DNA from: a virus | Length of the DNA: 64,000 nt | IMG/VR virus record: IMGVR_UViG_3300034013_000676 | Coordinates: 1-64,000 of that record | Reading direction: 5' to 3' (one strand) | Shown here: positions 1-64,000 of the stretch, one piece after another | How the letters are laid out: the number at the start of each line of letters is the position of its first letter | Numbering within the stretch: the first letter of the stretch is position 1 | Position numbers and translations under genes: made by a program | The notes under the pieces: model-generated | Database searches by the model: none | What the model saw: only the letters and a program-made list of their open reading frames with translations | What the model was told of the DNA's origin: nothing

Positions 1-30
1 ACATTAGACATCAAGGTAGCCTTAATCCTT

Positions 31-243
31 TTGGCCATTTATCAAAATGGCGAACTTGAATTCCCCTCAGACCATAGACACCAAAATCTCCTACTGCAAC
101 TAAGGGAAATAGGACCCTTCAATGACCCCATTATATTCGACAACGAAGGCATTCCTCAAATACCGTTTGAAACCTCATTATTTAATTGCCAAGCCTTTTA
201 TGAAAGCATCGACTATAATCCTCAATTTTTTCAAATCATCTAA
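31..243 (+). CDS. hypothetical protein (true start may lie before the window)
   Basis: ORF track; TTG start; followed by the next gene 9 bp later. Confidence 0.45.
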   Translation: MAIYQNGELEFPSDHRHQNLLLQLREIGPFNDPIIFDNEGIPQIPFETSLFNCQAFYESIDYNPQFFQII

Positions 244-252
244 ATCGCTACT

Positions 253-510
253 ATGAAAAATCTATTCATCACAATCGCATTACTATTATTCCTTTCAATT
301 AATGCCCAAGAAAATGTTAAGTACAAAGTAATAGGCAAGGAGATTATAAAGGAGAAGCCTATTAAAAAGGCCCCAATTAAAACTGACTTAACCTATACCA
401 TTAAGGATACTACCTACCCGGTCTACCAAGGAACTAAGGGAGGCTACTATATCCTAAGAGTATCTAAGAAAACAGGCAAGGAATACAAAATGTACTTACC
501 AACTAAATAA
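253..510 (+). CDS. small exported protein
   Basis: N-terminal signal peptide MKNLFITIALLLFLSINA-Q; C-terminal YPVY..GGYYILRVSKKTGKEYKMYL motif that I recall from Bacteroidota phages. Confidence 0.7.
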   Translation: MKNLFITIALLLFLSINAQENVKYKVIGKEIIKEKPIKKAPIKTDLTYTIKDTTYPVYQGTKGGYYILRVSKKTGKEYKMYLPTK

Positions 511-518
511 TCTTAATC

Positions 519-593
519 GCTTACCAGCTTACCTGACTGGCTTACCTTAAACGCTTACTGGGCTTACTAACATAAAAGGCTACCAGCGCTACA
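519..593 (+). repeat. GCTTAC(C/T) short direct-repeat cluster
   Basis: GCTTACC at 519, 527, 540; GCTTACT at 553, 562; degenerate GCTAC at 579, 588. Confidence 0.8.
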
Positions 594-604
594 CATATAA
601 ATAT

Positions 605-634
605 AACCCTACCCCACAACAAGGTAGGGTTTTG
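605..634 (+). terminator. intrinsic terminator
   Basis: AACCCTACC-loop-GGTAGGGTT stem followed by T-rich tail. Confidence 0.65.
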
Positions 635-1029
635 TGTTGCCCTAAAAAGGTAGGTGCCTGCATAGGCTATAACAATCCTTCTGGTAACCTCATTAATGGG
701 ACCTTAAACAACAAGGCACCTTAGTAGCCTAAGTAGGCCCTAATGTGTAAATGCTTTAGTAGGCACCCATCATCTCCATAAGGGACCATACTTCATGACA
801 CTAGTATACGATATATAGCAACAACCTTTTGAGGTCGGGCTCCTGCCCCCGGCAACCATAGAGTTTTTGGGAAAGTGGGTTGGGTTCAAAAGTGGGGAAT
901 TAAAAAATCCTATTTTAAAATAAAAAATTAAAATTAAAAAAGCAAATTTTTTTCTACCTATTTTAATAAAATTATCTTATTTATAATTATTATAAATTTA
1001 AAAAATAATTAAAAATACTTTTAGGATTA

Positions 1030-1060
1030 TTTGTAGGTAAGTAAAAAAAGATTAATTTTA
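1030..1060 (+). promoter_or_regulatory. Bacteroidota-type -33/-7 promoter (variant)
   Basis: TTTG (1030-1033), 19-bp spacer, TAATTTTA (1053-1060; one mismatch to TAnnTTTG), upstream of gene 1242. Confidence 0.5.
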
Positions 1061-1137
1061 CAAAAGAATCAGAAAGGGAGTAAAAAACCCTTATTTATAA
1101 ACGTTCTAAATAACGTTTTTAATAAAAAAAGTCCTTA

Positions 1138-1153
1138 GTTCTTTGAAATATTG
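1138..1153 (+). promoter_or_regulatory. boxA-like antitermination element
   Basis: GTTCTTTGAAATATTG in the leader between the promoter and gene 1242; resembles rRNA-operon boxA. Confidence 0.6.
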
Positions 1154-1241
1154 AATGCAAAAAAAAAGTCTTTTAAATTGGATTTAAGACTATAAAACAA
1201 AAATCTAATATAAATTAGTTAATTATTAAAATTTATTTATT

Positions 1242-1808
1242 ATGAGTACATTAAATGCAAATACAAACGTTTCTACAAATGTTGTAACAGAAAAAAAAGA
1301 AGTAATAAAACCAACTTTTAAAAAGGTTACTTCTGAAAAAGACTTAAAAGCTAAAAAAGATTTAGCAATTCAAAGAAGTAAAGAATCAATAAAAAATCCT
1401 ACTTCTAAAAAAGTTTTAAGTTCGGAACAAATTTTAAATTTAGATTTTGAAAATTTAGACTTAAAAAATTTACAGTCTTTAATTAAAGACAATATTAAAA
1501 CCAAGTCAATTAGTACAAAAGAAAAAATGTACAAATTTGAAAGGGAATCCTTAACAAAGGAACAAATTAAAAAAGAACGTTCCCGAATTAGAAAGGAACG
1601 AACAAAATTTTGTTCTAATATTTTAGATTATTTTAAAAATAATCTTAATGACAAATTAAAAGTCGAAATTAAAAAATTTAATGACTTTTACAAAAAAACG
1701 TATCTTCTAAATGATTTAAGTATCGGTTCAATTGCACAAAGTAATTCAGACAAAGAAACATTAGTTAACTTAAATTTAATGTTACAAATAGTAAAAAAAT
1801 TTAAGTAA
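1242..1808 (+). CDS. Lys-rich hypothetical protein, probable immediate-early gene
   Basis: 188-aa ORF inside the AT-rich island with its own promoter, boxA-like site and terminator. Confidence 0.8.
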   Translation: MSTLNANTNVSTNVVTEKKEVIKPTFKKVTSEKDLKAKKDLAIQRSKESIKNPTSKKVLSSEQILNLDFENLDLKNLQSLIKDNIKTKSISTKEKMYKFERESLTKEQIKKERSRIRKERTKFCSNILDYFKNNLNDKLKVEIKKFNDFYKKTYLLNDLSIGSIAQSNSDKETLVNLNLMLQIVKKFK

Positions 1809-1815
1809 TTAATTT

Positions 1816-1856
1816 AAAGAAGTTATTAGCAAAAAAATGTTAATGACTTCTTTTTT
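1816..1856 (+). terminator. intrinsic terminator
   Basis: AAAGAAGTTATTAGC / GTTAATGACTTCTTT stem (G-U pairs) plus T6. Confidence 0.75.
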
Positions 1857-1869
1857 AACTTCAATCATT

Positions 1870-1980
1870 ATGAATAAAAAAGATTTATTTTTAGTTTGTT
1901 TAATTATTTTATTAATAGTTACAAACGTAATTAATTTAGTTATCAATATTATTAACTTCAATCATACTTGTTATGAATAA
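1870..1980 (+). CDS. 36-aa hydrophobic peptide (not in ORF track)
   Basis: Translated by hand: MNKKDLFLVCLIILLIVTNVINLVINIINFNHTCYE; one transmembrane-like segment. Confidence 0.5.
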   Translation: MNKKDLFLVCLIILLIVTNVINLVINIINFNHTCYE

Positions 1981-2119
1981 AAATTATAAAAGAAAAGCAA
2001 AAGTTTTGTTGCCAAGTCCTAAGAGAGAAAATAAAAAATCTAAAGAAGTAACTTTATTAGACGGACTAATTATGTTAATAGGGTTTATATTATTTTATGC
2101 CTTTGTATTTTATATCTAA
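1973..2119 (+). CDS. 48-aa peptide with basic N-terminus and C-terminal membrane anchor (not in ORF track)
   Basis: Translated by hand: MNKNYKRKAKVLLPSPKRENKKSKEVTLLDGLIMLIGFILFYAFVFYI; overlaps the previous ORF by 8 bp. Confidence 0.5.
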   Translation: MNKNYKRKAKVLLPSPKRENKKSKEVTLLDGLIMLIGFILFYAFVFYI

Positions 2120-2242
2120 ATTCTAAATTGAAAAGTAAAAAATAGTTTTTGTCCTCTATTTTTTACTTTTTTTTTGTATTGGTATGTATACCGTCCACCT
2201 CTTTTATTACCACAACTTTCCCGTATGTGATAAGCATCCCTA

Positions 2243-2278
2243 GGATTAATCGACAACTGACAATCGACAAGGATTAAT
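2243..2278. repeat. GGATTAAT-(YNGACAA)x3-GGATTAAT element
   Basis: TCGACAA 2250, CTGACAA 2257, TCGACAA 2264, flanked by GGATTAAT at 2243 and 2271. Confidence 0.75.
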
Positions 2279-2316
2279 GGAAACACCCCCGTCCCCAAAT
2301 CCCAAACAACACATCA

Positions 2317-2355
2317 AAAAAGGCTTACCCATAAAAAAATATAGGAAGCCTTTTT
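2317..2355. terminator. bidirectional terminator at the convergence of + and - blocks
   Basis: AAAAAGGCTT...AAGCCTTTTT inverted repeat. Confidence 0.6.
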
Positions 2356-2683
2356 AACCAAACCCTTATGCAACTATTTATTTACCTCTTCCAATAACTT
2401 AATCCTCTTAAAAGCCCGCTCTCTAACTTCCCAAAAGTATTTATCCTCTAATACCCAAAGAATAAACTATCGAAACAAGGTCCAAAATATTTCACATCAA
2501 CCCTTACCCCATTTTATTCCTCTCCCTTATTTTCAAGATTAAACCTTAACAACCCTAATTTGATTTTACCAGATAGGTTCGATAGATGGTAGCCTTAACC
2601 CCTTTATCTTAGGTTCAATACTAAAATACAAATTATTAAACCAATCCAAATGTTCTTTATTGCCTTTTTATCCTCTCTATCCA

Positions 2684-2947
2684 TTACTGATTTGATTTAA
2701 GGGTAGTGATAAAATTCATTGCTTCTCCTATACTTGGGAAGGTAATTCCTATATCTTCCCAGTCCACTCTAGTAGCTAATTTAAACTTCCATATATAATA
2801 CTCATATATGACTTCTTTGTTAACTGTATAGGTTAGAGCATCGGTACCTTTAAACTTATTCCTACTGGTTCCAACTCTATACCGTGGGTACTTAACTACC
2901 TTAATCTTTTCTCGGGTGATTCCCCCTTTTACTATTGGTATTCCCAT
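2684..2947 (-). CDS. hypothetical protein
   Basis: ORF track; 1-bp stop/start overlap with the upstream gene. Confidence 0.65.
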   Translation of the reverse strand: MGIPIVKGGITREKIKVVKYPRYRVGTSRNKFKGTDALTYTVNKEVIYEYYIWKFKLATRVDWEDIGITFPSIGEAMNFITTLKSNQ

Positions 2948-3255
2948 TAGATTGGTTTGTTAGGTTCGATTTTATGAGGACGTATACCACATACATGTTC
3001 AACTATTTCCCTACTGTTAAATACTTCCCCACAACCCGGACAAGGATATCTACCTTTCTCTAAATATATGGGTTCTTTAATTTGGGTAATATCATTTATC
3101 AACCCCTTTATAAATATCCCTAACTCTGCGTTGTTCATTAATAATAATGACTCCTTACTTAACTCTACTTCTGATGAGGTATTAGACCCATCGGATTTAA
3201 TAGACCCATACCTAATTCTTAATTGCTCTCTTATTATTTTTACTTCCTTGCTCAT
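2947..3255 (-). CDS. hypothetical protein with C-terminal Zn-finger-like motif
   Basis: CPGCG..F....EHVC. Confidence 0.65.
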   Translation of the reverse strand: MSKEVKIIREQLRIRYGSIKSDGSNTSSEVELSKESLLLMNNAELGIFIKGLINDITQIKEPIYLEKGRYPCPGCGEVFNSREIVEHVCGIRPHKIEPNKPI

Positions 3256-3257
3256 AA

Positions 3258-3479
3258 CTATAAATTTGATTTGTTCCTGAATTTTGTTTTCGATTGAGCC
3301 TTAACGGGTTTAGTGCTTTTATAAACACCGTTGGGTTTTGCCTTAAACCCTTTCTTGCTTTTCTCTTTGCTTTTGGGTTTTTCCTTTTTAACTACCGTTA
3401 CTGCCCGGTATTTCCTTTCCTCTATCGAAGCTGCTGATGCTATTAATAACAACCCAACTATATTTCTAATAGATCTCAT
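3258..3479 (-). CDS. small Lys-rich protein with hydrophobic N-terminus
   Basis: ORF track; coupled to neighbouring genes. Confidence 0.55.
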   Translation of the reverse strand: MRSIRNIVGLLLIASAASIEERKYRAVTVVKKEKPKSKEKSKKGFKAKPNGVYKSTKPVKAQSKTKFRNKSNL

Positions 3480-3808
3480 TATATCCAGGGTTTTAAACCT
3501 TGTTTTTCTAAAGGATCTCTTTCATCTTCTAGGTATACATGACCTACTAATACACCAGTGTTTTCAGGTACCTGGAATGTCCCGATATACTCAAGGTTTT
3601 CATTTTTGAACTCCCGACCAGTAACTTTTATTAATATACTAACCATGTGGGGTTCTCTTTTCTCATTTTTATCTAATTCAACCCATACAAAGATTTCTCT
3701 TTTATCAAGTATAGAGGGTTGTACTGATAGTATTTTGAACTCTTTGGTGGGTAATTTGATAGTCTGTCTATCGATTACCATTAAGGGGTATTTATAAATC
3801 ACTTTCAT
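3479..3808 (-). CDS. conserved phage hypothetical protein (MKxIYKYPL...TG...YIGTFQ...HVY type)
   Basis: Motif pattern common in phage genomes. Confidence 0.7.
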   Translation of the reverse strand: MKVIYKYPLMVIDRQTIKLPTKEFKILSVQPSILDKREIFVWVELDKNEKREPHMVSILIKVTGREFKNENLEYIGTFQVPENTGVLVGHVYLEDERDPLEKQGLKPWI

Positions 3809-3820
3809 ATTGTTGGTTTT

Positions 3821-4363
3821 TTATAATTTAACTTTCTTATAACCAATCATCCAGTGGATGTGGTGTTTTTCATTCTTTTTAGGTCCTTTATATTTATCAG
3901 CTCGATATCCCAAGGATTTTGCGAGCTTAAATGAGTACTTTTCTAGTATATCAAATTCATAATCAGTCATAATAGATTTGTGTTTGACGTAATACATTCT
4001 TTTAGCTTCCAGCAATCTCCTTTGGACTCTATCAAAATTTATTTGTAATTGTTCTAAAGGAGTGGGTTTCCTAATTGGCCTTTCTTTTAATCTTTCTAAA
4101 TTGATAAAAACCAGTGGTAAATTAGGAAATAACCTTTTAACCTTCTTCCTGAAGATATTTAAAGCTACCGGATACTTACCGTGGAACTTCAAATCACTCC
4201 ATAGAACCCAAATATCAATATTAGGATTTGAGTAGAAACCCTTAAGCTTATCTTTACCGAACCTTTTAATAAATAACCTCCTGACTTTTTTCAAATCAGA
4301 AGGTTTTTCATCATAACTCCATTTATAACCTTTTCTACTGAGCCCCGTTATATCAGTAAACAT
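3821..4363 (-). CDS. protein carrying a stand-alone NAD-dependent DNA ligase domain Ia-like module
   Basis: RRLLEAKRMYYVKHKSIMTDYEFDILEK matches the LigA Ia YY-x6-7-D-x-E-Y/F-D-x-L pattern; no KxDG adenylation motif. Confidence 0.65.
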   Translation of the reverse strand: MFTDITGLSRKGYKWSYDEKPSDLKKVRRLFIKRFGKDKLKGFYSNPNIDIWVLWSDLKFHGKYPVALNIFRKKVKRLFPNLPLVFINLERLKERPIRKPTPLEQLQINFDRVQRRLLEAKRMYYVKHKSIMTDYEFDILEKYSFKLAKSLGYRADKYKGPKKNEKHHIHWMIGYKKVKL

Positions 4364-4366
4364 CAG

Positions 4367-4594
4367 TTAAAATCTAAAATCGATATCAAGTAACTCTTGT
4401 CCTAATAACTTTGTGTTAACAAGATAGGTTAATCTTTTTTTAACCTCTGCTTTACCTTCTTTGGTATAACTGGTTGTCTTCATAATCTCAAAATCCTCTT
4501 TATCGAGTTTTATATCAACTGCTGACCAAGGTCCATTTGTTTCGGTTTTACACATAACTTTAATTATTACCTGTTCTACTTCTTTTTGTGCCAT
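4367..4594 (-). CDS. hypothetical protein
   Basis: ORF track; directly downstream of the promoter at 4629-4652. Confidence 0.7.
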   Translation of the reverse strand: MAQKEVEQVIIKVMCKTETNGPWSAVDIKLDKEDFEIMKTTSYTKEGKAEVKKRLTYLVNTKLLGQELLDIDFRF

Positions 4595-4628
4595 CTTAGT
4601 TTTGATTTTAATTAATTATTTATAAGTA

Positions 4629-4652
4629 CAAATATATATAAAATTATAACAC
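4629..4652 (-). promoter_or_regulatory. GTGTT-N11-TATATTTG promoter
   Basis: Reverse complement reads GTGTT ATAATTTTATA TATATTTG; about 35 bp before the start at 4594. Confidence 0.8.
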
Positions 4653-4655
4653 TAG

Positions 4656-5174
4656 TTATAACCCAGTAATAGCCTGTGTACAAAGATTATCTACATACTC
4701 ATTATACCTTTTACCACTGTGAGCCTTGATATGTTTTATAACTAGTCCCGGTATTAATTGTTTAAACTCAATCATAATTTCATCAATTACCCTCCACATA
4801 TCTTGATTCATAATAGGAGTACCATTCTGTCTCCTCCAGCCTCTACTTTTCCAACCAGCCATCCACTCATTAACTCCTTTAACTACATACTGGGAATCAC
4901 AGAACAATATAATCTTAGGTTTCTCTAATCCCTTGATATCAACCCTTATAGGCCTAAGCTGATAGGGTTGATAAAACTTAAGTAATAATAATAAGCCCTG
5001 AACAAAAGCAGCTATCTCCATTTCATTGTTGGTAGTGTTCTTCTTAACGTTAACTACCTCTTCCTGAATTTTACCATTAAAAACAAGAATAGAGGCTGCT
5101 GCCCCTATTCCTGGATTAGGTCTACATCCACCATCTGTGTAGATATAGATTTTATCTCTAACTTTCTTACTCAT
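4656..5174 (-). CDS. rnhA: ribonuclease HI
   Basis: YTDGGCRPNPG, TNNEME, CDSQYV, HIKAHSG..YNEYVD motifs. Confidence 0.95.
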   Translation of the reverse strand: MSKKVRDKIYIYTDGGCRPNPGIGAAASILVFNGKIQEEVVNVKKNTTNNEMEIAAFVQGLLLLLKFYQPYQLRPIRVDIKGLEKPKIILFCDSQYVVKGVNEWMAGWKSRGWRRQNGTPIMNQDMWRVIDEIMIEFKQLIPGLVIKHIKAHSGKRYNEYVDNLCTQAITGL

Positions 5175-5898
5175 TGATTCCTAAAGCTTTAGCAGTCATT
5201 GGGAAATTAGCTACAAAGATTTTCTTAATTTCCTCTGCAACTTCTCGGTGTTCCAATTGAGCATGTTGGTCACATCGTTGTTGCATATAATGAATCCATG
5301 AACGAATAGAACCATTAAGGTACATCGTAGTTGATGTAGCCATAGGTAAAACCATACGAGCACATTCTTTAGCGACACCAGCTTCTAATAAACCCCCATA
5401 AAGTGCTTGCATAGAATTTACTAAAGCTCCAACTACATAAGATGCTGGTAAATCCTTAGAAAGGTTTTGTAATAACATATCATTAAATACAGATTCGGGT
5501 AAGGTAGGGTCAAATACTTCTTCTGATGATTGGCGATTTTTAGCACCATTTTTACGAAGTTCAATAGGCTCAATATCTGTAACCTCTGCATACCTTTGAG
5601 AAAATTCTTGAGGCTTAATAGACCAGTGACGAAGTATTTGAATACCAATTGCCTTAGAAGTTGTTACCTCTACACAAAGGTTAATCATATCAAATGGTGA
5701 CCAATGTTTGTGATCAATCATATATTTGATTAGCTTATCCGATGTTTCGGTATTAAGTTGGTTTGAAGGATTTGATACACGAGCAATATAAACTAAGAGT
5801 TCTTCTGCTGTTAATTGACCATAGCCTACTAATTCGGGGTCATGGCCTGTTTCACCAGCTACAAAAGGCTTGGTAAGTGAAATTAATCTTACGTTCAT
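5167..5898 (-). CDS. thyX: FAD-dependent thymidylate synthase ThyX
   Basis: ARVSNP, HWSPF, RHWSIKPQEFSQRY (RHR-x7-S-x-R motif with R to W), ECARMVLP, HAQLEHR. Confidence 0.93.
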   Translation of the reverse strand: MNVRLISLTKPFVAGETGHDPELVGYGQLTAEELLVYIARVSNPSNQLNTETSDKLIKYMIDHKHWSPFDMINLCVEVTTSKAIGIQILRHWSIKPQEFSQRYAEVTDIEPIELRKNGAKNRQSSEEVFDPTLPESVFNDMLLQNLSKDLPASYVVGALVNSMQALYGGLLEAGVAKECARMVLPMATSTTMYLNGSIRSWIHYMQQRCDQHAQLEHREVAEEIKKIFVANFPMTAKALGINE

Positions 5899-5920
5899 AA
5901 TAATTTAATTTAATTAAAGG

Positions 5921-6385
5921 TTAGTAACCACGTTCTTGACGGTCAAAGTTTTCTTTGTTCTTAGCAACATACATAGAGGCTAATTCATCAGCAGTCATCC
6001 CAATTTTTACCATTTGGTTCATAAAGAAATGAAACTGATCCACTATCTCGTATTTAAGTTCTAGTAAATCCTCAGGATGCATATCGGATAGGGGAGTTGT
6101 TTGAGCTTGAGCATAATCTTTCTTCCACCATTTCCAAGCAGCTGAACCAAATCCCTTACCGATACCTCCAACAGCATCAATAGTTTCATGGATTTCATCA
6201 TTTAATGCATGAGCATTTGAAACAAAGAATTCAGCCACATGTCCTATTGAATTATAAGGACTGTAAAAATCTGGGCCCATTACTCTTTCTTGAAGAGATT
6301 TTTGCATAGCCAACATCTCTGTGAATGTTGGGGTAATTGTCAGGTCCAAAGGGAGCTGATGACATTTGTTGTCTGTGTTTGCCAT
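5921..6385 (-). CDS. all-alpha dCTP/dUTP pyrophosphatase, T4 gp56-like
   Basis: MLAMQKSLQ, AWKWWK, HPEDLLELKYEIVDQFHF, KNKENFDRQERGY parallel T4 gp56 as I recall it (WKKWK, SPEDQLEIKFELVDIFHF, KNKHNFERQDNGY). Confidence 0.85.
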   Translation of the reverse strand: MANTDNKCHQLPLDLTITPTFTEMLAMQKSLQERVMGPDFYSPYNSIGHVAEFFVSNAHALNDEIHETIDAVGGIGKGFGSAAWKWWKKDYAQAQTTPLSDMHPEDLLELKYEIVDQFHFFMNQMVKIGMTADELASMYVAKNKENFDRQERGY

Positions 6386-6402
6386 ATTTAATACTTAAGG
6401 GT

Positions 6403-6765
6403 TTATAATTCTAATTTTAACTGGGGTCCAAAACCTTTACGTTGTTCAAGGAATTTTTTAGTTTCTTCAAGGTTAAGGGTGAACATAATATCAAGGAAAA
6501 TACTTTTAAGATTTTCACTTGGGTTTGCATCATAACTAACTTGTTGTATCCTTGATAAATTATGATTAGATATAACTAAATAGTTAGCCTTATGTAAAAG
6601 GATGACAATGTGTTCTACTGAGACTAGGTGGTCCTTGTATATATCTACCAATTCTGAGATTCTAAAAGCCTTGGGGAATCCTATGTTATTAGGTTGAGTT
6701 ATTCTCCTTGATTTTAACAACAACTTAAACCAGATTTTTATCCGGTCTTCTGGGGTATCATACAT
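6403..6765 (-). CDS. hypothetical protein
   Basis: ORF track; first gene of the minus-strand block. Confidence 0.65.
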   Translation of the reverse strand: MYDTPEDRIKIWFKLLLKSRRITQPNNIGFPKAFRISELVDIYKDHLVSVEHIVILLHKANYLVISNHNLSRIQQVSYDANPSENLKSIFLDIMFTLNLEETKKFLEQRKGFGPQLKLEL

Positions 6766-6887
6766 AAAAATAAAGTTTAGTGATTATAATTAGGTTATAT
6801 CAGCCGGACCTAAGGAAACCAAAGGTCCTAATAATTTACCTAAAACCCAATCACAAGAAAAGGTAAATTAAAACTGATTTATAAGAT

Positions 6888-6901
6888 TAAATAGTATATA
6901 T
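6888..6901 (-). promoter_or_regulatory. RTACTATW putative phage promoter (leftward)
   Basis: Reverse complement ATATATACTATTTA, an exact inverted copy of 7017-7030. Confidence 0.6.
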
Positions 6902-7016
6902 TTATTAATCTGGGTATTTTCTAGGAAGGCATTAAACCTAGACAATAACACTAGGACCAAACTTGTAAGTTCTATCTTTCTTCTACACTAGAGATATATA
7001 CTTACTAATAAATTAT

Positions 7017-7030
7017 ATATATACTATTTA
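7017..7030 (+). promoter_or_regulatory. RTACTATW putative phage promoter (rightward, structural operon)
   Basis: ATATATACTATTTA. Confidence 0.6.
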
Positions 7031-7146
7031 GGATGGGTACTCCCCACTTCCCTTGGGCGGTACGTTACCCGGATCCTAAGTTATTAATTTAGTATTATAT
7101 TATCATATTTATTAACGCACGCACGAGGCACTTAAAATTAAAAGAG

Positions 7147-7878
7147 ATGGAAGAAATTAGGAAACAACAGTTATTAAGCTTAGGGAAATATTCTATAATG
7201 GCTTTAATTACTCTATCAATATTATTATTGTACAGAGAATGTGGGAGAGATCAAGGTTTATTACCCGCTCAAAAGGAATTTATTGATAATGTTATCACAG
7301 ATACAAGTTACAAGGAAAAATATCAAGCCTTAAAAAAGTTATATGATATTAAAGCAAAACCTTCTAAGGTAATTATTTATGACACTGTTTATATCCCAAC
7401 TATAAAATGGGTTAGTTATAATACCGGAGATGACAATGTTATTATAACTCCAACTGGGCCTGATTCTACCGAGATATTATATGACACAAGGTTTCTAACA
7501 CTTTACCCTACAGCATCAAAATTATTGGAGTTTGATTTAAAGAAGGATTTATTGGTTATCAATACACTGGGTACTAATGGTGAACTATCCTCAAGGACTT
7601 ATCCCTTATTATTAGACAATATGAATTACCAATGGTATGATAATGAATTACACCGCTCTCCTTTCACCCCTCTTAAAAGTAAATTTAAAGATAATATAAG
7701 GTATAAAGGATTATACACTAATGCTGGCTACGACCTATTTAGTAGTAGACCTAACTTAGGTATAGAATATAATTTAGAAATTTATAGATTTAAACTAGAC
7801 GGCGAAATAAACACTACTTTCCAAAACACAAATCCTTTAGAGGCTAAAGTAAAGATCGGATATAGGTTATTCAAATAG
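7147..7878 (+). CDS. membrane-anchored protein, possibly spanin-like
   Basis: N-terminal transmembrane helix; C-terminal amphipathic beta-strands ending KVKIGYRLFK. Confidence 0.55.
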   Translation: MEEIRKQQLLSLGKYSIMALITLSILLLYRECGRDQGLLPAQKEFIDNVITDTSYKEKYQALKKLYDIKAKPSKVIIYDTVYIPTIKWVSYNTGDDNVIITPTGPDSTEILYDTRFLTLYPTASKLLEFDLKKDLLVINTLGTNGELSSRTYPLLLDNMNYQWYDNELHRSPFTPLKSKFKDNIRYKGLYTNAGYDLFSSRPNLGIEYNLEIYRFKLDGEINTTFQNTNPLEAKVKIGYRLFK

Positions 7879-7881
7879 ATT

Positions 7882-9381
7882 ATGGCAAAACAAGATTTTT
7901 ATAAAGGCTCTCTAAGTAGGCAGGAATTAGAAAACGTAATCAAGGCATCAAAAGACGTTTTCTTTTTTGCGATGTTTATATATGTGATACACCCCATTAT
8001 GGGTAAAACACAATTTAAACTTTATCCCTACCAACTATCAGTATTAAAATGTTTTATAACTCAGAGATTTAATATAATCCTTAAATTCAGGCAGGCGGGA
8101 GTAACTGAGTTAATATCCATGTATTGTTTATGGTTAGCAATGTTTCATCCCAATAAGAACATTGTAATTATATCTATTAAAGACCGTGTAGCTAAGAAAG
8201 TATTAAGGAAGATTAAATACATGTACAAGAATCTACCAGATTATATGAAGGTAGATATTGTAAATGGTAGAACTGGAGAATTCGGTACAGCCCAGGAGAT
8301 GGAGTTTTCCAATGGTTCAACTATATCTTCTATCCCAACAACAGAAGATGCGGGTAGATCAGAGGCTGTATCATTATTAGTAATTGATGAGGCAGCAATC
8401 GTAAGATGGGCTAACCAGATTTGGGCAGCTGCCTTCCCTACATTATCAACGGGAGGTTCTGCTATTGTAAACTCAACACCTTATGGGGTTGGGAATTGGT
8501 ATCATAAACAATGGGTAGATTCTATTTCAAATGGTAATGATTTCTTTCCTATTAGGTTATATTGGAAAATGCATCCTGAAAGGGATGATAAGTGGTACAT
8601 GCAAATGAGGGAATCACTGGGAGCTAGAAGAACAGCCCAGGAAATTGATGGAGATTTCTTAACCTCCGGTAACTCAGTATTTGACTTAGTACAGATAAAA
8701 GCAATAGAAGATATGTTAGGAGAATACCCTATGATATCAAGTAGATATAACAATGCCTTACGTATATTCAACCAACCAGAAGAAGACTTAAAATATTTCA
8801 TTGGGGCGGATATAGCTACGGGTAGGTCACGAGATTATTCTGCCTTTAGTATAATGGATAGGTACGGCGAGGAAGTAGCCTGTTTCAAAGGTAGGATGCC
8901 GGTAGATCAATTTGCTGATGTATTAATAGAGATGGGTTATAAATATAACAATGCATTAATAGCACCAGAAACCAATGATATTGGTTTAGCAGTTACATCA
9001 AGGCTTCAAACTCAAAATTATCCTAACCTTTATTATTCTACCCGTATCCTTAAAAAGAAAGGAAGTAAGAAAGCTCAAGTAGAAGATATACCAGGTTGGT
9101 TAACCACTTCAAAGAGTAGACCGGTAATGATTGACCAACTTGAGGAAGACCTTAGGAATGAGGAAGTTGAAATAAAAGACCCATTCTTTGTACAGGAAGC
9201 CTATACCTTTATATATGATGAATCCAATAGGCCAGTAGCTTTAGGAAAAAACAGAAGGTCTTCACAAGGTGAAGATGAACTAGAAGATGAATCATATACC
9301 GATGATGCTATCATGGCAAAAGCAATAACCAATTTCATAAGAAAGGCACCTTTAAGAGGTCCTATAATCCCCCCACAGTAA
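7882..9381 (+). CDS. terL: terminase large subunit
   Basis: LYPYQ, Walker A KFRQAGVT, Walker B LLVIDEAA, STP coupling motif, nuclease IGADIATG..DYS and DDAIMA. Confidence 0.95.
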   Translation: MAKQDFYKGSLSRQELENVIKASKDVFFFAMFIYVIHPIMGKTQFKLYPYQLSVLKCFITQRFNIILKFRQAGVTELISMYCLWLAMFHPNKNIVIISIKDRVAKKVLRKIKYMYKNLPDYMKVDIVNGRTGEFGTAQEMEFSNGSTISSIPTTEDAGRSEAVSLLVIDEAAIVRWANQIWAAAFPTLSTGGSAIVNSTPYGVGNWYHKQWVDSISNGNDFFPIRLYWKMHPERDDKWYMQMRESLGARRTAQEIDGDFLTSGNSVFDLVQIKAIEDMLGEYPMISSRYNNALRIFNQPEEDLKYFIGADIATGRSRDYSAFSIMDRYGEEVACFKGRMPVDQFADVLIEMGYKYNNALIAPETNDIGLAVTSRLQTQNYPNLYYSTRILKKKGSKKAQVEDIPGWLTTSKSRPVMIDQLEEDLRNEEVEIKDPFFVQEAYTFIYDESNRPVALGKNRRSSQGEDELEDESYTDDAIMAKAITNFIRKAPLRGPIIPPQ

Positions 9382-10943
9382 TGGCTCAAGCAAAAAACTT
9401 TTTTATGAGAACCTTTGATAGGTTAATGAGTAAACAATTAGAGATTAGTTCTACACCTTCACCGGATGTAGAACTTGTCGATGATAGAGATAATTTAGTT
9501 ACCAAAGAAGTTCCCATTAGAGGCGGTACAAGTAAACCTGTTCCACCAGGTAGAGTATCCAGACCAGAATATGAGAAAGATGATTTCACCAGGATATTAA
9601 ATGATTCAGACTTTGTAACTCCAGAGTTTATGTTGGACGTAATTCCCGGGATTAGAAGATTATCAAAAATAAATGAGGATTTGGGTTCTGTATATAATGA
9701 CTTAATCCAATTGACAAATACTGGCCATAATATTAAATTTGACCAAAGCATTGGACCAGAGAAAATAACCCAGATGAAAAAACACCTTAAGAGGGTTTCA
9801 AAGAATTGGGGTTCCGGGGTAGCTGGTATTAATGGGTTAGTTAATAAGATGGTAGGCCAAGTTTGGATATCCGGTGCTTTATCAAATGAGTGGGTTCCTA
9901 ATAAAGACTTAACTGGTATACAGAATAGTGTATTAGTTAATCCTGAAAATATTAGATTCAAATATAATCGAGCACTAGCTAGGTATGAGCCATACCAGAA
10001 AGTAAAAGGTATCATATTAGATGTAACCAAAAATAATTTGGTACAATTAAACCCCGCAACCTATTCCTATTATGGTATACTGGGTGATACAGATTCCCCT
10101 TATGGTATCCCACCTTTCATGACAGCATTAGAAGCCTTATCTACACAGGCCTTCATGAAAAAGAATATAAAACATATAATGAAACAATTGGGTATCTTAG
10201 GTTACCTACAAGTAAAGGTCGATAAACCACAACAAAGGGGTAATGAAAGCGAACCTAATTTCATAACCCGATTGGAAGGTTTACTTAAGAGAACCAAACA
10301 AAATGTAATTGATGGATTTGCTGATGGTGTAGTAGTGGGGTATGAAGGTGACCATGAATTTGAGTTTCATTCCACAACAAAAAACTTATCTGGAGTAGAT
10401 GCTATATATAATCAAAATCAGGTTCAGTTAGCAAATGGTTTAAAAACCAGTCCTTCATTTATAGGACAAGCTGGCGGGGGTACTGAGCAAAACATGAGTA
10501 TAGTATTTACAAAGATGCTTTCACAGTTAGCTAACGTACAGGAACTCATCATAGCTGAATTAGAGAAAGGTTATTTATTAGAATTAAACCTTGCTGGTTA
10601 TCCAATAACATCAGACCAGATAGATGTAGTATTTAAAGCTTCAACTATTACCGACGACCTTAAAATGTGGCAGGCTAAGGAAATTAAACAAAGGGTATTA
10701 CATAACTTAGCAGTAGATGGTATTATAGGCCAGGACCAATATGCTGAGGAAATGACATACGATAAACCCGCTTCTAAAACTCCAGTAGTACCATATAAGG
10801 AACAGGCGGGTAAAGGAGCTACTCCAGCTAATGCAGAGGGTAAACAGAAAAGGGAAAAGGACAAAGATACGTCAGATAGACGTAATAGGGATAGGAACAA
10901 AAAACAAACAAAAAGAAAAGACACTAACACTAAACCACAATAA
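9381..10943 (+). CDS. portal protein
   Basis: Follows terL; 520 aa; PYGIPP motif; charged C-terminal tail. Confidence 0.85.
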   Translation: MAQAKNFFMRTFDRLMSKQLEISSTPSPDVELVDDRDNLVTKEVPIRGGTSKPVPPGRVSRPEYEKDDFTRILNDSDFVTPEFMLDVIPGIRRLSKINEDLGSVYNDLIQLTNTGHNIKFDQSIGPEKITQMKKHLKRVSKNWGSGVAGINGLVNKMVGQVWISGALSNEWVPNKDLTGIQNSVLVNPENIRFKYNRALARYEPYQKVKGIILDVTKNNLVQLNPATYSYYGILGDTDSPYGIPPFMTALEALSTQAFMKKNIKHIMKQLGILGYLQVKVDKPQQRGNESEPNFITRLEGLLKRTKQNVIDGFADGVVVGYEGDHEFEFHSTTKNLSGVDAIYNQNQVQLANGLKTSPSFIGQAGGGTEQNMSIVFTKMLSQLANVQELIIAELEKGYLLELNLAGYPITSDQIDVVFKASTITDDLKMWQAKEIKQRVLHNLAVDGIIGQDQYAEEMTYDKPASKTPVVPYKEQAGKGATPANAEGKQKREKDKDTSDRRNRDRNKKQTKRKDTNTKPQ

Positions 10944-10944
10944 G

Positions 10945-12384
10945 ATGGAAATAAACCTTTCTAATAGAACTGGTATCATTACATTGGGATCACGACATTC
11001 TATGTTAATGGGAAACAAACCAGAAAAAGTTACACCGACAATGGTTTTAGAATCCTTTGAGAGAAGCAAACATGAGTTTGAGAAATTTGGGTTATTTGAA
11101 ACAGCTACCCCAAACTATACGACTTATTATCCCGATGTTACTCCCGAGGACCTAAAACCATCTGAAGGTGATTTTATATACCCAATCTTTAGAGCCCTAT
11201 CAGCAACTACTGTATGGAAAGGTTTTAAACCCATTGACTTCTCTAAACCCGGTGTTCTTAAAGCGGCTATGAATTTACTAGTAGGTCAAACTATTAATGC
11301 CGACCATGAAACAGCACTAGGTAATGCGATGGGTACTGTAAGGTCTGTATTTTGGCAGGAGGAAACAACTAAGAATGGTACTAAGATACCTCCAGGTATT
11401 AATGCTGAATTTATGATTGATGGTAAATCCAATCCTCGTATCGCAAGGGGGATTCAGATGAACCCACCTTCTATACATTCAAATTCTGTATCGGTAAGAT
11501 TTGCTTGGGAGCCTTCTCATAAAATGAAAAATGATGAGGACTTTTATGCTAAATTAGGAACCCGAGATGAGAAAGGTAATTTCTATCGATTAGTAGTAAC
11601 TGAGGTAATGCAATTCTCAGAAACAAGTTTAGTATCCCACGGAGCAGATGCTTTTGCTCAAAAAATTGGTGATGATGGTATGATAGTAAATCCAACCTAT
11701 GCGGCTGGTGTATATACCTTTAGCGATAAAGATAAGGAAAATAAAGGTATAGGTTTCTCAGCAGTATTAGATTACAAAGACGAAGCCACTTTTAGCTTAT
11801 CGGCAATACCCGAAAATCTTAATAATAATAACCCAGAAAAACCCAAGAAAATGGATGTAATTGAAATCTTAGAGAAAGCTCTAAATTTAGAAGCTGGTAC
11901 AGTAACCGAAGAAAACCTTACGGCTAAAGTATCAGAGGTATTAACTTCGGCCAAGGAAGCAGCTATTGCTCAAAAGGAAACCGAGGTAGAAAAACTTAAA
12001 GGTGAAAAAATCGAATTGGAAACCAAATTGCAGGCAGCTAAACTCTTTGAAGACAATGCAAAGAAGTTTGAGATTAGGTTAACTGAGGAAAGAACAGCAG
12101 CTGTTGCAACCTACAAGAAATTGAAAGGTGATACTGCTGACCCAGCAATTGTTACGATGATTGAGAACCAGGATTTCGAAAGTGTTAAAGCACTACATAA
12201 ATCTTACCAATCCGATTTGGAAGCAAAATTCCCAACCAAATGTACTTCATGTGGTAAAACTCAATTATCGAGAGGGAGCGCAAATCCAGAAGAGGGTGAA
12301 GAGGAATTCGCCGGTACCGGAAAGGTAAGAACCAATGCTGAGGCAAGAGCATTCCTTCAGAAGAAAAAACGAGAACAAAAATAA
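10945..12384 (+). CDS. prohead protease/scaffold fusion
   Basis: Between portal and capsid; NADHE, SNSVSV and ETSLVSHGAD protease-like motifs; C-terminal coiled coil; ATG at 10945 preferred over 10831. Confidence 0.75.
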   Translation: MEINLSNRTGIITLGSRHSMLMGNKPEKVTPTMVLESFERSKHEFEKFGLFETATPNYTTYYPDVTPEDLKPSEGDFIYPIFRALSATTVWKGFKPIDFSKPGVLKAAMNLLVGQTINADHETALGNAMGTVRSVFWQEETTKNGTKIPPGINAEFMIDGKSNPRIARGIQMNPPSIHSNSVSVRFAWEPSHKMKNDEDFYAKLGTRDEKGNFYRLVVTEVMQFSETSLVSHGADAFAQKIGDDGMIVNPTYAAGVYTFSDKDKENKGIGFSAVLDYKDEATFSLSAIPENLNNNNPEKPKKMDVIEILEKALNLEAGTVTEENLTAKVSEVLTSAKEAAIAQKETEVEKLKGEKIELETKLQAAKLFEDNAKKFEIRLTEERTAAVATYKKLKGDTADPAIVTMIENQDFESVKALHKSYQSDLEAKFPTKCTSCGKTQLSRGSANPEEGEEEFAGTGKVRTNAEARAFLQKKKREQK

Positions 12385-12414
12385 AATTATAAATCTTTCT
12401 AAAATAACTTAGAT

Positions 12415-12849
12415 ATGGCATTAACTAAATTTGGTGGTAAATCCAAAACAATTTACCTAAACGATGTAGAGGCTCACAAGCTTCACTTAGAGTTTGAAGT
12501 GGGAGCGGCGGTAACGGTTAAAAAAGGACAACCAGTAGTACTAAACAGTGATGGTACTATCCGCCCTGTAAATGCAGCTCTAGGAGCAGATGCTGCAGCT
12601 ATTATTGGATATTCTATCCACAATGGCGAAGTCGGTGAATTGGTAACCGTGGGTATGAGAGCTTTCGCAGTAGTTTATGCTGAAGCGGGAGCAGTTAACC
12701 AAAACGCGGGAATTGTATTTGCTACTAACGTAGCTCCAACAGACCCCGACATGGTAAGGTGGGTATCAGCAGCAGCAGGTACAATGCATGGTTGGGCTTT
12801 AGACCAATCAGTAGCAGTTGGTGACATCATCAGAGTAGCGGTAATTTAA
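12415..12849 (+). CDS. capsid decoration/cement protein
   Basis: Small Ala/Gly/Val-rich beta protein (VKKGQPVVL...GDIIRV) immediately before the capsid gene. Confidence 0.75.
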   Translation: MALTKFGGKSKTIYLNDVEAHKLHLEFEVGAAVTVKKGQPVVLNSDGTIRPVNAALGADAAAIIGYSIHNGEVGELVTVGMRAFAVVYAEAGAVNQNAGIVFATNVAPTDPDMVRWVSAAAGTMHGWALDQSVAVGDIIRVAVI

Positions 12850-12879
12850 TTATTAATAAGTTTAAAAAACAATATAAAC

Positions 12880-13995
12880 ATGAACTTAACTAAATACGAA
12901 GCTTCCCAGTTTTCAAAATCTAAGGGAGCACCAATCAAAGAATTGGCAACGTTGGCAGAACAGATTAGAAACGACAAAGATAATCCTACTGAGGTAGATT
13001 TTTCTGAGGTTATTGAATCTAAATATGAGGGTTTTAACTTCGACAGTATGTTGGAGGACCTTGGAATCGACACAGCAGTAGATTCAATCGCTGCTATCCA
13101 GAATCTACCGGATATGGACACACGTTGGATTATCCCTGAGATTATCAGAAAAGCAATCAGAACTGGCTTACGTAACGCACCAATCTGGCCAAGCATCACA
13201 GCATCTGAGAGTTCAGTTTCTCAAAGAAGTGTTACTATGCCTTTTATCAATATGTCCGATGCCGCTCCTAAATATGTAGGCGAAGCAGAAACCATCGCAA
13301 TGGGTTCAATCAGCTACGGGGAGAAAGAAGTAAAAATCCGTAAGATGGGTAGAGGTATCAAAATCTCTTATGAGGTTTTACAATACGTATCAATTGATGT
13401 AATCGCGATTTTCTTCGAAGACTTCGGGGTAAAACTTGGACAAGCATTGGATGTATTAGCAATCGATGTATTGATGAATGGAGACCAGGCAGATGGTTCT
13501 GCATCAGCCCCAGTAATTGGGGTAGCTACAACCGGTGATGTAGTATACAAGGATTTCCTTAGACCTTGGGTACGTGGAGCTCGTATGGGAAGAAACTTTA
13601 GTACCATCATCGGCGGAGAAGCTGCTGCAATGGATACGTTGGATTTACCAGAATTTAAAGCCAGAACACAAGGTACTACAGAAGCAACCTTGAATATGAA
13701 AACACCTGTACCAAAATCAGCAGATTATTACGTACACGGTAATGTACCGGATGACCAACAAATCTTAATCGATAAGCGATATGCTTTGGTTAAGTTGAAT
13801 GCAATTCCTTTAAACATTGAGTCTGAGAAAATCGTATCAAACCAAACCTTGCAATTCTTTGCAACCATCACAACTGGTTTCGCAAAATTATTCTTGGATG
13901 CCGCTATTATCTTGGATAAGGATTTAGCTTTTGCTTCAAACGGTTTCCCAGACTACATGGAAGTGGACAGCATGCTGGATGTGGTGATAAACTAA
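12880..13995 (+). CDS. major capsid protein (HK97 fold)
   Basis: 371 aa; YVGEAETI, KMGRGIKISYEVL; position; strong terminator after it. Confidence 0.9.
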   Translation: MNLTKYEASQFSKSKGAPIKELATLAEQIRNDKDNPTEVDFSEVIESKYEGFNFDSMLEDLGIDTAVDSIAAIQNLPDMDTRWIIPEIIRKAIRTGLRNAPIWPSITASESSVSQRSVTMPFINMSDAAPKYVGEAETIAMGSISYGEKEVKIRKMGRGIKISYEVLQYVSIDVIAIFFEDFGVKLGQALDVLAIDVLMNGDQADGSASAPVIGVATTGDVVYKDFLRPWVRGARMGRNFSTIIGGEAAAMDTLDLPEFKARTQGTTEATLNMKTPVPKSADYYVHGNVPDDQQILIDKRYALVKLNAIPLNIESEKIVSNQTLQFFATITTGFAKLFLDAAIILDKDLAFASNGFPDYMEVDSMLDVVIN

Positions 13996-14019
13996 TATCA
14001 TCTTTAATTCATAAATACC

Positions 14020-14060
14020 TAAGAAGCCTAAGTCAGTATACCTTAGGCTTCTTATTGTTT
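14020..14060 (+). terminator. intrinsic terminator after major capsid gene
   Basis: TAAGAAGCCTAAG / CTTAGGCTTCTTA perfect 13-bp stem. Confidence 0.85.
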
Positions 14061-14066
14061 CAAAGT

Positions 14067-14076
14067 GTACTATAAA
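14067..14076 (+). promoter_or_regulatory. RTACTATW putative phage promoter
   Basis: GTACTATAAA right after the terminator, 35 bp before ATG 14102. Confidence 0.6.
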
Positions 14077-14101
14077 ATTAAATAACTAAAAATTCATAAA
14101 A

Positions 14102-14500
14102 ATGGCAAATCCAAAGAAGTTTGTAAAATTAGGAGAATCGGCTAACAGTTTCTATGATGCCTCAACTGGCCTTAAATTAACTGTAAATCAATCAAAGGAA
14201 CTTAGCACTGCACAAGCTGCTTCAAAAAGAGTTAAGTCAGCCCTTAAGCATGGTCACTTAGAATATGCAGAAGAAGGAGAATTTGATAACGTCGAAGATA
14301 TCGATGTAGATGCTGAAGATGTAGATGCTGAGTATACTGAGGAAATCCTTAAGGGGAAAAACAAAGCGGCCTTAGTAGCAATATTGGAAACAATCCAAAA
14401 AGCTGAAGAGGAAGAAGACAGATTAACCGAAGCTGAAATGACAAAAATGTCTAAGCAAGAACTTATCGATGCAATCCTTGAGTCTTACGAAGCTGAGTAA
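14102..14500 (+). CDS. acidic protein with Rho-N/HeH-like C-terminal helices
   Basis: KNKAALVAIL and KMSKQELIDAIL helices. Confidence 0.7.
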   Translation: MANPKKFVKLGESANSFYDASTGLKLTVNQSKELSTAQAASKRVKSALKHGHLEYAEEGEFDNVEDIDVDAEDVDAEYTEEILKGKNKAALVAILETIQKAEEEEDRLTEAEMTKMSKQELIDAILESYEAE

Positions 14501-14522
14501 TTAAAGATTAAAAATTAGAGTT

Positions 14523-15392
14523 ATGCCATTACCAATAGTTAATTTCGGATATACAGCACAGGGACTAAGCATTAGCTTTGTGAACCTAACCATAGACCAA
14601 GAACCGGAAGCCATATATAATTGGTCATTTGGTGATGGTACAACTTCTAATGAACAGAACATAGTCCATACCTATGAATCATTTGGTATATATAATGTAT
14701 CACTATCAGTAACTAACACCGGGGAACCACCTGTAACACAAACACTTTTATTACACGTAGACCCAATATTAGATAGTAATATATTATTCGATATAATCAA
14801 ATTGGTTGACACCCATATACCACCGGGTTTAGAACCCGAACTAACAGTTCTAACTAGGAGGGATTTTCAAATAGTTAAGTGGCAACATTACTTACAACCA
14901 TTAGTATATGAACCATTTGAAGTATTAGTTGAAAATACCTATAAGGCAAGCCACTGGCCTCCCCTAGTAAATGTATTATTAGCTAAGTTAGTTGTTATGG
15001 ATATTTTAGAAATGAATGCCACTGACTTCTTAATGGGAACACTTAACGGAAAGGGTTCATCAGGAAGTGGTTCTAATACTTCCACCACTGGGGGAATTAA
15101 AAGTATAGAAACTGGCCCTACTAAAATTGAAAGATATGAAAATAAAGATGCTTCATCTTTCTCAGAAGCAAACTCCAATCTAAGTAAAAGTGTAAACAAT
15201 CTACTTAGACCAGGGGGATTAATAGACCAGATGAGAGCTGGAATTTGCCAGGATGCAGATAGAGTAAGAGTATACCTTCCCATGTGTGGTCCATTACCTG
15301 GAATTACAACAAACCCAATAGTTTCTAGAACACCGGGTTCTGGAAGTAGTCATAACGCAAATCCTTTTGGGATTACTAAAAGAATGTTATAA
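14523..15392 (+). CDS. PKD-domain head-tail adaptor
   Basis: YNWSFGDGTTS...HTYESFGIYNVSLSVTN PKD motif fused to an adaptor-like region (IKSIETGPTKIE). Confidence 0.75.
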   Translation: MPLPIVNFGYTAQGLSISFVNLTIDQEPEAIYNWSFGDGTTSNEQNIVHTYESFGIYNVSLSVTNTGEPPVTQTLLLHVDPILDSNILFDIIKLVDTHIPPGLEPELTVLTRRDFQIVKWQHYLQPLVYEPFEVLVENTYKASHWPPLVNVLLAKLVVMDILEMNATDFLMGTLNGKGSSGSGSNTSTTGGIKSIETGPTKIERYENKDASSFSEANSNLSKSVNNLLRPGGLIDQMRAGICQDADRVRVYLPMCGPLPGITTNPIVSRTPGSGSSHNANPFGITKRML

Positions 15393-15853
15393 TGGGATTT
15401 ATTACCGATCAAGAATGGGCTCAATACGCAGCGGAATTAAATGACTTCCATAACGATGCTTTTCAACAAAGCATTATATGGCATAGAAGTTTATTACGTA
15501 TAAGTAAGGATGGCGAAGATGATAACCCAAGTACATTACAACCTATAACTTTAAAATGCCTTATACAATATAATGATTTTAGATCATGGCCAATAACCAA
15601 GGATACTATCACTGGTGGATTAGATGCGGAGTCTATGTTAGTATTCTTAAACCTATCATACTTAGGTTCACTAGGTTATCTTAATGAGTTCGGACAATTT
15701 GAATATCAACCCGACCTAGATAAATTTGAAGTAAATGGTTTAATATACGTTGATAAGGGAAATTCTCAAACAGCCCAGGCTAAGGACCAACCCTTATTAC
15801 ATTTCTTAGTATTAAAACGAGAAGAACTAGAAACTTCTGAATCTGCTTATTAG
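15392..15853 (+). CDS. head closure/stopper protein (putative)
   Basis: Position, size and beta-rich pattern. Confidence 0.55.
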   Translation: MGFITDQEWAQYAAELNDFHNDAFQQSIIWHRSLLRISKDGEDDNPSTLQPITLKCLIQYNDFRSWPITKDTITGGLDAESMLVFLNLSYLGSLGYLNEFGQFEYQPDLDKFEVNGLIYVDKGNSQTAQAKDQPLLHFLVLKREELETSESAY

Positions 15854-16422
15854 TGGCAACTCAAAATATAAACGTAGGTAAAGGATTAAATCCTGAAATA
15901 GAACTATTTGGTGATTGGAATAAAGCATTAAGAATGTTTGACCAATTACCAGTAGCTGTGAATACGGGTTATGAGTTAGGAAGCGTAAGAGTTGCAAATG
16001 ATATTAGGAGAATAGTAAGAAAGAATATAAAAAGTAATGGACCCCCAGGGGTTCATTGGCCAGCTTTATCATTAGCTTACCAACAGTTTAAAAAGAGAAA
16101 AGGAGGTGATACTAATAAGATGTGGAACTTTAAAGGTACTTATTATAAGAACATTAAAGTGATACATAAAAAAGGGGCTATATATGTAGGAGTACCGGCT
16201 TACAAAAGAGGGACAGTACATAAAAGCAAAAACCTAACCTTAGGACAGATAGCTAATATACTCGAAAGAGGTTCAGCAGAGTCGGGTATTAGAGCTAGGC
16301 CTTTATGGAAACCCTCATTTAAAGAATTCGGAGGTAAACCTAAAACTCAGAAAGTAATAGTAAGAGCTATTAGAGATCACGTATTTTTACTAACAGGTGT
16401 AAGACCTAGAATAACTTTTTAA
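15853..16422 (+). CDS. neck/virion morphogenesis protein
   Basis: GTG start; WPALS, ILERGS..GIRARPLW motifs of HK97 gp10/Mu gpG-like proteins. Confidence 0.7.
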   Translation: MATQNINVGKGLNPEIELFGDWNKALRMFDQLPVAVNTGYELGSVRVANDIRRIVRKNIKSNGPPGVHWPALSLAYQQFKKRKGGDTNKMWNFKGTYYKNIKVIHKKGAIYVGVPAYKRGTVHKSKNLTLGQIANILERGSAESGIRARPLWKPSFKEFGGKPKTQKVIVRAIRDHVFLLTGVRPRITF

Positions 16423-16423
16423 T

Positions 16424-17095
16424 ATGTTAGCAGAAGAATTAATCCAATTAACAATATACCACTCTATAAGAGAGAAACTAGTAACTGATGGGTGGTTACC
16501 AGATATCCTTAATTATGATGTTGAGAACCCGGATATAGCTACAGCACAATTAGCAATAAAGGCTTACACAGATGCTATGAAAGCTATAAACCTTGAAAAG
16601 GGTTTTTGTATAGAGGTATTCCCTTTTTCATCAAGTGAAGCAAAGGGATTTAAGAAAGTACCCCGTATAGTTATAGACATCTTACAATTCCTCCCCGGAT
16701 TTATTGGTAATGATACTCAAATGACTTACGAGAGACAAGGGGAGTATTTCGTAAGGGTACAAAGTGAATCTTTATTATCAGACCTTGATTTCAATGTTTA
16801 TATAGTTGGTAATACAGCTAAACAAATAAGAGTGATGAATGATATAATTTCAAAGGTCCTACCTAAAAGGGGTTATATTAAAAGACATAATTCTGATTTC
16901 CTTACCAGTGGTAATTTATTCATTAAGTTAAATGATGCACAGAAAAGTGAAAATTTACCTGAGGGAATAATGGAAAGGGTTTTTAGATATGAGTTACCTG
17001 AAGTTCAGGACTTACCCGATACAATCTTAGCCGGATTAATATTACCAATAAAAGAATTTAACTTAGAGGTAAAAACAGATTCCCCTTTAAACTAA
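16424..17095 (+). CDS. tail terminator/completion protein (putative)
   Basis: Position immediately before the sheath gene. Confidence 0.55.
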   Translation: MLAEELIQLTIYHSIREKLVTDGWLPDILNYDVENPDIATAQLAIKAYTDAMKAINLEKGFCIEVFPFSSSEAKGFKKVPRIVIDILQFLPGFIGNDTQMTYERQGEYFVRVQSESLLSDLDFNVYIVGNTAKQIRVMNDIISKVLPKRGYIKRHNSDFLTSGNLFIKLNDAQKSENLPEGIMERVFRYELPEVQDLPDTILAGLILPIKEFNLEVKTDSPLN

Positions 17096-17151
17096 AAATA
17101 ACAAGCTCATATCATATAACTATAAATTAATCAATTAAATAAAAGAAAGAC

Positions 17152-18726
17152 ATGGATACACCAACAGTAAACTTTAATGTGATAAACCAAACTACCGCTG
17201 TTAGTAGACCGGTTGAAGGAGTAAGCTTCTTCCTAGGAACCTCTATCAGGGGCCCGTTTAATAAACCAAGTGAGATACTTTCTTCGTGGGCATCCTTCGT
17301 TAGGATCTATGGAGGTTTACAAGGAGGAAATCCTGCCTTTAATCTTAAAAGATATTTTGACAAAGGTGGTAAGGCTAGATTCGCTAGATTAGGACATTAC
17401 ACTGATATCTCAGATGCCTCTACCTTAGTTCCTATCAAAGCTCAACCCGACACTCAAATAGCAACAGCAGGTGAAGAGGAGGAACCTTTTTTATTATCAA
17501 TTAAAAATCCAGGCACAGATGGTAATAATATCGTGGTTGAGATTTTAGAACCAACCAATGGACAAATAGGTTTCTTTGATTTAAATATCAAACATGAGAC
17601 TGACACATTCCTTTCAGAAATGTTTCCTAACATTTCTATTCCCTCTGGTTCAACTATTGAGAACTCCAATTACTTAAAGAAAGTGATTGAGTCATCAAAC
17701 CTAGTTAATGTAGAGTATAAAACTATAACTGAGGAGGGTATTATTACACCTTTAGGGAATATTGTACCTATAACCACTTCAGTCGAAGTATCTTACACAG
17801 GTGGTACTGATGCTGCTATAACTGATACTGACATTATAGGGGACTCAAGTAGTAGAACAGGTTTTTATGCCTTTGATGAAGTGGAGGACAGTTATCAAAT
17901 TATGGTTCTAACAGATAATGTAAGTGCCGCAGTCCATACAGCCGGACATGCCTATGCTGCTAATCGACAGGACTTACAATATTGGGCTGCTCCAAACCCC
18001 AAACTAGTTAAAACTAAAGCTGAGCTTATAGCTTTTAGAGAAGCTACGGGTATGACCACAAAATTTGGGGCAATATTCGGTGGAGGTTTAACTGTATTAA
18101 ATCCCGTTAATAGTCAAATTGTTGAAACACCGGGGTTAGCTGACATAGCTGCCTTAGCTGTTAATTCAGAAGTAGCATTCGGACCTTGGTTTTCATTCTC
18201 GGGTAATACTAGGGGATTAATAACTAATGCCTTGGGTGTAACCAATAATTTCGGAACAACCGGAAGTAAAGGGGACCTAAATGAATTGGCTAATCGCCAG
18301 GTAAACATGATTATCAACAGGGATCAACAGATTAAACTATGGGGAGGATTCTCTACTCAAATCAAAAGTGATTCTGAATCCTTCATCAGTATAGTTAAGT
18401 TGGTAATGTTTATCAAGAAAGCATTAAGACCAACCCTAGAAAACTTCTTAGAAGAACCTACAGATATCCCAACATTCTTCAGAATGTATCACGTAGTAAA
18501 ACCCTTTTTTGAAGAATTGGTAAACAGGAGAGCAATAGTTAGTTGGGATTGGAGGGGGGATCAATTCTCTTCATCACCAGCAGACTTTCAAATCAATAAA
18601 GCAATAGATGTTGCTTTAGGTAAATACAAGGTACAATTGGTTATAGTACCAATCGTGGGTATGCAAGAGATTACTATATCTATGTACTTGACTGCTGATG
18701 GGGAACTATTATTTGATGGTAATTAA
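17152..18726 (+). CDS. tail sheath protein
   Basis: RGPFNKP..ILSSWASF..IYG, YTGGTD, PWFSFSG, LWGG, EEPTD motifs. Confidence 0.92.
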   Translation: MDTPTVNFNVINQTTAVSRPVEGVSFFLGTSIRGPFNKPSEILSSWASFVRIYGGLQGGNPAFNLKRYFDKGGKARFARLGHYTDISDASTLVPIKAQPDTQIATAGEEEEPFLLSIKNPGTDGNNIVVEILEPTNGQIGFFDLNIKHETDTFLSEMFPNISIPSGSTIENSNYLKKVIESSNLVNVEYKTITEEGIITPLGNIVPITTSVEVSYTGGTDAAITDTDIIGDSSSRTGFYAFDEVEDSYQIMVLTDNVSAAVHTAGHAYAANRQDLQYWAAPNPKLVKTKAELIAFREATGMTTKFGAIFGGGLTVLNPVNSQIVETPGLADIAALAVNSEVAFGPWFSFSGNTRGLITNALGVTNNFGTTGSKGDLNELANRQVNMIINRDQQIKLWGGFSTQIKSDSESFISIVKLVMFIKKALRPTLENFLEEPTDIPTFFRMYHVVKPFFEELVNRRAIVSWDWRGDQFSSSPADFQINKAIDVALGKYKVQLVIVPIVGMQEITISMYLTADGELLFDGN

Positions 18727-18758
18727 TAAATAACACAATCTAAAAAAACAATAAAGAG

Positions 18759-19220
18759 ATGGCAAAAATAGCAAACCCTAGGAAACAGTTTAACTTTAGT
18801 ATTCAATTTGTTTCCCTACCGATTAACCCTTTCCTGGTTCAAAAGGTAACAATCCCAGAAATAACTATTACCCAAGTAAAACATGGTGATACCAATCATG
18901 ATATTAAAACTGGTGGTAGAGTTGAATATGGGGATATAGAAATAGAAAAACTTATGACCACATCTGGTGCTGATAACTATTTCTACGATTGGGCTTCAAC
19001 AGTAGCTGACAGTTTAATTGGTGGAGGTTTAGTACCACAACAGTATTGGAGAAATCTATTAATTACCGAATTGGCTGAAGATGGTACCTCTATCCTTAAT
19101 ACTTGGTTAGCCCGAGAATGTTGGCCAACTAAAATAAACGGGCAGGAACTTAACCGTATGAGCTCTGAGAACTCTATTGAAAAGATTACTTTATCAACTA
19201 ACGGAGTAGAAAAACTATAA
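18759..19220 (+). CDS. tail tube protein (T4 gp19-like)
   Basis: GRVEYGDIEIEK, FYDW, WLARECWPTK, IEKITL motifs; follows sheath. Confidence 0.9.
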   Translation: MAKIANPRKQFNFSIQFVSLPINPFLVQKVTIPEITITQVKHGDTNHDIKTGGRVEYGDIEIEKLMTTSGADNYFYDWASTVADSLIGGGLVPQQYWRNLLITELAEDGTSILNTWLARECWPTKINGQELNRMSSENSIEKITLSTNGVEKL

Positions 19221-19225
19221 CCACA

Positions 19226-19240
19226 GTTCTTTGACATACT
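19226..19240 (+). promoter_or_regulatory. boxA-like antitermination element
   Basis: GTTCTTTGACATACT, 5 bp after the tube stop codon and 11 bp before a terminator. Confidence 0.6.
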
Positions 19241-19251
19241 AGAATTAAAAC

Positions 19252-19280
19252 AAAAGGGGCCTGCAAGTCCCTTTTTTCTT
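19252..19280 (+). terminator. intrinsic terminator after tail tube gene
   Basis: AAAAGGGGC-CTGCAA-GTCCCTTTTTT. Confidence 0.8.
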
Positions 19281-19308
19281 TGTATATAAATTTTAAATTC
19301 CTATAAAC

Positions 19309-20148
19309 ATGTTACAACAAAATGAAACTAACCCAAAGAATATTATTTGGGGAGCAACTAAAGTCATAACTCTACCCTCCGGTAAGGTGGTTGAGATTAG
19401 AGAACAAAACGGAAATGATGATGATATTTTATCAAATCCCAATGATGCTAACACCGGTGCTAATATTTCTAAGTTTATAGCAGCAATCGTGGTAAGAGCA
19501 TTCTGGAAACCCGAAAATAATTGTAGACTATCTCAACAAGAGGCCAGAGAACTCTTACTAAGAGATAGGTTCTGTATTATCTTTCACAGTCGTATCCTAT
19601 CTATCGGAGAAACAATGAAGTTTACATTTGATTGGGGAGAAGACCCGGTTAAAGGCGGTAAATTTGATTATGAAGAGGACTTAAACAGATACATCTGGGA
19701 CTATGACCAACCCTTCCCAACTGAATATATAAAGGACAGTAATGATGAACTGGTTAAAAACCCGGATTATGATGTTCAAAGGATTGCTCCTTATCCGGTT
19801 GACTCCTATGAGTGGCAGGAAATAAACCTACAAACTGGTAGAAAGGTTAGATTCAAACTATTCAATGGTGAGTCTCAGGAGTATATGTTAAAGTTACCAG
19901 ATGAGGCTATGACCAAAAACACTGAGTTAAAAGCTAGGAGCCTTCAATTCGATAATAATGGTGAATGGTTAAAAGCCGAAAACTTTTCAATGTTTACTTC
20001 TCGGGAAATGTCTGAGATAAGAACTATGGTAAACTTGGTTGATGCTAGTTACAATCCAACAACTGAGATTGAAAACCCCAATACAAAAGAGAAAATGAAT
20101 TACCCTATTATGTATGGTAAGGATTTTTTCTATCAAGAGGGAATTTAG
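19309..20148 (+). CDS. tail assembly chaperone
   Basis: Between tube and tape measure; two LPSG/LQTG-K-V internal repeats; ends with a DFF slippery site. Confidence 0.75.
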   Translation: MLQQNETNPKNIIWGATKVITLPSGKVVEIREQNGNDDDILSNPNDANTGANISKFIAAIVVRAFWKPENNCRLSQQEARELLLRDRFCIIFHSRILSIGETMKFTFDWGEDPVKGGKFDYEEDLNRYIWDYDQPFPTEYIKDSNDELVKNPDYDVQRIAPYPVDSYEWQEINLQTGRKVRFKLFNGESQEYMLKLPDEAMTKNTELKARSLQFDNNGEWLKAENFSMFTSREMSEIRTMVNLVDASYNPTTEIENPNTKEKMNYPIMYGKDFFYQEGI

Positions 20149-20282
20149 AGGCCCAGTTTCTCTTTTTCTCTCGGAATGATTTAAGGTTAAGTTGGGAAGA
20201 ATTTATGAATATGCCTTTCTCTAGGGCACAGAAATTTGAAAACCTTATAATCGAATTTAATAATAAAATCCAAAACACTTAA
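20124..20282 (+). CDS. -1 frameshift extension of the tail assembly chaperone
   Basis: Slippery T TTT TTC at 20124-20130; the -1 frame is open for 52 codons (FFLSRGNLEAQFLFFSRNDLRLSWEEFMNMPFSRAQKF...) and ends 6 bp before the tape measure ATG. Confidence 0.75.
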   Translation, partial: FFLSRGNLEAQFLFFSRNDLRLSWEEFMNMPFSRAQKFENLIIEFNNKIQNT

Positions 20283-20288
20283 AACCTT

Positions 20289-22373
20289 ATGACTGCAGGT
20301 TCAAATCAATTGGCCATTGGGGTATCCTTATTAATGAGGGATGGATTTACGAGTCAAGCAATGCAAGCTCGTAATGCAATGAATGCCTTACATTCCTCCG
20401 GTGATAGATTAGCAAGGCAACAGGCTGTATTAGCAAGGAATTCTAATGCAGCCGGTGCTGCGATTGGGGTAGGCTTAATTACAGGCATGGCTAATATGTA
20501 CAAGCAAAGTGCTGAGTTCGGCTATGTAATGAAATACGTTTCCTTAAACTCTGATGCAACTGGTAAATCATTTGGTAGGTTATCTGATAAAGCCCTAGAA
20601 GTTGGTAAGAGAACAATGTTTACTTCTATTGAGATAGCCAATGGTATGAAGTACTTAGCTCAAGCGGGTCTAAGTGCAGACCAAATTACCAGTACAATTG
20701 ATTCTGCTGCTAACTTGGCACAAGCCACTATGAGTGACCTTCCAATGGCTGCTGACTTAATGAACCGTATGGCTTCTGCTTTCAACATACCCAAGGACAT
20801 GGCTAACATGGCAAGGATTGGAGATGTAATTGGAGCAGCAGCAAATAAATCCGAAACCAACCTAGATGATATGGGTGAGGCTATGAAGTACTCACAATTA
20901 ACAGCAGCTCGTTTAGGTATGACGTTGGAAGAGACAGCAGCATCCCTTATGGTGCTAGCTGGGGTAGGTGCTAGAGGCTCAATGGGAGGTACCGCATTTG
21001 AAAATATGACCCGAGAATTATCTAAAGCTGGGGGGGGCGGTTCTAATAAAAAGAATAAAGCATTGGCTCTATTAGGAATGACCACAGGAGATATTAGGGA
21101 TGCTAATGGTAACCTAGTACCTTTCACAAATATCCTAGCTAAGATTGGTGCGGGTCTAAAAGGTATGGGTAGGGTAGATGCACAAAATGCTTTATCTGAT
21201 TTACTTAACGTAAGAGCAGCAAGGGCTTCTAGTTTAGCCACAGAATTACCTAAGTATATTGGTTACCTTGAACAACTTAACAACAGTAAGGGTTTCACTG
21301 GGAATATGGCCAAAGATATGATGGACACAGATCAAGGTAGGATTGATATTATGATGTCAAACTGGGAAGCACTTAAAATCCAGATGGGTGGTATATTTGC
21401 CACGGTCTTTACTCCGATAGTTAGAGTACTAACAAAGATAACAGATGTAATGTCTTCTTTATTTAGTACTAAACTAGGTAAAGCTATGGGAGCAATGATA
21501 GCTGGATTTATTATGATTAAGACAGTTACTATGGGTTACCGAGCGGTAGTCCTTAGTTTAGCTTTACTACAAAGTGGGATGGGTACAAGCATGGCTAGTA
21601 CAGGAGCATCCACTATTTCATGGTATGGCCGAATGACTACAGCAGCAAGAAGTTATGGGGCTGCAACTGCCTCTGCTTATGCTATGGGAGCATCATCCAT
21701 GTTCTACCCAATGGGATCATCTTCAAGGCTTACAGCTGGAATGAAACCTGATATGAGGTATGCTGCTAACAGACAACAAATGTTTAACCCTTATGTACCG
21801 GGTATGGCTGGAGTTGCAATGGCTGGAAGTGCATTTAGCAGAACTAGTAATTTTCTGGGTAAAGCATCACCTTGGGCAATGATTGGAGGTATGGGACTAT
21901 CAGCATTAGGAAATGAGATGGGACCAGATTCTACAGCTGGTAAAGGTTTAAGTATAGCTGGTAATGCCTTAGGTATGGCGGGAACTGGTGCTATGATTGG
22001 TTCTATGGTGGGTCCACTCGGTACAACTATAGGGGCTGTAGTTGGGGGAGTAGGTTCGTTACTATATTCATTATATGACTCGATGAAAGAAGTTGAGGGT
22101 GAAGTTGAGAAAGGCAAAGACACTGTGGCATTTAATGAAGCTAAATGGAGAAAACAAGCTGAGATATATACCAAGATGAATTGGAAGGATAAAGCCTACA
22201 ATGATTACCTTACAAATAATAGTGGTAGTGTTATGAAGCATGCTGGCGGGGGATTACCGGAAAGAAATGAAATGTCAAGTACAACTGTAATACTTCAAAT
22301 GGATGGAGTAGAGAAACTTAGAAAAACAACAACTGACCTATATGTTAAAGAATTAATAAACTTAGGATACTAA
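20289..22373 (+). CDS. tail tape measure protein
   Basis: TP901-like core (TMFTSIEIANGMKYLAQAG, GARGSMGGTA); Ala/Gly/Met-rich; hydrophobic segments. Confidence 0.92.
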   Translation: MTAGSNQLAIGVSLLMRDGFTSQAMQARNAMNALHSSGDRLARQQAVLARNSNAAGAAIGVGLITGMANMYKQSAEFGYVMKYVSLNSDATGKSFGRLSDKALEVGKRTMFTSIEIANGMKYLAQAGLSADQITSTIDSAANLAQATMSDLPMAADLMNRMASAFNIPKDMANMARIGDVIGAAANKSETNLDDMGEAMKYSQLTAARLGMTLEETAASLMVLAGVGARGSMGGTAFENMTRELSKAGGGGSNKKNKALALLGMTTGDIRDANGNLVPFTNILAKIGAGLKGMGRVDAQNALSDLLNVRAARASSLATELPKYIGYLEQLNNSKGFTGNMAKDMMDTDQGRIDIMMSNWEALKIQMGGIFATVFTPIVRVLTKITDVMSSLFSTKLGKAMGAMIAGFIMIKTVTMGYRAVVLSLALLQSGMGTSMASTGASTISWYGRMTTAARSYGAATASAYAMGASSMFYPMGSSSRLTAGMKPDMRYAANRQQMFNPYVPGMAGVAMAGSAFSRTSNFLGKASPWAMIGGMGLSALGNEMGPDSTAGKGLSIAGNALGMAGTGAMIGSMVGPLGTTIGAVVGGVGSLLYSLYDSMKEVEGEVEKGKDTVAFNEAKWRKQAEIYTKMNWKDKAYNDYLTNNSGSVMKHAGGGLPERNEMSSTTVILQMDGVEKLRKTTTDLYVKELINLGY

Positions 22374-23239
22374 TGGCAAAGATTGTACCAACAGATATAT
22401 TAGAGAAAGCCTTAAAGGCTGCTCAACCGGGACAGACTGCTCAGGACATAATATTCTTTGCAGGTAAAGCCCTTAGGTTAAAAATACTTTATGACCGAGA
22501 ATTTAGGGGTTTTAATAAAGCAGATGTAAATGGTCCTAAGGATGGATTTGAAACATCCGGTATGCCCCAATTAGAACTGGGTAAAAAACAAAGAGAAAAC
22601 CTTAATATACTAGGAAAAAAAGGTAGAACACAACTACAAAGTAACCCTAAAGAAGAATATACATTTGAAAAACCAAAACAAGCATCACCAAATAAAATTC
22701 AAAGAGATTATATAACCATAGTTGATATGGATTTTAGAGATGATGATTTAGCTAAGAGGGGTTACAAAAAATTGGTGATACCCTTTGTACCCCGTGATAT
22801 AAGTTATGAACCCCAATCTAAGTTTGTAGGAATTGCCACGATGGGAAGAAATAACCCTTTTTATCAATTCACGGGGTCAGAGGACACCATTAAATTCGAA
22901 ATTGATTGGTATGCCTTAAAAGAAGAAGATAAGGACCGTAAGGTAGTTATTAATTCATGTAGGTGGGTAGAAGCCCTAAGCAAGGCAGATGGTTATACGG
23001 GAGCCCCCCACAGAGTATCATTAATGTGGAGCCAGGAGAACCTATTATTCAAAGATGACTTATGGATTGTAGTAGATGCCCCTTATGTGTTAACTCAATT
23101 TGTAGATAGTTATCGAGAAAAAAGTATTATAACAAAAGTGGGATTATTACCACAACAGGCTATTCAAACTATAACCTTGAAAAGGGTAACTAGTAGCAAC
23201 AGAACTTCAGAAGAAATTATAGGAAAATTAAGAAAATAA
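22373..23239 (+). CDS. tail tube initiator/baseplate protein (putative)
   Basis: GRNNPFYQFTGSEDTIKFEIDW, P.QA...ITLK pattern; position. Confidence 0.6.
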   Translation: MAKIVPTDILEKALKAAQPGQTAQDIIFFAGKALRLKILYDREFRGFNKADVNGPKDGFETSGMPQLELGKKQRENLNILGKKGRTQLQSNPKEEYTFEKPKQASPNKIQRDYITIVDMDFRDDDLAKRGYKKLVIPFVPRDISYEPQSKFVGIATMGRNNPFYQFTGSEDTIKFEIDWYALKEEDKDRKVVINSCRWVEALSKADGYTGAPHRVSLMWSQENLLFKDDLWIVVDAPYVLTQFVDSYREKSIITKVGLLPQQAIQTITLKRVTSSNRTSEEIIGKLRK

Positions 23240-23243
23240 AATT

Positions 23244-23525
23244 ATGAACCCAACAGATAACCTATACTACAATGGTGTTATAGTAGAATATAAAGAAGGT
23301 GATAAATCATTAGAAAGGTTTATCACACCTTTAGTGTTTGACCTTTACGATAAAAATTACACTATAAAACAAGGGGACACATTACCTAAGTTAGCCGATT
23401 ATTTTTATGATAGTAGTAGGTTATGGTGGGTTATAGCAGATAACAACCAGGATATAATAACTAATATATTTGAGCTAGAGGTGGGTAAACAAATCATAAT
23501 TCCTAATTACAAAAAATTACAATAA
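23244..23525 (+). CDS. LysM/gpX-like baseplate protein
   Basis: YTIKQGDTLPKLADYFY...WWVIADNN...GKQIIIP. Confidence 0.85.
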   Translation: MNPTDNLYYNGVIVEYKEGDKSLERFITPLVFDLYDKNYTIKQGDTLPKLADYFYDSSRLWWVIADNNQDIITNIFELEVGKQIIIPNYKKLQ

Positions 23526-25207
23526 TGTCAGACTATTCAGAAGTATTACCGGATGGATTTGGTGCCCCTTATGTATGGTTAAAAACTGTAGAGGATAAAG
23601 ATATGGTTACCACAGATCTATATGGTAATGAAATAAACCTAAACCAACTCATCACTTCATTCGAGTATAAATATGATGAGGAGAATGATGATACATCTAC
23701 CATTAAATTCCATATGCCTCATATAGAACAAATGAATCACTTTCTTTTTAGAGAGGACCAACAACTTAAAGTTCAATGGGGGTACTTAAGACCTGGCGGT
23801 AATCACTTAAAAGGTGCTACTCGTACAATAGCTGTAAGAGATATTGACAGTAATTATAAAAGTGATGGTATAGATATCGAGATAACTTGCACAGACCTTA
23901 TTTCTTATTTAAAAAATGCTAGGTTAAACAGAACCTCTTCGAGTAACAATTTTGAAGATTGGTTAAGGGAAATAGTTAGTGGGGAATATATACCAAGTGT
24001 TACGATACAAGGAAAAACCACTATATTAAAAACTGATGCTAAAGCCGAGTCATATAAAAATATAGCCGGTATAACAAATCTACATGCTGTATACGAAGAG
24101 GATAAAATATATTGGGGTAAATCAAAGGCTATTACAGCCGAGATAGAAGAACGTTTAGGACAATCAACTAAAGGCCCTTTATATATAGATGGTAGGGATA
24201 ATGTACTAGATATAAAGGATAGAAATTTTAACCAAGCTCCTTATAAGTACTACACATACATGGGAGGCTCTGGTGAACTAATTGAGTTCAGAGCTAAGAG
24301 CAATATCTTAACTTCCCGTGATGGAGAAGCCGAGGAAGCTATCCTTGATAAAGTTGACAAAAAAGTAAAGAAAACAAAATCAGCTACTGATGCGGGTTAT
24401 GATACTGGGAAAGAACCCGAGAAAAAAGAACTTTGGGATAAAGACCAAGCCACTGTTGAAAGGGTAAACAATAATGCTATTGTAGCGGGTTTAAAGAAAC
24501 AATTTGAAAAAGCCATTGAGAATCCCACAGACCAACCATTAGTAGATTCAATAGGTTTTAAAACCTCTATAAGGTATGGAGGCGGTATGACCAGCCCAGT
24601 TAATAGGGATGGTAATACTTCGGTTTATATGCCTAAGTATACAGTTGAGTATATTGAGAAGTTACCAGCCAAACAAGTATTAAACTCCCCCCATATATTA
24701 AGAGCTAGAAGGCTGGCTATCCTTAATAATTACATCCTTAAGAAAGTTGAAAGAAAATATGAGGCTAATGTAAAAACCCTAGGTGACCCCTCTATTATAT
24801 CAAGCAAGGTATATAATTTTAGAAATCTAAGTGATAGAGATAAAGGTGATTGGTACTGTGTATCAGTTACTCATTCAATAACACCTGGTTCTGGGTATAC
24901 AAATATGATGGAGGTTATAAAGAAACCCTCAAGATTGGCCAACCTATTAGAAAGGAGAGAAGAGGCTATTGACCCAGAAGCTGGAGCAGAATATCAAATG
25001 GAAGTATCCTATGAAGAGAATACCAAAGTTATGGATATTTTTCCAGAAACAGGTAACAGTATATACCTAAATGCAGACGATATAACTAGGAGAGTAAATG
25101 AGCAAGTTGCATTTGCTGAAACCTATTATACTAACGATATACCAGTAACCAAGTATGAGACCGGAGAAAACATAAGTATGAACACAATAAATTCAAAAGA
25201 TGCCTAG
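23525..25207 (+). CDS. baseplate hub (gpD/gp27-like)
   Basis: VQWGY, LGDPSI, GDWYCVSVTHSI..GSGYT motifs; position. Confidence 0.75.
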   Translation: MSDYSEVLPDGFGAPYVWLKTVEDKDMVTTDLYGNEINLNQLITSFEYKYDEENDDTSTIKFHMPHIEQMNHFLFREDQQLKVQWGYLRPGGNHLKGATRTIAVRDIDSNYKSDGIDIEITCTDLISYLKNARLNRTSSSNNFEDWLREIVSGEYIPSVTIQGKTTILKTDAKAESYKNIAGITNLHAVYEEDKIYWGKSKAITAEIEERLGQSTKGPLYIDGRDNVLDIKDRNFNQAPYKYYTYMGGSGELIEFRAKSNILTSRDGEAEEAILDKVDKKVKKTKSATDAGYDTGKEPEKKELWDKDQATVERVNNNAIVAGLKKQFEKAIENPTDQPLVDSIGFKTSIRYGGGMTSPVNRDGNTSVYMPKYTVEYIEKLPAKQVLNSPHILRARRLAILNNYILKKVERKYEANVKTLGDPSIISSKVYNFRNLSDRDKGDWYCVSVTHSITPGSGYTNMMEVIKKPSRLANLLERREEAIDPEAGAEYQMEVSYEENTKVMDIFPETGNSIYLNADDITRRVNEQVAFAETYYTNDIPVTKYETGENISMNTINSKDA

Positions 25208-25922
25208 TAATTCAGAATCAATATGGTACAAATTAGTATACTATGGGTTGGAGTTCCTTGGTAAATATTACTCTACTTACAGTGCTGTAGTAACAGACAA
25301 CAATGACCCATTAAAAATGAACCGGGTAAAAGTAATATTCCCTCAACTGGTTCAATTACCACCAGGTGGTATATGGGCTTTACCTAAAGGTGTATGGGGT
25401 GGAAAGAATTACGGTATGCAATTATTACCTGAAAAGGGGGATGTTATCTATGTTGAATTTTCACATGGTGATTTAGAATACCCTATATGGTCACATGGTT
25501 CTTATGGACAGGATGAAATACCTGGAGAATTTACAGGGCCAAATGTTTATGGGTTTAAAACTCCAAAAGGAAATATAGTTCTAATTGATGATAATGATAA
25601 CACAGGGGGTATACTAGTAAAAAGTAAAACTTCTAATGAATATGTTAAAATAACAACTGATACTTTAGAACTAGAAGCTAAATTAATTAAACTGGGTAAG
25701 GAGGGAAAGGAACAAGCTATTTTGGGAAATACCCTTAATGGTATACTAAAAGAACTCATAAATGAACTATCAAATTTATCACAAGCCATAGAGACACACT
25801 CACATCCCAGTAATAATGCACCTACAACAACAGCCACTTCTTTTACATCGATTAAAACTAAGTTAGGAACTATAAAAGGAAAACTTGATAACATCCTAAG
25901 TAACAAGGTAAAATTAGACTAA
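25200..25922 (+). CDS. baseplate central spike (gpV/gp5 OB-fold)
   Basis: VTDNNDPLKMNRVKV, LPEKGDVIYVEFSHGD..YPIW, HSHP apex motif. Confidence 0.88.
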   Translation: MPSNSESIWYKLVYYGLEFLGKYYSTYSAVVTDNNDPLKMNRVKVIFPQLVQLPPGGIWALPKGVWGGKNYGMQLLPEKGDVIYVEFSHGDLEYPIWSHGSYGQDEIPGEFTGPNVYGFKTPKGNIVLIDDNDNTGGILVKSKTSNEYVKITTDTLELEAKLIKLGKEGKEQAILGNTLNGILKELINELSNLSQAIETHSHPSNNAPTTTATSFTSIKTKLGTIKGKLDNILSNKVKLD

Positions 25923-25924
25923 CC

Positions 25925-26326
25925 ATGAGCACAGACTTAAACAATAATAAATTTATAGGCAAAGGGGTAACCTTTCCTATAATCTTAAATGATATGGGTA
26001 GACCTAACATAGAAACTGGTTTACCATTACTAGAATCATCTCTCAAGATGTTAATATTCTGGCCAAAGTTCACCAGGTTCTTTTTAGAGAAATTTGGCTC
26101 AAGGTTAGAAGATGTATTAGAAGAACCAAATGATGATTTAACTGTATCACTATTACAACTCTTTTTAAAAGAAGCTATACAGGACTATGAGAAAAGAATT
26201 ATAATATCTAACGTAAATATCGAAAGGGTTAGCAGTATCAAAGTTAATATCGCTATAAGGTTTTACATTAGAAGCACCAAAATTGAAGAAACATTAATTT
26301 TCCCTTACTATAAAGAACTGAACTAA
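25925..26326 (+). CDS. baseplate wedge gpW/gp25-like
   Basis: GKGVTFP, RFFLEKFGSRL..LEEPND, YEKRI. Confidence 0.88.
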   Translation: MSTDLNNNKFIGKGVTFPIILNDMGRPNIETGLPLLESSLKMLIFWPKFTRFFLEKFGSRLEDVLEEPNDDLTVSLLQLFLKEAIQDYEKRIIISNVNIERVSSIKVNIAIRFYIRSTKIEETLIFPYYKELN

Positions 26327-26327
26327 T

Positions 26328-28013
26328 ATGAAAGTATATAATAAATGGGTAGGATACCTAGACAGAAATTACCAGGAAATAAAAAGAAAGGTATTAGATA
26401 GATTAGGGGAAAGTGTACCCGAGATAACAGATCACTCAGAAAGTAATATACTTGTAATTATTGTAGGTATATTTTCGGGTGTAGCTGAGATGCTTAATTA
26501 CTATATTGATAATATGGCAAGGGAAGCATTTATAACTACTGCAAGGAAATATTCATCAGTAGTTAAACTAACCAGGTTAATAGATTATAGGATTAAAGCA
26601 ATGATACCCGCATCTGTTGATATTGAAGTAAAATTCTTAAATAATGATAATACACCTTTTGTAACTACGACCGAAATTATATTAGCACCTGGTTTACAAT
26701 TTACAACCTCTAACGGTACCAGTTTTATAAGTACTCAAAATATAATCATACCGGTGGGTAGTACATCTATAAGTTTTCCAGTAAGTCAAAAAACAGTATC
26801 ACTTAATAACTTAATAGGGTACACAACATCAGACCCCGAACAGGCTTTCTCATTGGGATTTGATTACGTTAATGGCAGTGCATCATTAAAAATTGATACT
26901 ACACCCTGGAACTACCAAGAAACTTTGGGTAGGTCTAAACCAACTGATACAGATTTCATAGTTGATATTTCAGCAAGTAAAGAAGCCTATGTCAGATTTG
27001 GTGATAATATAAACGGTATGATGCCAGTAGCCGGTCAACCTATTTATGTAGATTACTATAAGAGCCTTGGTAGCCTTGGTAATGTAAATGAGGGAACTAT
27101 TAATAGAGTACCATCAGAATTAAATACATTATATGGTATACCTAAATCAACTGTAAACAATTTATTAGGAGCATCTGCTGGAACCGATTATGAGGATATA
27201 GAAAGAATTCGTAGGTCAGCTCCTTTATCCTTAAGAACTTTATTAAGAGCGGTAACCCGCCAGGATTATGAGGATATTGCATTGTTAGCACCTGGTGTAA
27301 ATAAAGCTAAGGTAAAATATGAATGCGGTAAATTTGTATATTTATATATCTCCCCTAACGGGGGGGGAATTTCTAGTACAGGTTTACTAACAGATGTAGA
27401 AAACTATTTTGAAAACAAAAAAATGGTAACTACCTTTGTCAAAGCTTTACCAGTAGGGGAATCTAATATAGTTATAGACATGGATGTAACTACTAAATTC
27501 AGAAGAGACCCAATCCAAACCAAAACAGATGTAGAAAATGCTTTACTAGATATGTGGTCCTATGATAACTCTGATATAAATAAACCTATAAGAGAATCGG
27601 ATATTATAGCCTTAGTGGATAACCTTGAAAAGGTAGACTACCTTAAACTCAATTACCTATCTGTATTACCCTATATGAGACCTTCTGGGGATATCAACAA
27701 TAATCTGGACCACACATTAACTGTTAACCTAGGTAGTACATCAATTAATAACTGGACATTGAAATACGATGGAGGTTATATGAAAATATTCAGGAATAAC
27801 CAGGAATTAGCTAACCTAGTGCTGGGTCAAACTTATACAGACCCACATAATATCATAACATTAAACCTAGGTTTAACCACTTACCCAATAGGTTCAGAAT
27901 GGACATTTAGAACTTTCCCAGTTAACAATGATGTAGTACTGGATGATTATTCTATACCGGTATTAAAAGGTATTAACTTAAACGTAGTAGTAACAGAACA
28001 ACTCTCAATCTAA
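26328..28013 (+). CDS. baseplate J/gp6-like wedge protein
   Basis: LNYYID..ARE.F..TA, VRFGDNING, RAVTRQDYE, PGVNKA. Confidence 0.9.
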   Translation: MKVYNKWVGYLDRNYQEIKRKVLDRLGESVPEITDHSESNILVIIVGIFSGVAEMLNYYIDNMAREAFITTARKYSSVVKLTRLIDYRIKAMIPASVDIEVKFLNNDNTPFVTTTEIILAPGLQFTTSNGTSFISTQNIIIPVGSTSISFPVSQKTVSLNNLIGYTTSDPEQAFSLGFDYVNGSASLKIDTTPWNYQETLGRSKPTDTDFIVDISASKEAYVRFGDNINGMMPVAGQPIYVDYYKSLGSLGNVNEGTINRVPSELNTLYGIPKSTVNNLLGASAGTDYEDIERIRRSAPLSLRTLLRAVTRQDYEDIALLAPGVNKAKVKYECGKFVYLYISPNGGGISSTGLLTDVENYFENKKMVTTFVKALPVGESNIVIDMDVTTKFRRDPIQTKTDVENALLDMWSYDNSDINKPIRESDIIALVDNLEKVDYLKLNYLSVLPYMRPSGDINNNLDHTLTVNLGSTSINNWTLKYDGGYMKIFRNNQELANLVLGQTYTDPHNIITLNLGLTTYPIGSEWTFRTFPVNNDVVLDDYSIPVLKGINLNVVVTEQLSI

Positions 28014-28780
28014 TGGCTTTTAACTTTAAGAATTTCATAATAGGTAACCTCCCTTACTACATTATAGCTAATGATAGTTATAAAGATAGTGAGGGTAAGG
28101 GTTTACTAGAAAGGTACCTAGGTGTATTCTCTGATTATATAGATGAGGATATATATCCCCAAATAAAGGATTACTTAAATGTAATAGATGCAAGTATATG
28201 TGATGAGAAATTCTTAAACCATTTATCAGATGTATTAGGTAACCCCCCAGATATATTTAAGAATGAACAACAATATAGGAATTTACTATCTTACATTGTT
28301 TCTGTTTATAAGATAAAAGGAACCAGGGATGCCTATGAACTATTCTTTAGTATTATAGGTTTTAAAATAGAAATCGAGGAAATACAACCAGACCTAGAAA
28401 CCTTTATATATGATGGTGAAGGACTATATGATAACCCTATAGAATATGATAATGGCCGATGTCAAGCATGCTCAACTTATAATATACAATTCTTTCCCCT
28501 ACTAGGGGATGGTTCTGCTTTAAACCTAAACGATATTATATTATTACAAGCAGCTATAGACTTCAACGAACCTATAAATGCTAACCTTAATACATTCACC
28601 TACATTTTAGAAGTGGAAGATAATATGTATATCACTATAACAGATACAGATGAGTTAATAGGTACTATCCCCGAATTATATGATACTGGCGAAATCTATG
28701 ATGAAGATAGCACACCTATAAATTCAAGCTCACCCCTAAAAGCAAGTTCAAGTAATCCTTCAAGTATAACCGAGATTTAA
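28013..28780 (+). CDS. baseplate wedge P2 gpI-like
   Basis: LERYL, FLNHLSDVLG, YKIKGT motifs. Confidence 0.75.
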   Translation: MAFNFKNFIIGNLPYYIIANDSYKDSEGKGLLERYLGVFSDYIDEDIYPQIKDYLNVIDASICDEKFLNHLSDVLGNPPDIFKNEQQYRNLLSYIVSVYKIKGTRDAYELFFSIIGFKIEIEEIQPDLETFIYDGEGLYDNPIEYDNGRCQACSTYNIQFFPLLGDGSALNLNDIILLQAAIDFNEPINANLNTFTYILEVEDNMYITITDTDELIGTIPELYDTGEIYDEDSTPINSSSPLKASSSNPSSITEI

Positions 28781-28792
28781 AATAATAAAAAT

Positions 28793-29986
28793 ATGGCATT
28801 ACAAGTAATTAATAATGGTAGTTATGAAGATGACCCATTAGCTGAAAGCATCAGGAGTGCTTTTCAAAAAAGTAAAGAAAATTTTGAAGAGTTATATACT
28901 GAGACAATCAAAATAACAACAGCGGTTAGTATTAGTACATCATTACTGGTTGGGGGTAAATCACAAAGTGGTAAAAATGTATTAATAGAAAATGGCACTA
29001 ACGGTATACAAATTGAAATAGTTGGTCCAACAAATGCCAACTACGTAAAACTGGGAACTGGTAATGTCCAATTTATACCCGGTGTTGGTAGGACCCTAGT
29101 AACTGTGGATGGTACAGATTCTATAATGGGTGCGGTAGGTAAAAGAGCTTTACTTATATCTCACGGTAACATAGATATGTTATATATACTTGGGACCGTT
29201 GATAATATAGCTACTGCTAACTTAATCTTTACAACAAACCGCTCTCATAACTTAGCCACACATAAACTAACTTTTACAAATGGGAGATTTGAAGTACCTT
29301 CAGTGGAATTACCAACAACATCCGCCACCTCTATACCTAACAAAGTTTGGACAGATGGTTTATTTCTTTACCTAACTAATAACCTAGGTATTAATAAACC
29401 ATTAGCATTTAACGAATTCACCACCCAAGTTATTTCTACTGGCGGGAATTATAACAACCTAGAGATTACAGCGGATTTAGTTGTTTTTACAAATACAAAT
29501 GCTCAGGCTATTATCAATGGAGTATGGGGAAAGTCAGATTTTCATATTTTAAATTTAGGCTCTTTTGAAGTTAGAATTAATCATAACAGTAGTAGCGTAT
29601 TAGGTTCAGGACAACCTATTATGTTACCAACAGCTTCTGGAGATATGGGTATTAAAGGTACGGCGAGGATTCTTAAAGCACCTACCTATGGTTATTTTGT
29701 TTCTGATACTTGGGGTTCTAGGTATAGACCTGAATTTTCAGGACTAACTGAAACCGAAGTATGTACCGTGAATCCTCAAAGCAGGGCAGAAACTATGAAG
29801 ATGAAAGAACTTTATGTATATAGAGATGCTCAAGCTACACCCATGACTAAAGCTCAATTAAACACAGCATACCCCACTGCAGAGAGACCTTTATTAGTCA
29901 TTTGCCCATTAATAAACACTAAATACGAACTTGTGGATAACAATACAAAAGATTGGTATGCTGCAACAATAACATTAGTACCATGA
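28793..29986 (+). CDS. tail fibre/appendage protein
   Basis: N-terminal INNG...D...ESIRSAFQK.KENFEELY virion-attachment-like motif; beta-rich body. Confidence 0.6.
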   Translation: MALQVINNGSYEDDPLAESIRSAFQKSKENFEELYTETIKITTAVSISTSLLVGGKSQSGKNVLIENGTNGIQIEIVGPTNANYVKLGTGNVQFIPGVGRTLVTVDGTDSIMGAVGKRALLISHGNIDMLYILGTVDNIATANLIFTTNRSHNLATHKLTFTNGRFEVPSVELPTTSATSIPNKVWTDGLFLYLTNNLGINKPLAFNEFTTQVISTGGNYNNLEITADLVVFTNTNAQAIINGVWGKSDFHILNLGSFEVRINHNSSSVLGSGQPIMLPTASGDMGIKGTARILKAPTYGYFVSDTWGSRYRPEFSGLTETEVCTVNPQSRAETMKMKELYVYRDAQATPMTKAQLNTAYPTAERPLLVICPLINTKYELVDNNTKDWYAATITLVP

Positions 29987-31251
29987 TACAATTAGGACAA
30001 GGGAAGGTTTTAACCATTGGAAATAAAGTCTTATTTAAAGCTGTGAATTCGCTATCATACAGAGTCAGAGGGAATAGATTCCCCTTTAGTTTTTATGCTG
30101 GATCATCAACTACACTTAATTCAATAGAGGCTTTTGTCTTTTACTCCAACAAGCCAAATTCTGTAACTGTGAGTTATGGGGATGGTGTAGTAGAAACTTA
30201 CGATTTTGTTCAAGAAGTAACTGGTATATGGAAATTTGGATGGAGGGGAATTGCAAATTATTACGGTTCCCCCCAATCTTATGATCCAACTATACACTAT
30301 TTCACAGATGGGGTTACCGCTGAAAGGACAATATCATTTGATTTTGTGGATTTAAAAGCTATATATTTTAACCCTATACAAGCAATTAGAGTAAGAAAAA
30401 CCCCGATAGAATATTTATTCACCAGCATAACATCAATAGCAATATCGCTTACTGTAGAATTTACAGATATTCCTATTATCTCTACCAATGTTACAACTGT
30501 AGATTTTGGAGAGCAGGCTGTAGAGACAAGATTGTTAAAAATCCCAGATCAATGGTTTGAAGCTAAAAATATGCAGATCTTTAGAGTTAGAGATAATTAT
30601 GATTTTACAGATAACATAAGTTCTAACCTATTCAAAATAAATCAGTGGAAAAACCTTACTGATTTAAGATTTTTAGGTTGTAGAATTACGCAATTACCCC
30701 TTGAGTCTATAAATGAGTTGACGAATTTAATTATTCTAAATTTAGAAGGAAATAGGTTTACTGCAATTCCCCCAATAGGTAGCCTACCTAACCTAACTCA
30801 ATTACCCATGTTTGGAAATTCTTTAATTTCCAGCCCTGTAATACCTATATGGAATTTCCCTAAACTGGCGAGCATACAATGGAATTTTACATCTTCTACT
30901 GTAAGATTAAATTATTCAACTATACCAACAAGTTGGGCGGGATTATTCAGTTTAACAAGTGTTGATGCTTTCTGGAGAGACAACGCTCATTTTAATGAAT
31001 TTATAGATGCTTTTTATATACTAGTCACTAATGGTGCTAGTATTACAGCTGGAGGAGCACCCACCCCCTATCCTAATAGGTTTAGGAATATTTTTTGGGG
31101 TAAATCCACTCTAAGTTTTACGGGTGCTAAAGTTGCTCCAACTGGATATGTTCAGGGTGTTTCAAATGGTACACCAACAACTCAAGGTCAAAAAGCCTAT
31201 GTTCTACAAACCCAATACAATCATACAATAACTCACGGAACCCCAATTTAA
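29983..31251 (+). CDS. leucine-rich-repeat protein in the tail module
   Basis: LxxLxLxxNxF repeats (LTNLIILNLEGNRFTAIPPIGSLPNLTQLPMFGNSL); ATG at 29983 overlaps the upstream stop. Confidence 0.7.
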   Translation: MIQLGQGKVLTIGNKVLFKAVNSLSYRVRGNRFPFSFYAGSSTTLNSIEAFVFYSNKPNSVTVSYGDGVVETYDFVQEVTGIWKFGWRGIANYYGSPQSYDPTIHYFTDGVTAERTISFDFVDLKAIYFNPIQAIRVRKTPIEYLFTSITSIAISLTVEFTDIPIISTNVTTVDFGEQAVETRLLKIPDQWFEAKNMQIFRVRDNYDFTDNISSNLFKINQWKNLTDLRFLGCRITQLPLESINELTNLIILNLEGNRFTAIPPIGSLPNLTQLPMFGNSLISSPVIPIWNFPKLASIQWNFTSSTVRLNYSTIPTSWAGLFSLTSVDAFWRDNAHFNEFIDAFYILVTNGASITAGGAPTPYPNRFRNIFWGKSTLSFTGAKVAPTGYVQGVSNGTPTTQGQKAYVLQTQYNHTITHGTPI

Positions 31252-31262
31252 TTAATAATAAG

Positions 31263-31892
31263 ATGATAAAAACAAGATTCAAACAAACGGAGGCTTTAAC
31301 CCAAGTGGAAGGGTTTAAATCAATGATAGAAAGCCAAGAAGTAATACTTGCCGAGCTAGAATTACCTGAGATAATCGATATGCCAACCTATAACCAGGTT
31401 CTTAGAATAAAGGATGTTAACGTTGCTACTTCTGTAGAATATGTTAAGTTATCCCCCAAAAGGGTATTAGTCCATAAGGTGACTGGTAAAGAATTAAAAC
31501 TGGATTTATTTGTACCAGATTGGACAATAACTAAGGACAATGTTAGTTCTTACATTAATGAGTTAGGTGAAAGGGTAATGTTTGAGAGAGAATATTATAA
31601 TGATGAAACAGAAGAAGTTGTAACTACTGAAGTTGTAATGGTACCTAGGGTGGATGAAAACGGTGAACAACTTAGGGATGATAATGGTGACCTAATAGTA
31701 GATGAAGTTACCCAGGACCTACCCGAACTAGAGCCCGAGGCATACCTATTACCAACGATCCCCTACCTAATGTTTATCACTAAGCAAATTGTATTACCTG
31801 ATTTAATACAATTATTCTCAGCACAGTTTATCCAAGATAATTTTGATATCTGGAGCAACCTTGAAGGTAGTACTCATATAGCAAAACCATAA
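31263..31892 (+). CDS. hypothetical acidic protein (fibre-associated?)
   Basis: ORF track; position. Confidence 0.6.
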   Translation: MIKTRFKQTEALTQVEGFKSMIESQEVILAELELPEIIDMPTYNQVLRIKDVNVATSVEYVKLSPKRVLVHKVTGKELKLDLFVPDWTITKDNVSSYINELGERVMFEREYYNDETEEVVTTEVVMVPRVDENGEQLRDDNGDLIVDEVTQDLPELEPEAYLLPTIPYLMFITKQIVLPDLIQLFSAQFIQDNFDIWSNLEGSTHIAKP

Positions 31893-31895
31893 AAA

Positions 31896-32300
31896 ATGGG
31901 TTATATATTAGCTTACATTGCTATAGGACTATTTACATTAGTTTATATAATAGATGGGTTTATAATATTGCTATGTAATGTAAAAGGTAGAAAATGGTAC
32001 AAAATTACTTCTCAAAGAAGTAGAACCAAAGCTTTTAAAACTGACGTTATAGCTAACTGGTTGTTTCCCGATACTTGGACATTCTTATTTAGTTGGAAAG
32101 GTGGATATAAATTTGGTAAATTTGGAGAAAGTTTATCAAGCTGTTTAGGTAAAAAAAAAATAGACAAAACATTAAGCTGGATCGGTTTGTTTTTCTATTG
32201 TGTTTTATACTGTTGTGATTGGACCGCTTGGGGAAAAGGTGGTCATTGCTTCGTATCAATAATGAGCGAAGAAGAGATAAAAGATTTTATAAATAAATAA
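31896..32300 (+). CDS. membrane protein (FG..GESLSS.LGK type)
   Basis: Hydrophobic helices; motif common next to phage lysis genes. Confidence 0.6.
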   Translation: MGYILAYIAIGLFTLVYIIDGFIILLCNVKGRKWYKITSQRSRTKAFKTDVIANWLFPDTWTFLFSWKGGYKFGKFGESLSSCLGKKKIDKTLSWIGLFFYCVLYCCDWTAWGKGGHCFVSIMSEEEIKDFINK

Positions 32301-32311
32301 CATTAAACACT

Positions 32312-32695
32312 ATGAAAACATTCATTGAGAACAATTGGCACAGACATGCCTTATTAATTTTATTAACCACTTTATTCATGTGGGGATTCAGTCAATCGGA
32401 AGATGATTGGTGGTATACAACATTTTGGGGTTACCTATTTAGCGCTGTAATATCAACAATGGTTGGTTCTGCAATTGCTGCAGTTATTGAATGGGGGCAA
32501 AGCGTTTTTATGGGAGCACATAAAGGGAAAGAAGGGGTTAAAGCAAGTAATATGGATTGGGTAGCCAGCACTATACTTGCGGCAATAGGAACTATACTCT
32601 TTTTCATATTCAATGAAATAACCCTGATAATAATCACTTTGGTATTTGTAGGTGCATGTGAAATATACAAACAATCAAATAAGAAAGATGAGTAA
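32312..32695 (+). CDS. multi-pass membrane protein
   Basis: Three to four hydrophobic segments. Confidence 0.6.
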   Translation: MKTFIENNWHRHALLILLTTLFMWGFSQSEDDWWYTTFWGYLFSAVISTMVGSAIAAVIEWGQSVFMGAHKGKEGVKASNMDWVASTILAAIGTILFFIFNEITLIIITLVFVGACEIYKQSNKKDE

Positions 32696-33242
32696 ATTAA
32701 CCAAAGCAGATAAACGGGTCCTATCATCGGAATTTAACCTACCGGTTAAATCAATTGAAACTATCGTAGCAATTGAAAGTGGTGGTAGAGGATTTGATAC
32801 CGATGGTAAAATCATTATTCAATTCGAACCAAGTTGGTTTAAAAGAAAATGGTTACAATGGACTAAATCAATTGGGCCTTGGGCTTCTAACGGAGTAGAG
32901 AACCAAACTAGGGAATGGTTAGCATTTAACGATGCATTCAAAAGAAACCCCACAGCAGCTATGGAAAGTACATCAATCGGACTAATGCAAGTAATGGGTT
33001 TCCATTATAAGTTATTGGGATTTGCAACGGTTGGTGCTATGTGGGATTATGCTGAACAAGGAGAATACCAACAACTAAGGTTGGGGTTACTTTTCATAAA
33101 GAATAATCGTAAAATGTATGGGGCAGCAAAGGATTTCTCTAAAATGAGTAATTGCGAAACATTTGCATATTACTACAACGGTTCAGCTTACAAAAAATAC
33201 AACTACCATAACAAGTTGTATAATTATAATCGTTCACTATAG
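32688..33242 (+). CDS. endolysin, N-acetylmuramidase (DUF3380-type)
   Basis: AIESGGRGF, IQFEPSWF, STSIGLMQVMGFHY, YYNGSAY; ATG at 32688 preferred. Confidence 0.9.
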   Translation: MSKLTKADKRVLSSEFNLPVKSIETIVAIESGGRGFDTDGKIIIQFEPSWFKRKWLQWTKSIGPWASNGVENQTREWLAFNDAFKRNPTAAMESTSIGLMQVMGFHYKLLGFATVGAMWDYAEQGEYQQLRLGLLFIKNNRKMYGAAKDFSKMSNCETFAYYYNGSAYKKYNYHNKLYNYNRSL

Positions 33243-33261
33243 AAAGGAGGTGGTATTAACT

Positions 33262-33296
33262 AAAAAGGGCAACTTTAAAAGGTTTGCCCTTTTTTT
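33262..33296 (+). terminator. intrinsic terminator after endolysin
   Basis: AAAAAGGGCAA / TTGCCCTTTTTTT. Confidence 0.8.
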
Positions 33297-33309
33297 AATT
33301 TAATAAAAA

Positions 33310-33693
33310 ATGAAATACGATAATATAACCGGGGGAACTGAGACAATAGAAATTATTAACCAAGTTTCAACTGATAAAACTGGGAATAACATAGTAATGA
33401 AGTTATTACTTAATTCTTTACCAGGCCCAGTACAATATAAATTAGATACATCATATATAAAGATTACAATAAAGGAATCAGACGGTTCTTTAATATATGA
33501 GGTAACTAAATTTATAAACCTAATTTCACCCGATATCTTCAATATAATATTCACTAAAGAATTTCCAACAGATACAGAGGACCTACTAGTATCTGTTGGG
33601 GGTAGGATTTTCCTAACCAACAATACCTTTTATGACTTTAATAAAGATAACCTAGGTGAACTAGAAAACATAAACTTTAATTTCTTGATATGA
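33310..33693 (+). CDS. hypothetical protein
   Basis: ORF track; ATGA overlap with the holin gene. Confidence 0.6.
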   Translation: MKYDNITGGTETIEIINQVSTDKTGNNIVMKLLLNSLPGPVQYKLDTSYIKITIKESDGSLIYEVTKFINLISPDIFNIIFTKEFPTDTEDLLVSVGGRIFLTNNTFYDFNKDNLGELENINFNFLI

Positions 33694-34292
33694 AACCCCC
33701 GATTGAAACCTTCCTAAGCCTAAAGAAAACAGTAAGCAATATATTCTATGACTTAGTTTACAACCTACTCGTCTTAGCAGATGAGCAAAGTAATTATTTG
33801 GATAGAGTTATCGCTTTCTTCAAAATACTCTTTGCATCTAGTCCAGCTATATTCCTATTTAATATAATAGGAGGCTGGTTTAATAGTAATAAGGAGTTCT
33901 CTACCTACGTTATATTATGTATATTAATAAATATGGCAGTAGGTGGTTGGAGACATCATATAGGTAAGAAAGGTTTTTCATGGTGGGAATTATTAAAGAA
34001 GACGGGTTTAATGTTCTTAGTATTATTAGCTGTTTACACAGTTTTGGAGATGATACTAAAAATTGCTAAAGAGAACATAGTAACTGAGACATTTAGAGTA
34101 GCTCTACAGGTATCCACACTTATGTATCCGGGCTCTAAACTATTTAAATCAGTTTTCATATTGACCAAAGGGGAATACCCTCCAGAATGGATAATGGCTA
34201 GGTTCTATAAGTTCAATAAGGATGGTGATTTATTAGACTTATTTAATAAGAAAGCAGAAGATAAACTAGATAAGCAAGAAGAAAATATTTAA
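33690..34292 (+). CDS. holin (putative)
   Basis: About three transmembrane helices; charged C-terminus; YPPEWIM.RF motif; near the endolysin. Confidence 0.7.
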   Translation: MKPPIETFLSLKKTVSNIFYDLVYNLLVLADEQSNYLDRVIAFFKILFASSPAIFLFNIIGGWFNSNKEFSTYVILCILINMAVGGWRHHIGKKGFSWWELLKKTGLMFLVLLAVYTVLEMILKIAKENIVTETFRVALQVSTLMYPGSKLFKSVFILTKGEYPPEWIMARFYKFNKDGDLLDLFNKKAEDKLDKQEENI

Positions 34293-34302
34293 ACTAAATT
34301 AA

Positions 34303-34707
34303 ATGGAAACTAGAATTAATTTAAACATACAAGGGGAAGTTAATTTATTTATAAATGATAAAGTTATTTATAAAGATAATAACAGTATAACTGGTGACAG
34401 TTTACAAATCCTTATGATGTCATTGGCCAAGGTACCAATAGAAACCCATATCGATAGGATTATAGTTAAAGGGGATTTTGATGATGTAATTACCCCTATA
34501 ACAAATTCCATTTTTAATGCAACCGAGGGTAGTATTACATTCATCGGTAAAATTGAAACATCCCAAGCTATAGGAACTATTTCTGAATTAAACCTAAACA
34601 CAAGTACACTGGATAAAAACCTGGCCACTAAGGTTGGTATGACAGTAGTAAAGAACAGCACAGTCGAAATCGAGATACGATGGAAGATAACCATAATTAA
34701 TTGTTAA
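34303..34707 (+). CDS. baseplate/fibre attachment protein (putative)
   Basis: GEV....K.NNSIT, GTISELNL, IRWKITI pattern. Confidence 0.5.
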   Translation: METRINLNIQGEVNLFINDKVIYKDNNSITGDSLQILMMSLAKVPIETHIDRIIVKGDFDDVITPITNSIFNATEGSITFIGKIETSQAIGTISELNLNTSTLDKNLATKVGMTVVKNSTVEIEIRWKITIINC

Positions 34708-34719
34708 AAACAAAGTAAT

Positions 34720-35850
34720 ATGCAAAAAGTATTTATAACATACAGAGAGAATGTAGAATCCCAACCACTTGGGGAATTACATGTAGGATTCCTTAAACCT
34801 GGAAGATACAATGGCTTCAGAACCTTGTCAGCAGTATCGGGATTAAACCTAAGTATAGGACATGATCACCCCCAAACAGTTAAAAAGAATGTAGCTGGGT
34901 ATAATCATTTCGGGGCTATCGTAACTACAAATGGGTCTATTGTACATGAGTCAGACCCAATCAACGTTACACTAGATACAAATTTTGGTAATGAGAATGA
35001 AAGGTTTGATCTATTATTATGTGAACACCAATATGTATCAATCATTGGGGGTCAGCCAGCAACTTACACTGTTATCAAAGGAGCTTACGATGGCTCAGTA
35101 CCAATTATCCCAAACCCAGAAAAACAAGTACTGATAGGTACATTTAGGTTAGCACCAGGTGCCTACAATATTGCAACTGGTATAACCTACACACCAGAGG
35201 TAGCTAAGTTACCTGGGGATATGACACAGGATGAATTATCCTTAGCAATAGTTGATGCTACTACTTTGGTTAAAGGCGTGGTAAGGTATGCAACAGAAGC
35301 AGAAGCAATAGCAAGGGTTAATGACCTATTAGCTTTAACACCAATTACCTTAATGGCAATGCAGGCTACTCAAACTTTAAAAGGGGTAGCTGAGATAGCA
35401 ACACCAGAAGAAGCAATAGCGGGAACAGACAATGAGAGGATAGTTACCCCTTTCTTATTAAAAGCTGGTAGAGGTAAGGTAAACCTATCATCAACGGTTT
35501 TACCATCTGGTCCCCAGGATTTTATAGTAACACCAGAGATGGATGGTCAACACGTTATAATAAGACAGGCTTTTGGACCGGGTGGAGAAGTAGAGGTAAA
35601 AGTACCGGTTGATTTACCTCAGGGGACATCACTAACAATTGTTAATAACAGAGCGGGTGGAGACATACCAATATCCTGGTTATCACCTACAGGTCTTAGT
35701 CTTATATACATGATAGCTGGTAAAACTGCTAGTATAAAATATGGGGGTACTGTAAATATATTATCTACTCACAATCCAAACCCAAGTGATCCTTTGGCAA
35801 TATCAATACCGACAATGTTTCTAACAGGTGACTTAGGTGATTCTGATTAA
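34720..35850 (+). CDS. tail fibre protein
   Basis: Two ATT..KGV...AT..EAIA repeats with ITP/VTP, as in T4 gp34/gp12-type fibres. Confidence 0.75.
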   Translation: MQKVFITYRENVESQPLGELHVGFLKPGRYNGFRTLSAVSGLNLSIGHDHPQTVKKNVAGYNHFGAIVTTNGSIVHESDPINVTLDTNFGNENERFDLLLCEHQYVSIIGGQPATYTVIKGAYDGSVPIIPNPEKQVLIGTFRLAPGAYNIATGITYTPEVAKLPGDMTQDELSLAIVDATTLVKGVVRYATEAEAIARVNDLLALTPITLMAMQATQTLKGVAEIATPEEAIAGTDNERIVTPFLLKAGRGKVNLSSTVLPSGPQDFIVTPEMDGQHVIIRQAFGPGGEVEVKVPVDLPQGTSLTIVNNRAGGDIPISWLSPTGLSLIYMIAGKTASIKYGGTVNILSTHNPNPSDPLAISIPTMFLTGDLGDSD

Positions 35851-35875
35851 TATTAAATAAAGAGAAAACAAAGAT

Positions 35876-35912
35876 AAAGGCTAAGCCGGATTTAATTCCA
35901 GTTTAGCCTTTT
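35876..35912 (+). terminator. terminator of the structural operon, overlapping the end of the convergent gene
   Basis: AAAGGCTAAGC...GTTTAGCCTTTT hairpin. Confidence 0.6.
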
Positions 35913-36513
35913 CTATTGCGTTATTAATTTCTTTACGAAGGTTTCTTATCATCTTAATATTCTTAGCTATATTATCTAAACCAAAATATTCAAGGATTAA
36001 ATATATGGGGATATTAGAATTGGATTTAGTGATACGATTTAAAATAAACGGTGGGGGGTTTAATTGGAGATTTAATAACATAAAAGCATTGTCTGATAAT
36101 TCCTTCTTCATAAACTCGGTGGCTATATCAAGGAATAATTCACCAGTAGTAATATCTTCTTTATCTGCTATATAATTTATAAGCATACTTTCCCCCTCTA
36201 AATCAACAGTATTAGAGTAGAAAACTCCCTCTCCAGAATAGGCTTTCCTAAGTACTCTTAATTTAAAAGTTTTAAGTGAATTTATTAAGGTACCTTTAAG
36301 ATGACCTTCTTCAAGGTTATTGAAATGTTTATTGAAAACGAATATGAACTTATCGTCAAACCAGGATTCTATAATATCCCGGGTAACACCATATCTTCTG
36401 TGGTCTATTTCGTAAGCTAACTTCTTTTTCAATGGTGTGATTTCTTTGTAGAGTTTCTCAAAAAGTTCTAGAGAGTAACCCTCTTTCATAGGTAGTAGTC
36501 TATGGTTTTCCAT
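35881..36513 (-). CDS. phage RNA polymerase sigma-factor-like protein
   Basis: ECF-sized (210 aa); region-2-like FEKLYKEITPLKKKLAYEI...LKGTLINSLKTF.LRVLRK; region-4-like LSDNAFMLL...EYFGL...INNAIEKAK. Confidence 0.6.
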   Translation of the reverse strand: MENHRLLPMKEGYSLELFEKLYKEITPLKKKLAYEIDHRRYGVTRDIIESWFDDKFIFVFNKHFNNLEEGHLKGTLINSLKTFKLRVLRKAYSGEGVFYSNTVDLEGESMLINYIADKEDITTGELFLDIATEFMKKELSDNAFMLLNLQLNPPPFILNRITKSNSNIPIYLILEYFGLDNIAKNIKMIRNLRKEINNAIEKAKLELNPA

Positions 36514-36544
36514 TATAATGATTGAGTTTTTAATAATTAGACTA

Positions 36545-36552
36545 CAAATATA
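36545..36552 (-). promoter_or_regulatory. host-type -7 element for the sigma-like gene
   Basis: TATATTTG on the minus strand, about 32 bp before the start; no GTGTT box. Confidence 0.65.
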
Positions 36553-36597
36553 TAAAAATAATATTAATAAAAAAAATTATTATATAAGATACTAAAA

Positions 36598-36610
36598 ATA
36601 CTATACTATC
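36598..36610 (+). promoter_or_regulatory. RTACTATW putative phage promoter (replication operon)
   Basis: ATACTATACTATC, 44 bp before ATG 36642. Confidence 0.55.
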
Positions 36611-36641
36611 TTATATATACTAAGACAAAAACAGCTTGAAT

Positions 36642-38063
36642 ATGGGTGAAAAGATAAAATTCCAGTACACACCAGAATATCAATGGGATTTACTCCGTTA
36701 TATAGTAAATGATAAACTAGGGCATAAGGCTATCATAAAAATAAAGGACCATTACTTTACCCTGATTGAACACCAGGTTTTAGCCTATTGCCTTATTCAA
36801 TATTTTAATAAACACCATAAGACTCCGGGTGAAACGTTATTAAGGGAGGAAGTGGTTAAAACCCTTAACTCTAAAACTTATGTTGAGTTAGTAACCAAGG
36901 ATGAGCAAAGTGATATAATCAAATTAATTCCTAAATTATATGAAGGAATTTTAAAAGACAGTGATGAAATCTATAATTTATGTAAGAAGTTTTCAGCTTA
37001 TGTAAGGATGAGGGAATTACTTGAAGAAATAGACCCAAGAGATTGGGACCAATACGTTAAATATGCCGATAGGTTCTATAATGTAATTGAGGACCAGGAT
37101 GAACAAGATGAAAGGAAAATATCATTCCTTTTTCAGGATGTAAAGGAGAGGCAGTTTAGAAGACAGGAGAATGTAACGATTATCCCAACCCCTTTCAAAC
37201 AAATAAACCAATTAACTAATGCGGGGGGGTATGAATTTGGTTCAATCATAGTAATATTAGACAAGGAGAAGAAAGGTAAAACAGCTGCACTTGTAAATAT
37301 AGCTAAAGGTTATATCCGTATGGGTAAAAAAGTCCTCTACCTTGATTATGAGAATGGTATGGACTCTATTCTTGTTAGGTTTGAACAATCTATCATGGGA
37401 TTAAACAAACGAGAAATATTAAGTGGCCAAAGCGATAGTAAGATACAAAAGAAGTTTCGTAAGTATAAGAGGGTTGGAGGAGAGGCTGTTGTCGTAAGGG
37501 TACCAGCTGGTTCAAACACAAATGAGGTACAACGAATAATAGATCAATATTATAGAGAACATGGAATAAGGTTCGATGTAATAATTGGGGATTACATCGC
37601 TAAGTCTGGTTCACTATCAAATAAAAAGGATGACACAGAAAGAATATCAGATGCCTATGAGGATTTTGCTAACCTTATACTTAAAAACAAAATCGAAATA
37701 TTATGGACAGCTAACCACGTAACAAGAGACGGTGCTAAAGCCAGATTAAGAACCAGGTATGAATCAACCGATATAGCAAAATGCATTGATATAGTAAGGC
37801 ATGTCCATGCTATTTTTGGTTTAAACAGAACCTTAGAGGAAGAAGAGAATGGTTTCTTAAGAATGGAAGTTGTAGAACAAAGGGATGGTATAAAAGGTAG
37901 AGCAGTATTTACACTTGACTCAGAAACACAAAACATGGTTGAATTAACCAAAACAGCAAGGGCTGAGTATGATGAACATTTTGCTCCATCAATATTTGCT
38001 GAAGAGGATAATAAGACCGAAACTAAACCTGTTAGAAAAGGTAAGTCAGATGATTTTAAATAA
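36642..38063 (+). CDS. dnaB: replicative helicase, DnaB/SF4-like
   Basis: DKEKKGKT (atypical Walker A), KVLYLDYEN, IIGDYI, WTANHVTR, EQRDG. Confidence 0.85.
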   Translation: MGEKIKFQYTPEYQWDLLRYIVNDKLGHKAIIKIKDHYFTLIEHQVLAYCLIQYFNKHHKTPGETLLREEVVKTLNSKTYVELVTKDEQSDIIKLIPKLYEGILKDSDEIYNLCKKFSAYVRMRELLEEIDPRDWDQYVKYADRFYNVIEDQDEQDERKISFLFQDVKERQFRRQENVTIIPTPFKQINQLTNAGGYEFGSIIVILDKEKKGKTAALVNIAKGYIRMGKKVLYLDYENGMDSILVRFEQSIMGLNKREILSGQSDSKIQKKFRKYKRVGGEAVVVRVPAGSNTNEVQRIIDQYYREHGIRFDVIIGDYIAKSGSLSNKKDDTERISDAYEDFANLILKNKIEILWTANHVTRDGAKARLRTRYESTDIAKCIDIVRHVHAIFGLNRTLEEEENGFLRMEVVEQRDGIKGRAVFTLDSETQNMVELTKTARAEYDEHFAPSIFAEEDNKTETKPVRKGKSDDFK

Positions 38064-39000
38064 AGAAACCAAAGAGAAACTAAATGAATACCTTATAAAA
38101 AAATTAGGTATGTATGATTATCGTAGGGGTTGGTTAAAAGGTGACTGCCCTGGATGTGGTAAACATAAATTTGGAGTAAATCTTTCTCAAAACAAATCTA
38201 ACTGTTTTTCATGTGATTATAAACTGAAGCCGCTAGATATCGTAAAAGATATAGAGAATACTAATTCTATGGGAGAAGTATTTAATATACTAAACCATCT
38301 CGAGGGTATATCCTATATAGAAGAGGAAGTAGAAGCTTACCAATTAAAAACTGAAACAGTATTACCTGAAGGTTATAGGAATATAAAAAGGGGTGATTCT
38401 GTATTGGCTAAATCAGCCAGAGCTTTTGTAAAGAGGAGAGGTTTTAATATAAATAAAATGAGTAGGAAAGGGTGGGGTTATGGAACTAAGGATAAATACT
38501 TCGGTTACATAATAATGCCTTTCTATGTTGATAATAAATTGGTTTACTTTAATGCTAGATTATTTTTGGGTTCTGGTCCTAAATTTAATAACCCAGATAT
38601 AACCGAGTTCGGATTAGGTAAATCATTTATCATATACAACAAGGATGCTCTATACCTTTATAAAACTATTTGGATTGTTGAGTCAGTTACAAATAGTGAA
38701 ACAATTGGAGACAATGCTTGTGCAATGGGTGGTAAATCCTTATCTGCAGTTCAAATAAATGAGATAATCAAATCACCATGCGAAAAAATTATAATAGGTT
38801 TAGACTTAGATGCAATAGATAAAGCCATAGCATTAGCTTTTAAGTTGGTTGAATATAAAAAAGTTAAGGTTATAGTGATGGATAGTTCTAAGGATATAAA
38901 TGATATAGGTAGAAAGAAAGCTTTAAAAAAAGCATATCAATCTAGATACCTAACCTCATATAAAGAAGTTATGAAACTTAAAAATGAATTAATAAAATGA
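38050..39000 (+). CDS. dnaG: DNA primase (Zn finger + TOPRIM)
   Basis: CPGCG...NCFSC; YFNAR; IVES; GLDLDA; KDIND; ATG at 38050 preferred. Confidence 0.88.
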   Translation: MILNKETKEKLNEYLIKKLGMYDYRRGWLKGDCPGCGKHKFGVNLSQNKSNCFSCDYKLKPLDIVKDIENTNSMGEVFNILNHLEGISYIEEEVEAYQLKTETVLPEGYRNIKRGDSVLAKSARAFVKRRGFNINKMSRKGWGYGTKDKYFGYIIMPFYVDNKLVYFNARLFLGSGPKFNNPDITEFGLGKSFIIYNKDALYLYKTIWIVESVTNSETIGDNACAMGGKSLSAVQINEIIKSPCEKIIIGLDLDAIDKAIALAFKLVEYKKVKVIVMDSSKDINDIGRKKALKKAYQSRYLTSYKEVMKLKNELIK

Positions 39001-39890
39001 ATAGAGAACCAAGTATACACATTACACAATCTAAACTTTGGCAATTAATAGCCGAATATCTAATGCGGGGATGTAATGACCCATTAAGTGAGGAAATGAT
39101 TGAACAAGATACATCCGAAATGGTTGAGTTCTTAATGGTAAATGCTAAACCTTTTTCACTCGAGAAGAGAACTATAAATGTAACTAATCAAAAGGTAGCA
39201 AAAGAAGTTGATAAAAAAGTTTCCAATGACAAATCAGGTTTCATGGAATTGGCTAAGTTAATTCTATTAGTTAGGAGGGAAATGAAACACAAAGGGGTAA
39301 GGATGATTGATATGAACTCACCCGAATATTCTGCTTTAAAAAGGCTAACCCAAATCGTAAACCAATTTGCTGATGATTTTAACTTGAACTTTAAAGGAGC
39401 TGCAACAATTTACCTTCGGTTAGGATTAAGTAAAATAACCTCATTTAGAAACTATATAGGTAAATTATGTGACATGGGCGAAAGTATATCATTGGAGTAT
39501 GAAGCTAAGACAATGATTGACAATGATAAGTTTAAAAGTGAAACTCTAAGAATACACAATATCTATGTGGGTACGATTAACGTATTAACTGGTATGAGTG
39601 ATGGGTACATAGGTAATTATAGTAAATACATTGCTTTTATGAGGGTTAGAGAGTTATGTGAAAAATATAAGATATTACCCGAAACCTATATAACCGCACA
39701 ATTCGAGGGTTTAGCTTGGACTGATAACTTCCCAGAACCAGCCCAACTTGTAACTGAGAAGGCTATTGAAAGGTTAAATAAATACCTATACAGCAAAAAG
39801 ATAAAATTTGATAACGCTAATAAAACTAAAACTGATAACAGTTTGAGTAGCATCTTAAATAAGATAAAAAATGGGGAAAGGGAAAATTAA
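38997..39890 (+). CDS. hypothetical replication-module protein
   Basis: 297-aa ORF overlapping both primase and helicase genes. Confidence 0.7.
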   Translation: MNREPSIHITQSKLWQLIAEYLMRGCNDPLSEEMIEQDTSEMVEFLMVNAKPFSLEKRTINVTNQKVAKEVDKKVSNDKSGFMELAKLILLVRREMKHKGVRMIDMNSPEYSALKRLTQIVNQFADDFNLNFKGAATIYLRLGLSKITSFRNYIGKLCDMGESISLEYEAKTMIDNDKFKSETLRIHNIYVGTINVLTGMSDGYIGNYSKYIAFMRVRELCEKYKILPETYITAQFEGLAWTDNFPEPAQLVTEKAIERLNKYLYSKKIKFDNANKTKTDNSLSSILNKIKNGEREN

Positions 39891-41319
39891 TATCATTGTC
39901 AATAACAACAAGGCAAAATTAGAGGGTAATTACAAAATCCTTAACAGGATGTATAAAGCATTTAAGGTAAAACATCCTAATGCTTTTTACTTAAGAAGAG
40001 GGGGACACGTAAGAGAAGGATGGGATGGTAACATTGATTATATTACTGAGTCTTATTATTTTAAACTAGGCTTACTCCCAAGTGTGGTAAAGAGACTAAG
40101 GGAAGAGGAAGGTTGTAAAGTAAATATAGTTGATAACCGACCCGATTTTAATATAATACCTAAGGTACCAACTAAAATTGGTGATTTAACACCAAGGCCT
40201 TATCAACATGATGCAATAAGCAGTATAATCAATAATAAAATATTGGGACTACCTTTTTGGAAAGGTGTTATAGATGCCTCAACCAATGCGGGAAAAACCA
40301 TGATTATGGCTGGTATATACCTTTCGTTCTATAGAAAAATACCTGCTCTTATATTAATCAAGGATGGTGACTTATTCAAACAATTCCTAAGAGAGTTTCC
40401 TGAGTTAGTAGGTAATGATGATCTGGGTTACATCCAAGGTAAAAATATTAAATGGGGAAATTTCACTATTGCTATGGTTCAAACTTTATCACCTAAGGTT
40501 TCTCAATACAAAAATCAATTAGCTAAAATCGGTATGTTACTAGTCGATGAGGCTGATGAAGGTAATTCAAAATCCTATAAGAAAATAATCACAGCTTGTT
40601 ATAATGCTAATATATTAGTTGGGTTATCTGGTACGATTTATATGAGTAAACTCAAAAAAGACCTAACTAAAAACCTCGATTTAAAAAGTGTATTCTCAGA
40701 AGTGGTATACACTATAAATAAGAAGGACTTAGCCGAACTAGGTCACTCAACTCCAGTAGTTATAAGGATATTCCCAGGAAGTGACCTACCCCCAGTTAAG
40801 GGTGATTGGCAAAAGGAATACCAATTACATATATCCTCAAATAAAAAAAGGGCTAAGATAGTAAGGAACCGAGTTATATTTAATGTAAAACGAGGTAGAT
40901 ACCCATTATTGGTAGTTGGTAAAATGCATGAGCATATCGATTTACAGTATAAGGTATTAAAGGACTCAATTAAACTCGAAACCTTTTCTATTAGGATGGT
41001 ACACGGTGGAACCCCTAAAAAGGAAAGGGATTGGATATTTGAACAATTCAGAATTGGTAAGATAGACATCCTGGTATCATCATTTATTATAAAAAGGGGT
41101 AAGAACCACCCCTTAATAAAATGTATAATTAATGCAGCTGGTTCTGACTCACAGGAAACGGTATCCCAATTAATGGGTAGGGGGGAAAGAACACATGAAA
41201 GTAAAAAGAAGTACTACATGGAAGACTTTATGGATTCTGGTTCTTATATGAGGAGACACTCTAAACATCGAGCTATTTACTACGCTAAACATGGGTTCAA
41301 ACTAATCAAAAAATATTAA
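39871..41319 (+). CDS. superfamily 2 helicase (UvsW-like)
   Basis: PRPYQ, STNAGKT, VDEAD, GLSGT, VHGG, QLMGRGER. Confidence 0.92.
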   Translation: MGKGKINIIVNNNKAKLEGNYKILNRMYKAFKVKHPNAFYLRRGGHVREGWDGNIDYITESYYFKLGLLPSVVKRLREEEGCKVNIVDNRPDFNIIPKVPTKIGDLTPRPYQHDAISSIINNKILGLPFWKGVIDASTNAGKTMIMAGIYLSFYRKIPALILIKDGDLFKQFLREFPELVGNDDLGYIQGKNIKWGNFTIAMVQTLSPKVSQYKNQLAKIGMLLVDEADEGNSKSYKKIITACYNANILVGLSGTIYMSKLKKDLTKNLDLKSVFSEVVYTINKKDLAELGHSTPVVIRIFPGSDLPPVKGDWQKEYQLHISSNKKRAKIVRNRVIFNVKRGRYPLLVVGKMHEHIDLQYKVLKDSIKLETFSIRMVHGGTPKKERDWIFEQFRIGKIDILVSSFIIKRGKNHPLIKCIINAAGSDSQETVSQLMGRGERTHESKKKYYMEDFMDSGSYMRRHSKHRAIYYAKHGFKLIKKY

Positions 41320-41326
41320 AAACACA

Positions 41327-41336
41327 GTACTATTTA
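41327..41336 (+). promoter_or_regulatory. RTACTATW putative phage promoter (nucleotide-modification/polymerase operon)
   Basis: GTACTATTTA, 34 bp before ATG 41361. Confidence 0.6.
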
Positions 41337-41360
41337 TAAACAATTAAAAATCACAACATT

Positions 41361-41609
41361 ATGAAGTCATTACCATTTGAAGGCACAATAAAAATAGCTG
41401 AACACCAGGAGGAATATGAAACAGTTCATGCACACTTAGGTAGAGATACTACCCATTCTCAAATACCGATAATAACTGTTTGCTTTGAATTAAGTGAAGA
41501 GGAGAAAAAGGTAATATTAGAAACAGGTAAGATATGGTACCAACAATGTTCATTACAAATGCGACCTATGAGCTTATCAGTAATTAAACCCGAATTAAAA
41601 GATAGATAA
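41361..41609 (+). CDS. conserved phage hypothetical protein
   Basis: HQEEY...ITVCFELSEEE...ETGKIW pattern. Confidence 0.7.
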   Translation: MKSLPFEGTIKIAEHQEEYETVHAHLGRDTTHSQIPIITVCFELSEEEKKVILETGKIWYQQCSLQMRPMSLSVIKPELKDR

Positions 41610-41992
41610 TGGCTAAGAAAAGAAAACCCCGAAAAGATATAGTAAAGAAGGTTGATTTACTAAAACCCTTAAGTTCAATTGACATACTTAAATTTGGTAC
41701 AGATGAAGACCCTTGCTTTGGTAAACTTTTTGATTTAACCGAAGACCCATGTAGAAGATGTGGAGATTCCACGCTTTGTCAAATTGTAAGTAACCAAAAG
41801 ACAGTAGCTAAAAGAGAAGAGGTAGAAAGTAATAATCGTTTTAAGGATTTAGAACTTGATGATTTTAAAGCTAAAGCACTAATTAAAAAATTAAGAAAAA
41901 AGAAAACAAGTGACGAGGCTATAAAAAATAAATTGGAAAGAAGGTTCGGCTATGAGCCTAAGAAAATAAAACAATTATTAAAAGGAAAGTAA
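41609..41992 (+). CDS. four-cysteine metal-binding protein
   Basis: C-x11-C-x2-C-x5-C (DPCFGKLFDLTEDPCRRCGDSTLC); TAATG-coupled on both sides. Confidence 0.65.
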   Translation: MAKKRKPRKDIVKKVDLLKPLSSIDILKFGTDEDPCFGKLFDLTEDPCRRCGDSTLCQIVSNQKTVAKREEVESNNRFKDLELDDFKAKALIKKLRKKKTSDEAIKNKLERRFGYEPKKIKQLLKGK

Positions 41993-42930
41993 TGGTAAAT
42001 GAACAGAAGTTAATGAAGGTATTAGAGTACTCAGATTCCCAAACAGCATGGGAACATTTGAATGAGTACTTCTTAAATAACCAGGAAGAGATACTTGAAA
42101 GGGGGGGAGCTAGATATGGTCCCCAATTGGTGTCTTATGATGTAATGATACATATAAGAAAAGCTTGGGTAGATCCTAAGTTTGACTTCGGTAATACTTT
42201 CGGTTACAGGAAACAGAAATGGACATCATTGGTTAACAATTATATCAATATGAATTACCTTGATATCCTAAAGGCTGAAGTATTGGAAAAGGTAACCAAG
42301 AAAAACCAAAGCTATAACCTCTCTATGAGATTTGATAACTCACATGGTTCTGGTAAAAACTGTTTATTATCATTAACTGTATCTAAAAGGATAGGATTAG
42401 AACATCCTATATTCATCTTCAACCTTAGGTCATCTGAGATAACTAAAAGGTTATTATGGGATTTACTTCTAGTACAAAGAATAGCTGAATATATATATGG
42501 AAATAAAGAACATATAAGTATTAAACTATTCTGTGGTAATATGTACCAAAATACAGAGTCTTTTATTATGTATAACAATCATAAAAAGATAAAAGATGTT
42601 CTAATCCCAATGGGGACAAAAACTAATGGTAAACCTAAATACAGTCTATGGCAGGAAAGGGCTACACAGATTTTAGAGGAATTTAAAAATGTGGACCCTA
42701 AGACTGTTAAGTTCAAGGTTCACCTTAGGTCAGTTAATCAAATACAGAGATGTAAGAATGGGCACCCTTTATCTGGTAACCGACCATTATTAGCTAAGGA
42801 ATGTATCATTGGGGAATCATTTAAAGTCCCATACCCAGAAGATTGCATCACAAGTGCAGAAAGAAAAAAATTCAAGAGGGGACACTTAAGAAAACTAAAG
42901 AGAGATGAAGACAGACAAAAGTCCAAGTAA
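41992..42930 (+). CDS. divergent thymidylate-synthase-fold protein A
   Basis: KNCLLSLTV (Cys at the catalytic position) and LRSSEITKRLLWD (RSxD-x7-N/D equivalent); HxY motif absent. Confidence 0.6.
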   Translation: MVNEQKLMKVLEYSDSQTAWEHLNEYFLNNQEEILERGGARYGPQLVSYDVMIHIRKAWVDPKFDFGNTFGYRKQKWTSLVNNYINMNYLDILKAEVLEKVTKKNQSYNLSMRFDNSHGSGKNCLLSLTVSKRIGLEHPIFIFNLRSSEITKRLLWDLLLVQRIAEYIYGNKEHISIKLFCGNMYQNTESFIMYNNHKKIKDVLIPMGTKTNGKPKYSLWQERATQILEEFKNVDPKTVKFKVHLRSVNQIQRCKNGHPLSGNRPLLAKECIIGESFKVPYPEDCITSAERKKFKRGHLRKLKRDEDRQKSK

Positions 42931-43807
42931 TATCCTAAAATACATGGCTGATAAACATGATATTAATCAATTAATAAAGGACTATACTCACCCAGAAGAA
43001 GTAGTCCTTTCAGAGCTAAAACCTAAAAGGAGATTAGCTGGAATATGGCAAGGCATAGATAATTATAAAGATATGACCATGTTAGTTAAAAGGGATGTAA
43101 CATTAAAAATATGTATCCCAGTATGCCCTGTAATACTTCAGGATATTACATTAGCAGATCAACCCTGGTCTGAGGCTCATTTTCAGGAAAGAGTAGGAGG
43201 TCAACCTTTAAATCCGGGTGAGTCCTATAAGATATGGCCTTATGCTAACTTCAATAAAAATACTGAGTTTAGGAAAGATGAAAAATTCGACCATAGTTAT
43301 ATGGAAAGGTTTTGGCCAAAGTTTGCGGGTTATGCCCAATTTGACGGTTTAGGTTTAAAGAATTGTAACGAACTAAGGGAATCAGATAATTTAGGTATTA
43401 GGTTTAAATATGGGGATTATAATGATGTTATCCAACAATTAACCAGAAACACTCTTACAAGGCAAGCTTACCTACCTATATTTTTCCCAGAAGATACCGG
43501 AGCAAAAAACAATATAAGAGTACCATGTACATTGGGTTATTTATTTGAAATTTGGGATGGTAAATTAGATATGACCTATTACATTCGTTCATGTGACGTA
43601 TTCCGTCATTTTCGTAATGATATTTATCTTGCAGGTAGATTGATACAACATACTACTAATATACTATTACTAAATGGAATAGATATTAAACCGGGTGAAT
43701 TGAATATGAAGATTAATAACCTTCATGCATTCGAAAATGATATTTACGCTTTAAAACAAAAAGAGAAACGATTATGCAAAGAATTGAAAGAGAACAATAT
43801 TTCATAG
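42905..43807 (+). CDS. thymidylate-synthase-fold dCMP-modifying enzyme B (dCMP hydroxymethylase-like)
   Basis: TRQAYLPIF, RVPCTLGY, YIRSCDVFRHFRNDIY, NLHAF; Asp at the specificity position as in T4 gp42. Confidence 0.85.
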   Translation: MKTDKSPSNILKYMADKHDINQLIKDYTHPEEVVLSELKPKRRLAGIWQGIDNYKDMTMLVKRDVTLKICIPVCPVILQDITLADQPWSEAHFQERVGGQPLNPGESYKIWPYANFNKNTEFRKDEKFDHSYMERFWPKFAGYAQFDGLGLKNCNELRESDNLGIRFKYGDYNDVIQQLTRNTLTRQAYLPIFFPEDTGAKNNIRVPCTLGYLFEIWDGKLDMTYYIRSCDVFRHFRNDIYLAGRLIQHTTNILLLNGIDIKPGELNMKINNLHAFENDIYALKQKEKRLCKELKENNIS

Positions 43808-44196
43808 AAATTGCTAAAATTACTGCCAAGAGATCAATCTGCCCCCGCAAACAAGTAGGGGCAGTTTTGGTTAAAGATGGGCGTATAATAGCCACGGGGT
43901 ACAATGGAGTATTACCTAAGGAAGAACATAAATTTGCTTTAAACCCCGACGGATCATCAGCTACTATACATGCTGAGGCTAACCTAATAGCTTTTTGTGC
44001 TAAGGAGGGTATACCCACAAAAGGTACAACACTTTATACAACATTATCACCTTGTGATAAATGTGCTGAACTAATCATACAGGCCGGTATTATTAAGGTT
44101 AATTATATTGAGGAATATAGAGATTTAACCGGGGTAATTACATTGGTAAATAATGATATTGATATAAACCTTAAATGGGGAAAAAATGAAATCTGA
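43774..44196 (+). CDS. dCMP deaminase
   Basis: RS.C.RKQVGAVLVKDGRIIATGYNG, HAEAN, SPCDKC. Confidence 0.95.
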   Translation: MQRIEREQYFIEIAKITAKRSICPRKQVGAVLVKDGRIIATGYNGVLPKEEHKFALNPDGSSATIHAEANLIAFCAKEGIPTKGTTLYTTLSPCDKCAELIIQAGIIKVNYIEEYRDLTGVITLVNNDIDINLKWGKNEI

Positions 44197-46462
44197 ATAT
44201 AAACTAATAACCAAGAAAAAGCATGTGGACAAACTCATAACTTATGTAAAGCAAACGGGTTATTGTTCTTTTGACTTTGAGACGAATGCCAGGCCATTTC
44301 ATGATCCCTTATTCTTACCCACCATAATAGGTATATCATTTCAACCAGGCTCTGGGTACATAATACCATTAGCTCATAAGGATTCACCGTTTAAAAGGAA
44401 AGGTATATGGTTGGATATCCTAAAGAAAATAGGTAAAGAGCTAATCTCAAATCCTAGGATTATTAAAGTTGCCTGGAATGCTAGTTTTGAACTTAAGGTA
44501 TTAAAGCTTTATAAAATCGAAGTTAAAGGTAGATTATTCGATGGTATAATGGCTAAATATTTACTTAAAGAGGAACGACCAAATGGTTTAAAAGAACAGG
44601 TAACGTCATTATTACCTTTCTTTGCAGATTATGATTTAAAAGGTAAACCCTCATCAAAGGCTAAACGTGAAAAGATTATAGAATTTTGGACTAACGTTGA
44701 ACTTAATGAACTATCTAAATATTGTGCTCTAGACTGTGACCTAACTCTACGATTAATGATGTTTTATGAGAAACTCTTATTAAAACATGACTTCTATAAA
44801 TTGTTTAGGAATATGTTGATGATGGGCACCAGAGTATTATCAGATTCTGAGTATCACGGTATGCCTGTAGACCAAAAATTCCTTGAAGGCTTAGTAGTAA
44901 CTTATGGTGAGAGGGTAATTGAGTTAGAGAAAGAGCTTTACAAACACCCAATCATATCTAAATTCGAGAAAGGCCTAGTAAAAGACAGGGTTAAAAAATA
45001 TATATTTAAAATCGAAACTGAGATTGAGGATATAGAAATAGAAATGAAGGAGATGGATGCCAATTATAGAGAGTTGGTACTTAGTCGGGATAATGAAGCT
45101 GCCCGTAGGGTTATGAATAAAATAAATGCTAAAGCTAAATTGATTAAATCCCGAGAGGAGAAGATTGATAGGATAATAGCACATGATTTTAGGACTAAAG
45201 GCGAACAAAAGATGTTAGAGAAGGTTAATTTTGCTTCTCCCGAACAAATGGTCCAATTGTTTCATAAATCACCCTATGGGTTTAGGTTTAAAGTAGTTAA
45301 ATACACTGTCGACGAATTTAAAAAAGAAACAGATAGACCTTCAACTGATGAGGAAGTATTAACTGAGTTAATGACTAAGGATAAATCAGGTTTTATCGAA
45401 AGGTTATTAGAATTTAGGGGTACATCTAAATTATACTCTACCTATATCGTTGGTATGAAAGACATCTTATCGGTTGATTCAAGGATACACCCCTCATATT
45501 TATTATTTGGGACAGTTACAGGTAGATTATCATCCATAAACCCTAATTTCCAAAATATACCCCGAGATACAACCAATGCTGATATCAAGAAAATGTTTAT
45601 ACCTCCAAAAAATAAAATATTACTACAGCTGGATTACTCTCAAGCTGAGTTAAGGGTAATGGCGGCACAGGCAAATGAAACAGAGATGCTACGTTGGTTT
45701 AGAGAAGGAAGAGATATTCACTTAGCTGTTGCATGTGATAAAAACAAATGGGATTATGAGTGGGCATTACCTATATATTTAAAAGAGGATAAAGCAGACC
45801 CCAATTACACCAAAATAAAGGTAGAACGTAAATATGCTAAAACAATTAACTTTGGTATTATCTATGGGCAAACAGCAAATAAACTTTCCATTGGAATGGG
45901 TACATCAATCAAGGAGGCTGAGATATATCTAAAGGAATATAACAAACGTTTCCCTAATATCGCTAAATTCATCAAGAAACAAAATGCTTATGCCGAAAGA
46001 CACGGCTTCGTTAAAAATATATTTGGTAGAAAACGAAGGTTACCTAATATTTGGCATTCAGAATGGGGTAAAAAAGCTGAAGCACAAAGACAATCGGTAA
46101 ATGCTCCAATTCAGGGAGCAGCTTCTGATTATACATTGTTCTCATCTATCCTTATTTGGGAAAAAATCAGAAAAGGGGAATTACCAAAAGATATGATACA
46201 ATGTTATACTGTACATGATTCACTAGGATTCTTCTTAGACCCAAAAGATGTTCATTGGGTAGTTCCTATATTAGATGAAATTTGTTCTAACCCCGAAACG
46301 ATGGAATGGTTTGGTTTTCAAATCGATTCGGTTAAAATGCAAGTTGATTTTGAGGTAAGTCATATAAGCTGGGCTAAATTAAGTACATACCATAAGAATG
46401 AAGATTACATTAAACCCACTAGAAACTTCAACAGGGTAGAATATAATAAGCAAGTGGCTTAG
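44186..46462 (+). CDS. polA: family A DNA polymerase with 3'-5' exonuclease
   Basis: FDFET, WNASFE, YCALD; TGRLSS.NPNFQNIP, DYSQAELR, RKYAKTINFGIIYG, NAPIQG.ASD, TVHDS. Confidence 0.97.
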   Translation: MKSEYKLITKKKHVDKLITYVKQTGYCSFDFETNARPFHDPLFLPTIIGISFQPGSGYIIPLAHKDSPFKRKGIWLDILKKIGKELISNPRIIKVAWNASFELKVLKLYKIEVKGRLFDGIMAKYLLKEERPNGLKEQVTSLLPFFADYDLKGKPSSKAKREKIIEFWTNVELNELSKYCALDCDLTLRLMMFYEKLLLKHDFYKLFRNMLMMGTRVLSDSEYHGMPVDQKFLEGLVVTYGERVIELEKELYKHPIISKFEKGLVKDRVKKYIFKIETEIEDIEIEMKEMDANYRELVLSRDNEAARRVMNKINAKAKLIKSREEKIDRIIAHDFRTKGEQKMLEKVNFASPEQMVQLFHKSPYGFRFKVVKYTVDEFKKETDRPSTDEEVLTELMTKDKSGFIERLLEFRGTSKLYSTYIVGMKDILSVDSRIHPSYLLFGTVTGRLSSINPNFQNIPRDTTNADIKKMFIPPKNKILLQLDYSQAELRVMAAQANETEMLRWFREGRDIHLAVACDKNKWDYEWALPIYLKEDKADPNYTKIKVERKYAKTINFGIIYGQTANKLSIGMGTSIKEAEIYLKEYNKRFPNIAKFIKKQNAYAERHGFVKNIFGRKRRLPNIWHSEWGKKAEAQRQSVNAPIQGAASDYTLFSSILIWEKIRKGELPKDMIQCYTVHDSLGFFLDPKDVHWVVPILDEICSNPETMEWFGFQIDSVKMQVDFEVSHISWAKLSTYHKNEDYIKPTRNFNRVEYNKQVA

Positions 46463-46465
46463 AGA

Positions 46466-46475
46466 ATACTATATA
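46466..46475 (+). promoter_or_regulatory. RTACTATW putative phage promoter
   Basis: ATACTATATA 43 bp before ATG 46509; a second TACTATAA at 46491. Confidence 0.55.
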
Positions 46476-46508
46476 ATAATATAATATAATTACTATAAAA
46501 AGAGAATA

Positions 46509-46973
46509 ATGGCAAAGCAACTAAAAGCACTAATAAAAAAGAGCTCCTTAATGGATATTAAATTAAGGTATAACGGTGAAACCTTTAAATTTAATCTAAA
46601 TGAGGAATTAAGTATAAATCCCGATAAAATTAATCAGGAACTAAAGGAACAACCTTCATACTATTCTTTCTTACTCTTATTACAGAGTAAACTTTTGGTG
46701 TTAAAGGAGGATAAAGAGAGGGAGATGGAAAAAGCCTATGCTAAGAGTTACTCTAAATATGCGGTAAGTATAAATGAGAAAACCAACCGGATTTACTCGG
46801 ATAAATTAGCCAAGGAATTAGCTATAAGTAATGACACTTATCAAAAAGCTCATATAGAATACCTAACAGCAAAAAATGATTATGGTATCATTCAATCTGC
46901 TGTAAAGGGATTTGAACAAAGATTTTCGCTGATTCAGACTCTATCAGCTAACCTAAGACGAGAGTCAAATTAA
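46509..46973 (+). CDS. UvsY-like recombination mediator (putative)
   Basis: Helical protein (LSIN...IN.EL.EQP..Y...FEQR...IQTL.ANLR) upstream of SSB and RecA. Confidence 0.6.
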   Translation: MAKQLKALIKKSSLMDIKLRYNGETFKFNLNEELSINPDKINQELKEQPSYYSFLLLLQSKLLVLKEDKEREMEKAYAKSYSKYAVSINEKTNRIYSDKLAKELAISNDTYQKAHIEYLTAKNDYGIIQSAVKGFEQRFSLIQTLSANLRRESN

Positions 46974-47002
46974 TAATAAATTAACTGTAAATAAATTTAA
47001 CG

Positions 47003-47806
47003 ATGGCAAAAACAACTGGTGGTAAATCTTTAAAAGAGAGATTACAAAAGAAAAGACAGGAACTATCTGAGAGGGGTAGTAAAGGTAATGTAATATTCGT
47101 AAAAGAAGGTACATTAAGGGTTCGTATTTTACCCGTAGGACCCGACAAGGATTTTATCAAGGAAGTTACACACTTCTATTTAGGTGCCGATTTAAAAAGT
47201 GTTTATTCGCCTTCAACATTTGACCAACCCTGCGCTTTAATGGAAGCTTATCAAGAATTGAAAAAATCAAAGGATGAGGATGATAAGGATACTGCTAAAA
47301 AATTGGTTCCTAAGAAAGCTTATTTCGCAGCGGTAGTCGTTTATAATGACGACAAAGGTAAAACCATTAATGAAGAGGATTCTGGTAAACTTATCAAAAT
47401 CACCGGTGGGGTTTACCAAGATATTATTGACCTTTACCTTGATGAAGACGAAGCGGGGGATATGACAGATCCATCTAAAGGTTATGACATCAAAATTAAA
47501 CGAACTGGTAAAGGCCAATTTGACACTGAATATTCAGTTATGCCTTGTAAACCAACAAAATTGGATAAAAAATGGGCTAAACCAGTTGACCTTGACAAGT
47601 TGGTTAAAGCTGAGATCTCATCTTATGAGGAAACTGAGGAAAAATTAGAAGCTTTCCTAGGTATATCTAATGATTCTGATGATGAAGACGATAAACCTAA
47701 AAAGAAGAAGAAAAAAGCTGAGCTAGAAAAAGCCCCTGCTAAGAAAAAGAAGAAAACAACGAAAGAGGAAGCACCCGTTAAGAAAAAGAAAAAAGTTAAA
47801 AAATAA
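47003..47806 (+). CDS. single-stranded DNA-binding protein (gp32-like)
   Basis: RVRILP, DMTDPSKGYDIKIKRTGKGQFDTEYSV; Lys-rich tail. Confidence 0.75.
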   Translation: MAKTTGGKSLKERLQKKRQELSERGSKGNVIFVKEGTLRVRILPVGPDKDFIKEVTHFYLGADLKSVYSPSTFDQPCALMEAYQELKKSKDEDDKDTAKKLVPKKAYFAAVVVYNDDKGKTINEEDSGKLIKITGGVYQDIIDLYLDEDEAGDMTDPSKGYDIKIKRTGKGQFDTEYSVMPCKPTKLDKKWAKPVDLDKLVKAEISSYEETEEKLEAFLGISNDSDDEDDKPKKKKKKAELEKAPAKKKKKTTKEEAPVKKKKKVKK

Positions 47807-47810
47807 ATAG

Positions 47811-48947
47811 ATGGCTAAGAAAAAAACATCGGGAAAATTATTAGACCGTAAAGCTTTAGCCAAAAAATATTCAGGATCAGGAGTAGCCACAAACGTATTA
47901 GGGAATAATATTTTGTGGCTTCCTTCTAGATTTTTATTACTGAATAATCAAATGGGTGGGGGAATACCTTACGGTAAAATAGTTGAGATACATGGTTTAG
48001 AATCATCTGGTAAATCTCTATTATCCTTTGATTTTGCTTATTGTGCTCAACAATTAGGAGGAACAGTAATATGGATTGATGCTGAAGCAGCTTTCACAAA
48101 TACCTGGGCCGAGTTAAACGGGTTAGAACCAGAAAATGTTGATTTATATGTAGAATCAGCGGTAGAGAAAATTTCTGACTACATAATGGATATGACTCGA
48201 TATTGGAGGTCACAATTAACCCATAATGAGCCAATACTTTTAGTCCTTGATTCAATTGCATCATTAGAATGTGAAAGTAATATAGACTCAGAACAATCTG
48301 ATGCAAAAGCTGAAATGGGTAATCGAGCTAAGGCTATTGATAAAATGTTAAGGATTAGAAATCCCTTATTATCCGAATTAGGGGTATGTACAATCCTTAT
48401 AAACCAATTAAGGTCTAAAATTGGGGCTACTAAATTTGAGGACCCTTTTACAACACCCGGAGGTAAAGCAGTAGCATTTTATGCTTCTATCAGGTTAGCA
48501 GTATTTGGAGGTAAACAAATCCTAGGTAAGATACGAGGTAAAGAAGCTAGAGTTGGTAAATTATCATCAATTAGAGTTATCAAGAATAAAGTAGCTCCCC
48601 CAATGCCTTCTATAAAAGGAGCAGAAGTATATTTTAATCCTAAATACACTGAACAGGATATTGGTTTCAATAAATACTTTGGGTTACCAGAGTTATTAGT
48701 TGACCTAGGAATAGTTGATAGGAAAAAAGGGGCTTCCTGGTATACTTACAAAGGAAAAAACATTGCTAATGGGGATAAGAAATTCCTAGAACTCCTTGTA
48801 AATGATGATGTGATGAGAAAGAAGCTAATTAGGAAAGCTGGTATTAATACGATATCCAGTACTCAACGAAAACTAGATAAAATAACAACAAACCTATACC
48901 CAGTTAAAGCTGGTAAGGAATCTAAAGAAACCGAAGACGATGAGTAA
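47811..48947 (+). CDS. recA: RecA/UvsX recombinase
   Basis: GGIPYGKIVEIHGLESSGKS, WIDAE, VLDSIA, INQLR, TPGGKAVAFYASIRL, KNKVAPP. Confidence 0.96.
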   Translation: MAKKKTSGKLLDRKALAKKYSGSGVATNVLGNNILWLPSRFLLLNNQMGGGIPYGKIVEIHGLESSGKSLLSFDFAYCAQQLGGTVIWIDAEAAFTNTWAELNGLEPENVDLYVESAVEKISDYIMDMTRYWRSQLTHNEPILLVLDSIASLECESNIDSEQSDAKAEMGNRAKAIDKMLRIRNPLLSELGVCTILINQLRSKIGATKFEDPFTTPGGKAVAFYASIRLAVFGGKQILGKIRGKEARVGKLSSIRVIKNKVAPPMPSIKGAEVYFNPKYTEQDIGFNKYFGLPELLVDLGIVDRKKGASWYTYKGKNIANGDKKFLELLVNDDVMRKKLIRKAGINTISSTQRKLDKITTNLYPVKAGKESKETEDDE

Positions 48948-49113
48948 GAGAAAAGACAAAATCAGTATTAAAAATGGTAGGTTAAAAATCACAGTTTTTG
49001 AAGGTGATGAGAAATCAGGCTACATACTATCAGCTAAAGAGTTAATTCATCTTATCACTAGTATCACTGATACTATTAAAAATAAAAATCAAACAGAAGA
49101 TGAGCAAAAATAA
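48940..49113 (+). CDS. 57-aa hypothetical protein (not in ORF track)
   Basis: Translated by hand (MSKRKDKISIKNGRLKITVFEG...); fills the recA-exonuclease gap and overlaps both. Confidence 0.6.
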   Translation: MSKRKDKISIKNGRLKITVFEGDEKSGYILSAKELIHLITSITDTIKNKNQTEDEQK

Positions 49114-49993
49114 GGTATTAGTAATTGATGGTAATAATATGTTATATCGAGCATATTATAAATTCGAAAATTTACAAAATAACCATGGCCAATTAACTGG
49201 AGTAATTTATGGGTTCCCTTATATTTTAAGGGGACTCATTAGTTTACACAAACCCCAGAAGGTAGTGGTAGTATTTGATGGAGGCCGAGATAAGAGAAGA
49301 ACTGAGATTTTACCCGAATACAAGAAAAGGGATAAAAAGGCGGGATTTGATGGAGAATCATTTTTCTTTCAAAAAGAGAAGGTTAAGGAATTGTTGGATT
49401 TATTAGGTATTCCAATGATAGAGGTTAAAAAGAGAGAAGCTGATGATATTATCTGGTTGATAGCTCGTAAATTAAAACGGGAAAAACATGAGGTAGTCAT
49501 AGTATCATCGGATAAGGATTTTAACCAATTAATCTGTAAGGGTATTTCAATATGGAATCCTAAAAGTGATAAGCGATATACTCATCTTAATTTGAAACAA
49601 GAAGTTGGATATAATGCTAATCAATGTGTAGATTATTTAATACTTGATGGGGACTCTTCGGATAATATAAAAGGTATGCCTGGGATTGGTCCTAAAAAAG
49701 CTATGGCATTCCTTGATAGAGGGATATCAATTAGAAACTATTTAATTAGTAAAGATAAAGAACTACCCGGACTTAGTAGAAATAAACTAGAACCCGTTTT
49801 CTTATTAAACCGCGAGCTAATTGATATACGTATCTTTTGTAGGAGAAACTTAAAACATTTAAAAGTTAAAGTCCCTAAAGTAACTCTGAAAAAAATAAAT
49901 AAAAAAGAATTAGCCTATTTCTGTGCTAATTATGATATTTCAACATTTGTAAAACCAGACTTCATAGAAACCTTTAACAAGTTATTAAAATGA
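49100..49993 (+). CDS. 5'-3' exonuclease/flap endonuclease
   Basis: IDGNNMLYRAYY, VFDG, EADDII, SSDKDF, GDSSDNIKG.PGIGPKKA. Confidence 0.95.
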   Translation: MSKNKVLVIDGNNMLYRAYYKFENLQNNHGQLTGVIYGFPYILRGLISLHKPQKVVVVFDGGRDKRRTEILPEYKKRDKKAGFDGESFFFQKEKVKELLDLLGIPMIEVKKREADDIIWLIARKLKREKHEVVIVSSDKDFNQLICKGISIWNPKSDKRYTHLNLKQEVGYNANQCVDYLILDGDSSDNIKGMPGIGPKKAMAFLDRGISIRNYLISKDKELPGLSRNKLEPVFLLNRELIDIRIFCRRNLKHLKVKVPKVTLKKINKKELAYFCANYDISTFVKPDFIETFNKLLK

Positions 49994-50673
49994 AACCACA
50001 ACCAATCTTTATAACTGGTACGTCCGGTATCGGTAAAACCACACTTGCTAATTACATAGCAGCAAAATACAGAATACCCTTTATAAATGGGTCTTCCTCT
50101 GTTTTATGGAAAAAATATAATATTAGTTCCCATAAAGAACTACTAGAAATGGGAGTTAATAACCCTAATAAAGGAATAGATTTCCAATTGGAATTACTCA
50201 ATTATAGAGAAGAACTAATAAAGAAGACAGGTAATACTCATTTCGTAACTGATAGGAGTATAATAGATAACCTAGTTTACTTCATGTTTCAAAATTCACC
50301 CTACCTAAGTGAACAAGATACTGTTCATTATATAAATTCCTGTATTGAAAGCTTTCAAAATATATTAGAGTTATGTACTCCAAATGCAAGGTATAAAATG
50401 ATTTACCTTAGTAGAGATTTTTACCCTGATGATGAAATGCCAGTAATAGAAAATGATAGTAAGAGAATCACTAATGAATACTACCAAGATGTAATGTCTG
50501 CTATATTTAACCATGTGATTGATAACAACTTATTGGACTTTAATCATACACCAGAAAAATACCTTAAAATAAGAGATTATAACTGGGATAGGAGATTAGC
50601 TCTAACCGAAACTTTCTTAGAGAAAGAACCTAATATGTTCGATCATTTATATAACAATTGGATTTTGAAATAA
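49990..50673 (+). CDS. deoxynucleoside monophosphate kinase (P-loop)
   Basis: ITGTSGIGKTT, FVTDRSIID, ENDSKR lid. Confidence 0.75.
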   Translation: MKPQPIFITGTSGIGKTTLANYIAAKYRIPFINGSSSVLWKKYNISSHKELLEMGVNNPNKGIDFQLELLNYREELIKKTGNTHFVTDRSIIDNLVYFMFQNSPYLSEQDTVHYINSCIESFQNILELCTPNARYKMIYLSRDFYPDDEMPVIENDSKRITNEYYQDVMSAIFNHVIDNNLLDFNHTPEKYLKIRDYNWDRRLALTETFLEKEPNMFDHLYNNWILK

Positions 50674-51647
50674 TGAAAAAACCACTACTCATAGTTTACA
50701 GTGATATTCACTTTCATTCATATAACCAATTCAATGAAGGTGATAGAAGAGTAAAGGATGCAATCAAAGCCCAGAAGCTAATAAAACTATCTGCTCAAAA
50801 ATACCATGTACCAACTCTATTCTTAGGTGATTTATTTCAAAATGAAAAAGCCCTTACGAACAAATTATTATCATATACATTACCCCACTTCAAAAAGATT
50901 TGGGGTAATAAAGGTGAAAAGACTTATGCAATAACTGGTAACCACGACCAGAGTGAACAAAACACTTTAGACCATGAATCACCATCGTATGTAAAAACCC
51001 TATCTCAGGTATTCCCGGGATTAATATGTATGGACTTCAAATCACTAGAGGCTACTCCCGGAATTTACTTACATGGCATTCCCTATCTAACACATGATAT
51101 TGGTTTATTAAAGGCTATCCAGGATATAAAATTGATAAAAGGTAAAAAGAATATCCTAATGCTTCACACCACTATACCTGGTACAGAGGATACAGATGGT
51201 AGGGTAATAGAAACTGACACAATCAGTTCTAAGGTCCTAAAAATACTAAAGGACTTCGACCTAGTTATCACTGGGCATATACATAAGCCTATGCTTATCT
51301 CCGACAACATACTACAAGTTGGAGCTACCAACCAACAAAGAAAGACAGATAAAAATTGTGATTTAGGTTATTGGATAGTTTACAGTGACCTAAGCCTTAA
51401 ATTCATACCCTTGGATTTACCCAAATTTATTGAATTAGATTATGGTGTAGAAAAACCGGATGGTAAAAACTTCTATTACAATAAAGAAAAAGTTAGTAAG
51501 GAAATTAAGTTTCAAACAGAACCCAGTAAATTTAGTAACCTTAGTGATAGAACTAGTTTAGCAGAGAATTACCTTGAACAAAAGGGTGAGAAAATTAAGA
51601 AGTCTAAGAAGGAAGCATTGATTAAAGCACTTAAAGATACAGAGTAA
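50673..51647 (+). CDS. sbcD: SbcD/Mre11-like metallophosphoesterase nuclease
   Basis: SDIH, GDLF, GNHD, LH, GHIH; TAATG-coupled start at 50673. Confidence 0.9.
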   Translation: MKKPLLIVYSDIHFHSYNQFNEGDRRVKDAIKAQKLIKLSAQKYHVPTLFLGDLFQNEKALTNKLLSYTLPHFKKIWGNKGEKTYAITGNHDQSEQNTLDHESPSYVKTLSQVFPGLICMDFKSLEATPGIYLHGIPYLTHDIGLLKAIQDIKLIKGKKNILMLHTTIPGTEDTDGRVIETDTISSKVLKILKDFDLVITGHIHKPMLISDNILQVGATNQQRKTDKNCDLGYWIVYSDLSLKFIPLDLPKFIELDYGVEKPDGKNFYYNKEKVSKEIKFQTEPSKFSNLSDRTSLAENYLEQKGEKIKKSKKEALIKALKDTE

Positions 51648-53470
51648 TGATAAATCACGAATCAGTTATTATAGAAGGTTTCGGTAGCATCATAAACCAA
51701 ACCGAATTTAAGTTAAATCGCAAAGGTTTAAATGTCATTAGGGGAAAAACGGGAGCAGGTAAAACCACTATACCATCATCATTAACCTGGTGCTGGTTTG
51801 GTACAACTCTAAAAGGTAAGGCAACTGTACAAACATGGGAAGAGATAAGACCTAAGGATTTCAAGGGGACTATGGTTAGGTCAAGTTTTAACAAGGATGG
51901 AGTTAATTATGAGATTATACGTTGTATATCATATAAGAAAACTGTCTTTGGTAAAACTAAAGGAGGCTCAAACCTATTTATCCTGAAAGAAGGTATTCCT
52001 ATAGAAAGCGAAAGGAATAAAACTGATAAGCAGAAATTCATAGAGAACCTATTAGGTTACTCATTTGATTTATTCACAAACAGTATTATATTTGGGCAAA
52101 AGCTTAAAAGGATAATTGAGGAATCAGGCCCAAATAAAAAGAAAATATTTGATGAAGCCTTCGAAGTATTATTCATCGATGAGGCTAAAAAGAAAACAGA
52201 AAAAGAAAGAGATAAGGTCAATGGTTCTTTAAAAGATATAGAGAGCGAATATGACCATATCTCTAAACTTGTTGAAGATGCAATTGAGAATTATGAGGAT
52301 GCCTTAGATTTCGAAAAGAAATTTGAAAAGAACCGAGAAAAGAATCTAGGTAAATTATCAGAAAACAAATCTAATATCACTAAGAAACTTGATAAACTCA
52401 AGGTTGAGATATCAAAACAAAAAATCGATGAAGCTAAGGGGTTAAAGGATAAACTCTCTGAGATAGAAAGAAAAATAGAAAAATCCGAGAAGTCAAATCA
52501 AAGGTTAATAAAGTTAGAAAGGGATATTAATTACCTAGTTAAATCGATAGCTGATAAGGAGAAAGAACTTAAAAATATAAAGAATGGTGAATGCCCTTTA
52601 TGTAAGTCAGAGATAACATCAAAGAAAACCTCACATCTAAGAGATGATATAAAAACAGTTATCAAGGATTTAAAAGTTGACTTAGTTAACCTTCGTAATA
52701 AAAGAGAAAACACCTTTGAAATAGATATGAAGCATCTCAATAAGGATATGGGTAAATTACAGGAAAAACTAGGTAAGATTAAGGAAAAAGAAAAAAACCT
52801 GAAAAACCTTAAAATTAGTGAAAGTAATTATATTGATGAACTCAACTCAATTAAAGCTGATATAAAGGAATTGAATAATGAGAAGCTAGTCATAAAATCT
52901 CCTAAATATAAGGAGAAAATAAGTAAATACAAAAAGAAAAGCAAGAAACTTGCCAAGGAAATGAAATTACTAACCAAAAAGAATGATATATATAATTGGT
53001 TAATAAAAGACCCATTATCTAACAATGGTTTAAAAGCCTACATCTTTGACTCTCTATTGAGTAAAGTTAATGAGAAACTTTGGGATTTACAAAAACACTT
53101 AGGATTTAGAGTTGAATTTGGAATAGACCTTGAATCAAGCAGGAAGGATTTTTACCAAGCTATATACAAAGATGATATGATTATATTGTACACAGATTTA
53201 TCTGGGGGACAAAAACAATTAGTAGATTTCTCAGTTGCTTTAGCAATACATAAGGTTATCAGCTCTATAAGGCCAATGAACATTATATTTTTCGATGAAC
53301 CTTTCGAGGGGTTAGATGTTGACTGTGTTGATATTATCTCAGAACTTATATCGGAAGAAGCTAGCGATAAATGTTTGTATATGATAACCCACCATCCAAA
53401 CTTCAATCCTATTACATCAAACAACATCCATTTTGAGTTAGATAAAAATGGCGCTACAAAAATTAACTAA
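51647..53470 (+). CDS. sbcC: SbcC/Rad50-like SMC ATPase
   Basis: GKTGAGKTT, coiled coil with CPLC zinc hook, LSGGQ, FFDEP, ITH. Confidence 0.93.
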   Translation: MINHESVIIEGFGSIINQTEFKLNRKGLNVIRGKTGAGKTTIPSSLTWCWFGTTLKGKATVQTWEEIRPKDFKGTMVRSSFNKDGVNYEIIRCISYKKTVFGKTKGGSNLFILKEGIPIESERNKTDKQKFIENLLGYSFDLFTNSIIFGQKLKRIIEESGPNKKKIFDEAFEVLFIDEAKKKTEKERDKVNGSLKDIESEYDHISKLVEDAIENYEDALDFEKKFEKNREKNLGKLSENKSNITKKLDKLKVEISKQKIDEAKGLKDKLSEIERKIEKSEKSNQRLIKLERDINYLVKSIADKEKELKNIKNGECPLCKSEITSKKTSHLRDDIKTVIKDLKVDLVNLRNKRENTFEIDMKHLNKDMGKLQEKLGKIKEKEKNLKNLKISESNYIDELNSIKADIKELNNEKLVIKSPKYKEKISKYKKKSKKLAKEMKLLTKKNDIYNWLIKDPLSNNGLKAYIFDSLLSKVNEKLWDLQKHLGFRVEFGIDLESSRKDFYQAIYKDDMIILYTDLSGGQKQLVDFSVALAIHKVISSIRPMNIIFFDEPFEGLDVDCVDIISELISEEASDKCLYMITHHPNFNPITSNNIHFELDKNGATKIN

Positions 53471-53494
53471 GTACTAGTCTGGCCCTAAAGTCTA

Positions 53495-53504
53495 GTACTA
53501 TTTA
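53495..53504 (+). promoter_or_regulatory. RTACTATW putative phage promoter
   Basis: GTACTATTTA, 25 bp before ATG 53520; overlaps an AGTACTAG/CTAGTACT inverted repeat (53470-53499). Confidence 0.55.
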
Positions 53505-53519
53505 AAATAAACACGAGAT

Positions 53520-54062
53520 ATGAGTAACGGTAAAAGAAAAGGTAACAAAGCTGAAAGGGAACTGGCTAAATGGTGGAAAACATGGTCAGGCTTTGAATTT
53601 ACTCGGGTACCAGCTTCTGGGGGATTAAGGTGGAAAACTATGGTTAACACAACCACCTCAGATTTAATATGTGCTGATGACCGACACAATAGAAGGTTTC
53701 AATTCTCAATTGAATCTAAATCCTATAAGGATATAAACTTCGAACATCTTATATTGGGTAACAAGAACTCAGCAATAAGGAATTTCTGGGACCAATGTAA
53801 TACAGATGCAGAAAGAAGTAATAAGGTACCCATACTCTTTATGAGGTACAATGGTATGTCTAAAAATACCTGGTTTGTAGTAATGCCTAGTTACGTATAT
53901 AACCTATTCTTTCCTACACTAGTTAAATTTGATCACAATAGGTTTGTAGTAAGTGGACCTGATAACATTGTCATCATGAACTCAAATGATTTACTAAAAA
54001 CAGATTATATGAAACTTCACTTAACCCTTAAAAAATTAAGAAAGAATGACAAAGCAGAATAA
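53520..54062 (+). CDS. Holliday junction resolvase (PD-(D/E)xK, Hjc-like)
   Basis: KGNKAERELAK, RVPASGG, SDL, IESK, WDQ. Confidence 0.85.
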   Translation: MSNGKRKGNKAERELAKWWKTWSGFEFTRVPASGGLRWKTMVNTTTSDLICADDRHNRRFQFSIESKSYKDINFEHLILGNKNSAIRNFWDQCNTDAERSNKVPILFMRYNGMSKNTWFVVMPSYVYNLFFPTLVKFDHNRFVVSGPDNIVIMNSNDLLKTDYMKLHLTLKKLRKNDKAE

Positions 54063-54774
54063 GTTACCCAAAAAAGTATGGTGCATAGCTTACATTAATC
54101 GTGACAAATTAGAATTGGTAGAAACAGAGTTAAGAAGGTATGGTTATAAAGTTGAGGCTTATATCCCAACAGTTAAAATCCTTAAGAAGAAATTTAAGAA
54201 CAAGGACGTATTTGAGGAAACCCCTTTATTATTTAATTATGGATTCTTTAGGTTAAAGTATAATGATGCATGTAACCCAGATTTCTTAATGGAACTAAGG
54301 AGCCGGATTACGTGCATTTATGCTTGGGTAAAGGACCCAATATCCAATCTATCTAAATTAGGTAAACTAAGGATGGATAACCATAACTTTATAAAAGCTA
54401 TGCCAGCCTCTGCCATTTGCACAGACCAAGAAGTTGCCAACTTGGTTAAGGAAGCAGAAAAATCTAGTGTATTTTCAGCTGATGAAATTAATAGACTAAG
54501 TAAGGGGGATTATATTACACTTAAGGGTTACCCATTTGATGATATGCCAGCAAAAATCATAAGTATCAATAAGAGTAATAAAACTGTAAGAGTAAAACTT
54601 TTAACAGAAGGTATATTTGATAAGGTTACACTAGCTTTCGAGAATGTATTCTACACAGTTTACCAGGGTTATGATGATAGCCTAACTAAGGGTGATAACT
54701 ATGATGAAATGATTGCCAATAAACACAAAACCAATAAGGTTGATAAAATGATATTCGAAAACTATGGCGAGTAA
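54046..54774 (+). CDS. nusG: NusG-family transcription antitermination factor
   Basis: NGN domain (W, AYIP, PLLFNYGF) plus KOW (KGDYITLKGYPFDDMPAKI). Confidence 0.85.
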   Translation: MTKQNKLPKKVWCIAYINRDKLELVETELRRYGYKVEAYIPTVKILKKKFKNKDVFEETPLLFNYGFFRLKYNDACNPDFLMELRSRITCIYAWVKDPISNLSKLGKLRMDNHNFIKAMPASAICTDQEVANLVKEAEKSSVFSADEINRLSKGDYITLKGYPFDDMPAKIISINKSNKTVRVKLLTEGIFDKVTLAFENVFYTVYQGYDDSLTKGDNYDEMIANKHKTNKVDKMIFENYGE

Positions 54775-55762
54775 AAACAAATTAGCTTGGGGGATACTTA
54801 GCGATGATGAGAAAGGGGCTTTAGTACTAAGTATACAACATGGTAAATCAACATGGCAAGCCGGAGAGATAATGAATAAAGCTCATTACAAATATTTGGA
54901 GATACAAGCTAGAGCAAATCATTTTTTTAAAATGTTTACTCTATATTTTGAATCAACTGGTAACATAAAGATACCTATGGATATAGCTCTAAATAGGGAT
55001 TTTAGGGAATTTATATTACTAACGGTATTTGAAAGGAGAACCTTAAAAGAAGCTATAAAAACATTAGGAATTAAATCAGCATTTATTGTACCTCAAGCAA
55101 GGACAAGGATTATAGGGGAGAGTCTAAAGCAATTATGCGAAGATGATAACCCAATAGCTCAGAGCCTATATGATTTAATAATGGATTTCGATAGATGGAA
55201 CAATTCAAGGATATTACCTATTGATTACCAAGAACCCTCTGCCTTCAAACGTAGGAATAAAACACGATTACTAAAACATTTAAAGAACCTATCAGAACTA
55301 GACCCTTATCATATAAAGAGGTTTACAGACAGGTTTAGAGCAAAGAACACAGATAGGAAACCCTACTACATTGCCTTACTGTCCAGTTCATTTGAGGGAG
55401 GCTATGAAGTACTTCCCGTAAAAAGGAAAACTGATATAATCGAATACACATCAAAGAAGCTTAGGTTATACCTATTCAAGGAAAAGGTGGATGCAGATGA
55501 ATTCGGTTTCTTAGTTAGTAGGTATCTTAGGGATGGTAATAAGGATTGTAAATCAGGACAAAGGTTTTGGCCATTATATCGTAAGTCTATTAATTGTGCG
55601 GTTAATTACTTAGAGGTTAATAACATCATTACAAGGAGAAAACATTTAGAGAAAGCATTTAGAGACACAGACCATCTGGTTATCAGGAAACTTAGTAAGA
55701 AAGCTAATGATGTATCAGATGCTCAGGTAAGAGTAAACCCGGATAAATTCTGGGATATCTAA
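54764..55762 (+). CDS. protein with sigma-region-4-like HTH motif(s)
   Basis: LSDDEKGALVLSIQHGKSTWQAGEIM and FREFILLTVFERRTLKEAIKTLG. Confidence 0.55.
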   Translation: MASKNKLAWGILSDDEKGALVLSIQHGKSTWQAGEIMNKAHYKYLEIQARANHFFKMFTLYFESTGNIKIPMDIALNRDFREFILLTVFERRTLKEAIKTLGIKSAFIVPQARTRIIGESLKQLCEDDNPIAQSLYDLIMDFDRWNNSRILPIDYQEPSAFKRRNKTRLLKHLKNLSELDPYHIKRFTDRFRAKNTDRKPYYIALLSSSFEGGYEVLPVKRKTDIIEYTSKKLRLYLFKEKVDADEFGFLVSRYLRDGNKDCKSGQRFWPLYRKSINCAVNYLEVNNIITRRKHLEKAFRDTDHLVIRKLSKKANDVSDAQVRVNPDKFWDI

Positions 55763-55786
55763 GTGTTCTATTAATTTGTATATTTG
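55763..55786 (+). promoter_or_regulatory. GTGTT-N11-TATATTTG promoter
   Basis: GTGTT CTATTAATTTG TATATTTG. Confidence 0.8.
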
Positions 55787-55813
55787 TCCTTTAATTATTA
55801 AAATATAAAAATT

Positions 55814-56344
55814 ATGATAAATAGAGCATCAACAGCAGATATTGCTAATTTAGCATTAGCTAAATCAAACCTAACCTATAAGGATTTAAAAAAAGAATGT
55901 ATCCAACGAGGTATGCCTTTCATAGATGTATTATCGGGGGATTTCCCTAGGTTAACACATTGGTTACTTAATAACCTACACAAAACTTTTAACAGTGATT
56001 TACTGGATGAATTTGATGATTTTCAGGAGAAAATTCTTAAAGAAAATGGTAAGACAGAGCTTATTCATAATTCCTTAAGATTAGGTTATCTCGGGGAAAG
56101 AGATGATGCCGAACCAGTTGTCAAAAAAGATAAAGTTATCAAAGAAAAAAAAGCACCACGGGAAAAAACTGAGGGGGGTTTATTTAAGGGTACCAAAAAG
56201 GCTTACACTTTCGATTTACAAATTAAAGGTAAAAAATTAGAGGAAGTACTTATCAAGGTTAAACGTAAATTCCCAGATGCGGTAGATAAATCAATTAAAA
56301 TATGGTTTAACAAATCCCGTAAACTAAATGCAACACATAAATAG
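55814..56344 (+). CDS. hypothetical protein
   Basis: ORF track; directly after a promoter. Confidence 0.75.
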   Translation: MINRASTADIANLALAKSNLTYKDLKKECIQRGMPFIDVLSGDFPRLTHWLLNNLHKTFNSDLLDEFDDFQEKILKENGKTELIHNSLRLGYLGERDDAEPVVKKDKVIKEKKAPREKTEGGLFKGTKKAYTFDLQIKGKKLEEVLIKVKRKFPDAVDKSIKIWFNKSRKLNATHK

Positions 56345-56702
56345 GAGGCCAGTACAACCTAATAAATGGTACATAGTCGATACTAACAGAATATCTAAGC
56401 TTAACAAAGTTCCTAGACTATTCAAGAATAAGTTTGACAATAGTTACCAAGCTAAAACCTGTATACGAAAATACCTAGGTGATAGTATTAGGTTCGATTA
56501 TATTAAAGGGAGTCAAGCTATCGAATTAGGGATGACTGTTATGAATAGAGATCCCCAAGTTTGGGGTAAACCGGGTTTCTTTGGAAGGAAATATGACTAT
56601 GAAGAAGAGGACACCACCTGGAGAAATAGGAAAACCTATCGAACTCGTTTCAGAAGGCACAACAGAAAAAAGAATGGGTTTTATTATAAACGTAAGGCAT
56701 GA
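56328..56702 (+). CDS. basic hypothetical protein
   Basis: ORF track; overlaps both neighbours. Confidence 0.65.
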   Translation: MQHINRRPVQPNKWYIVDTNRISKLNKVPRLFKNKFDNSYQAKTCIRKYLGDSIRFDYIKGSQAIELGMTVMNRDPQVWGKPGFFGRKYDYEEEDTTWRNRKTYRTRFRRHNRKKNGFYYKRKA

Positions 56703-57337
56703 GAAAAAAACCATCAAATAATTACTCGAAGAGTGATTTCGTTCAAGGGTTATTTAAAGGTGATCTAGAAAGATTCCTTAAAAGGGTGTATAAGAAAAGT
56801 GGGAATGAATTAAACTTTTCTACAACTTTACCCAAATGGGCCAAGGAGGACCAAGAGTTAGTTAATTTTATAAGGAGGAGGAATTTTCCGGGATTAATGA
56901 ATAACCTATGCAATATACATTTGGTTATGATGAAATATTATAAATCCGAATTAACCCTGGAATCCTTTAAATTAACAGAAAGATTAGAGGATGTACTATC
57001 TGATGAAATATGGAAATATGTTTCAGAGAAAAAGAGATATGATACCCTTATATTAGGTAAGGCTGAGATTAAGGTACCTAAGAAGGAAGCCTTAAGAGAA
57101 TTAAAGAAAAGGGGTTTTGTTAAGGTTATAGACTTCGAAAACTATGATCCAACTATGGGTCATATAATTACTGGGGGTAAACTCAAGAATATTAAATTAT
57201 ACTACCCCATGAATTTTAAAGTGGGAAGGTATATAACCAAAGACCCAGATGATATTTCTAAACCAAGTGTTATATTAGCCCAGGAATTTATAGGGTTAAA
57301 GGCATTCACTAGAATAATAACTCCGAAAGATAGATAA
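56699..57337 (+). CDS. hypothetical protein
   Basis: ORF track; ATGA overlap. Confidence 0.7.
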   Translation: MRKKPSNNYSKSDFVQGLFKGDLERFLKRVYKKSGNELNFSTTLPKWAKEDQELVNFIRRRNFPGLMNNLCNIHLVMMKYYKSELTLESFKLTERLEDVLSDEIWKYVSEKKRYDTLILGKAEIKVPKKEALRELKKRGFVKVIDFENYDPTMGHIITGGKLKNIKLYYPMNFKVGRYITKDPDDISKPSVILAQEFIGLKAFTRIITPKDR

Positions 57338-57350
57338 ATACTATACTAAA
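57338..57350 (+). promoter_or_regulatory. RTACTATW putative phage promoter
   Basis: ATACTATACTAAA, 29 bp before ATG 57367; same doubled form as at 36598. Confidence 0.55.
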
Positions 57351-57366
57351 TAAACAATCATATATT

Positions 57367-57663
57367 ATGAGCGAAATTAAATTAGAGGTACGAAGATACC
57401 GGGTCCCAATAGGTAGGACAACAAAACCTAATGAGGAAGGTGAAATGGTTAAGCTGGTATCATACCAGGAAGTTGACTTAAAGGATTACTACAAAGATTC
57501 CGAGGAAATTACCATTGAGGGAATAGAATCACTCAACGATGAGGGAATTAAGGTTAATGCATATAATTCTAGACAGTTAAGTTTTGCTCAGAAAGATGAT
57601 ACTATTGTAAGTATATATAAAAAGGTTATCTGCAAACCTAAAACAGCAGAGTCTAAACATTAA
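57367..57663 (+). CDS. hypothetical protein
   Basis: ORF track. Confidence 0.7.
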   Translation: MSEIKLEVRRYRVPIGRTTKPNEEGEMVKLVSYQEVDLKDYYKDSEEITIEGIESLNDEGIKVNAYNSRQLSFAQKDDTIVSIYKKVICKPKTAESKH

Positions 57664-57686
57664 TTAATATTAAACAATTTTTAAAG

Positions 57687-58397
57687 ATGGCAAAAGAAGC
57701 AAAAAAATCCCAATTCGAAATCTCTGACTTAGAGGGGAAAAAGTTGAAAACTGTAAATGAGCTAGGAAATGGCTTCGCTCGTTTAACATTCGAAGGAGGC
57801 TCAGCAATCGTTGCACAAGTAGTACCAATAGCAATGACCGTTAAAGGTTCTGCTGAAGAGGATGATGAAGATGAGGATGAAGTATCTGTAGAGGATATGA
57901 AAGTCGCTCTTCTTGAATCTGGTATGACCAAAAAGGCTTTAAACAAATTATCTGATGAGGCTCTTCAAGAAGCATTCGAAGCTTTAACCGAGGATGAAGA
58001 CGAAGAGGAAGAGGATGATGAAGACGAAGAGGAAGAGGATGATGAAGAGGAAGAAGAGGAAGAAGAGGATGATGACGAAGATGATGAGGATGATGACGAA
58101 GATGATGAGGATGATGACGAAGATGAAGAAGATGAGGATGATGACGAAGATGATGAGGATGATGAGGATGAAGAGGAAGATGATGAGGATGATGAGGATG
58201 AAGAGGAAGAGGATGATGAGGATGAATCTGCGGGCATTACCAAATCTGAATTAGAGGAAGCTGACTTCGACGACTTGGAGGATATGATTGATGACAACGA
58301 ATATGACATCGACATTGAAGAGTACGATGCTGATAACAAAAAATCAGTTGAGAAATTAAGAAAAGCAGTTGCCAAAGCAGCTGGTATCAAATTGTAA
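57687..58397 (+). CDS. hyper-acidic protein with a 79-residue Asp/Glu tract
   Basis: Codons 57990-58226 are all GAN; folded-looking N- and C-terminal segments. Confidence 0.85.
   Translation: MAKEAKKSQFEISDLEGKKLKTVNELGNGFARLTFEGGSAIVAQVVPIAMTVKGSAEEDDEDEDEVSVEDMKVALLESGMTKKALNKLSDEALQEAFEALTEDEDEEEEDDEDEEEEDDEEEEEEEEDDDEDDEDDDEDDEDDDEDEEDEDDDEDDEDDEDEEEDDEDDEDEEEEDDEDESAGITKSELEEADFDDLEDMIDDNEYDIDIEEYDADNKKSVEKLRKAVAKAAGIKL
57990..58226 (+). repeat. (GAN)79 low-complexity coding repeat
   Basis: Contains recurring 21-24 bp units such as GATGATGACGAAGATGATGAG. Confidence 0.9.
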
Positions 58398-58428
58398 ACC
58401 TAACATTAATTATTTAAATACTTTCATT

Positions 58429-58761
58429 ATGGCGACAGCTAAGAAAACAGTAAAAGCGGACACGGCTCCGGCAAAAGAGGAAACAACAAAGAAAAAAAGA
58501 GTTCCTAAAGAAAAGAGTACAGAGAATTACGCACATTTAAACCTAACGGTTGATGGGGATGTAACTACAAGAACTCGAGTTATGCATATAAGAGGGTTTG
58601 GGGTTCAAATCGAAACTACAGTATCTCACAAAGGTATCCCGGTATCAGTAGCAACAAACTTCGTTCAAGGGTTAAAACCAAAATCGAAAAAAGAGGCTAA
58701 GTTCTTGGTTATCGACAAAGGTCCAAAACCAAAGAAAGATAAAAAAGCTAAAAAAGCCTAA
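58429..58761 (+). CDS. small Lys-rich protein
   Basis: ATG at 58429 (MATAKKTVK...) preferred; basic tails around a beta-rich core. Confidence 0.75.
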   Translation: MATAKKTVKADTAPAKEETTKKKRVPKEKSTENYAHLNLTVDGDVTTRTRVMHIRGFGVQIETTVSHKGIPVSVATNFVQGLKPKSKKEAKFLVIDKGPKPKKDKKAKKA

Positions 58762-58785
58762 GCATAAGGCAACCTAATTATTATG

Positions 58786-58818
58786 AAAATCCCGCGGTTA
58801 AATCCCCGGGATTTTTTT
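58786..58818 (+). terminator. intrinsic terminator
   Basis: AAAATCCCG...CGGGATTTTTTT. Confidence 0.8.
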
Positions 58819-58842
58819 GTGTTTTTATATTTTGTATATTTG
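58819..58842 (+). promoter_or_regulatory. GTGTT-N11-TATATTTG promoter
   Basis: GTGTT TTTATATTTTG TATATTTG. Confidence 0.8.
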
Positions 58843-58875
58843 TCCTATAAATAATTAATTAAAAAATATCTAATA

Positions 58876-59211
58876 ATGGCAAAGATAACCAAAGTAAGAG
58901 TACCTAAAGATGTTCATGATTACCTATTAAAGATGGGTAAATTTAACCGAGGAAAAACCGCTACAGAAATATCGGATATTATACAAGATATTAGGCGAAT
59001 AAAGCTAAGTATATTAGACCTAAGGTTAAAACTGAAAAATACAGGTCTAAACAATCTTGACAGGTATTTTAAAGAAGTAGAAGCATTAAGAGAATTAACA
59101 GAGGACAGGCGTCAAATAATTATTTTCGATTACCTAATACTAGAGCTTACCCAAATAGAACATAAATTTCCCAATATTGCTCTTAATAAAATTGTAGAAC
59201 CTTTAGAATAA
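58876..59211 (+). CDS. hypothetical protein
   Basis: ORF track; after promoter. Confidence 0.7.
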   Translation: MAKITKVRVPKDVHDYLLKMGKFNRGKTATEISDIIQDIRRIKLSILDLRLKLKNTGLNNLDRYFKEVEALRELTEDRRQIIIFDYLILELTQIEHKFPNIALNKIVEPLE

Positions 59212-59888
59212 TGAGAAACTATAAACACTATAAACTTTACCTAAGAAATCCTAAGGAAAGATGGCTAGATTATTCATTGAGTTCTTTACCTGTCCTATTG
59301 GATAAACTTAAAAAGGACGAGGCTTTTCTAAACAGGGCCTCCCTTTTTATGCCAATCAAGAACGAGGTATTTATACCTTATAATGGTTTATCAGTTACAA
59401 AGAAGTACTCAAACATTATAAGGTTAATTATAGAACACTTGGAGTGTAGGGGTATATGGATAAACCATATCACAGATAATCACGAGGTTATTAATACAGT
59501 CCAGGTTTATGGTTATCCGGAGGATTTAGAATTAGCCATGAATGTCCTTAATTATTATGTTAATGGGATTTTAATGGTAGAGGAATATCTTATGAAGGAA
59601 TGTAGAAGAATAAAGCTTAACAGTAGACGTATAGGAAAGAAGCAGTTATATAATACCAGAACTAAAGTATCAAATAATATCAAGCTTTATATAGAAGAAC
59701 TAGAGGAAGTATTAAATGACACTATTCCATTAGTCTCCCCAGATAGGAAACTAAAGATAACAATATTATTTAGGCACATATATGAAAGTAAAAGGATTGA
59801 CTTTAAAGGTTATAAAAACTTAAAGGGCCCAACACTTAAATCAGCAACATGTAAACCTGGTTCAATTCACTTAAACAGATTAGTATGA
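59211..59888 (+). CDS. hypothetical protein
   Basis: ORF track; TAATG coupling. Confidence 0.7.
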   Translation: MRNYKHYKLYLRNPKERWLDYSLSSLPVLLDKLKKDEAFLNRASLFMPIKNEVFIPYNGLSVTKKYSNIIRLIIEHLECRGIWINHITDNHEVINTVQVYGYPEDLELAMNVLNYYVNGILMVEEYLMKECRRIKLNSRRIGKKQLYNTRTKVSNNIKLYIEELEEVLNDTIPLVSPDRKLKITILFRHIYESKRIDFKGYKNLKGPTLKSATCKPGSIHLNRLV

Positions 59889-60247
59889 ATAGAGTAGAAC
59901 AAAAAATAGAACAGTTAGATAAGCTTGTCCTGAGTTATGCAATGTTAAACGAAGAGTATAAGCAGAAGGGTAAAAGGAAAGGTACAATCTATTATGAGTC
60001 TATAAAATTGATTAAAAAGAAGGTTGATAGGTTAAAGAGAGAATTAAAACAATTATCTTACGACTCAATCACCAGCTGGACTATTTTCTATGAAGAGAAT
60101 AATATTCAGTATAGAGTAAACTTCAAAATCAGTTCTACGTTAACTAGTGAGGAAGTAACAAGCTTATACCAATACAATTATCCCGAAAGATTAATACTCG
60201 GGCTGGAATATATCGAAATATTACTAATTGGCATTCCTAGAAGCTAA
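59885..60247 (+). CDS. hypothetical protein
   Basis: ORF track; 4-bp overlap with the upstream gene. Confidence 0.65.
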   Translation: MNRVEQKIEQLDKLVLSYAMLNEEYKQKGKRKGTIYYESIKLIKKKVDRLKRELKQLSYDSITSWTIFYEENNIQYRVNFKISSTLTSEEVTSLYQYNYPERLILGLEYIEILLIGIPRS

Positions 60248-60261
60248 TTCTGGGAAAGTTA

Positions 60262-60271
60262 GTACTATATT
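60262..60271 (+). promoter_or_regulatory. RTACTATW putative phage promoter
   Basis: GTACTATATT, 47 bp before ATG 60309. Confidence 0.55.
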
Positions 60272-60308
60272 ATTATCAATAATCTTTATTAATTAAATTT
60301 TTATCACA

Positions 60309-60899
60309 ATGGCAAAAGAATCCTACAAGAACAAGGAAGCGGCAGTAAAAGCCCAAGAAGCTCAAAAAGAAGTAGTAGTAACAGCTAAGGCTGCATTAAC
60401 ATCTTACCTCAAGAAAAACAAACTTGAGAGAGATAAGGACTACTCAAAAGACAAAAAGCATGGTAAGGCGTTAAAAACGTTAAACCTTGAAATCGAGAAG
60501 GCTAATGAGAAATTAGTTGAAATCAATAAAATTACCGATTCATTCAAAGCTGAGAAAGCCGGTAAAGGTTCAAAAGACAAGGCAGCAGCAAAAGACTCTT
60601 CATCTAAAGGGGCTAAAACTACTCACACATATCCTGAAGGCTTAACTTCAGCTGAGAAGAAAAAATGGAGAGTAGCCGCAAGAAAAGGTGTTACAGACGC
60701 TAAAGAACTTTTGAAAGCTGCTAAGGCTGACAAGGTTGAAAAGGTTAAAAAAGAGAAGGCTCCTAAGGAAGAGGTTAAATCTGAAAAAGTTAAGGATACG
60801 AAAAAATCCAAAACTAAAGAAACCCCTAAGGAAGAGAAATCTTCTAAGAAAGACAAAAAAGCCAAAGCTAAGAAAGGTAAAAGCTCCAAAAACGACTAA
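60309..60899 (+). CDS. histone H1-like Lys/Ala-rich protein
   Basis: Very Lys-rich; YPEGLTSAEKKKWRVAARK core; own promoter motif and terminator. Confidence 0.75.
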   Translation: MAKESYKNKEAAVKAQEAQKEVVVTAKAALTSYLKKNKLERDKDYSKDKKHGKALKTLNLEIEKANEKLVEINKITDSFKAEKAGKGSKDKAAAKDSSSKGAKTTHTYPEGLTSAEKKKWRVAARKGVTDAKELLKAAKADKVEKVKKEKAPKEEVKSEKVKDTKKSKTKETPKEEKSSKKDKKAKAKKGKSSKND

Positions 60900-60929
60900 G
60901 GCTCCTTTCGATTTTCTAACAACCACCAG

Positions 60930-60962
60930 AAGCCTCTTCCCTAAAAAGTAGAGGCTTTTTTT
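60930..60962 (+). terminator. intrinsic terminator
   Basis: AAGCCTCT...AGAGGCTTTTTTT. Confidence 0.75.
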
Positions 60963-60975
60963 AATTAAGCAAACC

Positions 60976-61260
60976 ATGAATGAGACCTGGTACACAACTG
61001 AAACTGATAATGGTTCAAAAGTAAGGATAAAAGAGTGGATAACACCTGGTACCGCTTGGACCCAAGGAACTAAGCATAGCATATTTTTCATAGAGCTTAG
61101 TAATAAAGACTTAGAGATACAAAAATCTTTACCTTTACCAAATTGGAGATGGGACTTTACTGGTAAGGGTCTAACCCTTGAAAAAGGAAAAATGGATTAT
61201 GGTGTTACTAAAATGCATTTTGACAACCTTAATATAAAAACTCCCTGGATAAGGGATTAA
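60976..61260 (+). CDS. hypothetical protein
   Basis: ORF track. Confidence 0.6.
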   Translation: MNETWYTTETDNGSKVRIKEWITPGTAWTQGTKHSIFFIELSNKDLEIQKSLPLPNWRWDFTGKGLTLEKGKMDYGVTKMHFDNLNIKTPWIRD

Positions 61261-61270
61261 AAAACTGAAA

Positions 61271-62074
61271 ATGGAAATACAAAAAAATATAAGCATACAA
61301 CTATTCGATGAGGAAGGTAGAATACTTTCTGAACGATTAGTAAAGCAGGACCCTGAATTTGCAGTAGGTCCTAAAGATAAACATGAAGGTCCTTTGAGAT
61401 TACAGTTTACCTTACTAGAATCGGGTGATGTAGACAAAGCTATTACCTACCTTCAAAAGCTTAGTGGGGCATTACCATTAACATCACCTAACAAACCCAA
61501 AGGAAGAGTACCTGGTGCTAAGATAACTGCTGAAGATGTTAATAGGTATGAAGTCTTATTAAATGAGGCAATCACACTATATGGGGATAACCAAGATAAA
61601 CTAATCACCTTCTTAAGGGAAATGGGTTATCTATTCGTAACTGGTGAGTTCCTTAAATTGGTTATACCAGAAACCTATGAAATCAGGGAACGTTATCTTA
61701 AGGATTACCAATTCTTAGTTAAACGTATCAAAGAGGCTAAAGACCCAAGGAATGATAAGTTTGACCCAGTACTAATATTTGGTATCAAAATCATTGAAGA
61801 GAGAAGTCCTAGAATCCTTACTATTATGAACGGTGAAGTAAGTAAAAGGGTAGTTGACTTACCTACTGAAAAAGCTATGACAGTTAAATCAACCAACTTG
61901 TTAAAGTACCCAGCTTATATGACAGAAGAGGAAAGATACAAATTCGGTATAGAGCACAGAACCTTATTTAAAGACCCAACTAAGAAACCTACTAAGTTTT
62001 ACCTACGATGGTATAAAGATGTTAAAGTAGGTGATGAGCTTAAGTTTAATGTTAAGGCAAGGTTAACTGAGTAA
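61271..62074 (+). CDS. hypothetical protein
   Basis: 267-aa ORF. Confidence 0.75.
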   Translation: MEIQKNISIQLFDEEGRILSERLVKQDPEFAVGPKDKHEGPLRLQFTLLESGDVDKAITYLQKLSGALPLTSPNKPKGRVPGAKITAEDVNRYEVLLNEAITLYGDNQDKLITFLREMGYLFVTGEFLKLVIPETYEIRERYLKDYQFLVKRIKEAKDPRNDKFDPVLIFGIKIIEERSPRILTIMNGEVSKRVVDLPTEKAMTVKSTNLLKYPAYMTEEERYKFGIEHRTLFKDPTKKPTKFYLRWYKDVKVGDELKFNVKARLTE

Positions 62075-62079
62075 AACAA

Positions 62080-62103
62080 GTGTTTTAATAATTTGTATAT
62101 TTG
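62080..62103 (+). promoter_or_regulatory. GTGTT-N11-TATATTTG promoter
   Basis: GTGTT TTAATAATTTG TATATTTG. Confidence 0.8.
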
Positions 62104-62143
62104 AATAATGAAAAATTTATATAATCATAAAACACTTAACCCT

Positions 62144-62284
62144 ATGGGAAATCCTAAAATCGAACCTAAAATAGTAAAACTGGAAACTGTATCAAAAACC
62201 CTAAATGGTTGCATGGTGACAATGGGTATAATACTTTGTATAGGTTGCTTAGCAATCCTATTATCTATACTCTTTTCAAACTAA
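62144..62284 (+). CDS. small membrane peptide (not in ORF track)
   Basis: MGNPKIEPKIVKLETVSKTLNGCMVTMGIILCIGCLAILLSILFSN; alternative start 62108; TAATG-coupled to the NUDIX gene. Confidence 0.55.
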   Translation: MGNPKIEPKIVKLETVSKTLNGCMVTMGIILCIGCLAILLSILFSN

Positions 62285-62670
62285 TGGCACTAAAAAGAGT
62301 ATGGTTAATATTAAAGGTGGAAGGAACTGATAAGCTCCTTATCCTTAAAAGAAGTAAGAGCTCCAATAACCCCAAACAATGGGATTTTATAGGAGGCTCA
62401 TCCCAAGGTAAAATTAAACCGAGAAAACTTATCAGGAAAGAATCCCTTGAAGAAATCGGTTTTATCCCTAGGATGAGCCTCCTATCAACTTTCTATAAAA
62501 AGGGAAGTGTCTATCACTATTATATTGGGGTAATCAAGAAAACAGAGTTAATTAATATCCAATTGAATTATGAACATAGTAAATTTGATACGCTAGAATT
62601 ACATAAGCTACGTAAAAAAAGGAAACTCCATCACTCTGTTAAGTTTTATTTGTCAAATGTAAATAACTAA
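62284..62670 (+). CDS. NUDIX hydrolase with a degenerate Nudix box
   Basis: LLILKRS, WDFIGG...IRKESLEEIGF, LNYEHS; ATG at 62284 preferred. Confidence 0.8.
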   Translation: MALKRVWLILKVEGTDKLLILKRSKSSNNPKQWDFIGGSSQGKIKPRKLIRKESLEEIGFIPRMSLLSTFYKKGSVYHYYIGVIKKTELINIQLNYEHSKFDTLELHKLRKKRKLHHSVKFYLSNVNN

Positions 62671-62674
62671 TCCT

Positions 62675-62932
62675 ATGGATGAATATGTAGTGTACAACCA
62701 CTCAAGTGGTAAATTCATTAGCACAAAGCCTAAAGTAGAAGGTAATCATACCTTTACTAAAAACTTAGAATCAGCTAAAAAGTTTGGAGGACATAAGGCC
62801 GCTATGGAATATATAAGAGCTGAAGGCCTAAGTGAAAGATGTTTAACATTTAGCCATGACTTCGCTAACTCAGTATCCTTCAGAAGATTAAACGAACCAA
62901 TCATTAACAAAAGAAAATATTATAATGGGTAA
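62675..62932 (+). CDS. hypothetical protein
   Basis: ORF track. Confidence 0.65.
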   Translation: MDEYVVYNHSSGKFISTKPKVEGNHTFTKNLESAKKFGGHKAAMEYIRAEGLSERCLTFSHDFANSVSFRRLNEPIINKRKYYNG

Positions 62933-63365
62933 AAGAAACCAGAAAGCAATAGATAACTTAAAAGATAGTTACCTCAGTAAGGAAGAAAAGGCTCATCCTA
63001 AAACCAAAAGTGAAAGATTGAAACTAGGTTACAGCAGGGCCGAATGGAGAAAGGTAGAGAAGGCCCATAAGTTAATGGATGCTAAATTAGAGCAGTTAGT
63101 AACGGGGTTCATATTAGGCTTAAAAACACCGGAAGACCCGGAGATACCCAAGTCACAACATATTGATAATATGGTGGAAAAGTATGATAAGCTCTGGAGG
63201 TACTTTATAAAGGAACACATCCTAAATATTTATCCAAAAGCTGACCAACCTCCCGTTAGGAATAGGTTATTAACTATCTTCTCAAGTTACTCAGAAGAAA
63301 TGAAAAAACAGGCTAGGGAGAAGGCCTTAGCCAAGATTAAAAATGAAGGTTTAAACGAGGTATAA
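62925..63365 (+). CDS. hypothetical protein
   Basis: ORF track. Confidence 0.7.
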   Translation: MGKRNQKAIDNLKDSYLSKEEKAHPKTKSERLKLGYSRAEWRKVEKAHKLMDAKLEQLVTGFILGLKTPEDPEIPKSQHIDNMVEKYDKLWRYFIKEHILNIYPKADQPPVRNRLLTIFSSYSEEMKKQAREKALAKIKNEGLNEV

Positions 63366-63368
63366 CTC

Positions 63369-63392
63369 GTGTTATTAAATTTATTATATTTG
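63369..63392 (+). promoter_or_regulatory. GTGTT-N11-TATATTTG promoter
   Basis: GTGTT ATTAAATTTAT TATATTTG. Confidence 0.8.
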
Positions 63393-63417
63393 TACTTTAA
63401 TTAAAAAATAATATTAT

Positions 63418-63819
63418 ATGATTGGGGATTTAAACCTAGATGAGTTCACAAATGAACAAAACCTTATTATCAGGCAACTTTGTCAAATACAATTAGAATC
63501 CTTAAAACGTATACAGGATAACAATGATTTATCTGGCGAAGATATCACGATGCTATTGATACAAGAGAATGTATCAAAGGAGGTATTCCTCGAAAATATA
63601 TTAGACAAGGTCGAAAGGTATGAGGATTTACATGATGATCCCGAAAATTTAAAAGTCCTTGGTACAGATGATTTATCCATGTTTAGGCACTTATTGACAA
63701 ACGTGGAAAATATCTATAACGAGGATTATCCTAAGGCGGTATCTAATTTATGGAATAGGTTATTCCTTATTGAGCACACACAGAATCTAGTAAACTATGG
63801 TTTACTATTAAATAATTAG
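63418..63819 (+). CDS. acidic hypothetical protein
   Basis: ORF track; after promoter. Confidence 0.7.
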   Translation: MIGDLNLDEFTNEQNLIIRQLCQIQLESLKRIQDNNDLSGEDITMLLIQENVSKEVFLENILDKVERYEDLHDDPENLKVLGTDDLSMFRHLLTNVENIYNEDYPKAVSNLWNRLFLIEHTQNLVNYGLLLNN

Positions 63820-63844
63820 ATTAGGTAGATCTTTTTGACGGGTG

Positions 63845-63865
63845 GCCTCACACGAGGCATTTTTT
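63845..63865 (+). terminator. intrinsic terminator
   Basis: GCCTC-ACAC-GAGGC followed by ATTTTTT. Confidence 0.6.
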
Positions 63866-63890
63866 AATAAAACATTAAACCTAAATAAAA

Positions 63891-64000
63891 ATGAAAAACT
63901 TGACATTGACATTAGCACTATTACTAAGTATTACAGCTTTCAGCCAGGAAGCTAAGAGGGTAGGTATCGGAACTAAAGAACCCCAGGCAACTCTCCATAT
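63891..64000 (+). CDS. exported protein, truncated by the window end
   Basis: MKNLTLTLALLLSITAFS-QEAKRVGIGTKEPQATLH: signal peptide plus the VGIGTxxP motif typical of Flavobacteriales secreted proteins. Confidence 0.65.
   Translation, partial: MKNLTLTLALLLSITAFSQEAKRVGIGTKEPQATLH

Follow-up and report, generated by a model that had tools for sequence, protein, structure and literature searches.

What is a homologue of T4 gp56 doing in a phage that is no relative of T4? The gene at 5921–6385 lies in the 64,000-nucleotide stretch analysed here (the window; positions 1 to 64,000 of IMG/VR virus record IMGVR_UViG_3300034013_000676), part of the complete 78-kb genome of an uncultured phage, with terminal repeats and 34% G+C. 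Megablast of window positions 1–25000 against phages returned a single 44-nt match, inside thyX, and the terminase is best matched by those of rat and human faecal phages (60–63%) and Flavobacterium phages (33%). The initial annotation had assigned the gene to a T4-like scheme of cytosine replacement spread over several loci. We consider it rather probable that the gene encodes a gp56-family pyrophosphatase representing the displaced NTPase of a conserved cassette, here split over three loci, and that the cassette specifies a cytosine-replacement pathway (Table 1). The cassette appears to be built to put a modified cytosine in place of cytosine in phage DNA.

Table 1 Genes of the window considered in the analysis, with their coordinates and supporting matches
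Feature	Position	Strand	Length and evidence
RNase H	4656..5174	-	PF00075 E 4e-29
Flavin-dependent thymidylate synthase ThyX	5167..5898	-	243 aa; PF02511 134 bits, E 5e-39
gp56-family all-alpha dNTP pyrophosphatase, candidate dCTPase/dUTPase	5921..6385	-	154 aa; T4 gp56 homology, PF08761
X, unnamed phage family protein preceding the TS-like gene	41992..42930	+	312 aa
Thymidylate-synthase-family (TS-like) enzyme, cytosine-type active site	42905..43807	+	PF00303 34.6 bits vs 24.3
dCMP deaminase	43774..44196	+	140 aa; PF00383 E 5e-25
Family A DNA polymerase with 3'-5' exonuclease (PolA)	44186..46462	+	PF00476 E 2e-80; PF01612 E 9e-14
P-loop nucleotide-kinase-like protein, candidate modified-dNMP kinase	49990..50673	+	227 aa; AAA_28 E 4e-9
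NUDIX hydrolase	62209-62670		

The resemblance to gp56 proposed initially is borne out by alignment: T4 gp56 (NC_000866) and the protein encoded at 5921–6385 are identical at 53 of 137 positions (39%, E 9e-33; residues 24–154). A tblastn search of 50,697 phage records with this protein matched 1,461, the alignment spanning 80% or more of the query in 1,437, and identity was below 60% in every case; the best among the matches listed were T4-like phages, in which the gene is annotated as dCTP pyrophosphatase, dUTPase, NTP pyrophosphohydrolase or hypothetical protein. PF08761 (dUTPase_2) exceeded its cut-off (33.5 versus 22.9 bits), aligning to residues 114–154 only, and phrog_173 matched at E 3e-23. 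An alignment of 22 sequences including T4 gp56 contains 21 invariant columns, among them E64, E67, K85, W87, K88, E109, E113, D116, K142, N143, N146, R149 and Y154, and taken by itself the gene is unremarkable within its family. We know of no sequence determinant that distinguishes C from U specificity in gp56-type enzymes, and the structure search found no solved gp56 structure. Profile searches of the complete genome found PF08761 at 5921–6385 only and returned no match to PF00692, PF03819 or PF01503, which marks the gene as the only predicted all-alpha or trimeric dUTPase-type gene of this phage. With no second dUTPase in the genome, the dUTPase role would fall to this gene or to the host; the NUDIX hydrolase could be an alternative dNTPase.

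Gene 56 occurs in nearly all of the T4 relatives in Table 4 of Petrov et al. 2010 (PMC2993671) and gene 42 in a named subset only; the same paper describes gp56 as the source of the essential dUTPase function in T4 and dUTPase as the role of its homologue in relatives without gene 42. Because gene 56 is present in such relatives, homology to gp56 alone is not diagnostic of cytosine replacement. As had been pointed out, the gene adjoins thyX, the two being separated by 22 nt within one leftward gene string. The neighbour clearly belongs to the ThyX family, scoring 134.7 bits with TIGR02170 (cut-off 87.9) and having viral ThyX (2cfa/4fzb, E 4e-49) as its best solved relative. Its motif is RHWx7S where RHRx7S is standard, and the variant recurs: among the best 150 representatives the motif was RHR in 79, RHW in 17, RHK in 16 and another form in 8, with none found in 30, so that RHW accounts for 17 of the 120 motif-bearing proteins. 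The RNase H gene, which overlaps the ThyX gene by 8 nt, is a member of the same string and lies outside the pathway. The string was given no promoter; the motif TAnnTTTG was not enriched (93 versus 88.7 expected) and was absent from the minus strand at 6766–7146.

The adjacency to ThyX, together with a distance of about 36 kb to the TS-like gene, speaks against the cassette reading and suits two enzymes that simply lead from dUTP through dUMP to dTMP. In that case the gp56-like enzyme would be a dimeric-type dUTPase only, passing dUMP to the adjacent ThyX in an ordinary thymidylate supply and being functionally unconnected with the TS-like cassette. We regard this as unlikely, while noting what favours it: the close spacing of the two genes, the lack of another dUTPase in the genome, and the dUTPase function of gp56 and its homologues described above. 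It is further favoured by the relative MT121964.1 (terminase 61% identical), which keeps X and the TS-like gene and in which a protein search found no gp56-type gene, no ThyX and no deaminase; a different PF08761 gene lies just upstream of its X. Against it, ThyX adjacency is no family trait. ThyX was found within 3 kb of the gp56-like gene at 0 of 80 IMG/VR loci and within 10 kb at 0 of 80 metagenome loci, and a conserved gp56–ThyX gene pair was rejected. Within the same metagenome set, one locus carried a gp42-like gene and two carried ThyA.

The main support for a cytosine-replacement pathway is the TS-like gene, which the initial annotation did not cite. It matches phrog_160 at E 1e-28 and directly precedes the dCMP deaminase and PolA genes; since a public collection calls the gene at 287 aa, translation may begin 13 codons downstream of the start given here. 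The active-site residues are Cys208, Thr209, Asp231 and Asp239, and Arg205 precedes the Cys by three positions. In alignments, C208 and D239 correspond to C148 and D179 of T4 gp42 and to C146 and N177 of ThyA, and in E. coli numbering the protein thus carries Cys146, Thr147 and Asp177. According to PMC8670742, positions 177 and 147 are the two that best set apart the TS homologues of cytosine-modified contigs. The best solved relative is the CMP 5-hydroxymethylase MilA (E 2e-6).

Which group such an enzyme would transfer is less readily predicted. Orthology to gp42 was rejected, the identity being only 24% (E 2e-4) and the TS-like clade separating from gp42 with 100/100 support; T4 gp42 itself sits on a long branch, and long-branch joining is possible. 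At the ThyA L143 position, where an acidic residue (Asp or Glu) is typical of 5-hm-dCMP synthases according to the main text of PMC13326640, this enzyme has Arg205 rather than an acidic residue, as do 76 of 80 relatives (Arg). The criterion for 5-hydroxy-dCMP synthases in the same text is D169N. The corresponding residue here is Asp231, conserved as Asp in 76 of 80 relatives, and because Asp169 is retained and not replaced by Asn, the enzyme is not a 5-hydroxy-dCMP synthase of the RB69 gp48 type by that criterion. Two more positions at which ThyA and gp42 agree are altered: Gln replaces Arg127, and Phe replaces Tyr209, the 3'-OH contact in ThyA. Phe209 extends throughout the TS-like clade. Given Arg at the L143 position, Gln127 and Phe209, the form of the substrate is uncertain. 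Hydroxymethylcytosine as the product is likewise not established, since the clade stands apart from gp42, Arg takes the place of the acidic residue and no glycosyltransferase was found with PF09198 or PF00535. A literature search covering PMC13326640 and PMC8670742 without their supplements found no paper that identifies the product of the TS-like clade or of X.

X had no match in Pfam or NCBIfam. Among 660 candidates, 256 homologues were found at E ≤ 0.001, and none of the 120 homologues listed contains a Pfam domain. Comparison of X with the TS-like family by hhalign gave a weak match (probability 0.6, E 0.09) that pairs the invariant C124, R146 and D157 of X with C208, R228 and D239 of the TS-like protein. 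A low-confidence ESM Atlas model (pLDDT 0.59) resembled clusters with PF00303 members at TM 0.50–0.59, and the X profile searched against solved structures returned SecA alone (E 0.1). Judging from the model and the profile alignment, X is possibly a very divergent thymidylate-synthase fold.

The dCMP deaminase and the family A polymerase of the initial annotation were both recovered by profile search (Table 1), and the deaminase is 29–40% identical to the deaminases at the same position in the cassettes of HippoPololi, P744, Triscuit and Muddy. The gene described as dNMP-kinase-like retained its kinase-like character and lost its relation to T4 gp1. In addition to AAA_28 it matched phrog_2107 'thymidylate kinase' (E 4e-10) and scored 26.3 bits with the dNK model, just below the cut-off of 27; it shares with gp1 the P-loop alone (E 0.008 over 30 aa), for which reason gp1 orthology was rejected, and a search of solved structures returned P-loop noise only. 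Ten of 80 cassette loci carry a homologue of it (25–32% identity, E 1e-13 to 2e-20) downstream of PolA.

Together with X, the TS-like enzyme (Asp177), the deaminase and PolA, which are contiguous at 41992–46462, the kinase at 49990 and the all-alpha NTPase at 5921 make up a cassette of six functions, all present in this one genome. The cassette also occurs in the cultured phages Triscuit, P744, Strzyga, HippoPololi and Muddy. Around the TS-like gene of 80 IMG/VR loci, the partners lay within 6 kb as follows: NTPase at 47, X at 58, deaminase at 59, kinase at 48 and PolA at 60; all five were so placed at 40 loci, in the exact order at 27. The HMMs used for the partner families drew on the window and four cultured phages only, so that divergent partners can be missed by these counts. 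Where at least 4 kb of upstream sequence was available, the NTPase was present at 44 of 69 loci. The signature R-C-[T/S]...RSxD...D was found at 76 of the 80 loci, the regular expression failing on three and giving an odd result on one. The gp56-like, TS-like and X proteins each have homologues at 50–83% identity.

Several of these observations argue against a thymidylate supply detached from the cassette. The cassette carries an all-alpha NTPase at 47 of the 80 loci, and this genome holds no other candidate for it. Moreover, gp56-type enzymes fill the NTPase slot elsewhere: the protein encoded at 5921–6385 is the best match to the cassette NTPases of loci L131 (40% over 157 aa, E 1.5e-36) and L149 (38%, E 1e-16). 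In the converse direction, a TS-like gene lay within 3 kb of the gp56-like gene at one (L028) of 80 IMG/VR gp56-like loci. Of 33 large IMG/VR records in which a gp56-like gene occurs, 15 contain some PF00303 match, and 13 of these 15 carry the Asp177 form (identical rows dropped, with L097 representing L096, L110 representing L092, L108 representing L094 and L104 representing L095). The T4-like logic over several loci has become more plausible through the Asp177 TS-like gene, the sole NTPase and the conserved cassette; a gp42 orthologue and a gp1 kinase were rejected (separate clade, P-loop only), and an hmC product is not established (Arg205). Within this cassette, the gp56-like gene would supply the single role that the genome would otherwise lack.

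From the identities of the genes we infer the following steps. The gp56-like enzyme would hydrolyse dCTP and dCDP to dCMP, and dUTP and dUDP to dUMP, and the loss of dCTP and dUTP would keep canonical dC and dU from phage DNA. The TS-like enzyme, possibly with X, would then place a one-carbon-derived group on C5 of dCMP, hydroxymethyl being a first guess only. The P-loop kinase and host NDP kinase would convert the product into the modified triphosphate, which PolA would incorporate. Part of the dCMP would be diverted to dUMP by the deaminase, and ThyX would turn dUMP from both sources into dTMP for a genome of 34% G+C.

Restriction palindromes, which had been put forward as retained sites compatible with modification, do not support this pathway. 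The sites named, GGATCC at 7071 and GAATTC at 12304 and 16324, do exist; they are survivors of depleted classes (GGATCC, 1 seen versus 10.3 expected; GAATTC, 10 versus 18.8). C-containing palindromes are significantly depleted, GATC is strongly avoided (46 versus 153.5 expected, observed/expected about 0.26), and among 6-mers expected five times or more, CATATG, TCCGGA and CCATGG show the strongest depletion. Such avoidance indicates that the DNA is not blanket-protected. Neither carbamoyltransferase nor DNA methyltransferase was found by profile searches of the complete genome, in which PF02543, PF09198, PF00535, PF00145 and PF02086 had no match; glycosyltransferases were covered by PF09198 and PF00535, the former of which matched no control genome either. 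A protein-by-protein scan for modifiers covered ORFs of about 90 aa or more outside the structural-gene block 9381–33623. Palindrome avoidance, the lack of a modifying transferase among these searches and the composition of MT121964.1 all count against the proposed pathway.

The same data bear on two further explanations. Thymine rather than cytosine might be partly replaced, if the deaminase acts on dCMP already modified at C5 by the TS-like enzyme and converts it into a 5-substituted dUMP (for example 5-hm-dUMP). The deaminase gene, present near so many TS-like genes and directly following them here and in Muddy, would suit this route, as would the fact that the palindromes remaining under selection all contain C. 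We nevertheless give it little credence, as the phage also makes ordinary dTMP, by ThyX, general Pfam scans brought up no 5-hmdU-processing gene family that we noticed, and PMC8670742 describes the co-occurrence of TS and dCMP deaminase domains as frequently confined to contigs that had been selected for modified cytosine. Similarly unlikely is canonical virion DNA, the TS-like enzyme, X and NTPase serving only to reshape nucleotide pools or to make a product that is a small molecule or directed at RNA. In its favour, phages whose DNA is unprotected typically avoid restriction sites strongly, MilA belongs to antibiotic biosynthesis and Phe209 is found across the whole clade; against it, the cassette shows tight synteny with a replicative polymerase and a nucleotide kinase (48–60 of 80 loci), and the same study reports an enrichment of Asp177 TS homologues among cytosine-modified contigs.

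Returning to cytosine replacement by the cassette, we tentatively propose a more specific form of it, as a conjecture on which we would not yet rely. In this gut-type phage, Muddy, Triscuit, P744 and Strzyga, dC might be fully replaced by a C5-modified cytosine other than 5-methyl-, 5-hydroxymethyl- or 5-hydroxycytosine, made by X and the Arg143/Asp177 enzyme as a TS-fold pair and enforced by a gp56-type enzyme through dCTP destruction. The product of the Asp177/Arg143 enzyme and its partner X could be a new DNA base. If cytosine replacement is correct, T4-style dCTP destruction admitting only modified cytosine extends beyond the T4 relatives and is part of a portable six-gene cassette in PolA phages of Actinomycetota, Proteobacteria and probably gut Bacteroidota, including mycobacteriophage Muddy, a phage used in therapy. 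It would then bear on the restriction and CRISPR sensitivity, sequencing and cloning of cassette phages, and on the way in which host defences or immune sensors perceive the DNA of these phages.

Several known systems invite comparison. The dimeric dUTPases of trypanosomatids belong to the same Pfam family and have WKxWK, ExxD-FHF and KNxxNxxRQ-type stretches alignable with the gp56-like protein; they are about 270 aa long compared with 154 aa, and the Leishmania major enzyme (2cje) matched only marginally (E 1.7), far from the value obtained with gp56. The RB69/DLP3 5-hydroxy-dCMP pathway described in PMC13326640 likewise combines a dNMP kinase with a TS homologue of the Asp177 form, against a gp56-type gene background in T4 relatives; the D169N change is absent here, and we noticed no arabinosylation genes. 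The cytosine-modified metavirome contigs of the MetaGPA study (PMC8670742), which combine an Asp177 TS, a PRA-PH-type pyrophosphatase and a dCMP deaminase, have the same domain set and the same residues at 177 and 147 as this phage. That study followed a carbamoyltransferase branch, for which this genome has no candidate, and the pyrophosphatase here is of the gp56/PF08761 type, with no PRA-PH domain detected. In the hmC pathway of T4 (gp56, gp42, gp1, Cd, Td and glucosyltransferases), gp56 has 171 aa, with some 15–20 N-terminal residues that the protein here lacks, and its gene lies near primase and helicase genes instead of beside ThyX; the invariant acidic and basic motif residues are common to both proteins. 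Unlike gp42, the TS homologue of this phage belongs to another clade, has Arg at the L143 position and is paired with X; the kinase has no homology to gp1 beyond the P-loop, no glucosyltransferase was found with PF09198 or PF00535, and Td and gp43 are replaced by ThyX and PolA. Like T4, however, this phage encodes an Asp177 TS homologue, a dCMP deaminase and a thymidylate synthase alongside its gp56-like gene, and the T4 roles of NTPase, cytosine-type TS, kinase, deaminase and thymidylate synthase can all be assigned in it.

The window spans positions 1-64000 of a 77,888-bp viral record with direct terminal repeats that IMG/VR rates as 100% complete. A megablast search of window positions 1-25000 against phage records returned no close cultured relative; the terminase is 60–63% identical to rat and human faecal sequences and 33% identical to Flavobacterium phages. 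Four minus-strand genes form a tight string, with gaps of 17 nt between the 120-aa and 154-aa ORFs and 22 nt between the 154-aa ORF and ThyX, and an 8-nt overlap between ThyX and RNase H. The 154-aa product shares 39% of 137 aligned residues with T4 gp56 (NC_000866; E 9e-33) and scores 33.5 bits against PF08761 (dUTPase_2; cut-off 22.9), over its C-terminal 41 residues only. It matches 1461 of 50,697 phage records, nearly all full-length, and the top matches listed are from T4-like phages, annotated as dCTP pyrophosphatase, dUTPase, NTP pyrophosphohydrolase or hypothetical protein. Alignment of 22 sequences, T4 gp56 included, revealed 21 invariant columns, among them the acidic residues E64/E67 and E109/E113/D116 and the C-terminal K142, N143, N146, R149 and Y154. 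No significant similarity to solved structures was found, the nearest being Leishmania dUTPase (E 1.7). The T4 gp56 similarity, the Pfam and PHROG matches and the invariant columns therefore bear out the initial annotation of a gp56-like gene beside thyX, and we regard this family assignment, made at the sequence level, as secure. In the same region, a 180-aa ORF weakly matches only the N-terminal Ia domain of NAD-dependent DNA ligase (PF22745, E 0.009; phrog_3869, E 3e-5) and may encode a stand-alone ligase fragment or an adaptor.

Features of the phage genome in window coordinates
Feature	Position	Strand	Basis or remark
NAD-dependent ligase Ia-like, 180-aa ORF	3821-4363	-	weak match
RNase H, 172-aa ORF	4656-5174	-	Pfam; PHROGs agree
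ThyX, 243-aa ORF	5167-5898	-	Pfam; PHROGs agree
gp56-like, 154-aa ORF	5921-6385	-	PF08761, T4 gp56 similarity; PHROGs agree
120-aa ORF	6403-6765	-	first of tight gene string
X, 312-aa protein	41992-42930	+	
TS-like	42905-43807	+	PF00303
dCMP deaminase	43774-44196		Pfam
Family A polymerase (PolA)	44186-46462		Pfam
P-loop kinase-like protein	49990-50673		Pfam
242-aa protein	54046-54774	+	phrog_6386
NUDIX hydrolase	62209-62670	+	PF00293

Pfam scans of the replication module recovered the dCMP deaminase, family A polymerase and P-loop kinase-like genes that had been annotated initially. Adjoining the deaminase on its upstream side lies a thymidylate-synthase-family (TS-like) gene, the only PF00303 match in the complete genome (34.6 bits; cut-off 24.3). 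Among solved structures its product is closest to MilA (E 2e-6), a CMP 5-hydroxymethylase. Of the Lactobacillus casei TS sequences listed after MilA, the first, u11908 (entries 1njc/1njd), has an Asp at the position of Asn229 in wild-type TS. When the TS-like protein is aligned with T4 gp42, its Cys208 matches the catalytic Cys148 and its Asp239 matches Asp179; in a multiple alignment these residues occupy E. coli ThyA positions 146 and 177. Further residues of the protein, in ThyA numbering, are Gln127, Thr147, Asp169, His173 and Phe209, and Arg occupies the L143 position, three residues before the Cys. According to PMC13326640, Asn177 confers dUMP and Asp177 dCMP specificity, enzymes that make methyl products have a bulky hydrophobic residue at 143 and those that make hydroxymethyl products an Asp or Glu, and D169N marks 5-hydroxy-dCMP synthases; PMC8670742 names positions 177 and 147 as best separating the TS homologues of cytosine-modified and unmodified contigs. 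By these published rules, the residues at 177 and 169 identify the protein as a predicted cytosine-type enzyme and rule out a 5-hydroxy-dCMP synthase, whereas Arg at 143 departs from both the methyl and the T4 hydroxymethyl pattern. In maximum-likelihood analysis of 27 TS-family proteins, the tree of which carries a long-branch warning, the protein groups in a clade of nine (100/100 support) apart from the gp42-like (98/95) and ThyA (100/100) clades. Separately, a gp56-like-bearing jumbo-phage contig (IMGVR_UViG_3300002143_000235, 313,708 bp) encodes a ThyA-like protein, found as two Pfam pieces inside one 373-aa frame, whose Leu143, His147 and Asp177 form the pattern expected of a dCMP methyltransferase.

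In the window phage an uninterrupted block runs from X through the TS-like gene and the deaminase to PolA, with the kinase 3.5 kb beyond PolA. We surveyed 80 IMG/VR loci carrying a TS-like relative, using HMMs built from the window and cultured-phage examples and a 6-kb radius. The TS-like gene is accompanied by an all-alpha NTPase in 47 loci, X in 58, the deaminase in 59, the kinase in 48, PolA in 60 and ThyX in 4. The full set of five main partners is present in 40 loci, 27 of the 80 have the exact order kinase-NTPase-X-TS-deaminase-PolA, and 19, several from contigs of at least 90 kb, have the TS-like gene alone. The signature Arg-x-x-Cys-[Thr/Ser] ... Arg-Ser-x-Asp ... Asp is present in 76 of 80, and 10 have a relative of the window kinase downstream of PolA.

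The cassette NTPases elsewhere are distant relatives of the gp56-like protein within one superfamily (Triscuit gp63, E 1e-5; HippoPololi gp47, E 8e-5): 17 of 47 reach E <1e-5 against it, and two, at the IMG/VR loci L131 (40% over 157 aa) and L149 (38%), are of its own type. The complete genome holds one PF08761 gene and no match to trimeric dUTPase (PF00692), MazG (PF03819) or PRA-PH (PF01503), so that the gp56-like gene is, as judged from these profiles, the only candidate for the cassette NTPase role; the sole other conceivable dNTPase is the right-arm NUDIX protein (E 1e-5). The right arm also encodes a T4 endonuclease V-like pyrimidine-dimer glycosylase (PF03013, E 4e-13; genome 66051-66500, L008:3051-3500), and a 242-aa protein in the window matches phrog_6386 'transcription antiterminator' (E 1.5e-6) and no Pfam family.

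When the survey was reversed, starting from gp56-like genes (42–51% identity) at 80 IMG/VR loci, the TS-like gene lay within 3 kb in one and ThyX in none, and ThyX was absent within 10 kb from all 80 metagenome loci; the gp56-like/ThyX adjacency is therefore peculiar to the window phage lineage. Among the 33 largest gp56-like-bearing records, mostly fragments rated 17–88% complete, 15 have a TS-family gene. An Asp177 form is present in 13 of these (gp42-like in nine, from the clade of the window protein in three and ThyA-like in one), and two have only an Asn177 ThyA; gp56-type genes thus go together with cytosine-type TS homologues.

The closest solved relative of the window ThyX is the viral ThyX 2cfa (E 4e-49). 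Its motif is RHW rather than the canonical RHR; among the best 150 of 6228 representatives we found RHR in 79, RHW in 17, RHK in 16, another motif in 8 and none in 30. Because RHW thus recurs (17 of 120 motif-bearing proteins, including the two closest to the window ThyX), we treat this ThyX as presumably functional. X contains no known domain; 256 homologues of it are detectable. Its profile gave no significant match to that of the TS-like family, but the invariant Cys124, Arg146 and Asp157 of X line up with the TS-like Cys, Arg and Asp, and a low-confidence ESM Atlas model gives TM 0.50–0.59 to clusters with TS members. A TS fold for X is a lead, not a result.

Several observations weaken a dC-replacement reading. 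Palindromic sites had been described as retained, but shuffles preserving dinucleotides predict more GATC (46 observed, sites spanning 3472-63831, versus 153.5 ± 11.7), GGATCC (1 versus 10.3 ± 3.2) and GAATTC (10 versus 18.8 ± 4.2) in the window. Genome-wide, against maximal-order Markov expectations, GATC is the most depleted of 256 tetramers (62 versus 240, about four-fold), and, among hexamers expected five or more times, the three with the strongest depletion are all palindromes, reduced 6- to 9-fold (CATATG 2 versus 18, TCCGGA 1 versus 7, CCATGG 2 versus 12). Palindromes are depleted as a class (Mann-Whitney p 0.0025 for 4-mers, 0.0007 for 6-mers), and CpG O/E is 0.48. The depletion shows present or recent exposure of the DNA at sites containing C; it does not exclude a modified base, as some enzymes cut modified DNA. 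The kinase, proposed as the gp1 counterpart, proved not to be a gp1 homologue on comparison with T4 gp1, and searches of the genome for glycosyltransferases (PF09198, PF00535), carbamoyltransferase (PF02543) and Dam-type and C5 methyltransferases (PF02086, PF00145) gave no match. The nearest deposited relative, MT121964.1 (terminase 61% identity), has X (37%, E 4e-53) next to a TS-like gene (26%, E 8e-21), and protein searches found in it no gp56-type gene, ThyX or deaminase. Directly upstream of the pair lies a different PF08761 match, within a 331-aa open frame, and a DNA cytosine methyltransferase gene precedes the terminase operon, approximately where the window phage has the ThyX/gp56-like string.

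The proposal of a T4-like dC-replacement pathway is partly supported, chiefly by the predicted cytosine-type TS-like gene and the cassette context; the evidence originally cited for it is not its main support. We consider it rather probable that the gp56-like enzyme serves as the pyrophosphatase for dCTP and dUTP in a pathway that modifies cytosine at C5 before replication, and that it supplies ThyX as well. In Petrov et al. 2010 (PMC2993671), all tabulated T4 relatives except four giant phages have gene 56 and only a named subset has gene 42, so that gp56 homology by itself need not mean dC replacement; the same source calls the dUTPase function of gene 56 essential. That the window enzyme is a dUTPase only seems less likely.

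In the literature searched, we found no paper identifying the product of the cassette pathway. Phages of Gordonia, Microbacterium, Curtobacterium, Mycobacterium, Brevundimonas and Yersinia have 'thymidylate synthase' genes with 36–46% identity to the TS-like protein. Triscuit, P744, Strzyga, HippoPololi and Muddy share the order thymidylate-kinase-like gene, all-alpha NTPase (annotated 'dUTPase' or 'MazG-like'), hypothetical protein of about 280–340 aa, TS-like gene, dCMP deaminase and DNA polymerase I, except that the Strzyga neighbourhood has no dCMP deaminase, and all five TS-like proteins have a common residue signature. In Muddy (KF024728, record 32411-37942), gp49 to gp44 are the kinase, dUTPase, a 297-aa hypothetical protein, the TS-like protein, a deaminase homologue and Pol I; the TS-like protein has the R-C-T...RSCD...D signature and 42% identity to that of the window, and gp45 is an unannotated dCMP deaminase homologue (39%). 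Muddy thus offers a cultured test system for the cassette.

Follow-up and report, generated by a model that had tools for sequence, protein, structure and literature searches.

A lake-water phage with a complete genome of 78 kb carries, adjoining its DNA polymerase gene, a pair of genes for two proteins with a thymidylate synthase (TS) fold, TS-A and TS-B, and probably makes an altered cytosine. The window, i.e., the whole stretch of DNA that was analysed, spans 64,000 nt (positions 1 to 64,000 of the IMG/VR virus record IMGVR_UViG_3300034013_000676). TS-B is a full-length member of the ThyA family with a full TS fold and is predicted to be a dCMP-specific C5 one-carbon transferase; in hundreds of phages it is accompanied by a member of the TS-A family, the therapeutic mycobacteriophage Muddy being one of them. 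By analogy with known systems, the locus probably represents the core of a pre-replicative pathway by which dC in the phage DNA is replaced, or supplemented, with a C5-modified dC. A T4-like pathway of this kind with an extra TS-fold enzyme, in which the TS-A/TS-B pair rather than TS-B alone would be the conserved functional unit, was judged to be the best reading and is held with moderate confidence.

The pair lies in a run of five plus-strand genes, encoding a 4-Cys protein (41609 to 41992), TS-A (41992 to 42930; 312 aa), TS-B (42905 to 43807; 300 aa), a zinc deaminase of the dCMP/cytidine deaminase family (43774 to 44196) and a family A DNA polymerase, PolA (44186 to 46462). Every start overlaps or abuts the preceding stop, as expected for the coupled operon of the original prediction, and the deaminase gene is translationally coupled to both TS-B and PolA. 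The public gene call for TS-B begins at Met14 (42944; 287 aa), which leaves a 13-nt gap to TS-A instead of a 26-nt overlap. Matches of the deaminase were to Pfam PF00383 (5.4e-25), phrog_174 (7.5e-46) and NCBIfam ComEB (1e-30); PolA and the 4-Cys protein are ORF calls. The latter, of 127 aa, has four clustered Cys residues, a Lys-rich C-terminal half and no family match in Pfam, PHROG or NCBIfam. Its proposed membership of the operon was upheld only in part: the gene was present near the pair in 73 of 80 related loci, usually 1 to 2 kb upstream of TS-A, but a pyrophosphatase gene lies between the two in most relatives, and there is nothing to link the protein to the chemistry.

Two adjoining minus-strand genes encode the flavin-dependent thymidylate synthase ThyX (5167 to 5898; PF02511, 1.4e-40 and 5.2e-39) and an all-alpha nucleotide pyrophosphohydrolase of the dimeric dUTPase/dCTPase family (5921 to 6385; PF08761, 6.5e-8; phrog_173, 3e-23), the likely source of dCMP and dUMP and depleter of dCTP. 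A plus-strand P-loop kinase (49990 to 50673) matched AAA_28 (4e-9), dNK (7.5e-6; 26.3 bits, just under the 27-bit Pfam cut-off) and the 'thymidylate kinase' family phrog_2107 (3.7e-10) and is a weak candidate for the dNMP kinase of the modified nucleotide. With a dCTPase/dUTPase-family gene, a kinase, a deaminase and PolA all present, the context resembles the dC replacement kits of T4 and Xp12.

TS-B was matched by Pfam PF00303 with an E value of 1.5e-8 (34.6 bits, with a cut-off of 24.3; 35.3 bits in a scan of its own genome) and by phrog_160 (1e-28), and its matches among PDB sequences were MilA (2.5e-9, with the family profile), the N229D TS of L. casei (1.9e-8) and AfhB (1e-6). An AF2 model (pLDDT, 81) gave a Z score of ~17.8 over 220 to 236 residues of ThyA. 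Position 177 is Asn in dUMP-specific ThyA (E. coli N177) and Asp in the dCMP-specific gp42 of T4. Both ORFs had been predicted to keep a Cys at the TS catalytic position and an RS motif with an Asp 11 residues after the Arg, equivalent to R166 and N177 of E. coli ThyA, and both do. In TS-B, the motifs are VPC(208)TL and R228-S-C-D231...D239, and D239 fell on N229/N177 when TS-B was aligned to L. casei TS and MilA with HMMER. Residues C208, R228, D231 and H274, which correspond to the catalytic Cys146, R166, D169 and H207, were invariant (77/77 for D231), and all orthologs, 77 metagenomic and 8 cultured, had D239 as well as Arg205 at the L143 position. In E. coli numbering, TS-B has R126, Q127, R143, C146, T147, R166, D169, R172, H173, D177, H207 and F209, and R143, S/T147, H173 and D177 form the active-site signature of its distinct clade. 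The folate-side residues are remodelled (L172R, G173H and L143R), and use of folate by TS-B would be read from the fold only, since the sequence of the N-terminal half cannot be aligned to that of ThyA. The anticipated departure from gp42 at the conserved Gly was seen in both proteins (His235 in TS-B and Arg153 in TS-A), and the equivalent of H207-x-Y209 in TS-B is H274-A-F276. ThyA proper has Asn177, Leu143, His147 and Gly173, compared to D, R, T and H in TS-B; a control in the same alignment, gp67 of Microbacterium phage Triscuit, had N, L, H and G. Scores of TS-B against the NCBIfam ThyA equivalogs were far under the cut-offs.

TS-A belongs to a viral family without annotation, and deposited records label A-type proteins "hypothetical protein" or, twice, "pyrimidine hmase synthase". 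No sequence match to TS-A was detected in Pfam, NCBIfam or the PDB, its family profile had 0 matches among PDB sequences at an E value of ≤10, and BLASTP of TS-A against TS-B gave no match. A confident AF2 model (pLDDT, 93.7) had a compact TS fold, and the top Foldseek matches were T4 dCH, AfhB and MilA (probability of 1.00 each). Structural comparison of the model (VIA) gave Z scores of 13.6 for the dCMP hydroxylase AfhB (rmsd of 3.8 over 182 residues), 12.6 for MilA and ~10 for ThyA. All structural matches were TS-superfamily chains (396 at Z ≥ 8), in keeping with the fold predicted for this ORF, and the atlas structural neighbours were viral hypothetical proteins and TS-domain proteins carrying PF00303. 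Superposition on ThyA, considered with regard to the folate-binding pocket and the trans-acting Arg126'/Arg127' pair, covered only ~170 to 180 residues of TS-A compared to 220 to 236 of TS-B, a difference of ~50 to 60 residues. The TS-A motifs are KNC(124)LL and R146-S-S-E149...D157, in which Cys124 is the putative nucleophile and Arg146, Glu149 and Asp157 are the equivalents of R166, D169 and N177; the Cys-Arg spacing is 22 in TS-A versus 20 in ThyA and TS-B, and the Arg-Asp spacing is 11. The sole hhalign alignment of the A and B families, which was non-significant (E value of 0.17), placed C124/C208, R146/R228, E149/D231 and D157/D239 in register. As the likeness of TS-A to TS derives from a predicted structure and this short alignment, the protein is assigned to the TS superfamily by modelled fold and residue positions and not by sequence-level membership. 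Overall, both proteins have, on a TS fold, Cys, Arg and Asp at the positions for catalysis, phosphate binding and cytosine specificity, respectively, as first proposed.

Conservation of TS-A was examined in 97 representatives that were at most 50% identical. Ten positions were essentially invariant (Y72, K76, W77, Y84, F114, C124, R146, E149, R153 and D157), and invariance was also apparent in a set of 59 relatives. Cys124, Arg146, Asp157 and Glu149 were kept in about 96 of the 97 representatives (Glu149 in 93), while remote actinophage homologs keep the Cys, Arg and Asp but not the Glu. Across the 318 IMG/VR loci encoding TS-A relatives, the motif residues were invariant, a level of conservation far beyond chance.

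Of 80 related viral contigs, 78 have a B-type gene next after TS-A, and the two genes also occurred together in all nine cultured phages sampled (Muddy included); hence the predicted co-occurrence was observed. Remote A homologs (hhalign of A1 against nine cultured A-like proteins: 97.8%, E value of 1.3e-12) immediately precede B in phages that infect Mycobacterium (Muddy gp47/gp46), Gordonia, Streptomyces, Microbacterium, Brevundimonas, Yersinia, Serratia and Clostridium; these cultured phages cover five host phyla, and the A/B overlaps are often 1 to 4 nt. Named carriers of the pair are HippoPololi, Yersinia P744, Serratia Tlacuache, Brevundimonas Strzyga and Muddy, together with many Gordonia, Streptomyces and Microbacterium SEA-PHAGES isolates. 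The module has the order dNMP kinase, MazG/dUTPase-like pyrophosphatase, A, B, (deaminase) and Pol I. A MazG-like gene was immediately upstream of TS-A in 65 of 80 relatives, a 40%-identical ortholog of the all-alpha pyrophosphohydrolase was in this position in one relative (L012), and a thymidylate-kinase-like gene adjoins the pyrophosphatase in cultured cassettes. PolA, the conserved downstream anchor, followed the pair in 79 of 80 related loci and in every cultured example. No A-B fusion was seen among 148 representatives of the A family, some of them 322 to 483 aa long, and none of these has a B-type or any other Pfam domain. Prediction of an A-B complex from the two family alignments returned 'no answer' (score of 0.00) in two runs performed without controls, an outcome that speaks neither for nor against the heterodimer of the original prediction.

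The claim of a candidate new system held for the presence of two TS-fold cytosine-type enzymes but not for the newness of the locus. The cassette is widespread and already sits, unrecognised, in deposited cultured-phage genomes, so that it is not peculiar to this phage, and its neighbourhood is a published marker: an Asp177-type TS beside a deaminase and PolA is a signature of cytosine-modified contigs (bioRxiv 10.1101/2024.12.05.627091; eLife PMC8670742). Of 149 deaminases on modified contigs, 104 had a TS no more than 3 kb away; of these neighbouring TS, 85% were of the cytosine type (bioRxiv 10.1101/2024.12.05.627091). No characterisation of the A+B pair or of any A or B member was found in the literature, and no report of odd DNA was found for the cassette-bearing SEA-PHAGES or therapeutic phages, which have been handled for years; the latter is absence of evidence only.

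The steps of the proposed pathway were assigned by analogy with T4 and Xp12. The all-alpha pyrophosphatase would convert dCTP to dCMP. Cys208 of TS-B would then attack C6 of dCMP, with Asp239 reading the cytosine, and a one-carbon unit would be moved from methylene-tetrahydrofolate to C5, yielding 5-hydroxymethyl- or 5-methyl-dCMP. The P-loop kinase and host NDP kinase could phosphorylate this product to the triphosphate, which the phage PolA would use. The coupled deaminase, for which dCMP or a 5-substituted dC nucleotide are candidate substrates, would feed some of the (modified) dC nucleotides into the dU/dT side, while dTMP would be made by ThyX. TS-A, with its modelled fold and invariant Cys, Arg, Glu and Asp, would be a second, catalytically competent enzyme, which we infer to act on a cytosine mononucleotide and to work with TS-B. 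One possibility is that it acts on the TS-B product, with substitution or reduction at the 5-CH2 group proceeding via the same chemistry of a Cys-C6 adduct and an exocyclic methylene; alternatively, it could be the partner subunit in a mixed dimer.

It is possible, if unlikely, that the two proteins jointly produce a C5-substituted deoxycytidylate other than the known 5-methyl, 5-hydroxymethyl and 5-hydroxy forms. TS-B would add the one-carbon unit, and TS-A, via its own Cys-C6 adduct, would regenerate the exocyclic methylene and capture a different nucleophile or reductant. This chemistry would be folate sparing and would thus fit the absence of DHFR: no PF00186 match was obtained in the complete genome, with the positive control detected in 10 of 14 genomes. 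If this were the case, phages of at least five host phyla, including Muddy, would carry an undescribed base made wholly at the mononucleotide level. The original prediction saw no glycosyltransferase in the window, and genome searches for DNA-decorating enzymes (glycosyltransferase, carbamoyltransferase and others) were likewise without a match; a search with the T4 beta-glucosyltransferase family was uninformative, its control having given no signal anywhere. As no decorating enzyme was found, the modification may be ordinary 5mC or 5hmC.

Known chemistry might also suffice if TS-B alone were an ordinary dCMP hydroxymethylase or 5-methyl-dCMP synthase producing plain 5hmC or 5mC and TS-A were an accessory travelling with it (a non-catalytic scaffold, a regulator or a tether to the replisome or a dNTP-synthesising complex). 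TS-B is full length with every residue for TS-type catalysis, the lack of detected decorating enzymes is in keeping with a plain product, and pseudo-enzymes are possible among TS-fold paralogs. A scaffold is hard to square, however, with a nucleophile Cys, a phosphate Arg, a cytosine-reading Asp and a Glu at the D169 position that persist in nearly all representatives (and, except for the Glu, in the remote actinophage homologs). The basic C-terminal tail of TS-A bears the motif YPEDCITSAERKKFKR (from nt 42832); a strict regex found this motif in TS-A only, and with a looser pattern a single clear further copy turned up in another phage protein, as might be expected of a docking peptide, but the tail has no counterpart in about half of the family. 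This account was considered rather improbable.

A thymidylate bypass, in which TS-B would methylate dCMP and the deaminase would convert the product to dT nucleotides as proposed for Xp12, with TS-A assisting the flux and canonical virion DNA, appears very doubtful. The coupling of the deaminase to TS-B and its strong linkage to the F209 subtype (17/18 related loci, versus 5/59 for the Y209 subtype) are consistent with such a route, and 5mC-selective deaminases beside Asp-type TS genes are documented (bioRxiv 10.1101/2024.12.05.627091). However, the bypass would be redundant, as dTMP supply is already covered by ThyX, in agreement with the original prediction, and as Triscuit has a classical Asn-type ThyA (gp67) beside A and B; with ThyX present, neither TS-A nor TS-B is needed for dTMP. 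Furthermore, the adjacent deaminase is absent from most Y209-subtype relatives, there is no DHFR here, unlike in Xp12 and PaMx74, and Xp12 itself has fully 5mC-substituted DNA alongside this route (bioRxiv 10.1101/2024.12.05.627091). It is equally improbable that the two enzymes act independently, each yielding a modified dCMP of its own, with TS-A as a cofactor-switched, hydroxylase-like enzyme akin to the flavin-dependent AfhB: AfhB and MilA do exceed classical ThyA as matches of TS-A, which lacks the ~50 to 60 residues of ThyA-aligned structure seen in TS-B, but TS-A has Glu in place of the D169N signature of 5-hydroxy-dCMP synthases (PMC13326640), no glycosyltransferase to use a 5-hydroxyl was found, and near-obligate A-B adjacency across host phyla argues for joint function.

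The A family is a second family with a TS fold, without a sequence match in the Pfam and PDB searches, that in hundreds of phage genomes is tightly tied to a distinct clade of cytosine-type TS. To our knowledge, in every known phage pyrimidine hypermodification, a single TS-superfamily enzyme makes the starting nucleotide. The A-B link suggests either that this scheme lacks a step or that the TS scaffold supports new chemistry, for which the recent flavin-dependent 5-hydroxy-dCMP synthases are a precedent. Modified DNA alters restriction and CRISPR sensitivity and sequencing behaviour and may alter innate-immune sensing of therapeutic phages, and such modifying enzymes now serve as methylome-sequencing tools. 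Direct testing is possible because cultured phages carry the pair.

MilA, the CMP 5-hydroxymethylase of mildiomycin biosynthesis (PDB 5b6d/5jnh), acts on a ribonucleotide in bacterial secondary metabolism. It is the best PDB sequence match of TS-B, with which it shares Asp at 177 and Arg at 172, and the second-best structural match of TS-A, but it differs in its residues at 143 (Asp) and 173 (Gly) and has no A-type partner. The flavin/O2-dependent 5-hydroxy-dCMP synthases, i.e., AfhB of phage HY126 (PDB 9iqu/9iqc), RB69 gp48 and DLP3 gp80, have a diagnostic D169N (PMC13326640). AfhB, the best structural match of TS-A, is likewise a compact TS fold acting on dCMP and shows that this fold can switch cofactor and chemistry. 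In contrast, the D169 position is Glu149 in TS-A and Asp231 in TS-B, TS-A has no sequence-level match to AfhB, arabinosyl- and glycosyltransferase genes were not found here, and no pairing of these synthases with another TS-fold protein has been reported.

In Xp12 and PaMx74, an Asp177 TS homolog is also immediately upstream of a deaminase and near a pyrophosphatase and PolA, a neighbourhood associated with fully cytosine-modified DNA in metaviromes (bioRxiv 10.1101/2024.12.05.627091). Their TS proteins keep the classical motif (N143, P147, V172, G173, Y176 and D177; VGLPYD), which differs from that of TS-B, and matched the B profile at only 3e-14 and 2e-12, respectively, compared to about 1e-78 or better for members of the B clade. 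A HAD hydrolase and no A-type gene is found upstream in these phages, and DHFR, a correlate rather than a strict definition of a methyl-forming TS, is downstream, whereas this genome has none. The upstream hypothetical proteins of 333 to 339 aa were rejected as A-like, having no profile match and no motif.

The hydroxymethylcytosine pathway of T4 comprises the gp56 dCTPase/dUTPase, the gp42 dCMP hydroxymethylase, the gp1 dNMP kinase, the cd deaminase and td. This phage similarly has an all-alpha pyrophosphatase, an Asp177-position TS-fold enzyme, a kinase, a dCMP-family deaminase and a separate thymidylate synthase (ThyX), and one of the top structural matches of TS-A is T4 dCH. The acidic L143-position residue (Asp/Glu) of T4-type hydroxymethylases (PMC13326640) is replaced by Arg205 in TS-B, which shares the Asp at N177 (77/77) but has His at G173, and the TS-B profile does not reach T4 dCH at an E value of ≤0.01. 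No glucosyltransferase was detected here, and the phage differs from T4 in having two TS-fold cytosine-type enzymes instead of one, with its genes arranged as one cassette beside PolA.

The complete phage genome comprised 77,888 bp with direct terminal repeats and a GC content of ~33%, and the window corresponded to its first 64 kb. The sequence was found in lake-water metagenomes from three independent studies (word share of at least 0.55). Between 41.6 and 46.5 kb, ORF calling detected a run of co-directional genes whose neighbours overlapped or abutted: a four-Cys protein of 127 aa (41609-41992, +), TS-A of 312 aa (41992-42930, +), TS-B of 300 aa (42905-43807, +), a deaminase (43774-44196, +) and a family A DNA polymerase, PolA (44186-46462, +). 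These calls reproduced the coordinates of the original prediction, which had placed two overlapping genes in a coupled run with the four-Cys, deaminase and polymerase genes. A public gene call starts TS-B at Met14 (42944), whereby the 26-nt overlap with TS-A would become a 13-nt gap; as the residues before Met14 were weakly conserved in the closest relatives, 42905 and 42944 are both candidate starts.

TS-B matched the Pfam family Thymidylat_synt (34.6 bits against a cut-off of 24.3) and phrog_160, 'thymidylate synthase' (1e-28). Its model (pLDDT 81) superposed on ThyA structures with a Z score of ~17.8 over 220 to 236 residues, and sequence alignment to solved enzymes was confined to the catalytic C-terminal half. 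The best PDB match of the family profile was the CMP 5-hydroxymethylase MilA (2.5e-9), followed by an N229D mutant of L. casei TS (1.9e-8) and the dCMP hydroxylase AfhB (1e-6). Residues were assigned E. coli ThyA numbers from the PDB alignments combined with a profile alignment of orthologs, 77 from metagenomes and 8 from cultured phages, which gave R126, Q127, R143, C146, T147, R166, S167, D169, R172, H173, D177, H207 and F209. R126, R143, C146, R166, D169, D177 and H207 were present in 77/77 orthologs and H173 in 75/77. In the same alignment, the classical ThyA of phage Triscuit (gp67) read R R L C H ... D L G F N H Y and the Xp12 and PaMx74 synthases read R R N C P ... D V G Y D H Y. The catalytic Cys, the Asp at the N177 position and the altered Gly (H173) and HxY (F209) motifs were thus all as predicted. 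Asp177 is an established dCMP determinant in the TS family (PMC8670742; PMC13326640), and TS-B is therefore a predicted cytosine-type TS, in a clade of its own.

Sequence searches of Pfam, NCBIfam and the PDB gave no match to TS-A, even when a 59-sequence profile was run against the PDB (E ≤ 10); the one hit, to a PHROG of unknown function, was weak. An AlphaFold2 model built from the family alignment was of high confidence (pLDDT 93.7, pTM 0.89). Foldseek searches with this model retrieved TS-superfamily chains only, led by T4 dCMP hydroxymethylase, AfhB and MilA. Structural comparison with VIA-align gave Z scores of 13.6 for AfhB (182 residues, rmsd 3.8), 12.6 for MilA and about 10 for classical ThyA (~170 residues), with 396 TS chains at a Z score of at least 8. 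In the ESM Atlas, TS-A fell among viral 'hypothetical' clusters, the named structural neighbours of which were TS-domain proteins. The family comprised 196 clusters at 50% identity among 1.84 billion representatives. Y72, K76, W77, Y84, F114, C124, R146, E149, R153 and D157 (TS-A numbering) were each kept in 88 to 97 of 97 diverse full-length members. The Cys-to-Arg spacing was 22, compared to 20 in ThyA and TS-B, and the Arg-to-Asp spacing was 11, the same as that from R166 to N177. A single hhalign alignment of the two families, which was not significant (E 0.17), placed C124, R146, E149 and D157 in register with C208, R228, D231 and D239 of TS-B. A Glu occupied the D169 position, and Lys-Arg replaced Leu172-Gly173 of ThyA, in agreement with the predicted Gly-to-Arg change. 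Together, the fold matches, invariant residues, spacing and in-register alignment indicated that TS-A, as modelled, is a compact TS-fold protein with a predicted nucleophilic Cys, phosphate-binding Arg and cytosine-type Asp.

The C-terminal tail of TS-A carried the motif YPEDCITSAERKKFKR (42832-42879); such a tail was present in roughly half of the family and may be a short docking peptide. The motif recurred as YPEGLTSAEKKKWR (60630-60671) inside a lysine-rich ORF (60309-60899), and a looser copy, YPAYMTEEERYKF, was detected near the end of the ORF at 61271-62074. A 37%-identical TS-A homolog lay in an unannotated stretch (6001-6762) of MT121964.1, human-gut 'Phage DP SC_6_H4_2017'. Only two genes are annotated in this human-faecal phage record, and the family is therefore also present in gut viromes.

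TS-A relatives were encoded by 318 IMG/VR loci, of which 80 (71 distinct) were fetched for synteny analysis. The gene order in these loci was helicase, four-Cys protein, pyrophosphatase, A, B-type TS, sometimes a deaminase, and PolA. A B-type gene followed A in 78/80; one exception was truncated, and in the other the stretch separating A from PolA was too short. The TS-B clade was also found in cultured phages (36 to 45% identity), and every one examined had a 250- to 350-aa gene directly upstream of B, with one small gene between them in Triscuit. This A-like gene was annotated 'hypothetical protein', except in Yersinia phage P744, where it was labelled 'pyrimidine hmase synthase', and carried the motif Cys, hairpin, R-[ST]-x-[EY], seven residues, Asp. 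Carriers of both genes were Brevundimonas Strzyga, Gordonia HippoPololi, Yersinia P744, Streptomyces KimJongPhill, Microbacterium Triscuit, the Mycobacterium phages JacoRen57 and Muddy, Serratia Tlacuache and Clostridium CPD4. Compared singly with the TS-A profile, the cultured A-like proteins gave values of 9e-12 to 0.4; as an aligned set, they matched with 97.8% probability (E 1.3e-12, 180 columns). A and B frequently overlapped by 1 to 4 nt. The constant module consisted of a dNMP or thymidylate kinase, a MazG- or dUTPase-type pyrophosphatase, A, B, a deaminase in some cases and Pol I. It was complete in the therapeutic phage Muddy (6732-9943 of the fetched record, minus strand): gp49 thymidylate kinase, gp48 dUTPase, gp47 A-like (annotated hypothetical), gp46 B-type (annotated thymidylate synthase), gp45 of unknown function (180 aa) and gp44 Pol I. 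The expected co-occurrence of the pair was therefore borne out in both metagenomic loci and cultured phages; the pair is widespread and can be tested at once in the latter.

TS-B orthologs fell into Q127/T147/F209 and K127/S147/Y209 types, the former including that of the phage studied here and every cultured actinophage and proteobacterial example. A deaminase followed the first type in 17/18 of the fetched loci and the second in 5/59, although the loci are related to one another and so these counts are not independent events. The split suggests two pathway variants.

RNase H (4656-5174), ThyX (5167-5898) and an all-alpha dimeric dUTPase-family pyrophosphatase (5921-6385; PF08761, phrog_173) were encoded together on the minus strand, as a small group of nucleotide-metabolism genes lying ~36 kb away from the A/B cassette. 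The dimeric dUTPase family also includes the T4 gp56 dCTPase. An ortholog of the pyrophosphatase (40% identical) was directly upstream of A in one relative. In 65/80 relatives, that position was held by a 194- to 310-aa gene with no Pfam match, read as a putative MazG-like protein from its acidic motifs. A P-loop kinase (49990-50673, +) was a weak candidate dNMP kinase. No DHFR, carbamoyltransferase or DNA C5-methyltransferase was found in the complete genome and no glycosyltransferase among those ORFs that were compared with Pfam and PHROGs, the latter as originally reported. The genome also encoded a NUDIX hydrolase, a nucleotide-pool enzyme (62209-62670; Pfam 1.2e-5), and, beyond the window, a homolog of the pyrimidine-dimer N-glycosylase T4 endonuclease V (genome 66051-66500, 3052-3501 of the fetched segment; phrog_1183, 2.4e-34). 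A Mre11/SbcD-like phosphoesterase, Rad50/SbcC-like ATPase and PDDEXK nuclease following the replication genes (50658-53470 and 53520-54062) form an ordinary recombination module.

The predicted tandem pair was upheld: both members combine a TS fold with active-site residues of the cytosine type, and they lie in a conserved cassette. By analogy, the cassette is best read as a putative T4/Xp12-like dC-replacement pathway with an added TS-fold enzyme. dCTP would be hydrolysed to dCMP, TS-B would place a one-carbon unit on C5, and a kinase and then the polymerase would bring the product into DNA. dT would come from the deaminase and ThyX. As TS-A keeps the residues for forming a Cys-C6 adduct with a cytosine nucleotide, the simplest proposal is that it either works on the TS-B product or intermediate, where it may substitute or reduce at the 5-methylene carbon, or pairs with TS-B in a mixed dimer. 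It seems unlikely that TS-B alone performs known chemistry with TS-A as an accessory protein, and the conservation pattern of TS-A is that of an enzyme rather than a decaying paralog. There is a still smaller chance that the two are independent enzymes with different products. A dT bypass via 5-methyl-dC nucleotides is similarly improbable: the original assignment of dTMP supply to ThyX held. Triscuit has three TS-fold genes in a row (2491-5568 of the fetched record), A-like gp64, B-type gp66 and the Asn177 ThyA gp67, with a deaminase next, and is a natural control indicating that A and B are not the thymidylate synthase.

The neighbourhood of an Asp177 TS, deaminase and PolA has been published, and the pyrophosphatase/deaminase/polymerase context has been tied to cytosine-modified virion DNA by MetaGPA (PMC8670742; bioRxiv 10.1101/2024.12.05.627091). 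The publications consulted do not mention a second TS-fold partner, and a literature search found none characterising the TS-A family or the TS-B clade. The Xp12 and PaMx74 5-methyl-dCMP synthases are experimentally proven, and 2/7 Asp177-type TS homologs expressed alone gave no 5mdC (bioRxiv 10.1101/2024.12.05.627091). Xp12 and PaMx74 have a HAD hydrolase upstream of the TS, DHFR downstream and no A-type gene. None of the A+B genomes examined had DHFR, unlike the phages that encode true methylases. Non-folate-oxidising chemistry would fit this pattern, as a correlation only. T4-like hydroxymethylases have an acidic residue at position 143 and 5-hydroxy-dCMP synthases have D169N (PMC13326640), whereas TS-B has R143 and keeps D169. 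TS-B also differs from the Xp12-type methylases in its active site, with R143, T147, R172 and H173 in place of N, P, V and G.
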